A DNA stretch of 62,876 nucleotides, counting the filler, from Sphacelaria rigidula (Eukaryota), in the NCBI GenBank assembly GCA_964200075.2. It is 7 parts of 7 records of this genome, joined end to end, with 100 filler letters (N's around TTAATTAATTAA, not from the genome) between each part and the next. Parts side by side here need not be neighbours in the genome. Positions count along the whole stretch, not along the records: positions 17,997 to 26,893 come from CAXNAA020009806.1; 6 more parts are not named here. One strand, given 5' to 3'. A program made the translations under genes and the position numbers. This document shows positions 1 to 62,876 of the stretch, in pieces. Under the pieces are notes generated by a model that saw nothing but the letters and a program-made list of their open reading frames with translations, was not told the origin of the DNA and did no database searches. How positions within the stretch are numbered: position 1 is the stretch's first letter; each line of letters begins with the position of its first letter.

Positions 1-73
1 ATGCGAGGTCAATGGTCTGATGACTATGGCATGCATGATCATGAGTACCCCCTCCCCCCCTCTCCCCCACCCC
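1..73 (+). mobile_element. 3' end of a variant non-LTR retroelement subfamily followed by a C-rich tail
   Basis: gaggtcaatggtctgatgactatggcatgcatgatcatgagtac-cccc resembles the LINE 3' end (gtggtcaatggtcaaacgacta...gagtac-gccc). A second copy lies on the minus strand at ~62574-62626. Confidence 0.65.
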
Positions 74-2636
74 TATCGGAGGATGACTCTAGGGCGATTG
101 AAAAGGGAATGATGAAAAAAAACCCGTTCGGGACGGCATGTTTTTTTTTCGAGAGTTAACGGCGATAATCAGTACCAGGACATTAGGAAAATGCCGTTGA
201 CTCACGAAATAAACTGACCGTCCGGATTTTTTTCTATCTTTCATTGTGCCCTATTCATTCATCTTCGTACCAAATTTGAAAGTTCAACCCTCAAAATCGA
301 GGTGAGGTGGGGCAATTCAGAAACCGGACCGGGCGAAATCTGGAACAACTTTTTTCAGGCCATTTACTGGCCCAGGTTTGACACTAGCGATTTTCTGTAC
401 AAAGTTTCGAAGCACAACTCTCAAAACTGAGATGCGATATCCAGATTAAGTGCATGTAGTGCCTCCGCTTGTAATATGTTGATTTTAGTATTAAACTAAT
501 GTGCACAGTATCTCGAGATAGATAGCGACTTAGGCGAAGCTGAGGGTATCGATCGTTTTCCCGTGCTCCGGAAAATGTCCACACCAAAAATCCTCATCAT
601 CCGCGGTGAATATCGCTCGGGGTTCCATGTAGATTGTTGTAGTAGAGCTATAGACGCTATCTCCATACGGTATAGGCATTGGAGCTCTATGTGACGTGGA
701 GTTTCATCAGCGAGAAAAAAATGGCCCAGACTTTTGAGCAGATGGGCACATTTCTCTTGATCAGACGATTAATACGATATGCAGATCACGGCCCAACTCG
801 TCTGTGCCGAGGAGATTTTGCTTAGAGCTCAAGTCTGCATCTAGATCAGTAGGCTACCTTCCTGCTGCCCAACAACTGCTGGTCGTGCTCATGGAGCGCA
901 GAAGATAAAAAACATGAGCACCCTACCGGTACGTCAACGTGCTTGGCCGTAATTACAACCATGAGGGAGGAATCGGGAAGATGCAGAGCTTTCCGGTCAC
1001 CAGCACGCAACTTGTGTACGGGTAGTGTAAGCGTTGTTAGGGTACTGTTGGATTTTTGGGTTGGGCTGTGAGAGGGAAGCTGCAACTAGACAAAGATTGC
1101 CAGAGCAATTGGTTTCAGCGGGTGGACTTACCAGTCCACATCTCAGACGGATGCCCATCTCGGATATCCCACACCTAGGTTGGCAGCCCACAGGTGATAT
1201 GATGTCAACGTCCCAGACGGAGCTCCCAGATGAGGGTCCCACTTGTTCATGTATCCATATCCTAAACCGATGTCCCAAATGTAAAAACATTCGACCCAGG
1301 TGGATGTCACGAACGAAAAACCGTATCCGGGATGGACGTGAGGTTCCAGATGAACGTCTCAAACGGACATCCATATCCCAGATAGAATCAGCACGAAAAC
1401 ACAGAGCCCACCCTCTGCAGCCAGGGTCCAAGGCCACGTCGAGCAGCAGTATAGGAAAAGATCTTGCACCTAGCGAGTATCCGAGTATCTTTCTCGAAGA
1501 GATGTTGACACAAAAAGCGCTGTACTGTGCCGTACGTACGCAACGCAGCACCTGAAAAAGGGAACAGGCTACCCCTCAAACTTGCAGTGTATGACCGCCG
1601 CACAGTGTTGGGACCAAGAAAGCTTCGACGTCTCTTTCCTGAAGAGGGGGATGAAAGACACGTGCAACGTTCAAGCGATGCTGTCGTTCGCGAGACTGTC
1701 ACGGGTCGCCACGGGACTGTCACCTAAACTACAGTATTCCATCGTGCGGCGGGACTTTATGATGACCATGAAAGCAATACAGTAGCTCGACAACTCAAGA
1801 ATCGCTGGACCCGGTCCTACCGTATTCCATGTATCTAGAGTTTGGTCGTATTTTTGGGGGGTAGGGGGTGAGGGGGGGGGGCGGGGGTACGAACACATCC
1901 GCTAGTTAGTCCATGCGAGATATCAAGCGGTCGCTTGTGCACCCGTTACGCGATCATCCGCGTACGTCTCGATCGTACACAAGGCCGTTGGACAACTACT
2001 ACTGCTGTAGCCGTCAACAAATTACGCAGGGGACGCGTCATCCGTCACCACATACATCATATGTTTCTTTGTTGTGGTAGATGGTTTTATACAGCATTTA
2101 CTTTCAACTACTACTGGATACCAGTTTCATTTGTCTACGCACGACCCCCCGCCATGTTAGTGTGTTTGACGGGTAAAAAACTGCATGCCACGACATTGTA
2201 TCCATATTATGTTGTACGCCACTTGGATCGTCATGCACACAGTGAAAGAAGGAACTTGGTCGGGTAAAAAATGTTGAAACGGCGGTGAAGTGCGGCGTGA
2301 AGCTTGGTCGCTCCGTCCGATCGTTAGAATGAGGCACCCACATGTTCGCAAGGCAATTTTGATGTCATTCAGCACACAGATACACACCTCCCGCCAGGTG
2401 CCCGCCACGCTCGTGCTTATGACTGTGACACTAGTGCGCTCCAGCTGAAATACGTTATCGCCTTGTAGCAGTCGGGACTGCGGCGCGGGCGCTTCCATCA
2501 TCAGCCATTCCTGGGAAGGGCGTGGTGAGCAATATATCTTTGACATATCTCTGAAGCATCGATTGGTATCGACAACACAAAACGCGTCGCAAAATGACTG
2601 TCCTATACAGTTCCCACAGTCCAAAACTTGAGGATG

Positions 2637-2865
2637 TGTAATGCGTGAGAGGACCGCGTGCTTAGAGCTAGAGGACCGCATCGGAAGTTGCACGTCCCCA
2701 TGGTTAGGGTTAGGGTTAGGGTTAGGGTTAGTGTTGGTATTGGTGTTACGGTCAGGGGTGTGGTACCTGCAGGGGCTGGCCCGATTGGTTTTGAAAAACA
2801 TCAATCCTGAGGTGTTTTGAACTACGGCGCGGTCCTCTAAGCACGCGGTCCTCTCACGCATTACA
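2637..2865. mobile_element. MITE with TGT...ACA termini, ~30-bp TIR, 5-bp TSD and internal (TTAGGG)n
   Basis: TIRs are tgtaatgcgtgagaggaccgcgtgcttagag / ctctaagcacgcggtcctctcacgcattaca. GGATG flanks both sides (2632-2636, 2866-2870). Telomere-type repeats lie at ~2703-2730. Confidence 0.9.
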
Positions 2866-3339
2866 GGATGGATCAGCAAAATACCCAGGTCACTTTTTCG
2901 GTGTCCTGTTTTGAGGGTATGCCGGAAAGGCACAGCAGGGGGATGTTGGCTGTCGTTGGTTGTGCTATTACAGCGCTGATGAACAAGCCACTGCTACCAG
3001 AGCGTACATCGCACCTTGTGTAGCGCGTACGTGGTGAAATCCACGCCGGTATAGCGCACGTAAACCAAACAAGCAGCTCGTGGATGCCGAAAAGCGCGGG
3101 ATGTAAGAAAGGGGTGCAGCACGACCTCGGAGCAGCCGTTGAAATACTGTAGGTCTGTTGCGCTTGCTTGTCAGGCTAGTCTGGTAAATCCATATAATAA
3201 TATGTTGTACTTGCTGTGATGGTGCCTTGTGTGTGAGTGCCCGTTCGGCCATCATTATACGGCGGCCACTCCATTTCTGTATCGCAACAGCCGATTACCT
3301 TCTATTATCGTGGACCTAACTATGCACCTGGGACCGATG

Positions 3340-3555
3340 CTGCGATAGCCCCCCCCCCCCTAGAAAAGTGGTTGGTTCGAGGAGGCAGAATATACCTGCA
3401 AATAAAAAATAAAAAGCTGAGCATACCGAGCAGCTGGGAACTCATACTTAGGACGGTTTCGCCCATGTCGCCCGTATGAGGCCCCTCATGCAGTCTGAAA
3501 CCAACAATCATGCGCTGTATGGTCACTTCTTCGTTACAGTTTTGGGGCTGGTTCA
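3340..3555. repeat. Dispersed MITE family with C-run/G-run inside the TIRs
   Basis: Similar sequence at ~9110-9170, ~35580-35820 and 58919-59258 (inverted), sharing e.g. gcataccgagcagc, atgaggc.cc.catgcagtctga and ttcttcgt.acagttttggg.ctggtt. Confidence 0.75.
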
Positions 3556-4449
3556 GGAGAGAGATATCGCGGCATTGTTCCTGAAGCCGTAGCCACAGCG
3601 CTCTGAGAGTAAATTCTGCATCCCTCATTTCCAGACGCGATTGTTTTGAGAATGTTTCACACTTCAACTTTGCTGATGACACTTCTACGGGTACATGTGA
3701 GGTCATGAGGGAACGTGAAGTTCAGTCAACAAGAAAGTGTTTGGGATCTTTATTTCATCGGCAGAACATCAAGTGGTTCATTGTTGTACATGTACTGTAG
3801 TGAAGTGCATCGCGGTCAAATGACAATCGCTTTGACTGCCAGCAGTATGCGGTCATGTCTATAGGCCTTAAATCCATTTTCAAGTGAATTTGATTCTTCC
3901 TTCTTCAGCACATGGTTCACCCTGGCGGTCAAAGGCTTTATTTAGTCCTATCGGTGGTCTAGGCCAGTATTGGTATCCATAACTGCAAGCGGACATGAAT
4001 GACACCGTCTGGCTCGTGGCTGACTCTACTGTGTGTGACGGTGTCCCCCCTCTTCCTCCCCTCCTTTTGTCGTCAGTTTTTCACCCCCCTCTTCTTCGAG
4101 ACGAGTCTGTAGTCTCAAGAGATCAGCCCCTCTCTTTCCCACGTACCCTGCAATTCTCTATCGAGGGTTGTCTTAGCAATCCCGCAGCCAGTCGACTTTA
4201 TGCGTCGTTTGTTTTCACCCTTCGGAAGACGATATCCAGTGAGATAGATAGCTACCGATGGTGTGCCAGTTTGACCGACTGGGCGCGACGACATTCATTG
4301 CGTAGACTGCATCCCTGAGAAATGTGCATCGCCGCAATTTCCTATAGTTTATGAGATAAACAACTAAAGCATGCTATACGCGGGTCGTGTTTCGAAAGTA
4401 ATCTGCGCTGCAAGATTTTGTATGGTATGGACAGCAGAAGCAGACCCGC

Positions 4450-7250
4450 CGTGAGGGGGCACTCGGTACGGCCGCACGTAGTAGCAACGAAGCGGGTGTC
4501 TTTTGGCCTGTCGAAACTTGGTGCTTCATGCACACGTAAGCAGAGTTGTTGGCGACAGTATTCGCAACAACAAGGTGAACGGAGCTATTCCGCGAGCGAT
4601 TGTACTTTTTTACCATTACCTAACCACCGCACATAGGGTTGACCCTACTTCTTTTTTAGGGCTTTCCGCCGCAACAGGCGTTGTAGACTATTTCCCATAT
4701 TACAGGGTTGAAAACTGACGCATAGGGACTCTCATGCGGTTGGATTTTATATGCATGACTAGCACAAAATATGCGTCACAGACGCATGTTAGGTCATGCT
4801 TCCATGGTCTCACATGAGAATTGAGTGCAGTTTACGAGCCATACATACGGTGGGGATAACCTCTGAAAAAAAGAGAGTGGAAACGGATAGTGACGCAGCA
4901 CAATCGTCACCGGCTCGTGTTGGCTCTGTACTGTAGACTGTTTGGAGCCACGATTCACGGCACATACATGCGGGAGATTGACCAAAGTTGTTGTCACAGG
5001 TTTCTCGCCGATTTCGTCACTCTACTCTGCTACTTTTTACTAGTAGAGTCGAGACGCGTGTTGGACCCCTCATCTTTTGTTTTCTCGAGATGTTCAAGCA
5101 CGTGTTGTGGACACGAAGAACCACATACATATTAGCAGATGGCGAGGTTCGACTTGGAAAACCCCTCGTGAGAGTTACCACTCGATATAGATTTTCACCC
5201 CAGAGGCTGGTCCCACCAAATATAAAGCTCACAACGAACATCAGAGTATAACTTTATTCCGCCACTGCGCAGGCACGGAATTCTTCGTCTATGGACTTGT
5301 CCGAGCGCATTCCTCGTATACATCCGTGGCTTTTCTGTGTCTACGGCTACCTCTTCGTGAAGTATTTACCTAATCCTGTGGGTATACATCGCAGTGTTCA
5401 AGCTGTGGTGCGACATGACTGCGAAGACTTGAACGACGGCATCGGCACTGACCAGGAGTTTTGACGGGAAGACGGGACGGGACACGGCTTTCCCCCGTCG
5501 GTGAGAACTGACGGAACGGGGCGGGAAATTGAGGGTATGCCAGGGGATACCAGGACGGGATGGGATGAGAAGTTCTGTAATGCGTGGGGGGACCGCGTGC
5601 TTAGATGACCGTGCCGTAGTTCAAAACACCCCAGGATCGACGTTTTTCAAAACCAATCGGGCCAGTCCCTACAGCGACCACACCCATGACCCTAACCCCA
5701 ACACTAATCCTGACCCTAACCCTAACCACAGGGGTGTCTGAACTCCGATGCGGTCCCCTGAGCACGCGGTCCTTCCACGCATTACAGTCGTCCCGACCCT
5801 AAAAAGAGACGACGGGGCGGGGCGAGATGGGAATCGGAGTGTCGAGACGGCACCGCACGCTAGCTCTCGTCCCATGCCGTCTTGACAGACAAAATGAATG
5901 TTGAACCATGAGATTCCAGTCTCGTCCTCACAGGAAATATCTCAAGTCATCCCGAAATTTGTAAACGGAGGGTAGAGTTTCGTACCGGCGGTGCTTCAGC
6001 AAAAACGATGACCTGTTTTCAAGTACGACGAAACCGTGGAAACAATGATAACTTGAACGAGCTATACTGCCAATAGCGAGAACAGCCAGGGACACAGCAG
6101 CACGAACCGACGTAGTGGGTCACACAAGACAGCACCCAATACGCGTGGTGGCGAACCCAAACACTAGCAACGGGGGAGCACCCCATGTAGGAGCAATGCA
6201 GCACGCCCCACGTGCTGAAAAACACAGCAAATGTCACGTACTGAAGGAAATATAGTACTACGTCTGGGCGTCTTGACATCTGGACTTCTTCTGCTGCCAC
6301 TCGCGTGATAAACGGTACGCGCTACGTGCGGAAGGAAATATGATGTCACGTCGAGACGTCATAGCTTATATTGCTATCTCCCACGTCTTGAAAACATGCC
6401 AGATACTACTACGTTGATCGAGGAGACAGATGGACTCCAGTCATGAGAAACCCAAACTGCTGCTTGTCTTGCGCGTAACCACACAATAAATCATTGTTGC
6501 TATGTGAATCAGATCCTGGTGTCCCCAGATAAATGGTGGGAACATGACAGAGCGCTGGTTTGTGCGCGTGGCTAACTTCTGCCTCAGTATGCGCGGTTCC
6601 TCCGTAGTAGTAGTGGCGCAAAGATACCCACGATCAAGAAGGCATGATTTCACTGAGATTAACCCACGTGTTGAATTCACACATGACAGCCCTACTTCAG
6701 CTGAATTTCAACTGATGATACACGATTATAAAGAAGAAAATCACACTCTTTTCTGCCTGGACGCAAATTAGTGCAACATTGAAATAGCCGAATACGCCGA
6801 AGATCGGCTTCTTGTACCTGAAACATACGCGGTCTCAAGTTGCTATCTGTCTACGGGACATGCGAGGCAGAACGCTTGGTGACACAACACGCAGCGTGTC
6901 CAGAAGAACACTTCGACAATCGGTGAGGGCTTTTCGTAATACTCGACTTTGGTATGTCCAGAATGCTGTATCAAAACGAAATCTCCTAAAGATCCGATCA
7001 CCAGCAGCGGGTCTCTTCATGACTGTATAACCCCCGCCCATATAGTTCTTCTTTATCTCACTTGGTCAGCATCAAGTCAGTGCTTCCATATCACATTGTG
7101 TACTACCTGGTTCACTGAATCCAAATGCACCCAAACGACGTCGTAGGTTCACTGTTCAGCGCAACACCGAGTACTGTCGGCTGCTGCGAAACGCGTTAAC
7201 AATTCCCTCCAGCCAACGTTGCCATCAACGTGGTCAGGGGTAAAGGCCGC
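4450..7250 (+). pseudogene. Possible heavily decayed KDZ (Kyakuja-Dileera-Zisupton)-type transposase relic
   Basis: Motif-like fragments appear in the expected order across frames: TLFCLDAN (~6745-6768), IGEGFS*Y (~6920), LPYHIVY (~7083). Judged by eye only; many stops. Confidence 0.2.
5576..5786. mobile_element. Second, inverted copy of the TTAGGG-bearing MITE
   Basis: Same TIRs and the reverse complement of the internal sequence, with ccctaa repeats at ~5690-5727. It is inserted in a gacggg-rich element (~5455-5890). The TSD is not recognisable. Confidence 0.85.
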
Positions 7251-7654
7251 CAGCAAGTATCGTACCCAAGCATGTAAGCTCATGGGTTCCGCTGGCCCTC
7301 GGCTCCGCAGAGAGATAAGGTTGTGTTTGACCCGTGACTGATTCCGACTTAATATCCCCTAAACCACATTGGTGCTTCCCTGGGATGGGTGCTTGGACTC
7401 AAGCCTGTAGATGGCCAGTCGTGCGGCTGACCGCTGTGCTGTATTGCACTGTGTTGAATGTGTAGAGTGTGGGCCAGGGGCTGGCACAAGGACCTCCGAA
7501 ACTGGCTGACATCCAGAACATTTCCGACTGTACCCTCGAGATTTTTCAAATCTCCCGTAATCTTGGACGCGAAAGGCTTTGCCGTTGACCAAACGCCTCG
7601 TTGAGATAGGACGGAACATCCAATGACGGGAAGTTTCGGTAAATTTCACGCAAG

Positions 7655-7935
7655 GGTGAGACAGGAATGGGAAGAGGGAGGAATGGGAAGAAGTCGGGAC
7701 TAGATGAGAAAGTTTTGCTCTTGACTCAAGAGAGACTGGGCGGGATGGACCGGAAGAAGTCGGGACTAGATGAGTAAGTTTTGCTCTTGACTCAAGAGGG
7801 ACAGGGCGAGATGGAACGGAACGGGACGGGAAGTCCGCCTCTCGAAATAAAACGGAAAGTAAAGTAAAGCATTTCCCCTCAAATGACCACAGAACTGTAC
7901 GGGATAAGGAATCCCCTTCCGTCTCGAGGATCCTC
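7655..7935. repeat. gacggg/ggaa-rich repeat with a ~65-bp internal duplication, probably the subterminal region of a DNA transposon
   Basis: gaagaagtcgggactagatgag..agttttgctcttgactcaagag occurs twice. Related motifs occur at 5460-5570 and 5810-5880. Confidence 0.55.
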
Positions 7936-8898
7936 CGTGATGCTTCCTCTTCGCGAAAATTCCTGGTACAACAACAGCCTGCAATACTGATGCGTAAGGC
8001 AGGTCGTCGTCGTTAGCAAAAGTCACAGCCACGATTAGAGCGCGAACAGCGAAACCGACAGACAATATCACGTCACTGTTGGCAATGTCTAAAGATGGGT
8101 GTGCGATTGTAATCACCATTGGCGTCATCAACAACAACCGCTGAGAGCAGTAGCTTTTGACAACGGCGAATCCCGTCACCTCATCATCTCGTTCATCACA
8201 CGTCATGCGAGCAAAGGGCTTGCAGCGGTTGCGACGGTGTCGCGACTCCATGCTCTGAGATTCCGGCGCTTGCTGCCCCCCCCTTCCCGCCGCCGAGAGT
8301 TGGCGTTGGTTCGAAACGACGCTGTAACGCACACCACTCACGTCAGCTTGGCGACGAGGCGACCGTTTTTTAGTGTCGCTCACGTTTTGTTTTCACTTGC
8401 GTTTTATTTTGCGGTAACCATTATGGTGGTCGCGTTAGATCAAATTGTGAGGGATCACGTTGTGAGGGATGGAGAACCTCAACTCTGCGCAAGGCGGATA
8501 GTCTTACTACGTGGTGTTTAAATGGTGAGACACTCACTAGGCGGTGTGCAACCTGTGGTTACCTCTGGAGATCAATCTTACTTGGATTCAGCTCACCCTT
8601 CATGCGACTCGCCGAACACACCACGGCGCTTCGCGATCGCGAGCATGGTCCAGCGAAAACCTGTCGTGCTCCGTCCTGGCTTTGTGGGGATGCAAGGTCA
8701 ATAGTATCATGATTATTGAATGCAAGGTCATGAGAATATCCCCCCCCCCTGGTGAGACACCCATGAGGCAGTGTATGAGCCGTTGCTGTCTCTGGAAGTG
8801 GCGATACCAGATATTAAAGAAACTCAGAGTAGGCTGTCATCCAAATGCAAGATGATCAGTAGGCTCCGGGCCGAACAATCTTTGCAGGGTGCAGCTCA

Positions 8899-8998
8899 NN
8901 NNNNNNNNNNNNNNNNNNNNNNNNNNNNNNNNNNNNNNNNNNTTAATTAATTAANNNNNNNNNNNNNNNNNNNNNNNNNNNNNNNNNNNNNNNNNNNN
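8899..8998. other. Artificial contig linker (also at 17897-17996, 26894-26993, 35891-35990, 44887-44986, 53882-53981)
   Basis: Six identical 100-nt blocks of N44-TTAATTAATTAA-N44 (stops in all six frames). They separate contigs of decreasing length, 8898 to 8895 nt. Confidence 0.99.
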
Positions 8999-9799
8999 GC
9001 TCTACAGAACCTGCGCACTGGAGACTGAAAAACGCTAGATAGGAAGATCAAAAAAAGACAAGAAGAACAAAAAAGGACAACCTGACGGTAACGAGGAGGG
9101 GAAGCTGTATGTTCATTTTTTCGTGACATTTTTGGGCCGGTTTCGGGGGGGGGCTATCGTCGACAGTGTCATACTTGTCTTGCGTTCTTTCGCAGTAAAT
9201 GGATCGATTCCCTTCACTGCAGCCACTGATACCTTCTCTCTTCGAGCTACATGGACGCATGCAAAGTGAAAATAGACCAGTATCCGGGCGCATCGGATTG
9301 CTTTATAAAACCGTCTGACCCTTGTGATGTCCAACCCCAAGGATGAAAGGAGCGGCCTCCAGGGACTGAAGCAAGGGTGGATATTCCATTTTTCCGTCGC
9401 TTTGCCAAGATCCATTTTCAAAACACCATCAAGGATCCCAACAGCTACATTGAGCAATATGCCGATCGACGGAGACATGGCTCGCAAACCTTGATAGGGC
9501 AACGTCTTGGAGCCTTGGCCAGCCGCGTTTCGTTCGCGTCAACTCGTATGATTTTCGATGAAAGCGTTCCGTGGCAAATCATGAAATGCGTACATCATGC
9601 GCTCTGTGGACCCTCCCTGAGGCATGATTCGTATTCTGAGGGTGTGTTTGCCGATCTACTGGACCTTTTGACAGTAGCACAAAATGGTGAGCGGTAGATG
9701 ATGACTGATGCTGCCTATGCGCCATGAATGTATGCATTCTATATTTCGGAGGATCACAATCGTGGTGGCAATATCCTCATGAAATCTATGGTGTCATCT

Positions 9800-11530
9800 C
9801 TCGGTGCATTGCATGCAGAACCGAGTCTACAGGTATCCGGACGTGTGGGTTTGCCTCTACGACTTCTACGGGTGCGATTCACAGCCGTTTGAGGAGAAGT
9901 GCATACGATCCATACACGCCACAGAGGGAGGGAAAACACGGGCACGATATCACCCCAACGGAGCAAACCATCAGGAGTTGAAGATTGCTCCGGTTCTCAC
10001 GGACAAGGTGACGGCGAGCGCCTGGCAGTTCACGTTTGACCATCGCACACACCTCTGCCGTGTTGCACACAGCAACTTGTTTTGGTATTACAATACCGTG
10101 CTGGGTGCGTGTATATTGCACCATGAGATATTGAATGCTATACACGCCACAAAACTTACACTCGAGTAAGCTGTTTTCAAGGTTTCCCGTACGCTAGCTT
10201 TGTTGGCAAAACTTGTGCAATGGTGGCTGAGATGTCATATACTCCGGTTGCAAGGTGATATTGGTCGTCGGGCACCGTCTGCACTCTCTGCGGGATGTGT
10301 TGAAGAGGCAAATGAACGGGAAACCTTTCGCGGGTCGAGATAATCTGTCGTCGGGATAACGCATCAGCCCCGTATATCGAGGTGGTGTCGTTGACCACGT
10401 ATGACAAAAAAGCGGTTTTTCGGCTGTAGCGCTATGAATGTTCAGAAAATAGAGACCCTGAAGACATGTACTTGTTTGTTGAAAGGATCCGGGTCCACTC
10501 GGTCGAGCGAAAATATCAAGGAACAAGAAGAGGGGACTGTACACTCCTTGTGATTCTCTGTACATCTCCAATATTCGTCACGATCTGGTACTAAAGGTGA
10601 AATCGTCGCTCGCACGGGACCCCTTCAAGATACCAATTGTTTCGGTAACACCGAAGACATTTTTTTCCACATCCTTTGTTCCTGAAAAATATGCCTGCAT
10701 GCCCCCCCCCCCCCCCCCCCCCTCCTCCTCCATATCGATAACGATTCACATGCTACCACATCATGGGTGTGCGTGCGAATAGCGAGGGTGGTGTGCAGTC
10801 GTCGAAGCATCAGCCGTGGAGGTCGAGCTTGGCAAAGAGCGGGAACCCGATAATTACTTGGACTACATATTGCTGGACGTGAGTTGTGCATGGCGAGCAA
10901 AAGCGTTGCATGTAGCAATGTTCTAATGAGTCAAGAGTATGCGATGGCTAAACCTATTCCTGCAAATTCATTCAGAGAGTACGAGGCTGAAGGGGACGAT
11001 GTCGATTGCCATCATACCATTGGCAATATCGTCGAAGGCTCCATTCTCAGCATTGGCATGCGTACGACCGGAAGCGGGCCTTGACTTCCCACACCATACG
11101 TTGCCGCTGTACTTGATCACATCAACCCGGTGGGAATTTGACACATTCGACAAATAGCTTAGTGGCGCGCGGAGGTCATTTCCGACGCCTTTCCTTGCAA
11201 CGGATTCGCGGTTGTGCAGCCATTATTTTCAAGTACTTTGTATGGAGACCGCCTGGGGATTTCCATCACAGTAGTGATTGCCAAAACAGTATTTCGGACG
11301 TCGGCCGAACGCCACCTACAGTATCATGGCTAGTACGCATGGTGTTTTAAACATGGCGGATAAAACAAGCCGTAGGCGCTTACCGTGGTAAACGCACCCG
11401 GTGGATGATGTCACTACACGCTAGAAATGCAAGAACGCATGATTCAGGTTGAATTTGTCTCCCTGTGTTTGGACAGATGTATTGGTACCCGGGTGGATAT
11501 CCGGGGAACTCTACAACATGTGGCATGGAG
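9800..11530 (+). pseudogene. Possible decayed CxC + KDZ transposase
   Basis: Fragments in KDZ order: VWVCLYDFYG...NLFWYY...ILHHEIL (CxC-like), RCM*QC...VCDG, ARGGHF...AAIIF...SDCQ, SLHARN...RLNLSP...GWISGELYNMW. The last resembles FHxxxH..C...SP...G..DGE..E..W. Frameshifted throughout. Confidence 0.3.
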
Positions 11531-11678
11531 GACGGCGAGTGGAAGGATCACAGGTGAAGTGCGATCAGACATGTCAGCATTCAAGAGTCAAGAGTTCAGT
11601 CCAGAATTGTCGCCATGCAGCAAAAGTGTCGATACACAACGGGCACTATTAGAGTGTTGGAGTAGCGTGGTGCATGAA

Positions 11679-11892
11679 AATCGACTTGACGATCGACGAG
11701 GGAAAGGGAGTGCTGAACCCCTCTCACGATAAAAAGAATAGAGGCAAGCACTGCAGAAGGAAGGCGGGGTACTAAAAACAAGTAAAGAAGAAAAAGCTCT
11801 TGTGTTGACCTTCCTCCTGGGTAACCCCGGCTGATGCGCCCACATATACCGGAAGGTGTAGACCGGCGTCCAGAATAGATGGGACGACAACA

Positions 11893-11935
<43 letters not shown>
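11679..11935 (+). mobile_element. 5'-truncated SINE copy with (CA)n tail
   Basis: Aligns by eye with 16510-16700 (cgacttgacgatcgacgag...gctcttgtgttgaccttcct...tgcgcccacatataccg...ggcgtccagaataga) and ends in (CA)n. Confidence 0.8.
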
Positions 11936-11937
<2 letters not shown>

Positions 11938-14809
11938 GAGGCGTACTGTGAGAGTGGAGATTTTCTCGAAGATTCGTTCTAATGCCATATCTTCGCCTTT
12001 TTCTCGCATGTAGGAACAAGCGCGATCTAATTTGAGGCGCGGAACGATATTTGTGGGATCAAGAAAAAGTTGTGCGGGCACCACCGGAAAGCACAGGGTC
12101 GCAGCTACCCGAAAACGTTCGGTCACACACGTTATGTCCCGGTGATGAAGGACATCAGAAGAAGCCTCAAGACAGAACTCCCGTGATGGTGAACTGCAGC
12201 ATTTCAGGGCCGATTTTGCCAACCCTAACAGATTCTCAGTGAAATCGCGTGGGAAAAATCATCCTCGAAACCCCCAAACGCTCGTGGGTTCTAGAGGCAT
12301 ACGAGAGGACGCAGTAGGAATTCGATCGCATGTTGGATTGCCACATGGTCAGACAGAGCTCTGGGGCTTATTGTTCCTTGTGCAGAAGCATTTATTTTAC
12401 CAAGTGGCATGCCATTGTTCGCTGGAAAGCTCGTGACCCGAACAGCAGAGATGCAGCATTTCGCCATGAAAATATGGAAATGCTGGACTATCAACAGTTC
12501 TGCCCGACTACACACAAGTCAATGAATCGGCGCCAGGCTAATGGCCGCTAGTGCGCATGGTATATTAGCGTTTGGTGTATTCTCACCAATTATTTGAGAC
12601 GTAGCGTTCCGGATATGTTTCAATTATCGACGTGAAAACGACGTAGACGTTGCATTTTAGCGGAAACCGTCATCGCTCGTTTAAACTTCGATACAGTTTT
12701 GGTCCTCTGCCCATGACATGTGCTCAGTCGCGGACGTCTCTTCGTTCGACGTTGAAGGTTTTCGACCTATTGTTATGATTGCTTAACATGTGCGCACTGT
12801 TCCCCTTCACCTGTGCACTATGCCGCTTATCTACGCGTTCACGTTCGCCAAGCATCGACATCACCGAGTAAAGGCACTTCTACCATCACGAATTATTGCA
12901 CCTGATTCGATATTGCACCTGATCACATACGTACGAGATCGCACAAACGCGGATATTTCATGCCTGTGGCATCCCGAAATATTTTCCCTTTGAACCAAGG
13001 AACCTAGCCCTACGGCAGTCAGTTGAGGTCGTCCTGAAGCAATCCAATTCTAAACAACAGTTGATGTGCTATCCAGTGTGATTGCTGATAGCTTGCAGCC
13101 ACAGCATTCTATTGTACCTGACATGCAGGTTAAAATAACCGTGTACACAGCAACTATGCGCCATCACTTACGCAGCTACTAATATACCTGCAGTTGAATT
13201 GTTGCTCTTTCTTCTCGCCTTCTCCTGTCTTGGGCAGGAAGTTCGATCTATAGTGGGACGCTCGGCGGGACAAAAGGCCGTTCCAAATAGTTGATAGGGT
13301 CATACCAGCACTCGGTCGCTGTGCCCCTGTTTGCACTCCAATTCGCAAGTTTGCCTTCTCAGGAATCCACTCACTGACCCTCCGTGGTCAATGTTTCCTC
13401 GTGAGAGGTGCGGTTGGTTTCTTGTCATGGCCTGAGAGACGTGCATTGCTTTCAATGTGTCACAATATGCGTAAGTCCTCCATCTCCTGGGGACAACATT
13501 CCGGAGTATCGAGGGATCAAACCCATCTCTTACCCCGCTACGACTTGAATGAATTGAGAAATTCGTACGCGAACTAAGTACGGCCAAAGGATGCCTATGC
13601 TATTCCTGGGCGTGTAAACCAAATCGTCCATTGTCATGAGTGTCATCGTTTCGAGGGGTGCCTCTGACAGAGAGCGGCGGGACTGAACCAGAGTCGCATG
13701 CAGCTGGATCGGGGGGTCATGATGATTGGATGTCATTTCTTACGTACCCGAACTCTAGTAAAAACATTGTGTCCATTTATGTAGGGAAAATGTGGGCATG
13801 GAGACAAGAGCAACATTGTGCACGGCTCGAAACGAATGCTGATGGTGTTCACAGTGGTCGATGTTACGGTTTGTACAAATCGATCCCAGCCCCATAACCC
13901 CCCGCTCGATTGTGGAGAGTGGCAGTGTTGACGAACCCATGCTTCCACGCTGGCAAGAGTTACCCATGCCTTTCGTCGACTCTCTTCATATGGATCAAAG
14001 CAAACTCCACTGTTTTACCCTCCGAGGTATTTTTCAGCGCGATCCAACTATTTGTACCGGCGACAGGCATGTGCGCCCACCAACGTGCCAGCACACTATG
14101 AAGAACGTATGTCGAAAGATTGGTAACGCCGGTGCCCTAGTTCGCCACGTGCTCCCAAGGTTGTAAACTGCCTGGCGGAGGCGTAGCGATTTTGCATGAA
14201 CGAACGTTACTATGAACTCGGAACCTATAATGGGGCACTGCAAGGCGGCGTATATTTGGCACAACCAATCATCCGATGTGCTCCATGGATGTGTTGAACA
14301 GCAGATTAACATCGGGGGGGTGTCTTCTCTGAAAGATTGGCCAGCAAGAATCGGCGGAAGAATTACGGGAACATATTGTGATGGGCCCACGCCATTTTAG
14401 TTCATTGTTCCTGTACGTCCTGACCTCAGATTTGCCTAGTGCAACGGCACGGTTGAAAATGTGATATCCGATTTTTTTCATCGTTAATAGTGCTAGCAGT
14501 TGACGTATAAATCGAAAAAAGCTCCAACGGTTGCAACATTCATAGTTGGAAACGTGTTCTCGTCGCCTTGAAGCTTGCCCCGGCTCCAACAGACGCTTAC
14601 GCTCGACACCCGATACCTTCAGGGGTAGGCACAGTCTACCACATTACATCATACTTGTTTTGCAAGTAGATTTTGTGCGACGGCAGAAGCCAATCGCATG
14701 CAGGAAGCCCATCACAACGCATATAGTAAAATAGGACATTTAAAGTGCCATGTATATTCAATTCGAACAATGCTCCTTGCGCTTTCGTCCCCCCTCGCCG
14801 ACCTTGCGC

Positions 14810-15340
14810 CTCAGTGAAAGTGTTTTCGTGTTCCTGAACGATACGGCAACTGGAATCGTGTCCACGGGGATTCAGGTGTCCTATAGTTGCATCACCAGCC
14901 AATCGAGCAGCCATTTCTTCAATTACGTGGTAAGTGCTTAGCCCGATGAGGCCGTGGAGTATTGAGACAGAATGTTAGCAGTCTGTTTGCCGTTTGTGCC
15001 TACACATTGATCAGGGCGATTCCAGCCCCCCCCAAAAACGACTAAAACATGTCTACTTCTAAACTCAAACTGGTCGTTCTGGACATTAACCGTATGCAAG
15101 GTGGTACGGTCAACGTATATCACTCGTCTCGAGGTTGTATATCTAACTACTGCGTGCCATTGTCGCTTCTTGACCGTCGACCCATTCATCGCCAGGAGTG
15201 GCCATCTGTTGACTTGCACCCGTATCAGCTGCGAACTGAGCGTGAGACAACATGATTCATTCCTGCGATCAATGCTTTGAAAGCACAGGTGCCAGCAGCA
15301 GCTCCAACGAGGCAATTGCCGAAGATAATATCCCTGTCGG
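14810..15340 (+). pseudogene. Decayed Ulp1/SENP-like (C48) cysteine protease domain, probably transposon cargo
   Basis: FLNDTA (cf. WLNDE), SSHFFNY (cf. NSFFY), LKHVYF...LVVLDI...TVNVYHS (cf. HW.L.V.D...YDS) and CQQQLQRGNC (cf. PQQ.N..DCG), in the correct order with stops and frameshifts. Confidence 0.45.
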
Positions 15341-16371
15341 CAATCACACAAGCTGATGCAATTGAAGTTGGTTTCGACTGAGTTTACTGGCCGAGCGTGC
15401 ATATATGCGACTGAACAATGTCGAAGGACTCAACGCTGTACTTACCAGGGCGAGTCGTCGGTTGAATCGCGTGTATCCCAGACCTCCCCCCACCTGGTCG
15501 GAGAGTGGGTCGCTTGGCCCATAACAATTGCACTTCAGTCCAGACTGATGCAACACCCTGCGTATTCCGCTCTATGCGTTTCTACTCTTAGTGTCGATAT
15601 CCCATACTATTCGCAGTCGAAGGGTTACTTCGTATCTCAAAGGGTCAAGTCGCTCAGTATTGGTGAAGAACGTGCCGGTATGCTCGGCCAGCGGGTGATG
15701 CCGAACCCCCTCCAATGCATCAGCTCCAATGCATCAGCTGCCGTGATAAGCTGCAGGAATACTTCAAAAACTGTATTGTTCGAGTAGTCGCACTTTTTCA
15801 TCGCCTCGTCACAGCTGTTAATACCCGTGCCTTTGGCGTTATACTCGCTGTGCGTCCAACCGTTGTCGCATCCGTTTGTAACCATTGCTGGCTGGAGAGA
15901 GTAGTCGTTCATAGGGAGGACCGATCGCGCGGTCAACATTCCATCCGATGACTACTGTTGACGGATAGGATGGAATGAAACGGTTTTCCCGGATCCACAG
16001 AGCCTTCATCTAAGCGTGGTCAATATTGATGCTGAAAAAAGCAGCGCAAACCGGTTAAACTCGTCACCGAGGGCATATTTACTGCTTCCGACCTTGACGG
16101 TATTCCCAGTAGCGTCTATCTCGACTACACCTCACGCCTAATGGAGCAGGTCGTGGCAAGTTGTATGGGCGACACAAGCATTTACTGGTAACAGCACGGA
16201 CAGCGACGATGTTCCCTCGTGGCAGATTCTATGATCGTGCTAACAAAGAAATATGATGGTGGGATAATTCGTCTAGACAGCGAACACACAAGGGGTACAT
16301 TGTACGAACTTCAAGTTCGGGCTGATGCTCAAAACCACATTTTAGAATCTTAATTTTATAATTTACCCACA

Positions 16372-16700
16372 GCCGGTCGCCCCGGTGGCTCAGTTGGTAA
16401 CCTCGAAACCTTCTGGCGGTTCGGTCGTGGGTTCAACTGTCGGAGCGATCTGGGATTTCTTCTCGCACCATGCCCAACAGTGGAGAGCGACTATATCGTG
16501 GGTACACAAAATACGACTTGACGATCGACGAGGCAAGCACCGCAGAAGGAAGGTGGTGTATTAAAAACAAATGAAAAATAAAAAGCTCTTGTGTTGACCT
16601 TCCTTTGTGACCCCGTCTGGTGCGCCCACATATACCGAAAGGTGCAGACTGGCGTCCAGAATAGAAGGGACGATAACACACACACACACACACACCCACA
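16372..16700 (+). mobile_element. Full-length tRNA-derived SINE
   Basis: Box A TGGCTCAGTTGG (16386-16397), box B-like GGTTCAACT (16430-16438), body shared with two other copies, (CA)n tail, flanking direct repeat ACCCACA (16365-16371 / 16694-16700). Confidence 0.85.
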
Positions 16701-16724
16701 CCCGCAAGGGGGCATGAACGGATA

Positions 16725-16852
16725 AAAAAGTTCGATACGATATTTCAACGTATCGATCTCAACAATTCGATATCGACAATTGTTTCGATACGCGGAAAAT
16801 GGGCCGATACGTATCGATACTCGATACTGACACTCGATACGATACGATACGG
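16725..16852. repeat. Cluster of short CGATAC/GTATCG motifs, likely DNA transposon subterminal repeats
   Basis: About ten cgata(c/t) motifs in both orientations within 130 nt. Confidence 0.55.
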
Positions 16853-18056
16853 CTGTTTTGGTGGGGTCACAGCTTGCAAGACTTCACGGTACTACACTGT
16901 CACTAGCAACCTAACCTGGGGTGCACGCCTGATTGTATGAAGGTACAGCAGCACCAGTGTGTGATTTTTGATTTGTTGTCTGACATTATAGAAGTGGCGG
17001 CACAACACGCGGCGTGATGCTTCGGTTTGACAAAAATGGTTCATCGTGCAAGGGGCAAGTCGCAAAAGATGTAGTTGATCACAACTCGAGGTGTGATGCA
17101 CGATGAATAGTGTGTTCTTCAAGTTGGTGATATACCAAAGTATATTCCGCGGTCACTATTCCGTCATGTTTCTATCGAATTGGAGCATTTACCTTGGCTC
17201 TGTGCACTGCGAACTGCGAACGCACTCCTTATTCAATAATCGCGCCAAATGTCGAAACTGGGCGAAAAATTATGAATGCAAATGCGCGCTCGCTTTTTTC
17301 TTTCTTCACACCAAACAAGGGATTCGGCAGCAGGACCATTTTTTTTATTGTCGGCTACACAACAAAGTATACTCTCCAGACACCTAAACGCCAAAGCAAT
17401 AGAATTCCAAAGCTTGTAGAGGAAACTGGACATGATGAGAGCTGATTTCCTGTCGACCGAACGTCTCCATTTCCCGTACTTGAACATGTAGGCTTGAAGG
17501 GATGGGTTGTGCAGGAAGTCTAGAGGATCCGCTACGTTCGCGGGTAGCTCTGCTTGCCCGCTCTCTCCACTCTTGGTAAAGGGCACTGGGGCGGTCACGG
17601 GTGCAGCAGCCGCCGCCGTAGCAGACACAGATACAGACGGTTCGGCAGAAACGTCGGCCGTACAGTAGCAGACACAGATACAGACGGTTCGACAGAAACG
17701 TCGACCGCAGATTCTGCGCCGCCGCCCTTTACAAAGCCGAAAGTCTGAAGGCGGCTCATGTTGCAGACCGGTGTTGTTCGCAGCAAGTGGCTGTGGTGTG
17801 TGTGGTGTGTGGAGTGTGGTGGGTGGTGGGGTGATGAGCGGTGGAACGATGTGCTGTCTACCATCCCCCATCCCCCCCCCCCCCCAGACGGGAGAGNNNN
17901 NNNNNNNNNNNNNNNNNNNNNNNNNNNNNNNNNNNNNNNNTTAATTAATTAANNNNNNNNNNNNNNNNNNNNNNNNNNNNNNNNNNNNNNNNNNNNTGGC
18001 ATCGCCACTTCCAGAGACAGCCACGGCTTTTACACTGCCTCATGGGTGCATACCAG

Positions 18057-18914
18057 TGTAAGGAAGGGGTGGGGGGTAGGGGAGGGGGATAGAGTGAGGG
18101 CCAGCGACAACATCCTAATATTGCGGTTAGTTGAAGGTCACGATCGGTACATGTTACCTACAAAGCCATCTGTACTCGTAATTCGACCACGTGGGTCATA
18201 TCACTCTCGCATGAGTACTGATGAGGCATGTCTTTCGATAACACCTACCTTTGTAGCTAGTACAACGGTATTTTTCTTACCAGCTCTACTTTCGGTATAA
18301 TGGTGACCAATTTGCCGCGTGTCAGGTGCTATACCCAATGCCCATTACCGTCCCCGTATAATGCAGACCCGGTTTTGTAGTACCCCGTATTTCACATTCC
18401 ATTACTCACGTTCGTGAACTCCTTTGCTATTTGCTCCCCCGTAACGACATCACTCCCCGTCCTCTCTTGGACCGACGTTATGATCCCAACGTACATGCAA
18501 AGCTTGTCGTACGTGTTGAGGGGGGACAGAGTCTCGGTGACATCGTTTAAAGCTGTTCGAAGGCAGGCAGGCAGCAGCAACGCCTGCTTATTCACTGTTG
18601 TGGTATGCAGGCTGCAGGCGGCGGTGCAGTGGATTGTGTAAGGCAGGGGTGGGGGTGGGGGGGATAGAGCGAGGGACGGCGAGAACATCCTAATATCGCG
18701 GTTAGTTGAAGGTCACGATCGGTACACGTTATCTACAAAGCCACCTGTACTCGTAATTCGACCACGAATTTGGGTCATATCAGTCTCGCATGAGTACTAA
18801 TAAGCCATGTTCTTCGATAATATCTAACTTTGTAGCTAGTACAACGGTGTCTTTCTTGCGAGCTCCACTTTCGGTAGAATGGTGACCAACTTGCCGCGTG
18901 TCAGGTGCCATACC
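18057..18914 (+). repeat. Two ~280-bp direct repeats separated by ~300 bp (TRIM/LTR-like or local duplication)
   Basis: 18057-18335 and 18637-18914 both begin tgtaagg, share catcctaatat.gcggttagttgaaggtcacgatcggtaca and end gccgcgtgtcaggtgc.atacc. Confidence 0.85.
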
Positions 18915-21900
18915 GCTGAAACAATCCCACCAGTCAGGCAGGTGAAAAGACCTAAATATTCCGGTATTTGTCGACATGTGCCCCATTCTCTGATCACGCT
19001 TCGGGTGCACATGGCCACTTGCACTAAGGATCACAGGATATGTGCCGCGACATTCTGACGGTCAGGGCATGTTGAGTCGTGGTCTCGGAAAGATTGATCC
19101 AAACACGGAACAACGCCAACTTCATCGTTGCTGTCAAAACATGACCAGCCCGCCCATGCCGTCATAAACGTATTGGCATCGCCTACTCTCAAACACCCAC
19201 TTACCAGAGGAAATAGTGTGGGGAGTGCGTTTATGCCTATTACAGAGGCGGGCCGCCTCGTGTTCGCGACCTCGGTTGAACCCACGGAGCGGAGCATCGA
19301 ATCATGTGGGCATACGGGCGGCTTGACTCCAAAAAGAACGAGAGCACGTGCCGTACCAGAAACCCGGTAAACATGGGGTCGATGTATGTTTCTGACGGCT
19401 TGGTGTGTAATCGTTTCTTCACAAGAGCGTTTGCTGTGTCGAAAAACCTCGTTGAGAACGCCAAGAGGAACCCGGTGCTCCATGGGGGTCAAGAACCACG
19501 TGAGTACAGTATCTTATATATCGTTTAATCGGCTGACAGTCCAGGAACATTCGCGGGTCTCCAGATATCACGGGAGGTTATACGAACAGCCGGAGAGCTC
19601 AAGAAGTCAACCATTTGTTTTTGGAAGTAAAGATTCCGCTCGCAGTCGTTCGGGTGTACCTGGCCCTTCTCGCGTTGCCAGAATAGCTTCACACTGTCTG
19701 TAGTGTTGTTGGGAAACACGAAGCAGAGACATCAACAGCGTGCATGCAACGACGGAAACTGAAAGGTGCTCGTCGAAGACATACTGTTCCATACTATACT
19801 GACTTTGCGTGCACTTGACTGCGGGCTCAAAACCGGTCAGGGACGTTCCAGTATTATTATATCCACCTAAATAGGTGGATCCTTGTTTCCAGCATCCTTT
19901 GATCATGATTGATCCCGCGTTGTTTTTTTAACTCGGGAGTCCACATGTTTCTAATCAGCTGCCCGCCACGCATGTGTGCAAACAAAGTGAAGCCTTCACG
20001 TGTAGTACCGTGTTGCAGGCAGTTGTCAGTAACCATATCCTTTGCATCTGCATCCACTGCCATGGACGTGCAGCTGCATGTGAAGGCGGTATAGTACTGT
20101 GTTCTATTGGCAAAGCACAGCTACCTACTTTGCTCGCGAGTACAACCCGTGCTGTAACCTGGCAGAGTACAGCCTGTACCGTGATAACTGTGCAGATTAT
20201 GTATTGGACATAGATCTCATACGCAGATTCTCGGGCATGTAGTCAACCAGCCTGGTAGGAGCCAGTGCGGTTCAGTACAAAGTACCGACAGGAACGATCC
20301 GGGAACCAGTACTGTAGCCAGTGTTTAGTCTAGCCAGACCGGCTCCGCGGCTCTATATTGTAAGCTCTACAGTTGGGGTTTAGGGCTGAGATTCAGAGAG
20401 CGAAGGTTCAGATAGAGCTGTACACCAGCGGGTGACGTCTGAATGAATAACGAAAAGCACGGCGATGCAGCGCCCCACTCGGGTACGTCGTCTGCTCAAC
20501 CCATCAAGATCTCTCGTGACAATTGCCTTGCTCCGCTATAAAACGGTGCACTGCGAGGAAGCGCGCCACGGCCACACCAACACCTCACAAGTGCACAGTG
20601 CCCACGAGGGAGAGGGGAGGGGGACGGGAATCTCAAGACAGAAGAGGATAACAAGATGTTCTAATTGAAAGGGATAACGAACACGAGAAAAGAGGAAGTC
20701 ATCCGATTGAACGACAGACATCATTAACAACGCCTGTAATTTTGGCAACCACGCTCGAAGTCTTGTAGTAAGAAGGACAGATGCACAATAACGCCTTACG
20801 AAGGCAGAGAATCATGTCGACACAAGCTGACCGAAACAATTTGCGCACCCCTTTCGGACACTAATTCCCAGGCCATTCAATATGAGTACAAAACAAACGT
20901 CCAAAAGATTTGTATTTCCGCATCTTTCGTTCAAGATTTTCGAAATGCAATGTTTGAAGACCGTTTAATCCAGATTAAAGTGGTGGTACTTCCTTCCGCG
21001 GCAACAATTCCACCCGCACTTCCAAAAGCGGCATACACTTTCGACCATCAAAAAGTGATGAAGAAAAGGGGGCACCTCATACATTACGATAACGCTGCTC
21101 ATCATCGTAGCCGAATCTCTGCTAGAGTATCTCCGCCAGTAGCAATAATTGTGAATCGTACAACACACGCCACTCTTCGGCTGTAGCCATGAAAAAGCAG
21201 AGCGATGAGGCTAGTGGCAAATGTGCACTGTTGGTGCTCGGTGTAGAGTCCCCTTGTTTCGAGCTACCGAAGACTACCGAACAAGCGATGAGAGCTAGCC
21301 TGGCACGTTTCGTACCCAACATGAAATGTACACCCGCACTGCCGTAACAAATGTAACAGCAAAACAAATCACAGTACGTTAGAAGCGCTACTATCGATCT
21401 TCGCAGGCGTGAGACAAGTGTACGGTCGGTGGTACTGTAGCCCCCAGAAGGGAATTGCCGAAGCTCCTCAAAAGCTGACCGACTGCCCGTCGAAACAAAC
21501 TCATGTGCGCGTGTAGCTTGGCGGAGATGAGCCTTGGTGCTATTGCGCATGCTCTCGGAGTCCGTGCGTGCGTCGCTAGGCTGAGCAGGCTCAATTCAGG
21601 ACCAACATATTTTTGGAAATGATTTTGCTTGTGCTCCAACAAAGCGCCACGTTTTGATGTACCTTCCATTCGGCCGCAACGAAACACCACAATATTCTCT
21701 GTTACTGTGACCCAGCAAAGTATACCCAGCCAAGATTCGGCACAGCTTCCACGTTACCAATAGCTGCTGGGACCAAACCTCTTCAGAGGCACTAGCCATT
21801 ATGAGCGGGTGGTCGTGATTTTGGTAGCTGTTGGACTAATTTTGCCGACATACGTTTCCTGCCGTGCAGTCCGTATTCTTCGGGCATGCACAGCTCCATC

Positions 21901-22329
21901 GGTTACAAAAGAGCCCCCTACGCCAATAACGTGTACAAAGCAAAAGCGATTTCGTGCATTTGACCCAAAACAAAATTCCGGAGAGGTTGTGTTTTTTTAC
22001 TGGATTTTGTCCCGAAAAGTGGTTTATACGACTAAAAGTTTGTGTGTTGTACGTGTTTGTAATAACCTGTTCGTTACGAATTTTCAAGTGCCCATACGCA
22101 CTTTTTTTGTTGACATAAAGGTAAAATATAAAACCCGCGCACCGAGAATCGCTTCGCTCAAGGGTGCCAGAGGGCTCTCAGACAATAAATGAAGGCATGC
22201 CGACGTGAAATGGTCCGTTGACCTTCTTCCGTACAGCTTAGGTGAACAGAAGAGAGAGAATGCTTCGTTCTTGACTATATGTTGGTAGAGTACGGAAATA
22301 GTAAGGGAATGGGCGTACATGTACGCACA

Positions 22330-25222
22330 GAGGACGTGGGAGCTACATATTATTGCCTAGTGTGGACAGGAAGGCAACAAACGAGAGCTTTGGGACATAG
22401 GCGGGATAGGAAGTTGAACAAATGGAAAAGCGATAAACTGGAACTACAAGAGGAAACCAGCAAGAGTTTCAAGAACATATGACCGAAAATGCATTCAAAT
22501 TTTCCGAGGTATTGCAAAGCGTAGGTACAGTCATTACCAAAGTAGAAAGGGATCGGGCAGGAGCGAAGCTTATAAAAAAACGGGAGCAGTTGGTCAAGAC
22601 CACATCAAGTAAAGTCCTGGGGAAGAAACTGATATCTCTATGCAACAGAGCAGTAAAATGGTGGGATGAGGAAGTAGACGAGACTGTAAGAGTAAGGAGA
22701 GACGCCCAAGCCAGATATATATCGAGTAAAACTACAGTAGAATGAGAGGAGTACGCTGAAGCTAGAGAAAAGGTAAAAAAGATGATAGAGAGGAAAGAGA
22801 AGGGAGTATGGAAAAGTGTAGTTAACAAAACAACTGAACTTTGATGGCAGGATGAAGCAAATGTTGGTAGGAATAAAAGGGATAATGGGGAAACAGGTAT
22901 GAGAGACAGACAAGGGGCTAGCCACTCCAAGAGCACAGAGAAAAAATAGTTAGTAGTTCGAAGGGGAAGAGAAGTGCACTAGCAGAGCACTATAGAAAAA
23001 GAGGGACACCAACAAATGACGAGAGGTTCGACGCGAAACTGGAGAAAGAAATCAACGCGTGGGCAGATGCAAATGTGGAGGCATCAAAGCGGGGATACAG
23101 TGGCTCAAGTTACCTATCAGATAATGTTCACAAGAGAGGAAGTAAAGGAGTGTATAGCTGAACTCAAGAACAGAAATGCAGCAGGGGCAGACGATATAGA
23201 GGACGAATTTCTAAAGTTGCGGGAGAGGAAATGATTACCATGACTGTTAGGAAGTATAACTGGATCTGGGGAAACGAGTACCCACCCAAGAGGTGGAGCG
23301 AAGGAGTAGTAGCAGTAGACTTTTTTCAAGAAAGGAGAGACGGCTGACACAGGGAATTATAGAGAGGTAACGCTTCTGAGCACCGTGGGGAGAATAGTCT
23401 GTAAGGTTCTGAACGATAGAGTGGGAATGGTGCTAGAGAAGGAAGAAAAAAACAACAAAGGGCAAGCAGGTTTGAGAGCGAAGCGTAGCTGCGTAGACCA
23501 CGTGTACACACTAGGTAAGATTATTCAGGGTAGGAAAGACACCGGGCTGACAACGTACTGTTTCTCTCTAGACGTGCAGAAGGTCTATGACACAATATGG
23601 AAAAAGGACGTGTGGAAGAAAAAATGGAAAACTGGCATTAGAGGGAAAGTACGGAGACTAGTGAAGACGGCAGAATGTGCGAAAAGTGCTCTAAAGATGA
23701 TGCTAGACGGGGAAATATCGATGTTTTGATACTTTACGACGAGTTGCACAACGGTGTACGTTATCACCCACTTTTTCCAGGGTATTCATAATGGTCTGAG
23801 AAGAACAATAGAAGTAGCTAAACAAGGAGTCAAGGTGGGGCAAGATACGGCATCGGGATTGATGTTCACAGATGATGTCGTGGGGATATCAGAAAGACTA
23901 GGGGCATTGCAGCAGCAAAAAAAAGGGCCTAGAATACACAAGGAAATGGAGAGTAGCAGTAAATAAATACGCGGTACCACTATGTACAGAGAACAAGAAA
24001 AATCCGGTAGAGTTCAAATGGAAGTGGGGAGAACAGGAGTTGCTGGTCGTAGACTAGTCTACATACCTTGGCGTGGAGATATCGAAAATATGTTCCTAGG
24101 ACGCACACAGAAATATAGTAGTAGAAAAAGTTAACGTACAGATGGGTAAGATGGACGTGATCCTAAGAGATTCGCATCTAGATTATAGGATTAAGAGATG
24201 TATCCTGATGAACGTGATCGTACCAAAGCTGGAATATGCAGGAGAAGTAGGGGAGGGGAACGTGAAGTTGGTGTAGGAATTCAAAACAGTACAGGTGGCA
24301 GCAGCTAAGAAAGTACTCAGACGCTCAAAAACGACGAGTAATACAGCATAAAGAACATAATTGGGAAATGTACGCACTTGAAACAAATAGGGGAATGAGA
24401 AAATTGGAATAACAACATACCGTAAAGAACATGCGAACGACGAAATTGCGAGCAATAGTTGATGGGGTTGTACAGAAGATATGACGAAAGGGCAGGCTGG
24501 GATAACGTGGGAGAGCGCAGTTGAGAAAGTATGGGAGGACATGAGAGGAAATCAGGACGAGATAAAGTCCATAGGTGAACGTGAGGGGTGTAAAACCAAA
24601 GTAAGAGACAGCATACGAGTTGAGGGAAAATAAGCGCCAAGACGGGAGTAGACGAGGAAGAGCACATGAAGATATACCCCGGGTTGGGAAAGGGGATAGG
24701 AAAGAAAAAATATATCTGCACGGCTCAATGGACTCCGCGAAAAAATTGAAAGTGCGGTTTCGGGTGGGGGACCTGGACCTTCCAGTAAGAACAAGGTATA
24801 CACCAGTAGTCGGATGGAGGAGGGACTTGATGCACAGAATTGCGCCCGTGGCAAAGCAATAGAGAGTCAAAGTCATTTAGTGACAGAATGTGAACTATAC
24901 AAAGAGGAACGGGATGTATTAAGGGGGAATGTGGGAAGGACATGAAGGTGGCATGAACTCGTTTGATGCATTAGAGAGTAGCGAAAAAAGGATGGATATA
25001 CTATCCGTAGGAGATAGATGGTGGGCAGAGACGACGAAACAGGAACGGGATATGAAGGTAAAAGGTTTTTGTGTAATGTATGGAAGAAACGTAATGAGCG
25101 CCCAAATGTTGAGGATGTCTCTATTAGGAGTGGGTAAGGTGCTCCGTCTCGAAAGGGATGCGTGGCCAATGGTCAAACGACTAAGGTAAGCAACAAATGA
25201 GTACGCCCGCCTCCCCCCCCCC
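22330..25222 (+). mobile_element. Decayed RTE-like non-LTR retrotransposon (RT plus C-terminal Zn-knuckle remnant) with poly(C) 3' tail
   Basis: RT motifs KNRNAAGADDI..EFLK, QAGLRAKRSCVDHVYTL, LDVQKVYDTIW, GLMFTDD, YLGVEI and VIVPKLEYAGEV; C-terminal C..G..ES..H...EC. Many stops and frameshifts. The 3' module at 25139-25205 is followed by a C-run. Confidence 0.93.
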
Positions 25223-26780
25223 AGGAGGGCAAGTTTCAACTTCTGGGCACTGAAGTTCGAAAAAGTACAGTATGCTGGGCGTCTCAGTTGATGTGTTTCT
25301 CACGTTCGTTGAGTACATATACCGTCACTGCGGTGCACGCCCTGCTTCCTTTCTTCGATAACACTTGCAGTTGCCACTTATACATTGGGTAGCAAGCAAC
25401 CGAAAAGCATGTCAACGTTGCGTTGAAACACGACTTGATCCATCCCACATTCAGATGAGAGTTAGTGGGTCTGTACCAGCACGTTCCGCGCTGTTCTCGC
25501 TCGCAAAAGTACTGCTTCAGGTATACGGTTTCCAGCGATACCGTATGATGTTTTGTCGAATCTCGCCACAAGCAGCTACATACAGGAGAAAAGTACTCTT
25601 GTGAGCACGGAAGCATTGCCGTCTCTCTGCCCCTGGAGCTAGGATACCAACAGCCAAACTTGATTCTGAAAAGGATCAACTGTTTATTTGGATGAAGCGC
25701 GGCCCCATATGATAACTGGATGTAGTGTGGTCATCCTACGCCCCATACAATTTCAACAGCGATAACCAGTTGACTTTAGACCGCGGGAACCTCGTCACTT
25801 GGGTGATATTTACAGGTATATCCAGGTAAATGACTTTAGTATAGAGTTTTGCGCCCTTTGCTGGAATTTCGTATACTCGGGTGCTGTACCCTATTTTCAA
25901 GGCGCTTTCCGTACCCAGTTCTTATGGAAGAAACAAATATTTGTTTTCTAACCCGGTCCTAGCTGGGTCCTTGTGTATAATACTCGTGTACGAATCGTGT
26001 AGCGGGGGGAAGTAGGTCATTACTGTGTTTACACGCCCTTTTCCTCGCGCTTATGTTTTTATTCGACACAAACGGCGCCGGAGTATGATTTGCGATCATA
26101 TTGGCGAGCACGGTTAGGATGTTTGGGAGCTTGGTGCAGTATCAAGATAGGTTTAGTTGCAGAGGGCGAACTTACCAGTAGTGGTGAAGCACATTACTGT
26201 TGTACCACAGATTACATCTTAAATCACCCTGGTCTTTTTGGAGCATCTACATATTTATGACTAACACATAACACCATTCAGGTATCATCTGAGACCACAG
26301 AAACAGAATTACCAGGTTGCCTGTAAGTATCGTCTATAGTCTATATAGTACAGCGACAAAGATGCGGTTAGGGCATTGTGTCATACTGTGGGTTTTAGTT
26401 TTGCTCGATTGGTAGGTGGGATGGCAGTTGGGATGGTAACGGTTGGTAACAACGGCACTTGTCCTTGTTGCTTTGCTTCGCCTTGTTTGTTTTTCGCACT
26501 TACGTGCAAAGGGGGATGGCCGATGCAACTGTATCGCACTGTATGGTGCCATAAAATGTTCTCTTATTTTCTGCCTCGTGGTGTCTTGTTAGTGGGGTGG
26601 TGGTAGAAGCTACGTCATCAACACTTGTGCTCGTATTTCATTTTGTTAGTATCGTCCCGCCATACATGTGACTTTTCCTTCACCTTAGGTGGCTCCCTAA
26701 ATTTGATTCTGGCACACGAACGACCGTCATATGGTAAAGTGTCACAACTACAACCACAGAGCAAGTCAGTCTGCCCTGAC

Positions 26781-26812
26781 TTAGGGTTAGGGTTAGGGTT
26801 AGGGTTAGGGTT
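26781..26812 (+). repeat. Interstitial (TTAGGG)5 telomere-type repeat
   Basis: ttagggttagggttagggttagggttaggg; degenerate versions at ~43895-43925 and ~61695-61730. Confidence 0.9.
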
Positions 26813-27469
26813 GAAAACGTCCTTTTTTCACGTCGAAATCGAGGCAAAAATGTGCTTTCGCACATACCCTTTGGGGAAATAGAAGGCTACAAANNNNNNN
26901 NNNNNNNNNNNNNNNNNNNNNNNNNNNNNNNNNNNNNTTAATTAATTAANNNNNNNNNNNNNNNNNNNNNNNNNNNNNNNNNNNNNNNNNNNNCCCCGCC
27001 CCGCCCCTCCTCCCTGCCACCTCAAGTAGATATCTTTGTACAAGTCACCTAGAAATCGTGAACTGCTGACCCTGAACGCACCTCGCCGATGTTGGAGCTT
27101 ATCGGTTATGGTGATAGAGAAACCTGACAAGAGCCCCCGTCGTTTCGCTACTACACGTTGCTCCATTTTTATCGCGTACCGCTGCGCGCACGTCAACGGT
27201 TTATGGTCTCCTTGCTGATATTTTATCGGCTGTTGAGGTATGTGTTGGCTGTGATCTGCCGCTTGGTGTGGGTAGTAAGTGTCTTGGATCTTGTCTAGTT
27301 CGATGCTGGTACCAAGCGTGTACACGATTGATATCCCATTTGGACGAGCGATTCGCTCGTGGGTGCAGGACGGCACGGGTAATCCCGCGTGGTTAACCAA
27401 CCAGTCAACGGTAGGCACACATCTCCACGTGTAGCACCATCAGAAAATTGGGTGGTATGAGTATTGACT

Positions 27470-27625
27470 GAATTGATTGATTGGTTGTCGTACGTTGGCT
27501 GATCTGCCACGAAGCCGGCCGGCGTCATGAGATACAAGATAGACGTACCCCACATGAGTAAACGAAACATTCTCTGAGGAATCTCGAGAAAGGGGGGGGG
27601 TTGAAAAGAAAAGAGAAATCGGGCA
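27470..27625 (-). repeat. SINE-like 3' end with (CAAT)n tail
   Basis: The reverse complement ends gatcagcc...gacaaccaatcaatcaat. A similarly built tail lies at ~54110-54217 (+). Confidence 0.5.
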
Positions 27626-28962
27626 CGATGACGAGAGAAATGAGAACAATAAGTAGGCAACACTTGTACTGTGTACTGTAGCGACAGCAACGCCAGCCCC
27701 CTACCGCATGGGTTACGCTACTACGAGGAAGCCGTGCCAAGAGCGAGAAGCAAAACAAACATAATTTGAAATGATCAAAAGCGGCACCTTATCGGCATAT
27801 CTCGACTGTCGAGGTTGTTCAACGCCATCTAAAAACCAGCGTGGCGGCTCTCATCACTCGCGGGGATTGAAGTAAACCGAAAGCACTTGTACCTTATGGT
27901 CATATTCCACTCAACGGTTTTGCGAAATAGATGATGCACATCTTGTCAAGGTCTGGGGATATTTTCTTTTATATTCAATTTCGGCATTTTCATGTGTACG
28001 GTGTATTGCTATGCACGGTATCTTTTGTTGAATCAAAATACTCCGCCAGATGGTATTGGTCTGTTCATTTCAGCCGCCACATGATCTTGATTACAGTTGT
28101 TGTGGAAGATTTCAAGTTCATGTTACTGTCTCCCCAAGATATTCGTCAAAATAGGGACAAAAAGGCCCTTCGGGGAGAAACGCAAAAAATATGCATCTCG
28201 AACCCATTGCTCGATTTGACCAGTTGATTACTCAACCAAAAGCCCTAGACTATGTAATCACGGATATACCCTGTTTGATGATGTTCGATGCGTCGATCGA
28301 ATGGTTTGACATGGGCGTTGAGCGAAAGTGAAAAAAATAGCGCTATTGCGATCGATCGACATGCGCGCGGAAAATATCGGGAGGATGGCCTGTTGACAAT
28401 CTTAACCTGAGGGAGATGGGCTGACTCCTTGAGACCACGGACTCCTCCCGACGAAGGGGAGAATTAGAAGTGACTACAAAATAAAAAAATAAACTTACAG
28501 ACTGATGGATCGGGTCGGCGGAACTGCTTGCTTGGAATTGTGAGTCAGAGTTTCGATTGAGCCACTCCACAAGATTTAGCTTGAAAACTCGATGCGCTAG
28601 GTACGCGATGCGCTAGGTACGCGAACGTAAATCAGGGCCTACTGGTACGTGAAATGACTTGATTCCTTCTCTCATGAATATCTCGTTCCTAGATTCCGTG
28701 GGGTTACGGGCGTTTGTGCCCCCCCCCCCAGTTGTAGGTGTTCCGGTAGTAGCTTTTCAGCACATGATCCTGACCGTCACTCTGACGTCAAAATCCTTCC
28801 GCTGTCTACAATCTATTGGGAATTCAGCTATGTCGTTGGGCCTCCTTGAAGATTCCTGTTTTATATGAGACTGCACTGAATAATTTTCCACTCTTCCAAC
28901 TCGGACTTGCTCTGTCCCCCGTGGGTGTTCCCTACCGTGTTTTTTGTTGATTCTGTCGAGAG

Positions 28963-29119
28963 GTATGGGTGATGTACCACAGCAAGCTGAAGACGAAACA
29001 GGTCTACCTGCACGACGCCACCTACGCGACGCCGTTCAGTTTCATGCTGTGGGGGGCACGTATTCGTCACGACCGCTCGCTGGAACGTACGAAGAAGGAG
29101 GGCATCGAGGTCGTGGTTG
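28963..29119 (+). CDS. Penultimate exon of a DEAH-box RNA helicase (DHX36/DHX57/DHX29-like), OB-fold region
   Basis: Translates VWVMYHSKLKTKQVYLHDATYATPFSFMLWGA...IEVVV, matching the W.vY.EK.KT.kVyl.d.T.vsP..llLFGg motif. Donor G|GTGAGT in phase 1. The acceptor may be offset by 2 nt. Confidence 0.85.
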
Positions 29120-29522
29120 GTGAGTGGAGGGTGTGATTATTAATAGTGAATTGACTGAGCGGGTCGAGGTCGCTACTGGTGAGAAGCGCAGAAGAAGTGG
29201 ACTGTCCCGTTTGTTTCTCGCTGACGGCGTCTAAGTGAAAAATCCTGAATTTCGCATGTGAAAAAAATTCCATGGCGGTGTTCAGAGCACCATCTGTTTG
29301 GAGTAGGCTGTTTGCGACTGGAGTTGTTTGTGTCTCCAAAATGAAATAAAACCTCTTGATCGCTGGAGTGCGTCCGAAATTTGACTATTTTCCCTCCCAT
29401 CCCCCTACTACCGTTTCATCCTTCCTGTTGCCCAACTTCCCGTCCTTACCTTCTTTTATCATTTTTTTCTCGCCGTAATGTGGCGATGCAACACGCCCTA
29501 TGGGCATTCGAAAATAAAATAG

Positions 29523-29704
29523 ACAAATGGTTGCGGTTCCGCATGACCGAGAAAACGGCGGTGGTATTCAAGGCGATGCGGCGGGAGCTGAATGACCTTC
29601 TGGTGGGTAAGATAGAAGACCCTTTCGCCGATACGGGCCCCTTGTCGGGTATGCTGGTGACGAGTCTCGGCAGGCTACTCGACATCGAAGCCCGGTGCCA
29701 GTGA
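29523..29704 (+). CDS. Terminal exon of the same DEAH-box helicase
   Basis: Acceptor tag|AC is phase-compatible (G+AC=D). Translates DKWLRFRMTEKTAVVFKAMRRELNDLLVGKIEDP...LLDIEARCQ*, typical of this family's C-terminus. Confidence 0.88.
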
Positions 29705-30362
29705 CTTGTTGTAGCCAGAGGAAAACAACATTAGTTCATTATCTTTCTTGGTCGTGTTTGAAGCTAATGCTTCCTCCAGGCGGACGATCTATGAGCGCGG
29801 GCCTGGGAAGGAAGTAGGGCGACAGCGAGTAAACGCTTTCCCTCTCGCCTTCCGCCTACGCTTAGCCCAAATGCTGTGAAAATACTTTTAGCGTGATGTA
29901 GCTGCTGCCAAGCTGGAAATTGCATCGGGGTTGGCGTAAAACGCGGAAGCTTTGGCAATGCTGACTTCCTTTGGTTTGTCAATGGTGTATACGCTGGCGG
30001 GAGTTTGTGTGCGCGGCTTTGAGCCGTCATTGTAGTTCCGTTACCGCCCAATATTGCTCAAGGTGGTGACCGTATTTGGGAACCGCTAATCGTTGCTCGA
30101 GTTGGTGGCCGTACAGTATGATCGATGTCGGGTGTTTATTCAAGGCTGTACTTACTGCTGGCAAGGAGCCTACTCGTACACACGAGTCCGACCGCATGGG
30201 GTTTGCTCATCTGGCTGACCCAGCGAATTGTTTTCAGCCCCAAGAGGGAGCGCTGCCTATGATGGGTCCTTGAAACATAACAGCCGATATCATGTGTTGT
30301 TATCTCATTTATTCTGAACGCTGGTCTATATCTTTCGGTATATGTGGGCGCACCAGCCGGGA

Positions 30363-30620
30363 TCACACAGGAGGAAGGCTAATACAGGAGTTTTTGTTTG
30401 TTTGTTCTAGTTCTCCACCCTCCTTCTGCGGTGCTTGCCTGTATTTTTTATCGCGATAGGGGTTCAGCAGTCCCTTTCCCTCGTCGACCATTAAGTCGTA
30501 TTCATGTACCCACGATATAGTCGCTCTCCACTGTTGGGTATTGTGTGAGGAAAAATCGCAGATCGCAGATCGCTTCGAGATTCGAACCAACTACCCAACC
30601 GTCAGAAGATATCGAAATTA
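30363..30620 (-). mobile_element. Third copy of the tRNA-derived SINE
   Basis: The reverse complement has box B GGTTCGAATC and the shared body cccaacagtggagagcgactatatcgtgggtaca...aggcaagcaccgcagaagga. Confidence 0.8.
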
Positions 30621-31584
30621 CAACGGATCGGACGAATTAATACTTCGTCTGAAAATCACTTGATTACAATGTGATTAATTCGTACCGTATGAATCAATCC
30701 TTGGGCTTTGTTTTTAGCGTTGAAACTCAGGTACGCGCAGCCCAGGCGAGTGGAATGGCGCGAACATTGCGTGGAGACCTTGTTGACGAGCGGTCAACTT
30801 TTTTCTCTCTTTCGAGCCATCAGGCCTGAGAAATCGTGGATTTGGTGATTCGAACCGGCGATGATTCGTCCGAACCGTGAATCTACAGCAGTTACCGCTT
30901 GATTTTCGACATGCTGAGATGTTAGTTCATCAATTTAGAGAGCCGGCACTGAAGGTCGATTTTGAGCCAATCGACTGGCGGCAAGGACGTGCCAAGACAG
31001 CAGGTTAACCCTTACACAGCGAGCGTCGCGTCGAAATTTTTTTACAGGCTGACAGCCTAGGGATGTCCCCGGGTTTTCCAGGGAGCGAGGGGGGGTTTGA
31101 CAGGGGGGTCGGGGCCTGTTCGCACAACAGCTGATCAGCCCATCAATCAACCATGTGTGTTCGGAGTTTCCCACGTAAAATTACAAGCCAGGAACGAGGC
31201 CTGAGGGGAGCGGAGTGACCATTCTTACCAATCATGGCTGTCAAAACGGTCACTTTGTTCCCATACAGGTAGACTACAGATGGACGACTTCGCTGTCTAG
31301 CCGTATTTCTTATTTTGGTCATGACAATTCAACCATGGATAGCAGGGGCATGAAAAAGAAAGGTGCCTTTTACTCTGCTTGTGATCTATGCCGGTTGTCG
31401 ACCCCTCATCGGTTGTCAGCATAGCTTTACACTGTCTGTAGTGTTGTTGTGGAACGCTAAGCAGGGATAGCAGCAGCATGCAGTAGACTGTGTTGTGTGG
31501 AGACCGATGATGACACGCTGATGTATTTTATTTCACTTGAAAAAAGTATGCATGATCCAGATAGACTATACGCTCGCGGTCTAA

Positions 31585-32194
31585 GACCACTTTGTATGGC
31601 GGGCAATCCCGAATCTGGCGGGACCCGAATCTGTGCCAAATCGGGGGGACCCAGATTCGTGTGTACAGTCGGTATTGCGAGAACAGTGCACAGTGTGCGA
31701 CAAGAGTTGACGAGTGCAGTGTCATTCATCACCCTGGAACAACCGCAACAGTAGTGAAGGATAGTGCAGTATATCATTCGTGATGATGATACATACAGCA
31801 GCACAGTGCAGTATAAAATTTTGCCATCACCGCAGGGTACGGCATCAACACTTCTCATCCGCTTGTCAAACCCAGTGCGGAGCCGCTCCAGCAGCCGGTG
31901 CCCGCAGGCATACTGTCTGTGCTGTCACGAGGCTGTCTGCTGCTGTTGTTGCAAAAATACCAAACGCCTGTTGCCCTATCACTGTACGTCAGCATACGTA
32001 CGTCAGTTAGTTGCTCCAGATTCGGGGGACCTCGATTCTCCACGGATCTGGGCTCAGATTCGTGTAAAACCGTTCTCAAATTGTGACAAACGAATCTAAA
32101 CTTCGCCGACTTGTGCCAAATTGGGATCCATACAATGCTGAGGTCCCCTGATCTGCGTACAGATCCGTTTTTTCGACTGCCATACGAAGTGGTC
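31585..32194. mobile_element. PIF/Harbinger-like MITE nested in the end of a piggyBac-like MITE
   Basis: TIR gaccactttgtatggc / gccatacgaagtggtc with TAA on both sides. Removing it restores cgcggtctaagggttaa, the terminus seen intact at 32290-32305. Confidence 0.8.
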
Positions 32195-32204
32195 TAAGGG
32201 TTAA

Positions 32205-32301
32205 CCCTTAGACCGTGAGGTTAGTCTTCTGTTGAATCGGCATCAATTTAAAGTGAAAAAAAGTAGGCATGATCCAGAAAGATTATCTCGCGGTCTAAGG
32301 G
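32205..32301. mobile_element. ~97-bp piggyBac-like MITE
   Basis: TTAA|cccttagaccgtgag ... ctcgcggtctaaggg|TTAA. Confidence 0.85.
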
Positions 32302-35300
32302 TTAAGGAGGTAACGAGCCCGAATTCCGACGGATTCCTTATTATTTTGTTCCGTCGGCAAGGTTATACATTATGTAGTAGATTTTTTTTTCCATTTTTTT
32401 CTTCATTCAGGGGCGGTGCCGTGCGTTACCAGGTTGTTCTGCAGGTCACACCGATGTACTCAAGCCGGGCTGATTTGGTAAACTTGATAAGTTACGGTGT
32501 GATATGCAAAATGCGGGATTTACTGCTGGCCCAGCTCGTATGCGGGCATCGGAGGCACCAATATTTAGTAGCAATCACGGTTTCCCTTGATTTTGATATT
32601 TTGCCGACCTTCGTGAAATCCCAGATTCTAATGAAGTTACTGAGAGTCGAGTTCCAATCCAAGAAGAGGTGGACAGCTATTTATGCCTCAAAAAGGCAAG
32701 AAGAGCAGCGAAGGCCGTTTATCATATCTGAAGTTGTTGTTGTCTTCACATTAAAAACCGTTCCGACATCTGCGCGGTACATCTGTATTGGGCATCTGAG
32801 CGGACACCTTCCGTGCTCACATACATGCTGGTGTACCAGACTATCCCGCCGATATAGTTTCTCTACAAGTATACAGTAGCAGTTATTTCGTTCTTGACAA
32901 AAAGCGCAACCTCTATCTTTCCCCCTTTCATAGAACATCAGCCTAGCTATTGCTGTGGTACATGAACGAACCTCGTTTGTTCAGGGAGTTTCGCCCACGC
33001 GTGAATCATCGTGTACACTTATCTATTCTGCTCATCATCTGTGCTTGTCATCTAGGGAATTACGGGTCTGAGATACACGACCGAGGCAAATTCCAGATCA
33101 CTGATACCCCCGCGAGTTCGATTTCGGTTTCCTCGAGGAGCAATGATTTCACTCCCAAATATCCTGTCAATCGAAAAAAAACTAGATTGGTTCTTGACGG
33201 TGGGCCTCTTGGTGGCGTAGTCGGTACGGCTTTTCAGAATGGAGAACAAAACGCAGATAGCCAGGGGTGTTATACCCCATCAACTCCATAAAAACGCCAA
33301 CTCGGGCGAAAAGTACGTAACGGGCGAGAATGCAACGTCTCTGGTTTTCGCTTTTGACGGCGAGAGCGCGCATAACTATCTCAGCCAAAGCGAATTCGCG
33401 AGCTCTTGGCTTTGATATACATTGGCACTAAAGGTACAGAAGGGAGAGGACAAGCGAAGGGGTGTTGCTCACGTCTTTGTCGTGGTGGCAACGATATAAC
33501 CCTCGTGTGACAGGTGCGATCATATCCAGGTCCAACTTCGAGCACACTAAAGATCGCGCAGCCTGTAGATATTCATGTACTGTACAAGAGAACCCGTGGG
33601 TTTTTGAGAGACACCATCTTTCCCTTATGGGTGTGTCGGGGAGTCAATGCGTGTCTTCAAGAAGTGCAGCAAGCCAACTCACGCTACAGTCAAAAGCAAT
33701 TTGCTTTCCAAGAGAAGGGTAGTGTCCTGTGTATTGCACTTCAGTATTTTCACCCGAAACAGCTATATCCTCGGGGTTCTTCACTTACAGAATATATAGA
33801 CGCGACTGGAAGGGGTTGTGAGGGTGATACAGCAGGTCTTTCACACGTTCGGCCAAACAATGTCGGCATGCACTTAGCATGTTGTCGACTATCCCTCCAA
33901 GTTTCTATCCCTCGTGATCAACTAACTTCTGCCTGTAGCGTACTGTCGCGTGTTCGAGAAATGAAGGCTCAAGGAGCGCACGCAGTTGGCCAGAGTCCCG
34001 TGTGCAGCGTAGGGCGTACGATGTCGTTTTACGGCAAAAGTGGAGACACGACAACTCCTCGCGGAAGGACACTGGTTCTAGCAAACGAGCTTAGTGGTAT
34101 CCGCAACAATAATAGCGAGTGGCGTTGCTGTCTGCGTGGGAAGCCCTGACCTTTGAGGACTGTGCACTACGGTGCAGTACAGTAGAGTGCAGTAGAGAAG
34201 AGTATAGTAGAGTAGAGTAGAAGAGCAGCGTAAAGTACAGTTGGCAGTATAATAGTACAGGCGGACAAAACAAAACCGTGGCGGACCGTACAGGACTGTC
34301 CACACAACAGTCTAATGCCTGCCTCAATTTCTTACAGTTAATACGTACGATAATTAAAGATGAGTTATATATATATATATATATATATTCTGTTATCGGA
34401 GTGGCGGAGATGAACAATTTTGGGTCCGATTCGGAGGAGCTCAAATACTTCCTGTCCCACAAGATAAGCCCGTTTGGAAAATCTCATTGCATGAGCCGGT
34501 GGTGAAGTATTGCTGTCATGTACCCAATGCAGTTGTTTTCGACATACGGACCTTCAACATGTCTTCCACATATGGTTGCCATCATGTAAAAAAAAACGTT
34601 AGACCCAGGGAATCACATGTCATCATCCCCGGCGTGAAAAAAATCACAAAGTGGGCTTATGTAGTGAGATTTTCCGAAGGAGAACCAGAGTTTTGGCATA
34701 ACTTTGGCTCAACGTGCGCCGACACAGTAGAGCCCGCGCCGACACCAGCGGGAACCACACCAACAGCATTACCAGCAGTCTGGTTCGTCGACATGATCTG
34801 TAACCCTGAAGAAGGCGGTCCGCAGGATGTCCTCGCTTGTTGACGGCTGCTGCCCTTGGGAGCGCGGACTGCTGCGTGCTCAAATAGTGCTGTGGTGGCG
34901 GCAGACTGAAGAATGACGGTTTCGGGCAGTTCTCCGAAACGCCTCGGGAACCATGAAAAAAAAAGTTTCTCCAAAAATCGATGGGAAGGCTGTCAAGCGG
35001 TAGTTGTGCACGACCGACACACTCTGATCGCCGTGAGTGTAGCTGCTTGTCTATTGGGGGCTCGGCAAAAACCTCGGTTTTGACTTCTGCTCCAAAACTT
35101 CACGAGAACAACAGAATAAACGCTCGGGAGAAGCCGAAAATACGCACGAGAAATGCGGCAAAACCTCCGAACAGGCTTATCTTTTGGGACAGAGGAAGGC
35201 TTTAATGCAGACCGCATTATTCATTTATTGTTTCATACTCAGTGGAAGGCTTCAATACAGACCTGTCTGAAGGTCGCAGACATCCAAGGCGTGAACACGC

Positions 35301-36869
35301 GGCCGATCCTCGGAAGCTAACTCGCAATAACACTGCACGGACCCGGCGGCAACGTGATACGGTATCTTCTCGCATTTATTCAAAAATACACAATGTATAT
35401 GTTGAACCAGTCTGGTAAGGGCCATTGTTTCCGACACTGCTTGCTTGGTGGTCTCCGAAATTTTCGTGATTGGCAAGGGACCTGATGACTCTCGAACGCT
35501 TTCGAGTGCCACGGCGTACACACAGGGCAACTCTTCGAATTGCTGCGTTGCGGTCTGAATTTTTCGAATTTTGATGCCGCGGTAGCTCCCCCCCCCCCAA
35601 AGCGGCTGGGTTGAGGAGGCAAAATCTACATATATACCAAAATGGAAAACACTAGGCATACCGAGCAGCGGGGAACTCCCACGCTTGTGATAGTTTTCGC
35701 TAATGTCGTCCATATGAGGCGCCCCATGCAGTCTGACCAGCTGTCACGCTCGGTATAGTCATTTTCTTCGTGACAGTTTTGGGACTGGTTTGAGGGGGGG
35801 GGGGGGGGGGGGGGGGGGTGCGGGGCCATCACCCTTGGCTGGAAAAGGAAAGTTGGGAGTGAACATCAAGATGCTTTGTTTGAGGAGAAGNNNNNNNNNN
35901 NNNNNNNNNNNNNNNNNNNNNNNNNNNNNNNNNNTTAATTAATTAANNNNNNNNNNNNNNNNNNNNNNNNNNNNNNNNNNNNNNNNNNNNGGCAGTATTG
36001 ATTGGCGTTATTGATCCACAACTTGCTTGTTCGTACTCCCGTTGCTGCTTTCAACGACGATCTGACTCGGAATTTCGAGCAACAAATGGCCCAAAACACC
36101 CCCCCCCCTATCGTAGGATGACTCAGGTGACGTATCTAGCCCCTTCTGTAGTACTGATGAATCTGTTTTCTTGATGCCAAGGACTTCTCTGATGTACCCT
36201 TCCCTCTCTCGTGATGATGAAACTTTGATGCCGGAACTGTCCTGGTGTGGTGACTTCGGCTGTTGCTGTTACTGCTGTTGCTGCTGGTGCTGCTGATGAT
36301 GATAATAACCGCGACGAGGAGGATGTTCACGATTCTTCTGCCGTGAATTTGCCGATTTTTTGTTGTAGAAAGTGGGATAACGGAAATTCCTGTATCCCTG
36401 TCGTAATGTCCAAGCTTGCTACAACAGTTGACGCGTTTGTTCTTCTCGTAAAACTTCAGCTTCCGACCACTAGCTGTACTTTTGTGTGAGGTTGAAGACT
36501 TGTTTCATGAATATCCACATTGACTGTTGCGCTTGCGGTCTTATTTATTTTCCGAGCTGCACCGCACGCTATTTTGACTTTTTTGCAGAAAGCTGTCGGC
36601 GACAGTTCCACTGTCTTTACTGCTCCTGATGGCTCGACGTCCGCGGGAACTGCTGCTGGTGATAATGCTGTGCCCATCCCCATATTGCTTCTCGGGACAC
36701 TACCGTAGTCGTCAGTGCTGACCCGGTGCATAAGTTGAAGGTTCTTGAGTCCCGAACGATCTTCATGTCAATGAAGTGGAGCATTCCGCTGTTGTCGGTA
36801 TGAATGGGGATCTTGAATTTTCCGGGATGTAAATGAAAGTTGACGGGAAACATGGTTGAAACAACCTTT

Positions 36870-37285
36870 AACAGACAATTCTATAAAATTGGGTTCATCA
36901 ATTAAATGAGGTTCGAGTCCAAAACAGTACTTTCTCCACACTTTCAGCGACGGTGCCCAATGACTTGCTTGTCGGCCTAATGCCCCTCGATCGCGTAGAT
37001 ACGTCTTCAGCGCATTTTACCGACTCTGTGAGCTTACAGCGCTGACCGAAACCGCTGTTTGCCCTGATATCACCCCCTCCTAAAACATAAGTAGAAAAGG
37101 CGGTTTTGGACAGCGCTGTAAGCTCACAGAATCGATAAAATACGCTGAAGAAGTATCTACGCGATCGAGGGGCATTAGGCCGACAAGAAAGTCACTGGGC
37201 CCCATCGCTGAAAGTGTGGAGAAAGTACTGTTTTGGGCTCGAACCTCATTTATTTGATGAACCCCATTTTATAGATTTGTCTGTT
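36870..37285. mobile_element. Foldback MITE with ~190-bp arms, ~35-nt loop, AAC...GTT ends and 4-bp TSD
   Basis: Near-perfect long inverted repeat with CTTT on both sides (36866-36869, 37286-37289). Inserted in the copia element. Confidence 0.93.
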
Positions 37286-37957
37286 CTTTGTCGATCCTTC
37301 AACAGATGAGAACAGATCAGATGTTTCCCCAGACCTGGGATAATCACGCGAGGGGCTCGAATGTTAACAATAGTACAACAAGATGGTCCCTGGAGGGATC
37401 GAACCCCGGTTGTACTTTTGTTACATATACAACGTATCCACGGAGCTATCAGTCAGCGCTAACTGTTTAGCTCAGTTGATATGTTGTGCATCTAACATGG
37501 ATCGGACCAGTCAGCGGTGACTGTTGAGCTCAGTGGATATGTTGTATACCTAACTCCGAACAGAGCGCTGGTTCCCCTAAGAATCAGTGACGACGGCGTT
37601 GAAACGCCTCTTCCCGTACCATGCAGTAGATGACGTCCAGCAGTAAGGATACTCATGGGTGGATCAAGTATTTACATAGTCGACCATTTCTTGTTTGATA
37701 TTAGGAGACAGCTAATCGTCTATGAAATGCCCACTTGAGCCACTGTCAATAGCAATCTTGAAGGAAATTTTGTCGGGTGTACAATAGTTGTGACAGACAC
37801 ATGAACCGGAGAGGAAGGAAAATCCCATGCCGTTTGGTGGTGGATATGTATCGGTCACTGTTGAAGCTGAAATGGCGACGGTAGTATGAGCTTGGCGTAG
37901 ATGGCCGTCGAAGTTGGTGCTGCTGATGTTGCTGCTGTCGTCATCATCTTTATTACT

Positions 37958-37959
37958 GC

Positions 37960-38025
<66 letters not shown>

Positions 38026-38053
38026 GGTGGTGGTGGTGGTTGTGGTTGTTGTT
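37958..38053. repeat. (TTG)n microsatellite, continuing at 38417-38453 after a MITE insertion
   Basis: Direct reading. Confidence 0.95.
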
Positions 38054-38415
38054 AACTCTATATTCGTGAGATTCAGAGTGTAGTTTCAGATTCAGAGTCA
38101 GGATTTCAAACGGAAGAAGTGTTTTCTTTGTGGTCGATTCTCATGCGAAACAGTCTGCGTCACTAATCAACCAACATTGGAGGCTGTGAAAATACCCACG
38201 TTCATTACTCGGATTGGTTGATTGGTGACCCGAACTGTTTCGCATAAGAATCGACCACGAAGAAAACAGTTCTTCCGTTTGGAAAGCCTCCAATGTTGGT
38301 TGATTAGTGACGCGGACTTTTTCGCATGAGAATCGACCACAAAGAAAACAGCTATTTCGTTTGAAATCCTGACTTTAAATCTGAAACTACACTCTGAATC
38401 TCACGAATATAGTGT

Positions 38416-38416
<1 letters not shown>
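38054..38416. mobile_element. Foldback MITE with ~130-bp arms, AAC...GTT ends and an extra internal partial arm
   Basis: aactctatattcgtgagattcagagtgtagtttcaga / tctgaaactacactctgaatctcacgaatatagtgtt; TGTT on both sides. Confidence 0.92.
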
Positions 38417-38453
<37 letters not shown>

Positions 38454-39233
38454 GCGTTGGCTACAGCACTCGAAATCATCATGCTGATCAGTGCGGTGGA
38501 GACCACACCACTTTACAGGCCTGTTTCCATTATTTGACGATCGTCTGGAGTGACAGTCGCGCATACGATAGCCTGATTTGCCGCATGACTAACATTTTCG
38601 CGAAATTTCGATGATTGATTCAAACAGTTCGGCATTGATGCCACCAACATTGATGAGTCATGGTCATGCGGTCTACTAGCCGTGAATTTGCGTGCCATGC
38701 GGTTGGCATACATGTTGCGCATTGTAGTTTCATCTCCTCGATGCTGAAGTTTGGGTCGCGTTCAGCGTTGTACTTGATCTGATCATGATTGCTGGTTAGA
38801 CTTTCAATTACCATGTCAATCTCTCCTCTGAGATATTGTCGCCTATGTCGACAAGCTCGTCTCGTAATTGATATACGTTCGCGAGAAAGATATCCGGGTC
38901 CTTCCCTGGAGACATGGTGATACTGTCCAGTTGTCTCATGAGAATGCGGCGTCTCTGTTTGGAGGAATTTCTGGTATTCAGCTACCAGACCTTCCCACGC
39001 ATGTTCGTCGTTTGGTTTCTCTGAACACTTCGGCTGAAAACGCAAAATATAACTTGCCGCTGAACCAGCTGTCGAAATATACAGAACGATGAACAATTGT
39101 TCGTTACACCGGTCCCAGTTTTTTATGTCACGCTTGGGGGTTACTACCTCTCTTCATTCTCGAAACTCCTCTTATACGCAAGCCAATAACTAGACCATCT
39201 TTCATCGCCATCGTCTACCCCTGTCCGAGATAC

Positions 39234-39318
39234 GTCTCGCAAGGGATGCGCGGCCAATGGTCAAACGACTAAGGCAGGCAGCAAATAAGTACGCCCCCCC
39301 CCCCCCCCCCCCCCTCCC
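39234..39318 (+). mobile_element. Short 3'-end copy of the poly(C) LINE
   Basis: 3' module plus a C21 run; degenerate TSD cccctgtccgagatac / cccgctgtcctacatac. Confidence 0.88.
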
Positions 39319-40205
39319 GCTGTCCTACATACTTCCCTAGTCCTTATTAGTGATTCGATCAGCAGGACCCGCAGCCGTCCGCACCGTCGCCCCCCCACCT
39401 TCTATCCCGTGTTGCCTTCCCTTGAGACAGTCCAACTCCGATCTACCATGTATAGGACACCCCGTGAACTCTCACACAGTGGACCGTAGAAACTACTGCC
39501 GGTACATCCATGGCGGTGCTCAGGGTGAGAGTGCACCCGCTATCCGCGGGTCTCTCTTTTTTGCAATTGGGATGACGTGACTACACATCAAGACGGGATC
39601 TGGAAAACAACAAGCCCACCCCAAACCGTCGATTCCGCCGTGAAAATAGTCGACACTGACACAAAGTTTTGAATACGGAAACAATCGACCCGAATGAGTA
39701 GAACCAACCTGCGGAACCAAACGTTATGCATGATGAAACCATGTTTCTGATCGTGGGCATCGTACTCACCACGCAGTACATATAGTACAGCCCAAACCAC
39801 CACACAATTTGACATAACGGAGCATGGGGGTCGTTAACGTCTTCCCATCAATGACTTATGACACCAACCAGGCACCATGCTGACAAGCACCAAACACCGA
39901 CGCTCAGCAATAACCTAGGCGTGTACTTGAGTATTACGTCGGATGGAGTATTCGGTACGAGAAACCAGGTGACTGGCAACGAACGGCGGAAAGCACACAA
40001 AGCATCGGAAGGATACAAAGCGAAGAGCAAAATTGTAGATTAACGATCATGTTGGAGAGAAAATACGACCATATACCCGACGTCATTTAAGTAAAGTAAT
40101 GATGACCACGACAACACCGCGATGAACAGCACAAGAATTGTACAAACTGACATAGCGACACGATACTATGTGCCATTGCCCGTATTTATCCATAGACTCA
40201 GTCAC

Positions 40206-40652
40206 AACACGGGATTTTACAAATTGGGGATGAATTTTTCATGGAGATGAGAAACCCAGAAAATTACAATCTTCGTATCCACACCAAATCTTCGAAATAC
40301 GGTTCCATTTCTTCTCTTGCTGGTAGCTTTTGACAACTACTGCCTACACGCCATACAAATTTGGATTTCGATAACCGAAATGTTGGGGTCCTTGGTGAAA
40401 ACCAAGTGTGGGGGATTTCGGCGATCAGAACGGATCATCTAAATTCCCCAGAATTGTTTCTTCACCTAGGATCCCATCATGTTGGTTATTAGGATCCAAT
40501 TATTTTATGCCGTGTAGGGGTTGTCAATAGCTACCAGTAGGTGAAGTGGGGGAACTATATTTCGAAGATTCGGTGTGGGTATGAAGATTTTGATTCTCCG
40601 GGTTCCCATCCCTCATAAAAAAATCCATCCCCAATTTGTAAACGCCCGTGCT
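40206..40652. mobile_element. MITE, same family as 54823-55802
   Basis: TIR aacacgggattttacaaattggggatg / catccccaatttgtaaacgcccgtgct; flanks tcac/tcaa. Confidence 0.85.
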
Positions 40653-41746
40653 TCAAGCATATGCCAGTAACCAGAAGAACGAGTACGTGTGCACCATCCA
40701 GACAACACGAAAATATCGACATAAACACGGGAACAAACGCGGATAATTCCACCATTGAGTTAAGAACATTTGAATGAATATTGACGAGGGACAGGGATGG
40801 GGGCGGCCTCGCGGATCTCTTCAGCGTTTTAATTTCAGGTGACCGCTGAACAGCTTCGTGAAATGCATGAACAAATGAAGTTGAAACCTACCATGCTGAT
40901 ATACAGCAGTTAACACCTACGGCACACTTTTGAGGCCAAAATAAAGATAAACACAGCACCAAAAATGCAACCCGTAAACTATGATCCAATCCTCGTGGGG
41001 GACAAAACCGTTGCATGTGTACTAAATACGAAAACACGTCTACACCTGCGCACCTCCACAACATGAAACATGAAAGGAGGGTAAACATATATTCGTGCAC
41101 ATTTGCAAGGCGGCAACACCTACAAATAGATACTTCAGGATCGGAAACGTAACAGCACACATTCACACCACTGAGCTATCAACACGCCACGCACAGCAAG
41201 TCCCATCTGGTCCATGCATAAGTTTGAAGAACCCTTCGGTTGAACAGTACACCCACTAGACATCGAACTCGCACAGCACAGCGAAACTCTTGACTACCCT
41301 ATTCCTGACGGTAAGAAGATTGACAATACGCGAAAGTCAGTACACCACAATCACCATTGCAATAACAAATGAATCCTGCATGAAGAACATAGAGTGTGAC
41401 AAGTAGCACAAGGCATTGGACTAAAACAAAATCAAGCAACGCTCGAATCACCCGCCTATGCTCTCTTATATTCAGCGCCGCGTGATGACATAATGCAGAG
41501 AGGCACGGCAGTGTGCCTCCAGCATTCGGCATTCGGACCCCGGTCCGTCCCAGAAGTATGGCGAGAGGTCAGTTTTGACCAATAAAGGCTGAAAAAATAG
41601 TAGGGAACATGAGCACCAAACGTATTTACACACAAATACACTACTTCACCCATCAACCGCGCCACTTAAACGCCAACGCGTGGGTCACGTTTGAATCATT
41701 ACACCGCCTAAACCTCCGGACTTCTGCGACCCACGCTTAAATTCGG

Positions 41747-42454
41747 TCAGTTTGTATTCCGTGCACTGGGCCGAGCGTCCTCGAACGAGGCTACTCCCCT
41801 AATCTTGCAGGGCCATACACTCCGCTGCCGCTGACCCTCAGCAGTAGGCCACTGGTCACCTACCCCAGACTCCTGACGCACGATGTAAGATCTTTGCCTC
41901 GGTGTGTTCCTCATACTAGGCTTCCTTCCGGGCTTAAAGAGCTGAATTCTCCGCAGTGTCCCATTTCGGTTGACGTGACCCCCTGGCCGATAAAACAGAA
42001 GCCCGAACATCAAGGGTACGACGAGCCAGAACCCGCTGATTTCTCCCAACGTGCCCACGATGTCCAACGGATCGATATCAGAGAGCCGTAAGTAGCTCTG
42101 TGAGCGGATATCCAACTGGATCGAAGCCAAGGTGTCCGTTCCAAACTTGTTCGTTTGGGTTATGGCACATTCAGCGTTATTCCATGTCGATGCTGTCGTG
42201 TCGGCTACAGAATATGTGTGAGTCATCCCCTTCGTTAGGTTCACATGCTGACTGTATGTTACGAAACCCCGAACATACCAAGCTACCGTGGGGTTGAAGC
42301 TTATCGGCACGTAGAGGGAGATGGGTGTTTCGCGCACGGAATCTTCGTCCGCGTCTCCTTCTGCGAGGTACAATTTCACGCTCTCGAAGGCGCCTGTGTT
42401 CGCCGTGGGATCGTATGAGCTGTTCCAAGACACCAGCATATGGAAGTTCCACAA
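41747..42454 (-). CDS. Terminal exon of a membrane protein with a DEG/ENaC TM2-like segment
   Basis: Pyrimidine-rich acceptor ...ctgcag|TTG, then ~235 open codons: a beta-rich segment, DIDPLDIVGTLGEISGFWLVVPLMFGLLFY, and a basic tail. Family assignment is inference. Confidence 0.7.
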   Translation of the reverse strand: MWNFHMLVSWNSSYDPTANTGAFESVKLYLAEGDADEDSVRETPISLYVPISFNPTVAWYVRGFVTYSQHVNLTKGMTHTYSVADTTASTWNNAECAITQTNKFGTDTLASIQLDIRSQSYLRLSDIDPLDIVGTLGEISGFWLVVPLMFGLLFYRPGGHVNRNGTLRRIQLFKPGRKPSMRNTPRQRSYIVRQESGVGDQWPTAEGQRQRSVWPCKIRGVASFEDARPSARNTN

Positions 42455-43327
42455 CTGCAGTGTACAGCCGCAAATACACACGAGAGAGAGAGCAAGTGAG
42501 GGGTCGACCAACGATGGTGTACGTAAATAATTGTTGTTGCACTGCACATTCAACCTACGTGGTTTCACGGAAAGGGTGACCTCGGTGACGGTGGGAGACG
42601 TTACGAGAGCTTTTGGCAGAAACCACAGTGCTTTGAGCAGGGTGTGAGCTCTATGATTTTCCGAGCACAGCATGGCATGTGAGGTCAGCCCGGTGGCTTG
42701 GTGGTTGTTCATCTGGCCCCCACCGTTTTTGCGTCAAGCCACTACATGATAGCGTCACGTTTCTCAGCCTCTCGTGCTTCCGGCGAGCGTCCAAGTGCCG
42801 GTGAATGCTACGTTAGGGTGAGGCCCGAGAGGGGCTCCTGACAGCACCTCAGCTGTGAGAGGAACTCGCTGATTTGTTAATTCTAGTGTGAGGCGTCAGC
42901 CTCGCAAGATTGTTTGCGAAATCCGCACAGAGATTCACTTTTCCGGGTAGGATACATTCATTTTCAGGGTAAGGTACGTTGGGGGGGGGGAAGGAGGCGG
43001 ATAGTTGAAACCATGACAGGGAGGAAACGACAACAAGGCAGTGTTCCAACCCTTTGTGTTTCTCAAGCACTGCTTAAAAGAAGGTTTGGATCCAACATAA
43101 TCGTTCGATTCTCATGAGACCATGGACGCCTCCTAACATCGATCAGCCCCCTTGTTGATACGCGCGTGTGCCTAGCCACGACAATCACCCGGCTGTGATA
43201 TGTGAGGCCTACAGGCATCTTCGTTGCGGTGTGATATTTTCTGCTACAAGCATGATGTGGTGCGCGCACGTTGAGAGTGATATCACTACCAATGTACATC
43301 CCGAATGAGTAAGAGAAGGAAACTTGC

Positions 43328-43463
43328 CTGCGACGACTCAATCGCTCTCAAGGTTGACAGCTTGAAGCTTGCGCAACTCTTCGAAACCCTTTCTGACCAC
43401 ATGACCAGCCTCCAATCTTCGTCGACAAAGCTATCGGGGTTTGTGTCGGCCGTGTAGGTATAC
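43328..43463 (-). CDS. Probable upstream exon of the same gene
   Basis: Acceptor gacag|G, then YTYTADTNPDSFVDEDWRLVMWSERVSKSCASFKLSTLRAIESSQ. It ends in phase 0 at CAG|GCAAGT, compatible with the phase-0 terminal exon. Confidence 0.5.
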
Positions 43464-45038
43464 CTGTCGGTACATGCAGAAGTATACGTGAAAGTAGCGG
43501 GATGACTATTGAATTGGCATTGTGCGGGGGTTCGGCATCGGGTGCTGTGATCCCTAGTGCGCCGTGTTTTCCCTTCGTGTGTCGCGGAATCAGCAGACCA
43601 GTGCATCCCGAGGGCACAAGTAACCATTGCCCAACCTACTGAGCCACACAAATAACAGAGAAATATAAAATGAGAACACGACCCGCAGTGGACGCCGCGG
43701 CGCTCAGCGAGAGCGATCTCCGTCAAGGTAGTGTATTAGCGAAATGTATTGAAGCATCCTTCGATTCCGACTTCAAAGCCCAACCATCACGGCGTTTTTC
43801 CTGGTCGTGCGTTGCGCTTTTGGCTGCAACATTGTTCATTGATGGGCATGGAAATATCATGAATAACAATAATACCAACTACTGGGGGTGGAATGTTTGG
43901 GTTAGGGCTGGGTTAGGGTTGGGTTTTATTTCTTGGTGGAATCGAGTTTTGTTTTTGTTTTGGGAGGGGGGGGATTTTATGTGTTTTGGTAGAAGGGAAA
44001 CACAATATCTAACGCCGATTCTGTGTTTTTGTCACTTTATTCAACGAATGGAAGATGGCGCTGGCTTATATAGAGGCCACAAGTAGATCACGCTAGTGGT
44101 TAAACGATTGAGGATTCGAAATCGCAGAATGAAAACCACGGGAAAAACAATGACAACCGCGGATGGAATAACCTATGTCAGACCTATGAGGACTAACAGG
44201 GGAAATTGACCCTCATGATCTGCCATTGCAGCCTTGACGATTAGTCCAGTTGGTACAATAACACACTGCCATCTGACGATAGCCAAAACCTGGAGGGCTA
44301 GTAACAAAAACGATGTAGCGTGAATTGTGTTATGTCTCAACAGAGAGGTTTGAGATAGTTTAACCCTCTTCACGCTGCGGGTGATCTCCAAAACGCGTCT
44401 TAACTTGTATGATGACTATGTGAACGTGATTCAATGACTTGCACGTTCTTGTTTTGTCGTGCAATCTCCACCTGAGGCACGAATATCCATCGATGATGTC
44501 CTTCTGGGATTCAACGTCCACGTCGGATATCCACTTGGCATGCCATATACTCCTGGGGTTTTCATTTAAGATATCCATCTGGGACATTAATGGTTGCCGC
44601 GGAGCCACAAACAAAGTGCAGTTTCGGGTGAAGGCTCGAAATGGAGATCGATGGCCAAAATGCGGGTCCTGAACAAACTACTCAATATTCCCCCTACACC
44701 TGGGGTGGATGTTACCGTCATGTACGGACAGCCCACACGAAAATCTCAGATGAAGATGCTAGATCGACATCCCGCATGGATGTCCCACATGCACCTTGAG
44801 ATCGGAGGTATGAGTATCAAACAGCCAATCATCTATGTTGAGGATGGTGCTTTTGATTGAGGATGAGAACCCGGAGGATTAAAATCNNNNNNNNNNNNNN
44901 NNNNNNNNNNNNNNNNNNNNNNNNNNNNNNTTAATTAATTAANNNNNNNNNNNNNNNNNNNNNNNNNNNNNNNNNNNNNNNNNNNNTGAACCAGACGAAA
45001 TTTCGCGAAAAAAGTGCACCCCTACCGTAGCATTGCTC

Positions 45039-46727
45039 CAATAGAAGCAGCAAAGTAAGGGATCAAGGTGGATGAAGATATATATGGTATCAGGATTGAT
45101 GTTTGCGGATGTTTTTGTGAAGATTTCAGAAACACCAGAAGGATTACAGACACAAATAGACAAGGCGCTAGAATGAACTAGGAAATTGAGAGTGACAGCG
45201 AATGTGAACAAATGCGCGGTACTCATCTGTAACGAAGATCAGAAACATCTGGTAAAGTTCAAATGGAAGTGGGGAGAAGAGGAACTGCCGATTGTAGACC
45301 AGTATACATACCTTGGTGTAGAGATTTAAAAAAACTGTTCTTGGGATGCACACATAAACAAAGTAATATACAAGGTTAAGGCACAGATAGGTAGAACGGA
45401 CGTGATCCTCAGAGACCCGCACCTAGACACTAGGATCAAGAGATGTATCCTGACAAACGTGATCGTACCAAAGCTGAAATATGCAGGCGAAGTATGGGAG
45501 GGGAACGTGGAATTAGTGAAGAACTTAAACACAGTACAGATGGCAGCAGCTAAGAAGATACTTGGATGCTCGAAAACGACGAGAGATACAGTTTTGAGAG
45601 CAGAGTTGGGAATGTACTTACTTAGAACAAACAGAGACTGAGGAAATTACGATGGAGTGATGCTACGGTAGGGTTGCACTTTTTGAGCGAAAATGTTTCT
45701 CGGGGTGTTACACGGGTCATTTTGAGAATCGGCATCATTTTCACTTGCAAAAGACTGAAAATGATGCCGATTTACGAAAAGGCCCCTGTATACATCTCCG
45801 TGTCCTGTCCCCGGATATTTGGGTTACGCAGTAAGCTCCATATGTTTGGGCTCCTACAAAAACGAGACCCAGGACCAAAAAGTGCAACCCCTATCGTAGC
45901 ACTGCTCGATGGTAATATAGCGTGCAAATCATGCAGAGAGAGGAATTGCCAGCTATCGTTGATAGGGCTGTATGGAAGAAACGCACAAAAGGGAAGGCTG
46001 GAATCAGGTGGGATAGATAAGTCGAGAAATTATGGAAGGAGATAGGCGGAAACCTGACGAAATACTGTCCATAGATGAAGACGCGGGGTACAAGGTAAAA
46101 GTATGAGCTATGATAGAAATAAAGGAAAAAAAAGCACTCAGACGCAAGGTAGACGAGGAAGAACATCTGGAGATATACGGGTGGTTGAGAGAGGGGATCG
46201 GAATGAAAGCATATTTGCATGGCCCAATGCACGCCGCGAAAAATATGAAATTACGATTTCGGGTGGGGGACCTGGACCTTCCAGAAAGAATAACGAGATA
46301 AACCAGTAGTCGAAAGGAGGAAAAAGTAGATGAATAGAACTGCCTCTATGGTAAGGGAATAGAGAGCAGAAGTCATATAGTGGCAGAATGTGAACTATAC
46401 AAGGAGGAGCGGGACGTGCTAAAGGGGGAAATGCGAGACGTGAACGAAGGTGACATGAAATCGTTTGATGCATCAGACAGTAGGAAGAAAACAATGGCTA
46501 TACAAGGAGATGGATGGTGGCCAGAGGCGGCGAAATAAGACGGGGATATGATATGTAAAATGTTTCTGTGTAATTTATGGAAAAAAATGTAATGAGCGCC
46601 GGAATGTAGGAGGTGTCTCTATGAGGAGTAGGAACGGTGCTCCGTCTCGAAAGGGATACGTGGTCAATGGTCAAACAACTCAGGCGAACAACAAATGAGT
46701 ACGCCCCCCCCCCCTCCCCTCCCCTCC
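45039..46727 (+). mobile_element. Second decayed copy of the RTE-like LINE (3' half) with poly(C) tail
   Basis: GLMFAD, YTYLGVEI, RCILTNVIVPKLKYAGEVW and KLRFRVGDLDLP; collinear with 23810-25222. The C-rich tail is at 46704-46727. Confidence 0.93.
45655..45907. mobile_element. Sola2-like MITE (GAG...CTC, 4-bp TSD) inserted in the LINE
   Basis: ~30-bp TIR gagtgatgctacggtagggttgcactttttg / caaaaagtgcaacccctatcgtagcactgctc; GATG on both sides. Another copy's end is at 44987-45038. Confidence 0.88.
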
Positions 46728-47739
46728 AGCGTCTTGGTTTGACTTCTGCTATACCTCTTGAATCGACGAACGAGTTACGGCGGCTCCCCGATCTTCTGGT
46801 AACTCTGCTTCGTCACGAGGCCACATCGCAGCGAGCGTGCTCAAACCCTCATCCTCACTCTTGATCTGAGTCAGGCTGAACAAACCTTCCGCTTCCACTT
46901 GATAAAATCGCCTCCATCCTCCACGGGTGAACGAAATTAGCCACAACCTTTGCCATGGCGTCGTTATTTACCGTGGGTGGTGTCTCGTATTAGTCGAGAG
47001 TAGTCGCAACTTTCACGAAATCGACGCCTTCCAGCTCGACTGTTTTTTCCCATCCACCTGCGTACGCCCTATGGAGTCTGAATTCCTCGCGCCATGGTTT
47101 CCCTTTCGTCAGCCGAGAACGAGATAACCCGGGCATCGGCTCCTCGGAAGTGTGAATCGCCTTCCCCTGTCCTCTCGGCACCATAAAAAGTACCTGTTCA
47201 CTTTAATCGCTGACCCAACGCAGTGCAGGCAACGGCGTACGCTTCCACGCGCTGCTTCCATGCTCGCAGTTGCCCTTCCCTCCGACGATCAGCTTTCAAG
47301 GCGACCATATAGGTCCGTCTCTTCCGACATGGTGCGCCCACCTGCACGGCTGAGACTGAGTCCTGCTCGGTGAGACATCCAGCTCCGCACAACAACGGAG
47401 CAGCGAGCTTCTGCCCACCAGGAGAGCGTACCGTCGCAGCAGTACTCTTCAAGATCGACGTTGTCACAGAGGTTGATTAGGGAAATGACTCGACCAACTC
47501 TTTGGCGACGCTGGCTAATGCTGGCTCCGGCTCGGCCCGTTCGATGGTGCAACCCGACTTGTACCCCCACAAACACTTCTGGTTGCACTTCTTCCACAAG
47601 GTTGTGGAAAAAACCGCGCCCCGGACTCGTACCTACCAGCCTGACTACCTTTCCAATCTGGTTTACTCCAACACAATCCAACGCCTTTCAGTCCGCATCA
47701 GCGTATCACCTTCACGAACTCTTTGGCTACCAAAATACT

Positions 47740-49125
47740 CCCTCTATCTCCAACTGGAAAACTCATTCGCTAAACCAACGCTCGTAAAGTACTTGGATCC
47801 TGCTAACCCACTATACATGGTCTGCATATCCCTCAAACCGCCGCTGTATGACTCCTGAAGTTTATCTATAATCTTGACATAGTCGTACACTACCGTTCGT
47901 CCTTCTTTCGAACCGTGACGCAGGCGGCTGCCCATGCTGGCGTCGATCGCACGTAGCCCGGGACTAGCTTACTAGCGAAACCTTCTAACCTTACGTCCTC
48001 CGTTAGATGCAGCACTGAAGCGCAGCATCTTTCTTTCACCCCACTCCAAGGCTTTTCCACGCTTCATTCCATGCTGCCAGTTCGCTCCCACCAGACAACA
48101 TCCCCGTCGACTCGTCACTGGGCGCGCTTGTGTTGATAGCACAGAAGAAGTCGCACGCTGCTGAGTGAAACGAAGCATACCCACGGCACATCCGGCGAAG
48201 GTCGAAATCCTGATCGCCCTTTGAAAGATAGAGTACTCTTGTTTCTCCTGAAGAAACTCCCTCCCGACATAAATTAATGGGGTAATTCATTGACCATTCT
48301 GACCCATACCAACCTTACCCTATTCTCTGGGTGAAAACGAATCGAAAATAGCGCTGACCCTAGGGTTTAATCGTAGGTATCCTGCTGTTACTAGGGCTAG
48401 CAGCCATAAAAAATCCTGTTCCTTGTCGTTGTGACTTATTTGCTACATTACCCGACGTCACTAACGACCCCCACCAATGCTTCGACGCGTTAATAGTTTC
48501 CCCCCCTGCCCCGGTGTCCAGTAACACCGTTACTGGTAGGCGGTGGCTACTCTCGCTGTAGTGCCAGACTTAGGCTCGTATACACAGCTGCTGCGTATCG
48601 CCCTTCCTTGCTCTAGCCAAAATGACGTTCAATCCCCTCCGATGGTACCAAAATCCCACTGTTCCGGTATCAACAATTGTTTTCAAGACTGGATCCCTGG
48701 CGGGATGCAGCTTGTGTCGGAGGAGGTTGGACCAACGTTGATCGAACATGACTCCTCGGTGCAGGGCTGCATCATGGCAGCGTGCTCTGCAACTTGTTCA
48801 TCCTCGCTTGCGTAGCAAGGGTGGCCCCGGATGGGTGAAATGATCTATACCATAACTTTGCATGCGTACTCACTGGGTGAGGCGGAACTTAGTACCTACA
48901 TCAATGCTCCAGAGGCGGCGGCAGCGGCGACAGCAGCTGGGCACCGGGTATGTACCCTGCTGGTTGCGCCTTGCCTGGGATGGATAATGCTAACAGAGAC
49001 CCAGATACTGGAAGTATCCGCTGAACAGGCGGAGGAACTACCGGCTGTGAAAACTGTTGGTCAGAAGCAACGACATATGTTTCTGCGCCGCTTTGTGAGG
49101 CGTTTTATTGCAAATCCGCAAAACG
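47740..49125 (-). mobile_element. Decayed Ty3/gypsy element (gag Zn knuckle, protease, start of RT)
   Basis: LPVTVLLDTGAGG (~48500-48540); RT N-terminus DY..I...SGGLRDMQTMYSGLAGSKYFTSVGLA (~47765-47900), with RT directly after protease; frameshifted FCG.CNKTPH near 49110. Confidence 0.78.
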
Positions 49126-49698
49126 GCTGCTGATGTTGTCACGGCGCAGAAAACTGCTGTAGTTGCGGACGCACGAAAGACTAATGTTGTTGAGGAGGTG
49201 CGGCAACCTGCTGCAACATGGGGAGGTACGGCCGTCTGCTGCTGCATGGGTAGGTGCTTGCACGGGAGGCTGTTGGACGGATCCCACCGGGTAGAAGGGC
49301 TCGAGGTTTCCAGGGGTTTCCGCTCATTTTTCACCGATTGGGGGTTAGCTATGTGATACTCGGAACGTAAAATCTGCACGCACGTACCCCATGAATGTAA
49401 CATCAAATTGAAAGAACGACGAATGATTCATGGCAATGTATTGCAGTCTCCATGATTCAAGAGGGTGGTGTGTGGTGGAAACATTCCCAATCATCAACGG
49501 CGTGGGGAATGATGTAACCAGTAACATGGACAGCAGCGCTTCACCAGCATAGTATGATAGCGGACAAAAGAAAGGGCAAGAAGAACGAAGGGAACATAAA
49601 TATGACCAGGCAAGACAGATTCAAGCATGTGTATTTGGCCAGGGTGTCACGTGTCGGGGACAGCAAAGGATAATTTCTTCAACTTCGACCACTGTAAA

Positions 49699-49917
49699 CC
49701 TGTTCGGACACGCGAGGGAATGTTGGCTCCATGTCAGCCTGTTCGAACACGCATGAAAAAATCGTGGTCCCCTATTCACCTGTTTGGACACGCATGAAAA
49801 CTCTTGGTCCCCTATCAACCACTTCGGACACGCGTGGGAAACTCTCGATCCCTGTCAACCTGTTCGGACACACATGGGAAATCCTGCCCTACTGTCAACC
49901 TGTTCGAACAAGCATGG
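49699..49917. repeat. ~40-bp minisatellite, ~5.5 units
   Basis: Recurring cctgttcg(g/a)acacgc.tg.gaa.......cc.tgtcaa. Confidence 0.9.
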
Positions 49918-50187
49918 TCTTGACATCTTGAACCTTCGTCCTCGCCCATTTTCCTGTGTGCGATTATATACTGCCGGTTTGGTGTATGGTTCAAGCATAT
50001 TTCTGGTTCATAAAAATCTCTTTTGTATTCATCCAATGTCCGGCTTGTGTGTTAGCCACTTGCATAGTCTCCACAATAATCACACGAGTCGTTCATAACA
50101 AGCCAACAACCCTCATCAGATTTTGTTTCCGGTGTAAATGTCGGCCGAGGAATGTGTAAAACCCACGCACTCTCAAGACCAGAAGAA

Positions 50188-50609
50188 TGTAACCCTGTCC
50201 CGGGGACGGTTATAGTGCGCACAGATAGACGATCATCTTCGAATTGATTGTCGGGGTGCGCACAAGTAGATGACCATCCCCGAATTGATTGTCGGAGTGC
50301 GCGCAAGTTGACGGTCAACAGCAACTGACGGAGCATTTGTCTGGTGGCCTCTGTTCATGTGAACGGGTACACTGAGTGAACATGCACATGTGCGGATAGA
50401 TTCATGCCCACCCACGGGTACAGGTAGTCAAGTGTGTGTGACTACAGTACCATGCCCTCGCCGGCTGTGACGTTGCCACCTGCCCTCACTCCACATCTGA
50501 TCCCTCTATCATAGGATCGACTCCAGTAAGGAGTAAGGCACTCTCCAATAATACAAAAGATAAAACGATCTATCCTTCGCCACGGGCCACGCCATACACT
50601 AGTGTTACA
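50188..50609 (+). repeat. 5' LTR (~420 bp), probably of the downstream copia element
   Basis: tgtaac...gttaca inverted termini, followed by ggttgggc (PBS-like) and a gag-like ATG at ~50624. Confidence 0.65.
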
Positions 50610-50623
50610 ACCGGTTGGGCAGA

Positions 50624-53600
50624 ATGGCAGAACAAGAGGGTAGGCCTGCTACAGTAGTCGGTGAGCAGGGTGGTTTTGAGCAATTGGGGGAGGTGAATAG
50701 CCAGCTGAGTTTGATGGCTGAGCTACTGCGTGACTTGTACTGAAACCAAGCTGCATTACAGAGTGACATTAACAATATGAAGGTAGTAAGAGAGTCCGGG
50801 GTGGGGTGGGGGGGCGTACTCATTTGTTGCTTGCCTTAGTCGTTTGACCATTGACCACGCATCCCTTTCGAGACGGAGAGACGGAGAGAGTCCGGGGGCG
50901 CAGAAATCAATGGCGTCCCCGATAGTGATGGTTTCGATAGTCAACAGGGGGAATCCAGCATAAGCAGGACAGTGGAGCGACATGGTGCCGGAAATCGAAA
51001 AGACCGACGGTCCATCGGGAGTCAAGCTGTTCCGGAGGAAGGAGCGCGCGATGCAGGGGGCAACGAGACCTGAATTCATACGAGGAACATCAACCCCTGA
51101 GCAAAAAAAATATCCTCTTGAAATACCTCAACGCATTGCCGTTCGACTATCACGTTCAGAAGCAGTTGCTGGAGGATCGAGAGGGCCACTGACACGGGAG
51201 GTTGTGCTAGTCTCGGCCCGAAAGCGCTTTGAATCGACCGCTTTGAAGCAGGAACTTACCCGGGGAAAGAAGTCATCCCCGGGCGACCAGGCTCTCCCTG
51301 CCAGGGGTGGGACCGGAGAACCGAGCGGTGCACACCGCGAGGAAAACCGGGAAAACCCCCGGGCTCTGGTCAGAAAAATTGCGGGAGCCAGAGTTCTAGT
51401 AGCTCTAGGTCGGCATCGTCGGACGGCAAACCGGCGATTGTGAAGCTGCTCCGCTGCCACGTTTGCGACGAGGAGGCGACGCACCGAGCCCGGGACTGCC
51501 CGAAGAGATACTGCGGGAGGTGAGGTCAACAGGATCACACGTCCTGGAACTGTCCGAGATCGACAGCGAAGAAAGAAGATGTGGCGATGGCGATGGGCGC
51601 GACCGACGACAGCGACAGCTCCTCCGTTTACTCGGTGGCGGACGGGGAGGCTTTCACCTTTTTCGACACCACCATCAACGGCGAAACAGGCGAGTATGCA
51701 TTGAGTGTTGGGCAGGGGGGTGATAGACAATAGGGTGAGGGCGAACCGTGGGTATTTGACACGGGGGCTACCCAGCACTTATCCCACGATTCCCATGGGA
51801 TGGCGGTGTACATAGAGTGCCAGGGTATGGTACTACGGTGCGCGGGTGGTAGTACTTACCCGATCGTAGGCAGAGGAAATTTGTCTCTTGCCTTCAGATC
51901 TGACGGACAGGATGTGATGATCAAATTAATGGATGCTGACCATGTACCTGATGTCCGTCATCACCGCTTGTCAATCATGAAGATCCTAAACATGTGACAC
52001 ACCTACACTGGTTTTCGTGCAGGTTTCAGGGTAGATCTCATTTCAGGAAATACACTGAAAATACCCGGACAACCACGTCAACTCGAAATGTACGCCCGCC
52101 GCCTCGACCAAAGTGGTAGTGACAAGTGTGTTTCGGCATAGTATGCTGTTATTGACCCGGCGGCTCCGCCTACCCCCAGATCGCTGACATCAACGAGTTC
52201 TACTGTGCTCACGCCCGCGTCCACGAGGACTTACTGCGAAAGACCGCGAAGCAGCAGGAAAAGCAGCTGGCTGGGCAGCTACAGCCCTGCCGCGGCTGCT
52301 CAGTGACGAAGGGACTGCGACGGCCGATTCCAAGATCGACGTACACGAGAGCAGCTGAGTCAGCGTCTAGGGTGTTTGTAGATCTTTCCGGTCCGAATTC
52401 AGTCAAGTCTCACGGGGGAGAGTCGTACACGACGATAGTCCGAGATGATCACTCACGGCACACGAGGCCGTATTTCCTCCGGAAGAAGGATGAGGCAGAG
52501 AGATACTTCGCGGAATACACTGCATGGGTTTCTCCAAGAAAAAATGAGATAGTTCGTAGCGATGACGGGGGTGAATTTTCGCAGGGTGCGTTTGGTGAAC
52601 TGTGCGACAGGGAAACTATCAAGCAGGGAAAGACGACTGCCGACTCACCCCAGTTCAACGGTGTTGCAGAGCGAGTGTGGGAATCATCGAAAGAGCAGGC
52701 CTTGCGGCCAGGATCCAAGCATCTGAGTTTTACCCAGATGAGCTCATCCCAAATGGTGACAGCCTGTGGGCTGAACAGGCAAACTAGGCGTGTCAAGCCC
52801 TGAACTGTACCGCTACCTCGGCAAACCCAAACTGCATATCACCGTATGAGATGTGGTACGGATCACCACCGGACGGTGATCTCATTCCGTTCTTGAAGCT
52901 TAGGTTTTCTAGGAGAAAGCAGACAAACAAATTACAGCCGAAGGCGGAAAAAAGCTGATATTTGAGCCCAGCCCCAGGCTACTCACGTGACGCGATGCAA
53001 GTTTTGACTGCACGAGGATCTATTACCGTAACAAGACATGTAACATGGGCAAGTATGTCCGCCGCCCCCTCCCGCACACTACAGCAAGCGGTCCAGACGC
53101 CGGGCGAGCCGAAGGATTCCAACGTCGATCAAGGCCAGGAATTGAGCGAGGAAAGGATGGAAAACTCGACAGTGGACACTTCGTCCAGCGGTTCCTCAAG
53201 CGCACCGTTCTCCCCGCCGAGTTCCGTTGGTGGGAGGGGCGGAGCAGCACCGCAGTAGTGGAGGGGACGAAGTGCCTTCACCGTCCTCACGAGGAGGGGG
53301 CAGGCGGGGTGATAGCAGAGATCCCCGTTCCAGGTTTCATCAACGGAGGGGGTGAGGGGGAGCTGGAATCATCACCATCATCACCATCATCACCATCATC
53401 ACCATCATCACCATCATCAACGCCAACATCAGCACCGATGCCGACACCAGCGCCAACGCCGACACCTACGCCGGTGCTCACATCGGCATCGTACACTCCC
53501 TCGTCGCCCGCACTGTCACCCTCTTCTACGGGTCCCTCGTAAGATAGCCGGGGGGTTGGCGACGCTCCTCAAGTCCCGAGGACCGAGAAACGCCATCTCA

Positions 53601-53881
53601 CGTGGGCTGACGAGTTGCCAACACTAAGGGCGGGGCGTACGAGGAGCCAAACGCGCGAGGCCATGGGGTCGGCACACACACAAGGCGAAACGCTGGTGGC
53701 TAGTGGAGCGGAGGAGAGCAGAAAGCAAGCGGAGATGGCGCTGACGGAAATGGCCGACGACAAATAACAGCCGGTTTTCAATTTTGGGGTTGATCTCTAA
53801 AATGGGGTTGAAGCGGCATTTTTCTCTTCTTGCAGGGAAGACGCGAAACACTAGCGACCTAGCGAAGCCATCTTCCCCCCC
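50624..53881 (+). mobile_element. Ty1/copia internal region (gag remnant, protease, GAG-pre-integrase, integrase), degenerate
   Basis: WVFDTGATQH; DADHVPDVRHHRLS; H..VH...PCRGC; VFVDLSGP...IVRDDHSR...VRSDDGGEF...SPQFNGVAER. Integrase lies directly after protease. Confidence 0.93.
50802..50884 (-). mobile_element. Short 3'-end copy of the poly(C) LINE inserted in copia gag
   Basis: Perfect 13-bp TSD agagagtccgggg (50789-50801, 50885-50897). Confidence 0.93.
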
Positions 53882-54496
53882 NNNNNNNNNNNNNNNNNNN
53901 NNNNNNNNNNNNNNNNNNNNNNNNNTTAATTAATTAANNNNNNNNNNNNNNNNNNNNNNNNNNNNNNNNNNNNNNNNNNNNAACACAACCCGTACCGGGG
54001 GGGAGATGAGTTGATCCCTTGACACCACGGACTCATCCCGTGGAAGGGGAGGGGTTCAAAGTGTGAGGAAAAACAAATAAAAAGTGTTTCCTCAGCGATT
54101 GTTCCCAGTTTTTTTTTTTTCTCGGATACATCTATCATGTGACCACGGCTGGATCATGACTACCTGGGGGGTCAGTGTCAGTCAAAGTGCGACAATCAAT
54201 CAATCAATCAAATCAAAGTGTGCGGCCTCAGAAACCTTTTCGACCAAAACGTACACCCCTACCTTAGGATCCCACCATAGGGCGCTCGAGATAGTATGTA
54301 CGATAGGAGGGTCAAGATGCAGGTCATTTACGGCACATACTGGCTGAGCCAAAACTTAATTGTGGATTCGCTCAGACAGGATTCGCTCGTAACCTGGCCA
54401 ATGTACTAGTATATTTCGAAGGATAACCGAATGGGTTTTGGCGGCTCGTGTCATTTTGTCTACAGCAATGAAGTTGTTTTCAGACGCTAACCTTAC

Positions 54497-54818
54497 CTCC
54501 TTTTTCCTCCATCAGCATAGTCGCTTCAGGGTCCCCGTTCTTGGTGCGATCTACGTTACGATCTTGATCCCATCTGTCCGCAGAATAACCGTAAATGATT
54601 CCATGATATAGGTTAGGAGCATGAATTGGACCTGTACGATAGATGGAAGATGCTCGGCGGTTACCTACAACTACCGATTCTGTTAGACCCTCGCTCACTC
54701 GTCCTTGACCTGAAGTTGATATTGCGATTGCTTCGCCGTGGTGATGATGCAGAAGTTGTAGGCGTTACTCACCTCGAGTCATCCTTTACATCGCAAAAGT
54801 TATCATTCACGTTTCGCT
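54497..54818 (-). CDS. Two candidate small downstream exons of the EML-like gene (54818-54773 and 54573-54497)
   Basis: AG/GTGAGT and AG/GTAAGG boundaries, mutually phase-compatible and open (...DDSR|WDQDRNVDRTKNGDPEATMLMEEKG). No diagnostic motif. Confidence 0.4.
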
Positions 54819-54822
54819 CTAA

Positions 54823-55802
54823 AACACGGGACTTACAATTTGGAGATAAATTTTTACTGAGGACGAGAAACGCGGAGGATCAAATCTTCGTATCCCCACC
54901 AAATCTTCGAAATATGTTCCACTTCTCAACTCCCTGATAGCTATTGACAGCTACTTAACGCCATACATATGTGGATTTCGATATCCGAAATATTGGGGTC
55001 CAACGTGAAAAACAATTTGGGGGAATTTCGGCGATCTGATCAGGCTTTTGCTTCTTATGCGCGCATATAATTTCGCATAAAACGGGGCTTCGCGCATAAG
55101 CATATGCGAACATATGTTGTTGGAGATTTCAGCATAACAAAGGCAAAATACCTAAATTTCCCGCATAACTTGGCGCATATAACACTCCAACGGGATTATG
55201 TACCCCATGTCCAGTAGCTAGTAGCTGCCCACGGGTGCTCCATGTGGCGTGGTTCGTTGAGTAGTGGCGTTTTCGTTCGTAATTTCTTTTTTAGAACTTC
55301 GTTGCGGGTCTGATATCGGTTCTGGTGCTGTTTCTGAGCTACTTTATGTTCATTTGAAACTGATAAAAGAAGAAGAATAAAAGTGTCATATTTCACATCA
55401 AACAGAGGAACCCGCCAGGAACCGCCTCAAGAAGGACGCGAAAAAGGCGCATAAGTCGCGCATATTTCACCATAATACGCATAAATCGGCGCATAATGCT
55501 TACTTTTGAACATTAAAAAAAGGAAAAACGCACATAAAAGAAAAAGAAAAAAACGCATAAGAAGCAAAAGCCTAGATCTGATCGGATCATCTGAACTGCC
55601 CAAATTATTTTCTTCACACAGGACCCCAATATGTCGGTTATCAGGATAAAAAATTGTATAGCGTGTAGTAGTTGTCAATAGCGACCAGTCGGTGAAGGAT
55701 TGGAACTATATTTCGAAGATTTGGTGTGGATACGAAGGTTTTCATCCTCCGGGTTTCTCATCCTCAATCGAAATTCCATCCCCAATTTGGAAGCCCCGTG
55801 TT
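54823..55802. mobile_element. MITE (AAC...GTT family) carrying a nested hAT-like MITE
   Basis: Collinear with 40206-40652 once 55041-55574 is removed. Confidence 0.85.
55041..55574. mobile_element. hAT-like MITE with 8-bp TSD
   Basis: TIR caggcttttgcttcttatgcg / cgcataagaagcaaaagccta; GATCTGAT on both sides; many subterminal cgcata motifs. Confidence 0.92.
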
Positions 55803-56201
55803 TTGAGGTACGTTTCGTTCGGGTAGCAGGAGAAGGAGAATTTGGAATCCTGATTGATTTTGTCGTGGGGCGATACCAGCATATTTCAGTGGCTCGTACA
55901 CACACGTCGGCTATTTCTTTAAGTAAGAATGACACAACCGAGCTGTGTGCGGCATGGAAACGCAGCAACTAGTTTAGCTCGCCGAGATTGCAAGCAAGTA
56001 CTGGAGTAGTAGTTATCGTGATTTGCACTCCTTTGCATCGCGTCTGTGTGATTTTTTCTGTGTTAGATTTTAATCATTATTCTAGTTCCTCATACCCTAT
56101 TTTGGGTAGTTAGCCTGTGACCACGAAAGGAAGGCGTCCGCACCAGACACCCAGTACAGATTACTACTACGCAGATATCGGAAAGGTTGTTGACGTGAAG
56201 G

Positions 56202-56252
<51 letters not shown>

Positions 56253-56361
56253 CTCCGGCAAGTGTCTCACGATAGGACGGCGCAGCGAAAACCTTTTGTG
56301 GCCACATAGATTCTCCTCGCCGACATGGCATGATACAGGCAACGGTTCTGATGATGTATAC

Positions 56362-56633
56362 CTCGACAAATCCTTAAAATCAGGATGGTGCGACCTCTCC
56401 TCGTCACTTATCGCCAACGTCTCCACCTCCACGTCTTCCGTCCCCAAAAAATTGCTGTCTCTTCTCGACGGAGCATGTTCATCGACTCCAGCTCCCTCGC
56501 AATCCGCTCTGGCCTCGAACACCCACAGCAATAGCGCGCAATCTCGCCCACCGGCCGTAACGAACGAGCCGTCGTCGGCGAGAAAAACGCAGTTCCGCAC
56601 GGGGCATGCATGGCCTCTGTATTGTCGGAAGTC
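56362..56633 (-). CDS. Exon of an EML-like (echinoderm microtubule-associated protein-like) WD40 protein
   Basis: cag|DFRQYRGHACPVRNCVFLADDGSFVTAGGRDCALLLW, the last blade of a TAPE domain. The 3' boundary is uncertain. Confidence 0.85.
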
Positions 56634-56966
56634 CTGACGGCAAGGTACGGTGAGGAGAACACAGTTGGAGACAATATATATATATATATATATATATATC
56701 TAGGGAATATTGTATAACAGCCAAGACAAATGGTATCCAACTGTGGGTTCATTCGGCTACACCTGATGTTATGATGCGTGAAAGGCGTGAATAAAAAACA
56801 GAAACAAGGGAGAACGATCGATGAACGAGGTTTACTGTACGTGGTCGTGTAGATGCTTTGTTTTCTTGCCTTCCTCTGCGGGCTGTTTGATTCATGGGTA
56901 TGGGTGGTGGTATGCTCCTTGCACTCTGTGACCACGGGTTCGAGAGATCGAGCTAATGTGACGAAC

Positions 56967-57074
56967 ATAATAATAATAAAAATGATAAAAATGATAAAAA
57001 TGATGATAATGATGATGACGATGATGATGATGATAATAATGATGATAATGATAATAATGATGATGATGATAATG

Positions 57075-57111
<37 letters not shown>

Positions 57112-57150
57112 CAACAACAACAATAATAACGATAGTAATAATAATATTAA
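56967..57150. repeat. Compound (ATA/ATG/ACA)n intronic microsatellite; (AAC)n also at 56203-56252
   Basis: Direct reading. Confidence 0.95.
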
Positions 57151-57384
57151 TGGTGATAGGCATAACTACACCATCTTCGCGGATGCAGCTGTGGTTTCTC
57201 AAAATAGCTACAAAAAGCGGGAATGACCCTGCGGCATCATCATACACTCACCTCCACCTTACGTCGGGCGAATGTCTATCTAAAGCCACCATTACGTTTG
57301 ATGTCTTTGGTCAATACATATCGTTTCGGCGTACGCACGCACAGAAGGAGGTACTGCTGCTGTCCTTCGGGAATCCCGGCATAC

Positions 57385-57509
57385 CTGATCATCGTTGACG
57401 GCAGGGTAACGCAAGAGCCGAACTCTCCCAAAACCATCGGCAAGCGCCAGTTGCTCCCCGTTGTTTGCGCGGGCCGCGGACGTCAGCACACATCCGTCCA
57501 CCAGAGGTC
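57385..57509 (-). CDS. EML-like exon
   Basis: (G)PLVDGCVLTSAARANNGEQLALADGFGRVRLLRYPAVNDDQ|gtatgc, matching the ADDFG.V.LF.YP motif. Phases fit the neighbouring exons. Confidence 0.9.
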
Positions 57510-58058
57510 CTTGAGTTGGCGGAATCGTCGACGCACATGTCATCATCCACACCATTCACGATTGCAGCGAAAATGGTGGCATGTGGGAATCATCCCAAGC
57601 TGCAAACTAGCTCATGGTAACGTGTCCAAGAGTCAGTCAGCACACTGTCCAAACACAGATACGCGCAAATCTCGAAATACCCCCCGACACATTCATCCCA
57701 ATGGGAAAAAAAAAAACGGAGATAGAACAAACAGAGCAAGTGTGCAAGGATCATTCGCAGCGCTCGCACATGAGGCGGAAGCGCAAGAGTTAGTCACTGT
57801 GAAAAAATATGGACACCTTCTAGTCGTTCAAACTACACCACATTGAACCTAAGGGTGCGCACGCCGCCTGCCTTCCTTGGTGGGAGATCGACGTATTTCG
57901 TATTGACAATGCTGCATCAAGGTAAGGACAACGACATGCATGCCCCATACGTTTAGGTTGCACAATTCGCACCGAAACCCGAGGCGTTTGAGAATTACTC
58001 TGATGAGATGAGTGAGGAAATGCTAGCCTTTATTGAGTTGTCGCTCCTTCAAACAACG

Positions 58059-58297
58059 AGCAGTCGATCATCAAAGTTGAGGATGTAGCTTTTCATTGAG
58101 TATGAGAACCCGGAGGATTAAAATTGTGATTTCGATAACCGAAATTTGTAGGGCATGTGGCAGTTGTCAACAGTTACCAGCAGGTTAAGGAATGGGATCA
58201 TCTTTCGAAGGCTTGGTGTGGATACGAAGATTTTAATCCTCGAGGTTCTCATCCTCTCATTGAAAAGCTCCATCCTCAATTTCGATGATCGGCTATT
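58059..58297. mobile_element. MITE with ~65-bp TIR, related to the AAC...GTT families
   Basis: Inverted arms; flanks aacg/aaca. The same arm begins at ~44820-44886. Confidence 0.75.
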
Positions 58298-58704
58298 AAC
58301 AAGTAATGCACCTCCGGAATGGAGAAGGATATCGATCCTACCGGTCTTCTCGCCGCTCCGGAGGGGTGTCATTTGCTTCTTTCTATTGTACATGGCGCGT
58401 AGAGTTTGAACTCGTTGCTCGATAGAGATAACGCCAAGGCCAAGTGCGGACCCGAGAACGCACCATTGAATGGGATCACACGCGCAGACATGGAACGGGC
58501 ATGCTAAACAAATCCTTCGTCACTTCGTAGTTCTATGTCGTGGATGTAAGTACGCCCGATAACCCTCACGGGACGTGCTTGGCGCACATAGCCACATACG
58601 TTTGTGCTGTTCCCTCTCAGGCTGAAGGTGAGCCGGATATAGGTACGCAGTACACCATTACGTGGCAAATATGCCTGCAAGGTCGTGGCATGGCACTCAC
58701 TCAC

Positions 58705-58793
58705 CCCAGGCTCCTTGTAGTGGCCAACCGAAGACACACGACTGCGTCTCCCACTCCGTGTCTCGCAGATTGGCGGGATTCATTTGGTCTCCT
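58705..58793 (-). CDS. EML-like exon
   Basis: GDQMNPANLRDTEWETQSCVFGWPLQGAW|gtgagt, the EML signature RD..W.T.tC..GWPvqGiW. Confidence 0.92.
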
Positions 58794-58918
58794 CTGAAAC
58801 CGTGCAGTCGGGGAGCAAAGACGTGAATGAAGTATGGTCGTGGCGTCACACACGGTGCGTTATCAACTCCTTGCCCTTACTGCTGCTGAAAGGTTCAGCT
58901 GAAACGCTTCCCACCCCC

Positions 58919-59258
58919 GACACTTTCTACGATAGCCCCCCCCCCCCGCCCCCCAATCCAGTGCTCCGTCTCGAAAGGGATGCGTGGTCAATGGTCAAAC
59001 GACTAAGGCAAGCAACAAACGAGGACGCCTCCCAAACCAGCCCAAAAGTGCCACGAAAAAAAACGGATATACAACGCCTGATGTTTCGGTTCAGGCTGCA
59101 CGAAGCGCCTCGTATGGGCGACAATTACGAGAATGAATTCAAGCGTGGAAATTCAAAGTTCCTCGTTGTGCTCGGCTATTTCCATTTCGATTTACGTGAA
59201 GATTTTGCCTCCCCAAACCAGGCACTTCTCTGGGGGGGGGGATATCGTAGAAAGTGTC
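58919..59258. mobile_element. MITE with TIR gacactttctacgata.ccccc; a LINE 3'-end copy (58961-59033) is inserted in its C-run
   Basis: gacactttctacgatagccccc / gggggatatcgtagaaagtgtc; the nested module is flanked by cccaatccag / cccaaaccag. Confidence 0.88.
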
Positions 59259-59648
59259 CCCCGTCGATTCACTGCTATCGCTAGAGTCTATCAGGCGATC
59301 GTTTTCGCCGGAAACACTACGTTGATACAATTTGGTAGCGCTCTACTGAGGTCGATACTAGAAGTGCTCTCGCTCGTTGGATGATGGCCTGGGAACTTAC
59401 CTGCTGCCGAATTCAGATCTATTTACCAACAAAACGCCCCGGGACGATGACGATTATCTCAGTTGCTTTTGACCTCGAAATCATGATCCGGCGGGCGTTA
59501 GTCACGACTTGACGGCGTGTGTTTCAGGCCCCCGACTTTGGCGTAAAGGCAGACAGGCGAAGGCGACTGTGCATAGTATTGGGCACGTTGAACATATCGG
59601 CGGATCTGTCTCCGTCACGAACTCAGCCGTCTTCCCAAGTCGGACGCA

Positions 59649-59925
59649 GAGCAAATGCCATGGTAGGGGTTGCACTTTGTGTGTCTGGGTCTCTTTTTTG
59701 CAGGAGCCCAAATATATGGGGCTTATTGTGCAACCCAAATCTCCGGGGACCAGATTTCCAGGAACATGGTGTTTGCACGCAGGGGCCTTTTCCTAAATCG
59801 GTATCATTTTCACTTTTTTTCAATTAAAAAATGATGCCGGGTCTCAAAATAACCCGTCCAACACCCCGAGCAGCTCCGAGAAACGTTTTCGCTAAAAAAG
59901 TGCAACCCTTACCGTAGCATTGCTC
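59649..59925. mobile_element. Sola2-like MITE, inverted relative of 45655-45907
   Basis: GAG...CTC termini; CGCA on both sides (59645-59648, 59926-59929). Confidence 0.88.
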
Positions 59926-60334
59926 CGCAACCAATATACATTTGAGGGAACACTTGCTACAGGGGGAAGTCCAGACGGAAGAGGACGAAGAGGCAAGATA
60001 GATTTGAAGAGTTGTCGGGATACACACGGTTCAGAGAAAACCCCGACAGCTCCACGACACAGCTGGCTTCAAGCAGGACTTCGTTGGAAGCGTTAGCCCG
60101 CAGAAACCGGATGCGAATCACGTAGTCAAAGCCACATCAGTCAAGAACCTCTCCGAACTAGCAAATTTTTAGCAAGGATGCACAGAGTTATTTGAGGATG
60201 ACTATACATGTTTCTCCTGTGACCCGACATGATACCTTATATATATATATATATATATATCTGGAAACATTTGATCTCGCGAGCCGTGAGGTAAGCCTTC
60301 TCAACAACCTGCATCTCTCGGATACCTTTCAGTG

Positions 60335-60490
60335 TCGAAGAAGAGGAGCTCGCCTCCCACCCGGGTGTCGCACTGCACGTACTGTCCGTCACAGCTGAAA
60401 TCCATATGCGTGACCTTGTGCAAGACGAACACGGCGTTGTGTGTGGGATCGGTAGGCGGAAACTGCTCCGGACGATTTCGTGTGAAGGTT
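60335..60490 (+). pseudogene. Cysteine-rich fragment resembling the piggyBac transposase C-terminal domain
   Basis: RVSHCTYC...SICVTLCKTNTALCVG...NCSGRF follows the C2..C..C..LC..C..F pattern; lies in an EML intron. Confidence 0.4.
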
Positions 60491-60920
60491 ACCTTACATA
60501 TGCTTTTAGTATTTTTTATCGTTGGTACGATGATTCACTGTATTTACTGAGCCTTAGAGCGAGCAGGATCGATGTTGTTATTCTTCCCGCGCTTAGCCCA
60601 CGATGACGTGCGCGTTCCCGTGGGCATCGCGTCGAGGAACGAACACGCGGTGCGAGCTCTTGAAGGCTGACGTATTTGGGACAAACTGAGCGAATAAACG
60701 TCAGTTTTTTTTATTTTTTTCCTACGTCGGCGTTTGAGGACAATGCCTTAGGAACACGCAGTGACAGTACCGTTCATAGCTTGTCAGACAGGCAATGACC
60801 CCCCCCCCCTACACCTGCCTTCATGAATCAAACGTGTTCAGGATTTTCCCGCAATCGGTCACACCTATAAGACACACAGAGTTGCAAATATTTTAGGGAT
60901 CAACGGGGATCAACACGCAC

Positions 60921-61032
60921 CGGTCCGGAAAGACCGCCGCATTTTGCCTTTGCTATATAATCGCCACAGTTGTAGAGGTAAACAAACGTATCGTCCGATC
61001 CCACAGCCAGAGTTCCTCCGTCAGGTGACCAT
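60921..61032 (-). CDS. EML-like exon
   Basis: (R)WSPDGGTLAVGSDDTFVYLYNCGDYIAKAKCGGLSGP|gtgcgt. Confidence 0.92.
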
Positions 61033-61978
61033 CTTCGGCATCGAAAAAGGCGGTTGGGGGGCATGGATCACGCGTATGTTGACGAAGCTTGTACATCAGA
61101 CGTGTGCTGTACATTGACGTGCTCTGGACAACGCTGCTAAACTGCTTATACTGTGCACTGAATCATAAGCGGAGATGCGCACGAAACTGGACGTTATGAA
61201 GCTAAGAATTTTCGATTAGTCATAGATGATGTTGTGAACCATGCGGGGATCAACTAGTCTATTTTGAACACCAAAAACGACGGATATACAACACGACCTG
61301 GTTAGACACACTGGGGACAGTCATTCCCGAAACACAGGCGTTTTCGCATGTTTGGCTACAGCAACGGGAAGAGGTATGTGTAATAGCGCACGATCAATTC
61401 CAGATTGAGTACAGTATACCCAGCACTCAGCGACGGCGTCGCATCGCTTGCTCTGACTGTAGACCTAAAGAAATGTTCGTACACAACGCTTGACAGGGAT
61501 GACTACTTGGATTTTAGACTGAAGAAAGTTCTGATAAAAGTTATGGTTTGGGGTAGATGAGCAGTGGACCCAGCTCGTCTAGAGTGTGTTTTTGTCGAAA
61601 TCGGCGCCTGCGGCGTCGATTTCAGGTCCGCCAACATACACTTCGCCCAGGGGAACCTATGCACCCCCCTTTGTCCGAGGGTCTCGTGCACCTGGGGTCG
61701 GGTTTAGGGTTAGGGTTAGTGTCAGAGTTAGTTTGTAACTTCATTGTATTTCCCATCAACAATTGTGTACGAACATTTCTTGAGGTCCTCTCCGCTCTGA
61801 CTGCGGCGATGCAGCAACCGCAAGCAATGTGCCCCGTTCGAGTCGCTCGCACCGAAAGTTATCCGCGATGACCACCGACCACCGTCCGTACGCTGTGATG
61901 TGGTGTAGTTCAATGATGAAACAAGTAAACGCACTTGATGGGTGACGGGGAATTTTGAACCCTACGCCGACGGCTCAC

Positions 61979-62127
61979 CTGATACAGCCGATGGGCATTT
62001 TGGAATCTCGAGCTTCGTGCGCAACGGTGAGATCTTTCTCTCTCAGCGTCATCCACGCACCGTCCTTTCTGTTGGTAGCCTTCTTGCTCGCAACCCGACC
62101 GATATGTTCGCCCCGAGGTTCCTCCAC
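61979..62127 (-). CDS. EML-like exon
   Basis: ...RKDGAWMTLREKDLTVAHEARDSKMPIGCI(R)|gtgagc; the phase-2 end matches the next exon. Confidence 0.88.
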
Positions 62128-62629
62128 CTTCGGGAAGAGAAATGCGAAGGCGTCGTGTTACGGCTCGAGAAACGGCTGGGGACGCGGGGATCCTGTGCCA
62201 CGAAATTGGGATCAGTTGATGATAGCGACGCATCTATGCAGAGCAGTAGCTCCCGTTCTGGTTGGTCAACGTGCCGGCGTACTATCAAAATCTCCACAAC
62301 CGTGCACGATGCGGCGTTTAGAAATTGACTCTGGCAGAGCGTGTTGTGTGTATTTTCGCTGAACGTTTCCGATCGACTTCGTGGCGCGGATCGACATGAC
62401 ACTGAGTGAACCGAACAGGAACATTGCGCTCCGACGTGGGGAGAATAGTCCATTTTACAAGTAGCATGCTGACCGGCAGTCAGCCAACGACGGTCGTGGA
62501 TGGATATCTCAGGTCTGGTATGTTTTCCAGTACATTCCCTTTCAAAACGTCTCACTTCCCCCCCCCCCCCCTGTGTACTCATGATCATGCATGCCATAGT
62601 CATACGACCATTGACCTCAAATCCCTATA

Positions 62630-62876
62630 AAGCCGGGACGGAGTACGCCGGGTTTTCGCCGGACCAGGCGGGGGCTATGAAGTAGCACAGTCAACAGGGG
62701 GGCGTACTCATTTGTTGCTTGCCTTAGTCGCTTGACCATTGACCACGTATCCCTTTCGAGACGGAGCACCGCACAGCAACAGGGGGGAGGGGGTGGGTAC
62801 TTATTTGTTGCTTCCCTTAGTGGTCAATCCTTATTAGCCTGGTCCGGCGAGAACCCGGCGTGCTCCGTCCCGGCTT
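62630..62876. mobile_element. MITE with ~40-bp TIR, containing two nested LINE 3'-end copies (62697-62770 and ~62782-62827, minus strand)
   Basis: aagccgggacggagtacgccgggttttcgccggaccaggc and its reverse complement at the window end; nested TSD gcacag(t)caacagggggg. Confidence 0.88.

Follow-up and report, generated by a model that had tools for sequence, protein, structure and literature searches.

A probable C-tailed RTE-X retrotransposon lineage in the brown alga Sphacelaria rigidula

The closest described systems are the RTE-X families of the Ectocarpus transposable element library, in which RTEX-1_Ec32 and RTEX-2_Ec32 are entered with a "(C)n 3'" end and "C-rich" target-site duplications (TSDs; PMC12477816, supplementary table); these are features of the Ectocarpus RTE-X families and not of the clade at large. 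The best blastp matches of the families are RTEX-4_NV and RTEX-1_BF, while the non-autonomous RTEX-N1 and RTEX-N2 have just the 3' 60-100 bp in common with them and can be arranged in tandem (PMC12477816). Ectocarpus RTE elements end in (CAA)n and CRE elements in (CA)n (PMC12477816). The annotation of RTEX-1 and RTEX-2, as far as the rows and descriptions in that source go, comes without a mechanism, a stop-codon position or an analysis of the TSDs. It was the only paper on RTE-X in brown algae found in the literature; the available parts of PMC4421812 and PMC11203168, on RTE-X and non-LTR clades, hold no description of tails, those of the Phaeoexplorer preprint hold nothing on LINE tails, and no relevant report on poly-C tails of retrotransposons stood among the matches listed in the literature search. 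C-tailed RTE-X is already known as a kind, and the Sphacelaria copies are a further member of it; the preliminary description of this DNA, which knew of no account of such a tail, was mistaken in view of the Ectocarpus entries.

The window, meaning the whole stretch of 62,876 nt of Sphacelaria rigidula DNA that was analysed, holds copies of 40 nt to 2.9 kb with one common 3' end (Table 1). A host ORF matches a protein of S. rigidula at 100% identity. The favoured reading, given a probability of roughly 0.7 as a whole, is a C-tailed RTE-X LINE with G-run-primed reverse transcription and with B-type elements mobilised in trans; as part of it, the window copies are likely to be dead, 5'-truncated members of an APE-type non-LTR retrotransposon in the lineage of Ectocarpus RTEX-1 and RTEX-2, to judge from the sequence. 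The name RTE-X follows the published annotation of the relatives, together with elimination against the RTE and CRE ends given above.

The 68-nt module common to the copies is not untranslated sequence; translations show that it is C-terminal coding sequence, namely the last 20 codons, the stop codon and GTACG of a single APE-endonuclease/reverse-transcriptase ORF. Because the module holds both the ORF end and the stop, the 3' UTR is only 5 nt long before the C-run. The C-terminus ...ASNK* is common to 5/5 relatives (P0002, P0004, P0025 and the outside loci L001 and L002). In full-length ORFs of ~1328-1360 aa the reverse transcriptase comes after an APE endonuclease; at the protein level, both domains lie together in the single ORF of P0002 (1360 aa, contig of 4903 nt) and likewise in that of P0004 (1328 aa, contig of 5649 nt). 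The Pfam matches are Exo_endo_phos (E 3.4e-12; P0002 residues 170-392, P0004 residues 142-383) and, in P0002, RVT_1 (E 9.8e-31); since the window copies keep only residues 381 onward, the endonuclease is seen in the relatives and not in the window DNA. The nearest solved structures are L1 ORF2p (6.6e-21) and R2 (8.8e-20). The Ectocarpus protein P0006 is ~90% identical, gaps included, to P0004; three proteins were all that a query with the last 211 residues of P0002 retrieved, and an ESM Atlas search with P0002 returned generic endonuclease/reverse-transcriptase clusters without taxa and one cnidarian-rich cluster.

Both long copies match P0002, c1 in three tblastn pieces of 44-49% identity with RVT_1 on 23319-23729 (E 2.6e-10, Pfam) and an in-frame stop near its end, and c2 with its last 46 codons open, its 5' end lost in a gap and an interruption of ~270 nt at 45640-45906. 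Every copy in the window is degenerate; in Ectocarpus, thousands of copies are annotated as intact. No TSD came to light for c1, the best shared word being 8 nt, and a self-comparison of the window gave no flanking long repeats. The Pfam match and the alignment to APE and reverse transcriptase proteins of 1328-1360 aa uphold the earlier assignment to a non-LTR retrotransposon of the RTE group.

Table 1. Positions of the family and its parts along the window; TSD, target-site duplication.
Feature	Positions	Strand	Remarks
Long copy c1	22258-25205	+	5'-truncated, frame-shifted; residues 381-1360 of P0002 (RT, C-terminal CCHC-like motif, ORF end)
Module at the end of c1, 68 nt	25138-25205	+	terminus AAATGAGTACG; then 17-nt C-rich tract 25206-25222
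TGA stop codon of element ORF	25198-25200	+	inside AAATGAGTACG, 5 nt before C tract; translations
C-rich tail of c1, 17 nt	25206-25222	+	terminal C10
Long copy c2	45087-46703	+	residues 910-1360 of P0002; tblastn 60-77% identity
C-rich tail of c2	46704-46727	+	C11, then C4 blocks parted by T
Short copy c3, 62 nt	50815-50876	-	nhmmer E 1.1e-23
C-rich tail of c3, 13 nt	50802-50814	-	3' TSD copy adjoining at 50789-50801
Short copy c4, 68 nt	62703-62770	-	TSD copies 62771-62787 and 62685-62702, 17/18 identical, each begins C6
Short copy c5, 67 nt	58961-59027	+	TSD copies 58949-58961 and 59028-59040, 11/13 identical, first six nt C-rich
Short copy c6, 61 nt	39233-39293	+	nhmmer E 1.1e-19
C21 tail of c6	39294-39314	+	TSD copies ~39215-39232 and 39314-39331, ~14/18 identical
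Partial diverged copy c7, 40 nt (62797-62836), with 15-nt C-rich tail (62782-62796)	62782-62836	-	nhmmer E 4e-3
B-type module, diverged, non-coding (1-48), with 37-nt C-rich tail (49-85)	1-85	+	cut by window start
B-type short element, ~98 nt (8642-8739), then C10 (8740-8749)	8642-8749	+	
B-type short element, ~98 nt, then ACA and G14	62576-62673	-	lone exception to C-run
5' head of further B-type element	62837-62876	+	off window end; 85% identity to 8642-8682
Clear module matches	25138-25205, 46636-46703, 58961-59027, 39231-39293	+	nhmmer
Clear module matches	50815-50878, 62703-62770	-	nhmmer
Weaker module match	62575-62645	-	nhmmer E 4.5e-7
Weaker module match	1-47	+	nhmmer E 1.1e-4
Weaker module match	62797-62824	-	nhmmer E 4e-3
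Weaker module match	8666-8705	+	nhmmer E 0.24

Six clear copies of the module were recovered with E values of 2.4e-24 to 1.1e-19 (nhmmer over the whole window, with a profile built from those six). The bare 11-mer at its end is weak evidence by itself, unlike the 68-nt module, because the five matches with at most one mismatch (1.11 expected) were reached in 1/100 shuffles. The coordinates given in the preliminary description were correct for every copy it listed, and its list was short of the diverged copies at 1-48, 8642-8739 and 62576-62673 (-). Counting the six clear copies, the partial copy c7 and three diverged B-type copies, ten module ends are available; at least five C within the next 6 nt follow nine of them, against a background of 0.73% on both strands, the sole miss being the minus-strand copy ending at 62576. 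A C-rich tract of 6 to ~25 nt comes after every clear copy, the longest run being the C21 of c6. Two tails, at 46704-46727 and 50798-50814, are not pure homopolymers, as T or A interrupts their C-runs every 4-5 nt. A poly(A) tail or A-run is absent after all ten module ends, which sets the family outside the poly(A)-dependent, L1-like class. The shared motif end leading straight into a C-rich tract is thereby borne out, as is the proposal that the lineage carries a C-rich 3' end in place of poly(A).

Outside the window, a degenerate 29-nt pattern recovered two loci (L001 and L002), and 2/2 repeat the ORF end and stop codon of the window copies and continue into a C-run (C13 or C9-T-C9). The contigs of both loci bear bacterial MAG labels. 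The assembly of the window has gaps, one of them close to c2, that show as N-runs with a linker, and these could suggest that homopolymer errors or chimeric joins in assembly or sequencing made the C-runs; the chance of such an artefact is considered negligible, since the ten copies lie apart from one another and have matching duplications, and since two unrelated public contigs show the same arrangement.

A more substantial question is whether the C-run belongs to the element or to its target. TSDs of 13-18 nt flank 4/4 short copies and each starts with C4-C6, as would be seen if the element had no tail of its own and integrated immediately upstream of existing C-runs, in a window rich in C/G runs of other origin (22 of at least 8 nt versus a shuffle mean of 1.3). 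For c4 and c5 the duplication can account for the whole C6 that follows the element, so neither shows a tail; c4 landed immediately behind the C-rich tail of c7, and c5 on the margin of a C12-G-C6 run bordering another repeat, whose uninterrupted paralogues at 35753-35801 and 9107-9153 were used to check the insertion site. Against an account by target alone, c3 has C4-C5 in its 5' TSD copy (50885-50897, 13/13 identical, beginning CCCC, next to an 8-nt reduplication of the first bases of the element at 50877-50884) versus 13 extra C-rich nt on the 3' side, and c6 has only C4 in the 5' copy versus C21 plus more after the element. The excess over the duplication comes to 12-21 C-rich nt in these 2/4 copies, with 17-25 C-rich nt on the 3' side; in addition, C10-C13 or a longer run follows the stop region without a break in the long copies and at the two outside loci, and the annotation of the Ectocarpus consensus sequences counts (C)n as belonging to the element (PMC12477816, supplementary table). 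Target preference as the whole explanation is therefore improbable. The TSD comparison places a tail beyond the pre-existing target run in at least 2/4 testable insertions, as the preliminary description had proposed; the target preference that it had set against a tail is also real, since the excess in 2/4 and the C4-C6 starts in 4/4 indicate that both exist.

The TSD starts and the tails fit a model in which DNA with a G-run anneals to a C-tailed RNA as its primer. In such a mechanism the element RNA would carry a templated C-run at its 3' end, a presence in the transcript that we infer from the genomic copies; the endonuclease would make its nick in the bottom strand at the border of a G-run (a C-run on the element strand), and the exposed G-run 3'-OH would anneal to the C-tail and prime reverse transcription, as a C:G counterpart of the T-run/poly(A) annealing of L1. 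Tail length would be fixed by the annealing register and polymerase slippage, which would explain both the variable tails and the cases of zero excess. As every insertion adds a C-run to the genome, older tails would become targets, as suggested by c4 on the tail of c7 and, for the C-run of another repeat, by c5.

The C-run may alternatively be added without a template, either by a reverse transcriptase extending the nicked DNA with untemplated G ahead of copying or by a cellular nucleotidyl transferase adding C to the RNA. Non-LTR reverse transcriptases, that of R2 for example, are known to add nucleotides without a template, and a tail length of 0 to ~25 nt with scattered non-C bases is in keeping with it. 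A G-ending primer at all four duplications is, however, a prediction of annealing to an existing C-tail, and the zero-excess cases fit in-register annealing; neither point discriminates directly, and untemplated addition is regarded as unlikely, with annealing to a templated C-tail preferred.

The short copies raise a separate point. All four short A-type copies start no further than 8 nt into the module, a pattern not expected from plain random 5' truncation, and 3/3 B-type copies with a visible 5' end share the same 5' starting sequence. The copies of 61-68 nt and ~98 nt may accordingly be discrete minimal units, such as a 3' fragment of the RNA that is processed or protected, or else a very small non-autonomous element, copied in full by the enzyme, and not random truncations; the module is predicted to be able to fold as a three-way junction closed by its own ends, and the short 3' segment shared by RTEX-N1 and RTEX-N2 in the family descriptions of PMC12477816 is in line with this. 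Folding energies are nevertheless no better than those of shuffles (z -0.36 to +1.97), the predicted paired fraction equals that of shuffles (129/500 reach it; eight sequences, two rows with 5' flanking bases), and change on both sides occurs in 0/21 pairs among the eight sequences. Searches of the whole window gave no tRNA and no Rfam match at the gathering score, so that the short copies do not present as SINEs, which have a 5' head from tRNA, 5S or 7SL with an internal polymerase III promoter; with four copies the sample is small, and the group normally shows strong 5' truncation. Discrete units are thus doubtful, though less so than untemplated tails. The B-type elements share the module and tail and are probably mobilised in trans; TSDs were found in 0/2 of the B-type copies tested, and the copy at 62576-62673 (-) is left unexplained by the proposed model because ACA and G14 follow it.

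Long C/G runs are in clear excess in the window, with 17 C/G versus two A/T runs of at least 10 nt in 63 kb. The preliminary description held the family to be a major source of such tracts; of the 22 C/G runs that are 8 nt or longer, four are RTE-X family tails and two more are candidates, while six border an unrelated repeat of ~200 nt and nine are without assignment, which leaves the claim with partial support. The runs bordering the ~200-nt repeat were tried as RTE-X family tails and rejected; this repeat may be a target rather than an element. The tails explain part of the long C/G-run excess in the genome, and such runs bear on assembly, on polymerase slippage and on the G-quadruplexes or i-motifs that may form.

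A wider reading can be offered tentatively, at slightly less than even odds. Brown-algal RTE-X would have a functional C-homopolymer tail that anneals to an endonuclease-made G-run 3'-OH, and, as only 5 nt lie between the ORF and the tail, the recognition signal would fall within the final 20 codons; insertions would seed C-run landing pads open to later copies and to other elements that seek C-runs, so that the family both builds and feeds on the poly(C)/poly(G) excess. The habit would predate the split of Sphacelariales and Ectocarpales, and the 61-68 nt copies would be minimal retrotransposition units defining the RNA signal. LINE tails report how reverse transcription is primed, and a homopolymer not made by polyadenylation, combined with TSDs that start with the same base, provides a clean natural test of primer annealing outside L1. 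The 68-nt module with its C-run is also a precise marker for annotating the family in other brown-algal genomes, and it flags algal DNA mis-binned into bacterial MAGs, as at L001 and L002.

Compared with known systems, the Sphacelaria family resembles RTEX-1 and RTEX-2 in its single endonuclease-reverse transcriptase ORF, (C)n 3' end, C-rich TSDs, short partners and Ectocarpus protein relative, a likeness to RTEX-1/2/N1/N2 drawn from annotation rows and descriptions. It differs in the order of its host (Sphacelaria versus Ectocarpus), and the window copies are 44-77% identical in protein to their nearest full-length relatives (tblastn). As the basic fact already stands in a curated library, the gain lies in the anatomy (stop position, duplications and tail excess) and in a wider host range. 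Mammalian L1 shares the APE endonuclease and reverse transcriptase, 5' truncation and TSDs of variable length; the L1 TSD starts with the same base as the tail, as annealing of the nicked strand to a homopolymer tail would predict. The window family differs from L1 in having a C homopolymer, one ORF and essentially no 3' UTR, and its tail cannot stem from ordinary polyadenylation, the homopolymer being C and not A. Stringent-type LINEs with microsatellite tails include eel UnaL2 and the Drosophila I factor. With such elements, among which the Ectocarpus RTE and CRE families may be placed from their annotated ends, the family has in common a non-poly(A) tail copied from a template, probably with slippage, and a conserved 3' region common to non-autonomous partners; it is set apart from them by a single-base repeat unit and by a recognition region that lies in coding sequence.

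The long repeat copy ending at 25205 (c1) contains a fragment (23319-23729) that matches the Pfam family RVT_1, and full-length relatives of 1328-1360 aa were found with this fragment as query; in one of these, P0002, Pfam places an APE-type endonuclease (residues 170-392) and a reverse transcriptase (740-989) in one ORF, and the closest solved structures are L1 ORF2p and R2 proteins. The preliminary description of a non-LTR retrotransposon of the RTE group is borne out by these matches; a C-tailed element of this group is real and was correctly read. The extent of the long copies was set by tblastn of P0002 against the window: c1 corresponds to residues 381-1360 in several frames (44-49% identity), and c2, the long copy ending at 46703, to residues 910-1360 (60-77% identity), its 5' end missing at an N-run (about 44886-44985). 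From these alignments both copies are judged to be truncated and degenerate. The window holds 528 N bases, with gaps of ~100 N at 17897-17996, about 35891-35990 and about 44886-44985; a six-frame stop linker, TTAATTAATTAA, lies mid-gap at 17897-17996 and near 44886-44985.

The relatives end in ...NGAPSRKG.VVNGQMTKASNK, and the window modules translated in their frame yield this peptide and then TGA, from which the "3' module" is read as the final 20 codons of the ORF plus its stop. This stop lies within the motif AAATGAGTACG, GTACG alone separating it from the C-run, and the ORF stops at the same point in all five sequences compared (the proteins P0002, P0004 and P0025, and the contigs L001 and L002). 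The two contigs, both labelled MAGs, were retrieved when a 29-nt degenerate pattern was run once over a prokaryote genome collection; each has the same ORF end and stop and then a C-run (C9-T-C9 in L001, C13 in L002). L002, in which the last 111 codons are open, has a module with 96-98.5% identity to the short copies c3, c4 and c5. Both contigs appear to be algal DNA that was binned with bacterial sequences, and their bins probably contain brown-algal contamination. P0006, from Ectocarpus, is about 90% identical to the full-length relative P0004, gaps counted.

A profile made from six clear module copies and run on the window recovered all six (E 2.4e-24 to 1.1e-19), along with weaker matches. 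Taken by itself, the terminal 11-mer carries little weight (5 matches where 1.11 are expected; at least 5 in 1 of 100 shuffles), unlike the full module. At least five C stand within 6 nt 3' of nine of the ten module ends, against a background of 0.73% on both strands, no A-run follows any of the ten, and tails are up to C21 long (39294-39314); the shared motif running into C-rich tracts without poly(A) is thus confirmed, and the coordinates first assigned to the copies were correct. Only the copy whose end lies at 62576 (-) departs from this, with ACA and G14 at 62558-62575, beyond which no repeat was found (61900-62560).

Module copies, their target-site duplications (TSDs) and the ~200-nt repeat in the window
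Feature	Coordinates	Strand	TSD match	5' TSD copy	3' of element
Clear copy, 68-nt module ending in AAATGAGTACG; 3' end of c1	25138-25205	+			C-rich tract 25206-25222 (+), 17 nt, terminal C10
Clear copy, c2	46636-46703	+
Clear copy, c3	50815-50878	-	13/13	C4-C5	13 extra C-rich nt, then TSD
Clear copy, c4	62703-62770	-	17/18	C6	C6, can all be TSD
Clear copy, c5	58961-59027	+	11/13	six C-rich nt	six C-rich nt, can all be TSD
Clear copy, c6	39231-39293	+	about 14/18	C4	C21, then TSD
Weaker profile match	62575-62645	-
Weaker profile match	1-47	+
Weaker profile match	62797-62824	-
Weaker profile match	8666-8705	+
B-type	1-48				37-nt C-rich tail
B-type	8642-8739				C10
B-type	62576-62673	-			ACA + G14
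B-type	62837-62876				extends past window end
~200-nt repeat	3349-3560
~200-nt repeat	35588-35818
~200-nt repeat	58936-59241	reverse orientation
~200-nt repeat, partial	9104-9153

Whether the C-run is the element's own tail or a mere choice of target is addressed by the TSDs, which are present in all four short copies (c3-c6, 61-68 nt) and all open with four to six C. In c3 and c6 the tail was clearly added, which supports the tail as first proposed; in c4 and c5 the six C 3' of the element can be wholly TSD, and both copies were inserted within longer C-runs already present, namely the tail of the partial copy c7 for c4 and, for c5, a C12-G-C6 run adjoining a different repeat whose uninterrupted paralogues (35753-35801 and 9107-9153) represent empty sites. 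With added tails on the one hand and C-starting TSDs and C-run landings on the other, both hold: the family has a C tail and prefers C-run targets. If target-primed reverse transcription follows its usual geometry, a TSD starting C4-C6 would leave a nicked bottom strand ending G4-G6, which could pair with a C-tailed RNA; variable pairing register and slippage may then yield tails from zero excess to >20 nt.

A second, non-coding module form (B-type) occurs at four places; in the three whose 5' end can be seen, the start sequence is the same and the length about 98 nt, and the four short copies of the 68-nt module (A-type) start within 8 nt of each other. Lengths as discrete as these would fit a defined unit of RNA better than random truncation. 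A three-way junction predicted for the module had no statistical support (folding z-scores not significant), covariation was seen in 0 of 21 predicted pairs across 8 sequences, and searches of the window for tRNAs and Rfam families gave no match.

C/G runs of at least 10 nt number 17 in the window, against 2 A/T runs, and those of at least 8 nt number 22, against a shuffle mean of 1.3 and maximum of 4 (200 shuffles). Four of the 22 are tails of the family (8740, 25213, 39294, 46704) and two, with diverged upstream sequence, are candidate tails (1872 (-), 36099); six adjoin the ~200-nt repeat, one (62558) lies next to a B-type copy, though on the wrong strand, and nine fall in none of these classes. 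The family contributes to the C/G runs; the role as a major source suggested at first is not demonstrated on this sample.

Of the two borders of the ~200-nt repeat, one is a C-run (C10-C12) and the other a G-run (G9-G25), and farther out lie short inverted sequences with a common CGATAG / CTATCG; at 58919-59258 the inverted arms, runs included, are 27 nt with 96% identity. The repeat resembles a small terminal-inverted-repeat element whose ends are homopolymers; alternatively, it may be an element that targets C-runs. TATCG, the terminal motif of these arms, also starts the sequence just 3' of three C-runs (64-89, 36109-36124, 10723-10745; 64-89 and 36099-36124 share 92% identity over 26 nt), and C-tails may therefore carry, or be targeted by, another type of element.

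Elsewhere, the longest ORF in the window (41747-42712 (-), 321 codons) gave no match to a Pfam family. Over 74% of its length it shares 100% identity with an unnamed protein of Sphacelaria rigidula, so the window most probably derives from this brown alga or one very close to it; a paralogue in that species stands at 76% and relatives among other brown algae at 47-64%, and the ORF probably represents an exon of a gene family specific to brown algae. An ORF fragment at 52303-52803 (+), within a GC-richer stretch (50-54 kb), resembles an integrase core only weakly (rve, E 1.1e-4, under the Pfam cut-off) and is probably an LTR retrotransposon or DIRS remnant. Direct repeats of about 280 nt (18056-18335 and 18636-18914; 87% identity, 580 nt apart) lie just past a gap.

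The key reference is a curated Ectocarpus TE library (PMC12477816), the sole paper on RTE-X in brown algae found in the literature searched. Its supplementary annotation table describes RTEX-1_Ec32 as "single EN-RT ORF; (C)n 3'" with "C-rich" TSD and RTEX-2_Ec32 as "(C)n termini/TSD", so the preliminary view that no description was known does not stand: C-tails and C-rich TSDs were already recorded for these relatives. The main-text passages name RTEX-N1 the most abundant family and contain no discussion of the C-tail; the rest of the openly accessible literature searched yielded none of C-tailed LINEs. Ectocarpus RTE families have (CAA)n tails and CRE (CA)n tails (PMC12477816). By shared (C)n 3' and C-rich TSD hallmarks, homology and elimination, the window family probably belongs with Ectocarpus RTE-X. 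New here are the stop codon 5 nt from the tail, the TSD analysis giving both added tail and C-run targeting, and the reuse of old tails as targets. The non-autonomous RTEX-N1 (607 bp) and RTEX-N2 (188 bp), as annotated there, have C-rich TSDs and possible tandem placement and share only their 3' 60-100 bp (PMC12477816); this common 3' 100 bp resembles the ~98-nt B-type length. The window family comes from a different brown-algal order than these Ectocarpus relatives.

Follow-up and report, generated by a model that had tools for sequence, protein, structure and literature searches.

The DNA analysed here, called the window below, is a stretch of 62,876 nucleotides from the brown alga Sphacelaria rigidula. 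It consists of seven pieces of 8,895-8,898 bp each, with N...ttaattaattaa...N spacers between them (8899-8998, 17897-17996, 26894-26993, 35891-35990, 44887-44986 and 53882-53981). The pieces are separate small contigs, and the repeat copies found on them are independent loci. On one of them, the open reading frame at 41747-42733 (minus strand) has 100% identity to a protein from S. rigidula. When the 100-nt flanks of all C-runs were compared with one another, the dispersed repeats that emerged belonged to three families only, here called A, B and X. The same comparison gave one local repeat near 18.1-18.7 kb; its other matches arose where the flanks of adjacent runs overlap. Several contig termini lie in or beside C/G runs or LINE ends (1-73, 17872-17885, 53875-53881, 53997-54003 and 62836-62876), which suggests that the assembly breaks at repeats of this kind.

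The window also holds features outside these families. An open reading frame at 52156-52803 (plus strand) gives a weak match to an integrase core (rve, E=1.8e-4, below the Pfam cut-off); it probably derives from an LTR retrotransposon or a DNA transposon that has since decayed. Two inverted repeats can form hairpins, one at 36870-37285 with arms of 191 nt (92% complementary), the other at 38054-38416 with arms of 139 nt (91%). Both adjoin long trinucleotide arrays of the GTT/CAA type (37949-38060), and similar arrays stand at 56196-56250 and 56967-57160. At 49677-49916, six units of ~40 nt follow one another in tandem, with 63-80% identity to a reference unit.

Family A is represented by seven 3' ends. 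These have their 3' end in common and are truncated at various points on the 5' side, with lengths from ~34 nt to ~2.9 kb. The longest copy, A5, is degenerate (22258..25222, plus strand); it corresponds to residues 381-1360 of a protein here called P0002, ends at 25205, and is followed by a tail at 25206-25222. A second degenerate copy, A6 (45087..46727, plus strand), covers P0002 residues 910-1360, ends at 46703, and has its tail at 46704-46727. The reverse transcriptase piece of A5 (23319-23729) matches RVT_1 with E=2.6e-10. It also matches seven proteins at 59-67% identity, among them P0002 (1360 aa) and P0004 (1328 aa).

Each of these two relatives carries Exo_endo_phos and RVT_1 in one protein, the latter with E ~1e-31. 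The endonuclease domain (PF03372) lies N-terminal to the reverse transcriptase; it spans residues 170-392 in P0002 and residues 142-383 in P0004. A search of PDB sequences with the endonuclease region gave one marginal match of the ExoIII type (E=0.061), plus chance matches. A fragmentary Ectocarpus protein, P0006, matches P0004 at 353 of the 391 positions aligned in the main block, where gaps take up 26 positions.

The two proteins end in ...GAPSRKG(C/R)VVNGQMTKASNK, the same peptide that results when the 65-nt core shared by the short A copies is translated. What appears as a 65-nt "element" codes for that terminal peptide, followed by TGA, GTACG and a C-rich run. The short A copies are, then, LINE ends truncated on the 5' side, and this LINE has a 3' UTR of ~5 nt. 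The initial annotation had taken them for 5'-truncated retroposon copies, and this is borne out by the end of a LINE reading frame, the variable truncation, and target-site duplications (TSDs) that fit an APE-type LINE. It had also described the endonuclease as absent or unrecognisable in the window and looked to intact copies for it. The domain has indeed largely been lost by 5' truncation, the longest copy starting only at about P0002 residue 381, and it is carried by the intact relatives, as PF03372 in P0002 and P0004.

Of the seven A-type ends, six are followed by a C-rich tail. In A1, A4, A5, A6 and a further truncated copy, A', the tail extends past the target; in A2, the C6 is the TSD itself. 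RNAalifold, applied to nine A and B 3' ends, returned a weak hairpin of 8 pairs with 0 compensatory pairs, and so gave no covariation in support of an RNA structure.

Four pairs of repeats flanking short A copies had been offered as TSDs that begin with C's. All four are there (A1 to A4), and each begins with 3-6 C in element orientation. The significance of each was judged by comparing its score with 2000 shuffles of the 5' flank. A1 lies on the minus strand. Its 3' TSD copy (50789..50801) reads CCCCGGACTCTCT in element orientation (agagagtccgggg as written), its C-rich tail past the TSD (50802..50814) is CCCCCCCACCCCA, and its LINE 3' end (50815..50878) holds the last ~20 codons, TGA and GTACG, and matches P0002 residues 1337-1360 by tblastn. 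The 5' TSD copy (50885..50897) agrees with the 3' copy at 13/13 positions, the perfect 13 bp that had been reported, and 0/2000 shuffles reach this score. The length of ~17 nt given for the tail is likewise correct: 17 nt (50798-50814) separate GAGTACG from the portion of the TSD that is not C, and of these only the final 4 are duplicated target. At the 5' junction of A1 there is a 6-nt duplication (50879-50884), where the 8-mer CTCCGTCT stands twice in tandem (50879-50892), reaching into the end of the TSD. Microhomology or slippage during the joining of the 5' end may have left this footprint.

A2 (62685..62787, minus strand) is a LINE 3' end at 62703-62770 between TSD copies at 62685-62702 and 62771-62787. 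The duplication, CCCCCCTGTTG(A)CTGTGC, matches at 17/18 positions with one indel (0/2000 shuffles), and A2 has no tail past the C6 of its TSD. It sits at the tail (62788-62796) of the older truncated copy A' (62797-62830). A4 (39218..39332, plus strand) has its TSD copies at 39218-39233 and 39316-39332, its LINE 3' end at 39234-39293, and a tail of C21+T at 39294-39315. Its duplication, CT(A/C)CC(C/G)CTGTCC(G/T)A(G/C)ATAC, matches at 15/19 positions ungapped, and 39/2000 shuffles do as well; it also aligns ungapped from CTACCCC.

A3 (58949..59040, plus strand) consists of a LINE 3' end at 58962-59027 between TSD copies at 58949-58961 and 59028-59040. Its duplication, CC(C/T)CCCAA(T/A)CCAG, is not significant alone (562/2000 shuffles). 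Here, the support comes from an empty site. A3 interrupts repeat X, a sequence of ~200 bp, whose three other occurrences have no such interruption. The two flanks of A3 align to the same 13 columns of intact X copies, and this confirms the duplication. The insertion point is the terminal C-run of the repeat X at 58936-59241; the junction is CCTCCC, which is part of the TSD, and there is no tail past the TSD.

Family B comprises a 206-nt copy and three partial copies, and its alignment with A covers the final ~60 nt of the latter. B looks like a short non-autonomous partner that shares the 3' end of the LINE. Scans for tRNAs and against Rfam found no match anywhere in the window, and there is no evidence for an origin of the short copies as tRNA- or snRNA-derived SINEs. 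The full copy, B8 (8523..8760, plus strand), has its 206 nt at 8534-8739, a C10 tail at 8740-8749, and TSD copies at 8523-8533 and 8750-8760. The duplication, TGGTGAGACAC, matches at 11/11 positions (1/2000 shuffles) and has no C at its start; tttaaa precedes the 5' copy. At the very start of the window (B7, 1..73, plus strand), a B 3' end at 1-48 is cut by the start of the contig; its C-rich tail occupies 49-73.

The remaining two B copies lie head to head at 62558-62876, starting at B positions 110 and 109, with A2 and A' between them. One (B9, 62558..62672, minus strand) occupies 62572-62672. Its 3' flank in element orientation is ACA followed by G14 (62558-71), the opposite homopolymer, with no C-run, and no simple history of target-primed reverse transcription explains this G-run. 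The other (B10, 62836..62876, plus strand) runs off the end of the contig.

Five TSDs are thus definable, all from this one 62-kb sample, with lengths of 11-19 bp; four of the five start with 3-6 C, and the exception is B8. Over both strands of the window, CCC stands directly before 1.46% of the non-C bases (1369/94054). At this background, the chance that a TSD would start with CCC in 4/4 cases is ~4e-8, and in 4/5 definable cases ~2e-7. The 3' flanks of the copies differ from one another. No TSD could be defined for the A-type 3' ends at 25205, 46703 and 62797, nor for the three B copies other than B8; in these, the 5' end has eroded, is lost at a contig end, or shows no match. Inspection by eye of A5, whose 5' end is eroded, and of A6 gave nothing convincing for a 5' end or a TSD. 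An automatic scan from 54 C-rich runs (exact 9-mers, 11-mers allowing 1 mismatch, 13-mers allowing 2) recovered only A1, B8 and a few matches that are likely due to chance; older TSDs are too decayed for a scan of this kind.

One might suppose, of course, that the C's are an artefact of where the boundary is drawn, any C that adjoins a C-tail being counted as TSD. Every 3' TSD copy is contiguous with a tail, and the left edge of every TSD is not fixable within the C-run. However, the C's also stand in the 5' copy, directly upstream of its non-C part and 60-70 nt away from the tail, in 4/4 A copies. They are therefore target bases, and an origin of the pattern in boundary placement is very improbable. 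The tail itself had been described as bringing extra C-rich sequence with the element. This holds as well: 13-22 nt lie past targets of only C4-5 in A1 and A4, and in B8 a C10 stands at a target without C.

Long C/G runs are over-represented in this DNA. Runs of at least 10 nt number 17 for C/G against 0.07 expected under a first-order model, and 2 for A/T. Among the 17, four are tails of A or B copies, one adjoins B9, five bound copies of repeat X, one (1872-1881) follows another LINE-like end, and six stand elsewhere. These last six (10-21 nt), which have no recognisable element beside them, are at 10702-10722, 17872-17885, 28719-28729, 36099-36108, 42981-42990 and 60799-60809. The LINE-like end is at 1851-1885 on the minus strand; the run follows ...GTTCGTAC, and the C-rich tail resembles the ends of A and B. 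A third family may be represented here. The sequence TATCG(G/T)AGGATGACTC follows a C-run on two contigs, at 74-100 after a B tail and at 36109-36135 after a different end (...agcaacaaatggcccaaaaca), and could be a repeated target or the end of an unrecognised element.

Copies of repeat X lie at 3349-3560, 35588-35818 and 58936-59241 (reverse), with a partial copy at 9100-9153. Whichever strand is read, a C(n) run forms the left border and a G(n) run, of up to G25, the right one, except that the copy at 3349-3560 has no G-run on the right. Outside the runs are short inverted flanks (...CGATAG / CTATCG...); the two flanks of one copy resemble each other more than they resemble those of other copies. 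Repeat X looks MITE-like, with homopolymer ends that this likeness leaves unexplained.

This abundance of runs raises a second possibility, which is that the C-rich TSDs are a by-product of nesting. The LINE would then insert into older (C)n tails or repeats with C/G runs simply because these are abundant or permissive, and no sequence rule would operate. Two of the four positive cases do sit in long C-runs that existed beforehand, A2 next to an older copy, at its tail, and A3 within the C-run that ends repeat X, and long runs are, as noted, in large excess. Nesting of this kind is a contributor to insertion in C-runs, and long pre-existing runs may simply be abundant or accessible. But A1 and A4 are at isolated runs of C5 and C4, with no recognisable older element there, and despite the excess of runs only the small fraction of positions given above follows CCC. 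As a full explanation, nesting is unlikely.

We return to the reading that the repeats are copies of a brown-algal LINE of the APE type, most likely RTE-X, accompanied by B as a partner, and that they would have been inserted by target-primed reverse transcription through pairing at a C-run. We put the probability of this reading at roughly 80%. The nick in the bottom strand would fall just 3' of a G-run, as in 5'-...GGG(G)/N, and the G's so freed would pair, in a register that varies, with the C-run that ends the template RNA. Past the target there are 0 (A2), 0 (A3), 13 (A1) and 22 (A4) extra nt of tail. Polyadenylation cannot make a C-run, and the tail would therefore be copied from the source element. 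This, in turn, would mean that reverse transcription starts inside a longer transcript, as it does in LINEs with short tandem repeats at their ends. Pairing between primer and tail would help without being obligatory, as B8 indicates, and older tails and other C/G runs would be natural targets, as in A2 and A3. A model in which a G-primer meets a C-tail appears to fit the data. Against a strict rule that the target be a C-run stand B8, which inserted without C's, and B9, which is at G14.

What chooses the site in such an insertion may be viewed in two ways. In the first, the endonuclease is nearly unspecific, and TSDs start with a C-run only because nicks that end in G's prime far better on the C-tail. 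This would account for the varying register between tail and target, and for the existence of an insertion without G's (B8), which is expected if pairing is optional. The same data, however, fit a preference of the endonuclease, and the base after the presumed nick varies (G, T, A, G/C), four sites being too few to judge. Selection at the priming step is a serious possibility, somewhat short of an even chance.

In the second, the endonuclease is itself a G-run-specific nickase, a true mirror of the L1 endonuclease and its TTTT/AA, and the pairing of primer and tail is secondary. All four A-family TSDs start in C-runs, which speaks for such a nickase. The 3' end of B9, which has almost no tail of its own, lies at a C/G homopolymer of the wrong polarity, and here the duplex run could attract the nick. 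Yet B8 integrated at a site without a G-run, and a preference in cleavage is not separable by sequence data from the survival of primers that happen to pair. A nickase of this kind is possible, though short of likely. Judged from the insertions themselves, the choice between an endonuclease preference and selection of primers would seem to suit the data either way.

Mammalian L1 elements end in a poly-A tail, are inserted at an endonuclease nick of the form 5'-TTTT/AA, and have TSDs that start with A's. The family described here is like L1 in being an APE-type LINE, in its probable target-primed reverse transcription, in its 5' truncation, and in having a homopolymer tail complementary to the primer that the nick would leave. 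Structures of L1 ORF2p can be aligned with the reverse transcriptase part of P0002 (E about 1e-20). The two differ in that the tail is C here and A in L1, and the 3' UTR is ~5 nt here. Further, the non-autonomous partner here shares the 3' end of the LINE, which suggests that recognition of the template is stringent rather than relaxed.

Microsatellite- or site-specific LINEs, reportedly a subject of Kojima and Fujiwara in 2004, offer another comparison, since there, too, the target resembles the element's own tail. Long target arrays, in contrast, are absent here, the 5' flank offering C5 in A1, C4 in A4 and none in B8. A LINE of this type was considered and set aside; the C-runs in the 5' flanks are short or lacking, and the 3' flanks are not the same from copy to copy.

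Simple-repeat tails other than poly-A are found in several LINEs. According to the parts of one survey that bear on 3' ends (PMC3747384), tails are (TGTAA)n in UnaL2, (TAA)n in the I factor, (CAA)n/(TTG)n in RTE, and (CA)n/(CAA)n/(CCAT)n in green-algal RTEX; its Table 3 and section 4.4 give green-algal RTEX and plant RTE short-tandem-repeat ends instead of poly-A. The family in the window is like these LINEs in having a simple-repeat tail, probably templated, and SINE-like partners that share its 3' end. Slippage or re-registration is plausible in both; the repeat unit here, though, is one base.

The closest likeness is in brown algae themselves. The curated transposable element table for Ectocarpus (PMC12477816, supplementary file 1) describes RTEX-1_Ec32 as "single EN-RT ORF; (C)n 3'" with a "C-rich" TSD, and RTEX-2_Ec32 as having "(C)n termini/TSD", again with a "C-rich" TSD. 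Its entries for RTEX-N1 (604-607 bp) and RTEX-N2 (188 bp) are of non-autonomous elements with 60-100 bp of the 3' end in common, also marked "C-rich". The other LINE families entered in this table, among them RTE and CRE, have (CAA)n or (CA)n ends. Those portions of the main text of PMC12477816 that concern RTE-X mention the families and their abundance, with no tail or mechanism among them. Saccharina also has RTEX-1, as far as the relevant part of PMC4421812 goes. Our literature search for a C-tailed LINE or its mechanism found no paper that discusses either, the sole record found being the supplementary table of PMC12477816.

As far as the table's entries go, the window family resembles RTEX-1/2_Ec32 in its single EN-RT ORF, its (C)n 3' end and its C-rich TSDs, and family B resembles RTEX-N1/N2_Ec32 as a short non-autonomous partner sharing the 3' end. 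Homologues of its protein exist in Ectocarpus. The host here is Sphacelaria rigidula, of course, and the families are likened by their listed traits. Because the window family fits every listed RTEX trait and has these Ectocarpus homologues, it is filed as a Sphacelaria member; membership in RTE-X, in the RTEX-1/RTEX-2 group, is most likely, judged by the Ectocarpus annotation and the shared traits.

The observation that opened this analysis is confirmed as real, and its reading as sound. The trait itself, a (C)n tail with a C-rich TSD, is not new, as it is annotated for Ectocarpus RTE-X. What is new is its presence in Sphacelaria, the near-absent 3' UTR, and the two exceptions, which bear on mechanism. 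The surprise for a specialist is limited, because the phenomenon is on record and the mechanism follows the standard logic of target-primed reverse transcription. Tail and TSD are found also in a distantly related brown alga, and the trait is probably old in the group.

A more far-reaching proposal is that integration by brown-algal RTE-X is built on the C homopolymer throughout. Here, a G-run-specific endonuclease and an obligatory (C)n primer site, regenerated by slippage, would act independently of polyadenylation and be conserved from Sphacelariales to Ectocarpales. We regard this as doubtful. If it were true, the same activity would have seeded the excess of long C/G runs, including those that bound repeat X.

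A LINE whose tail does not come from polyadenylation would be a clean natural system in which to apportion the choice of target between the endonuclease and the pairing of primer with template. Such a LINE could, in addition, account for the frequency in these genomes of long C/G homopolymers, a hindrance to sequencing and assembly.
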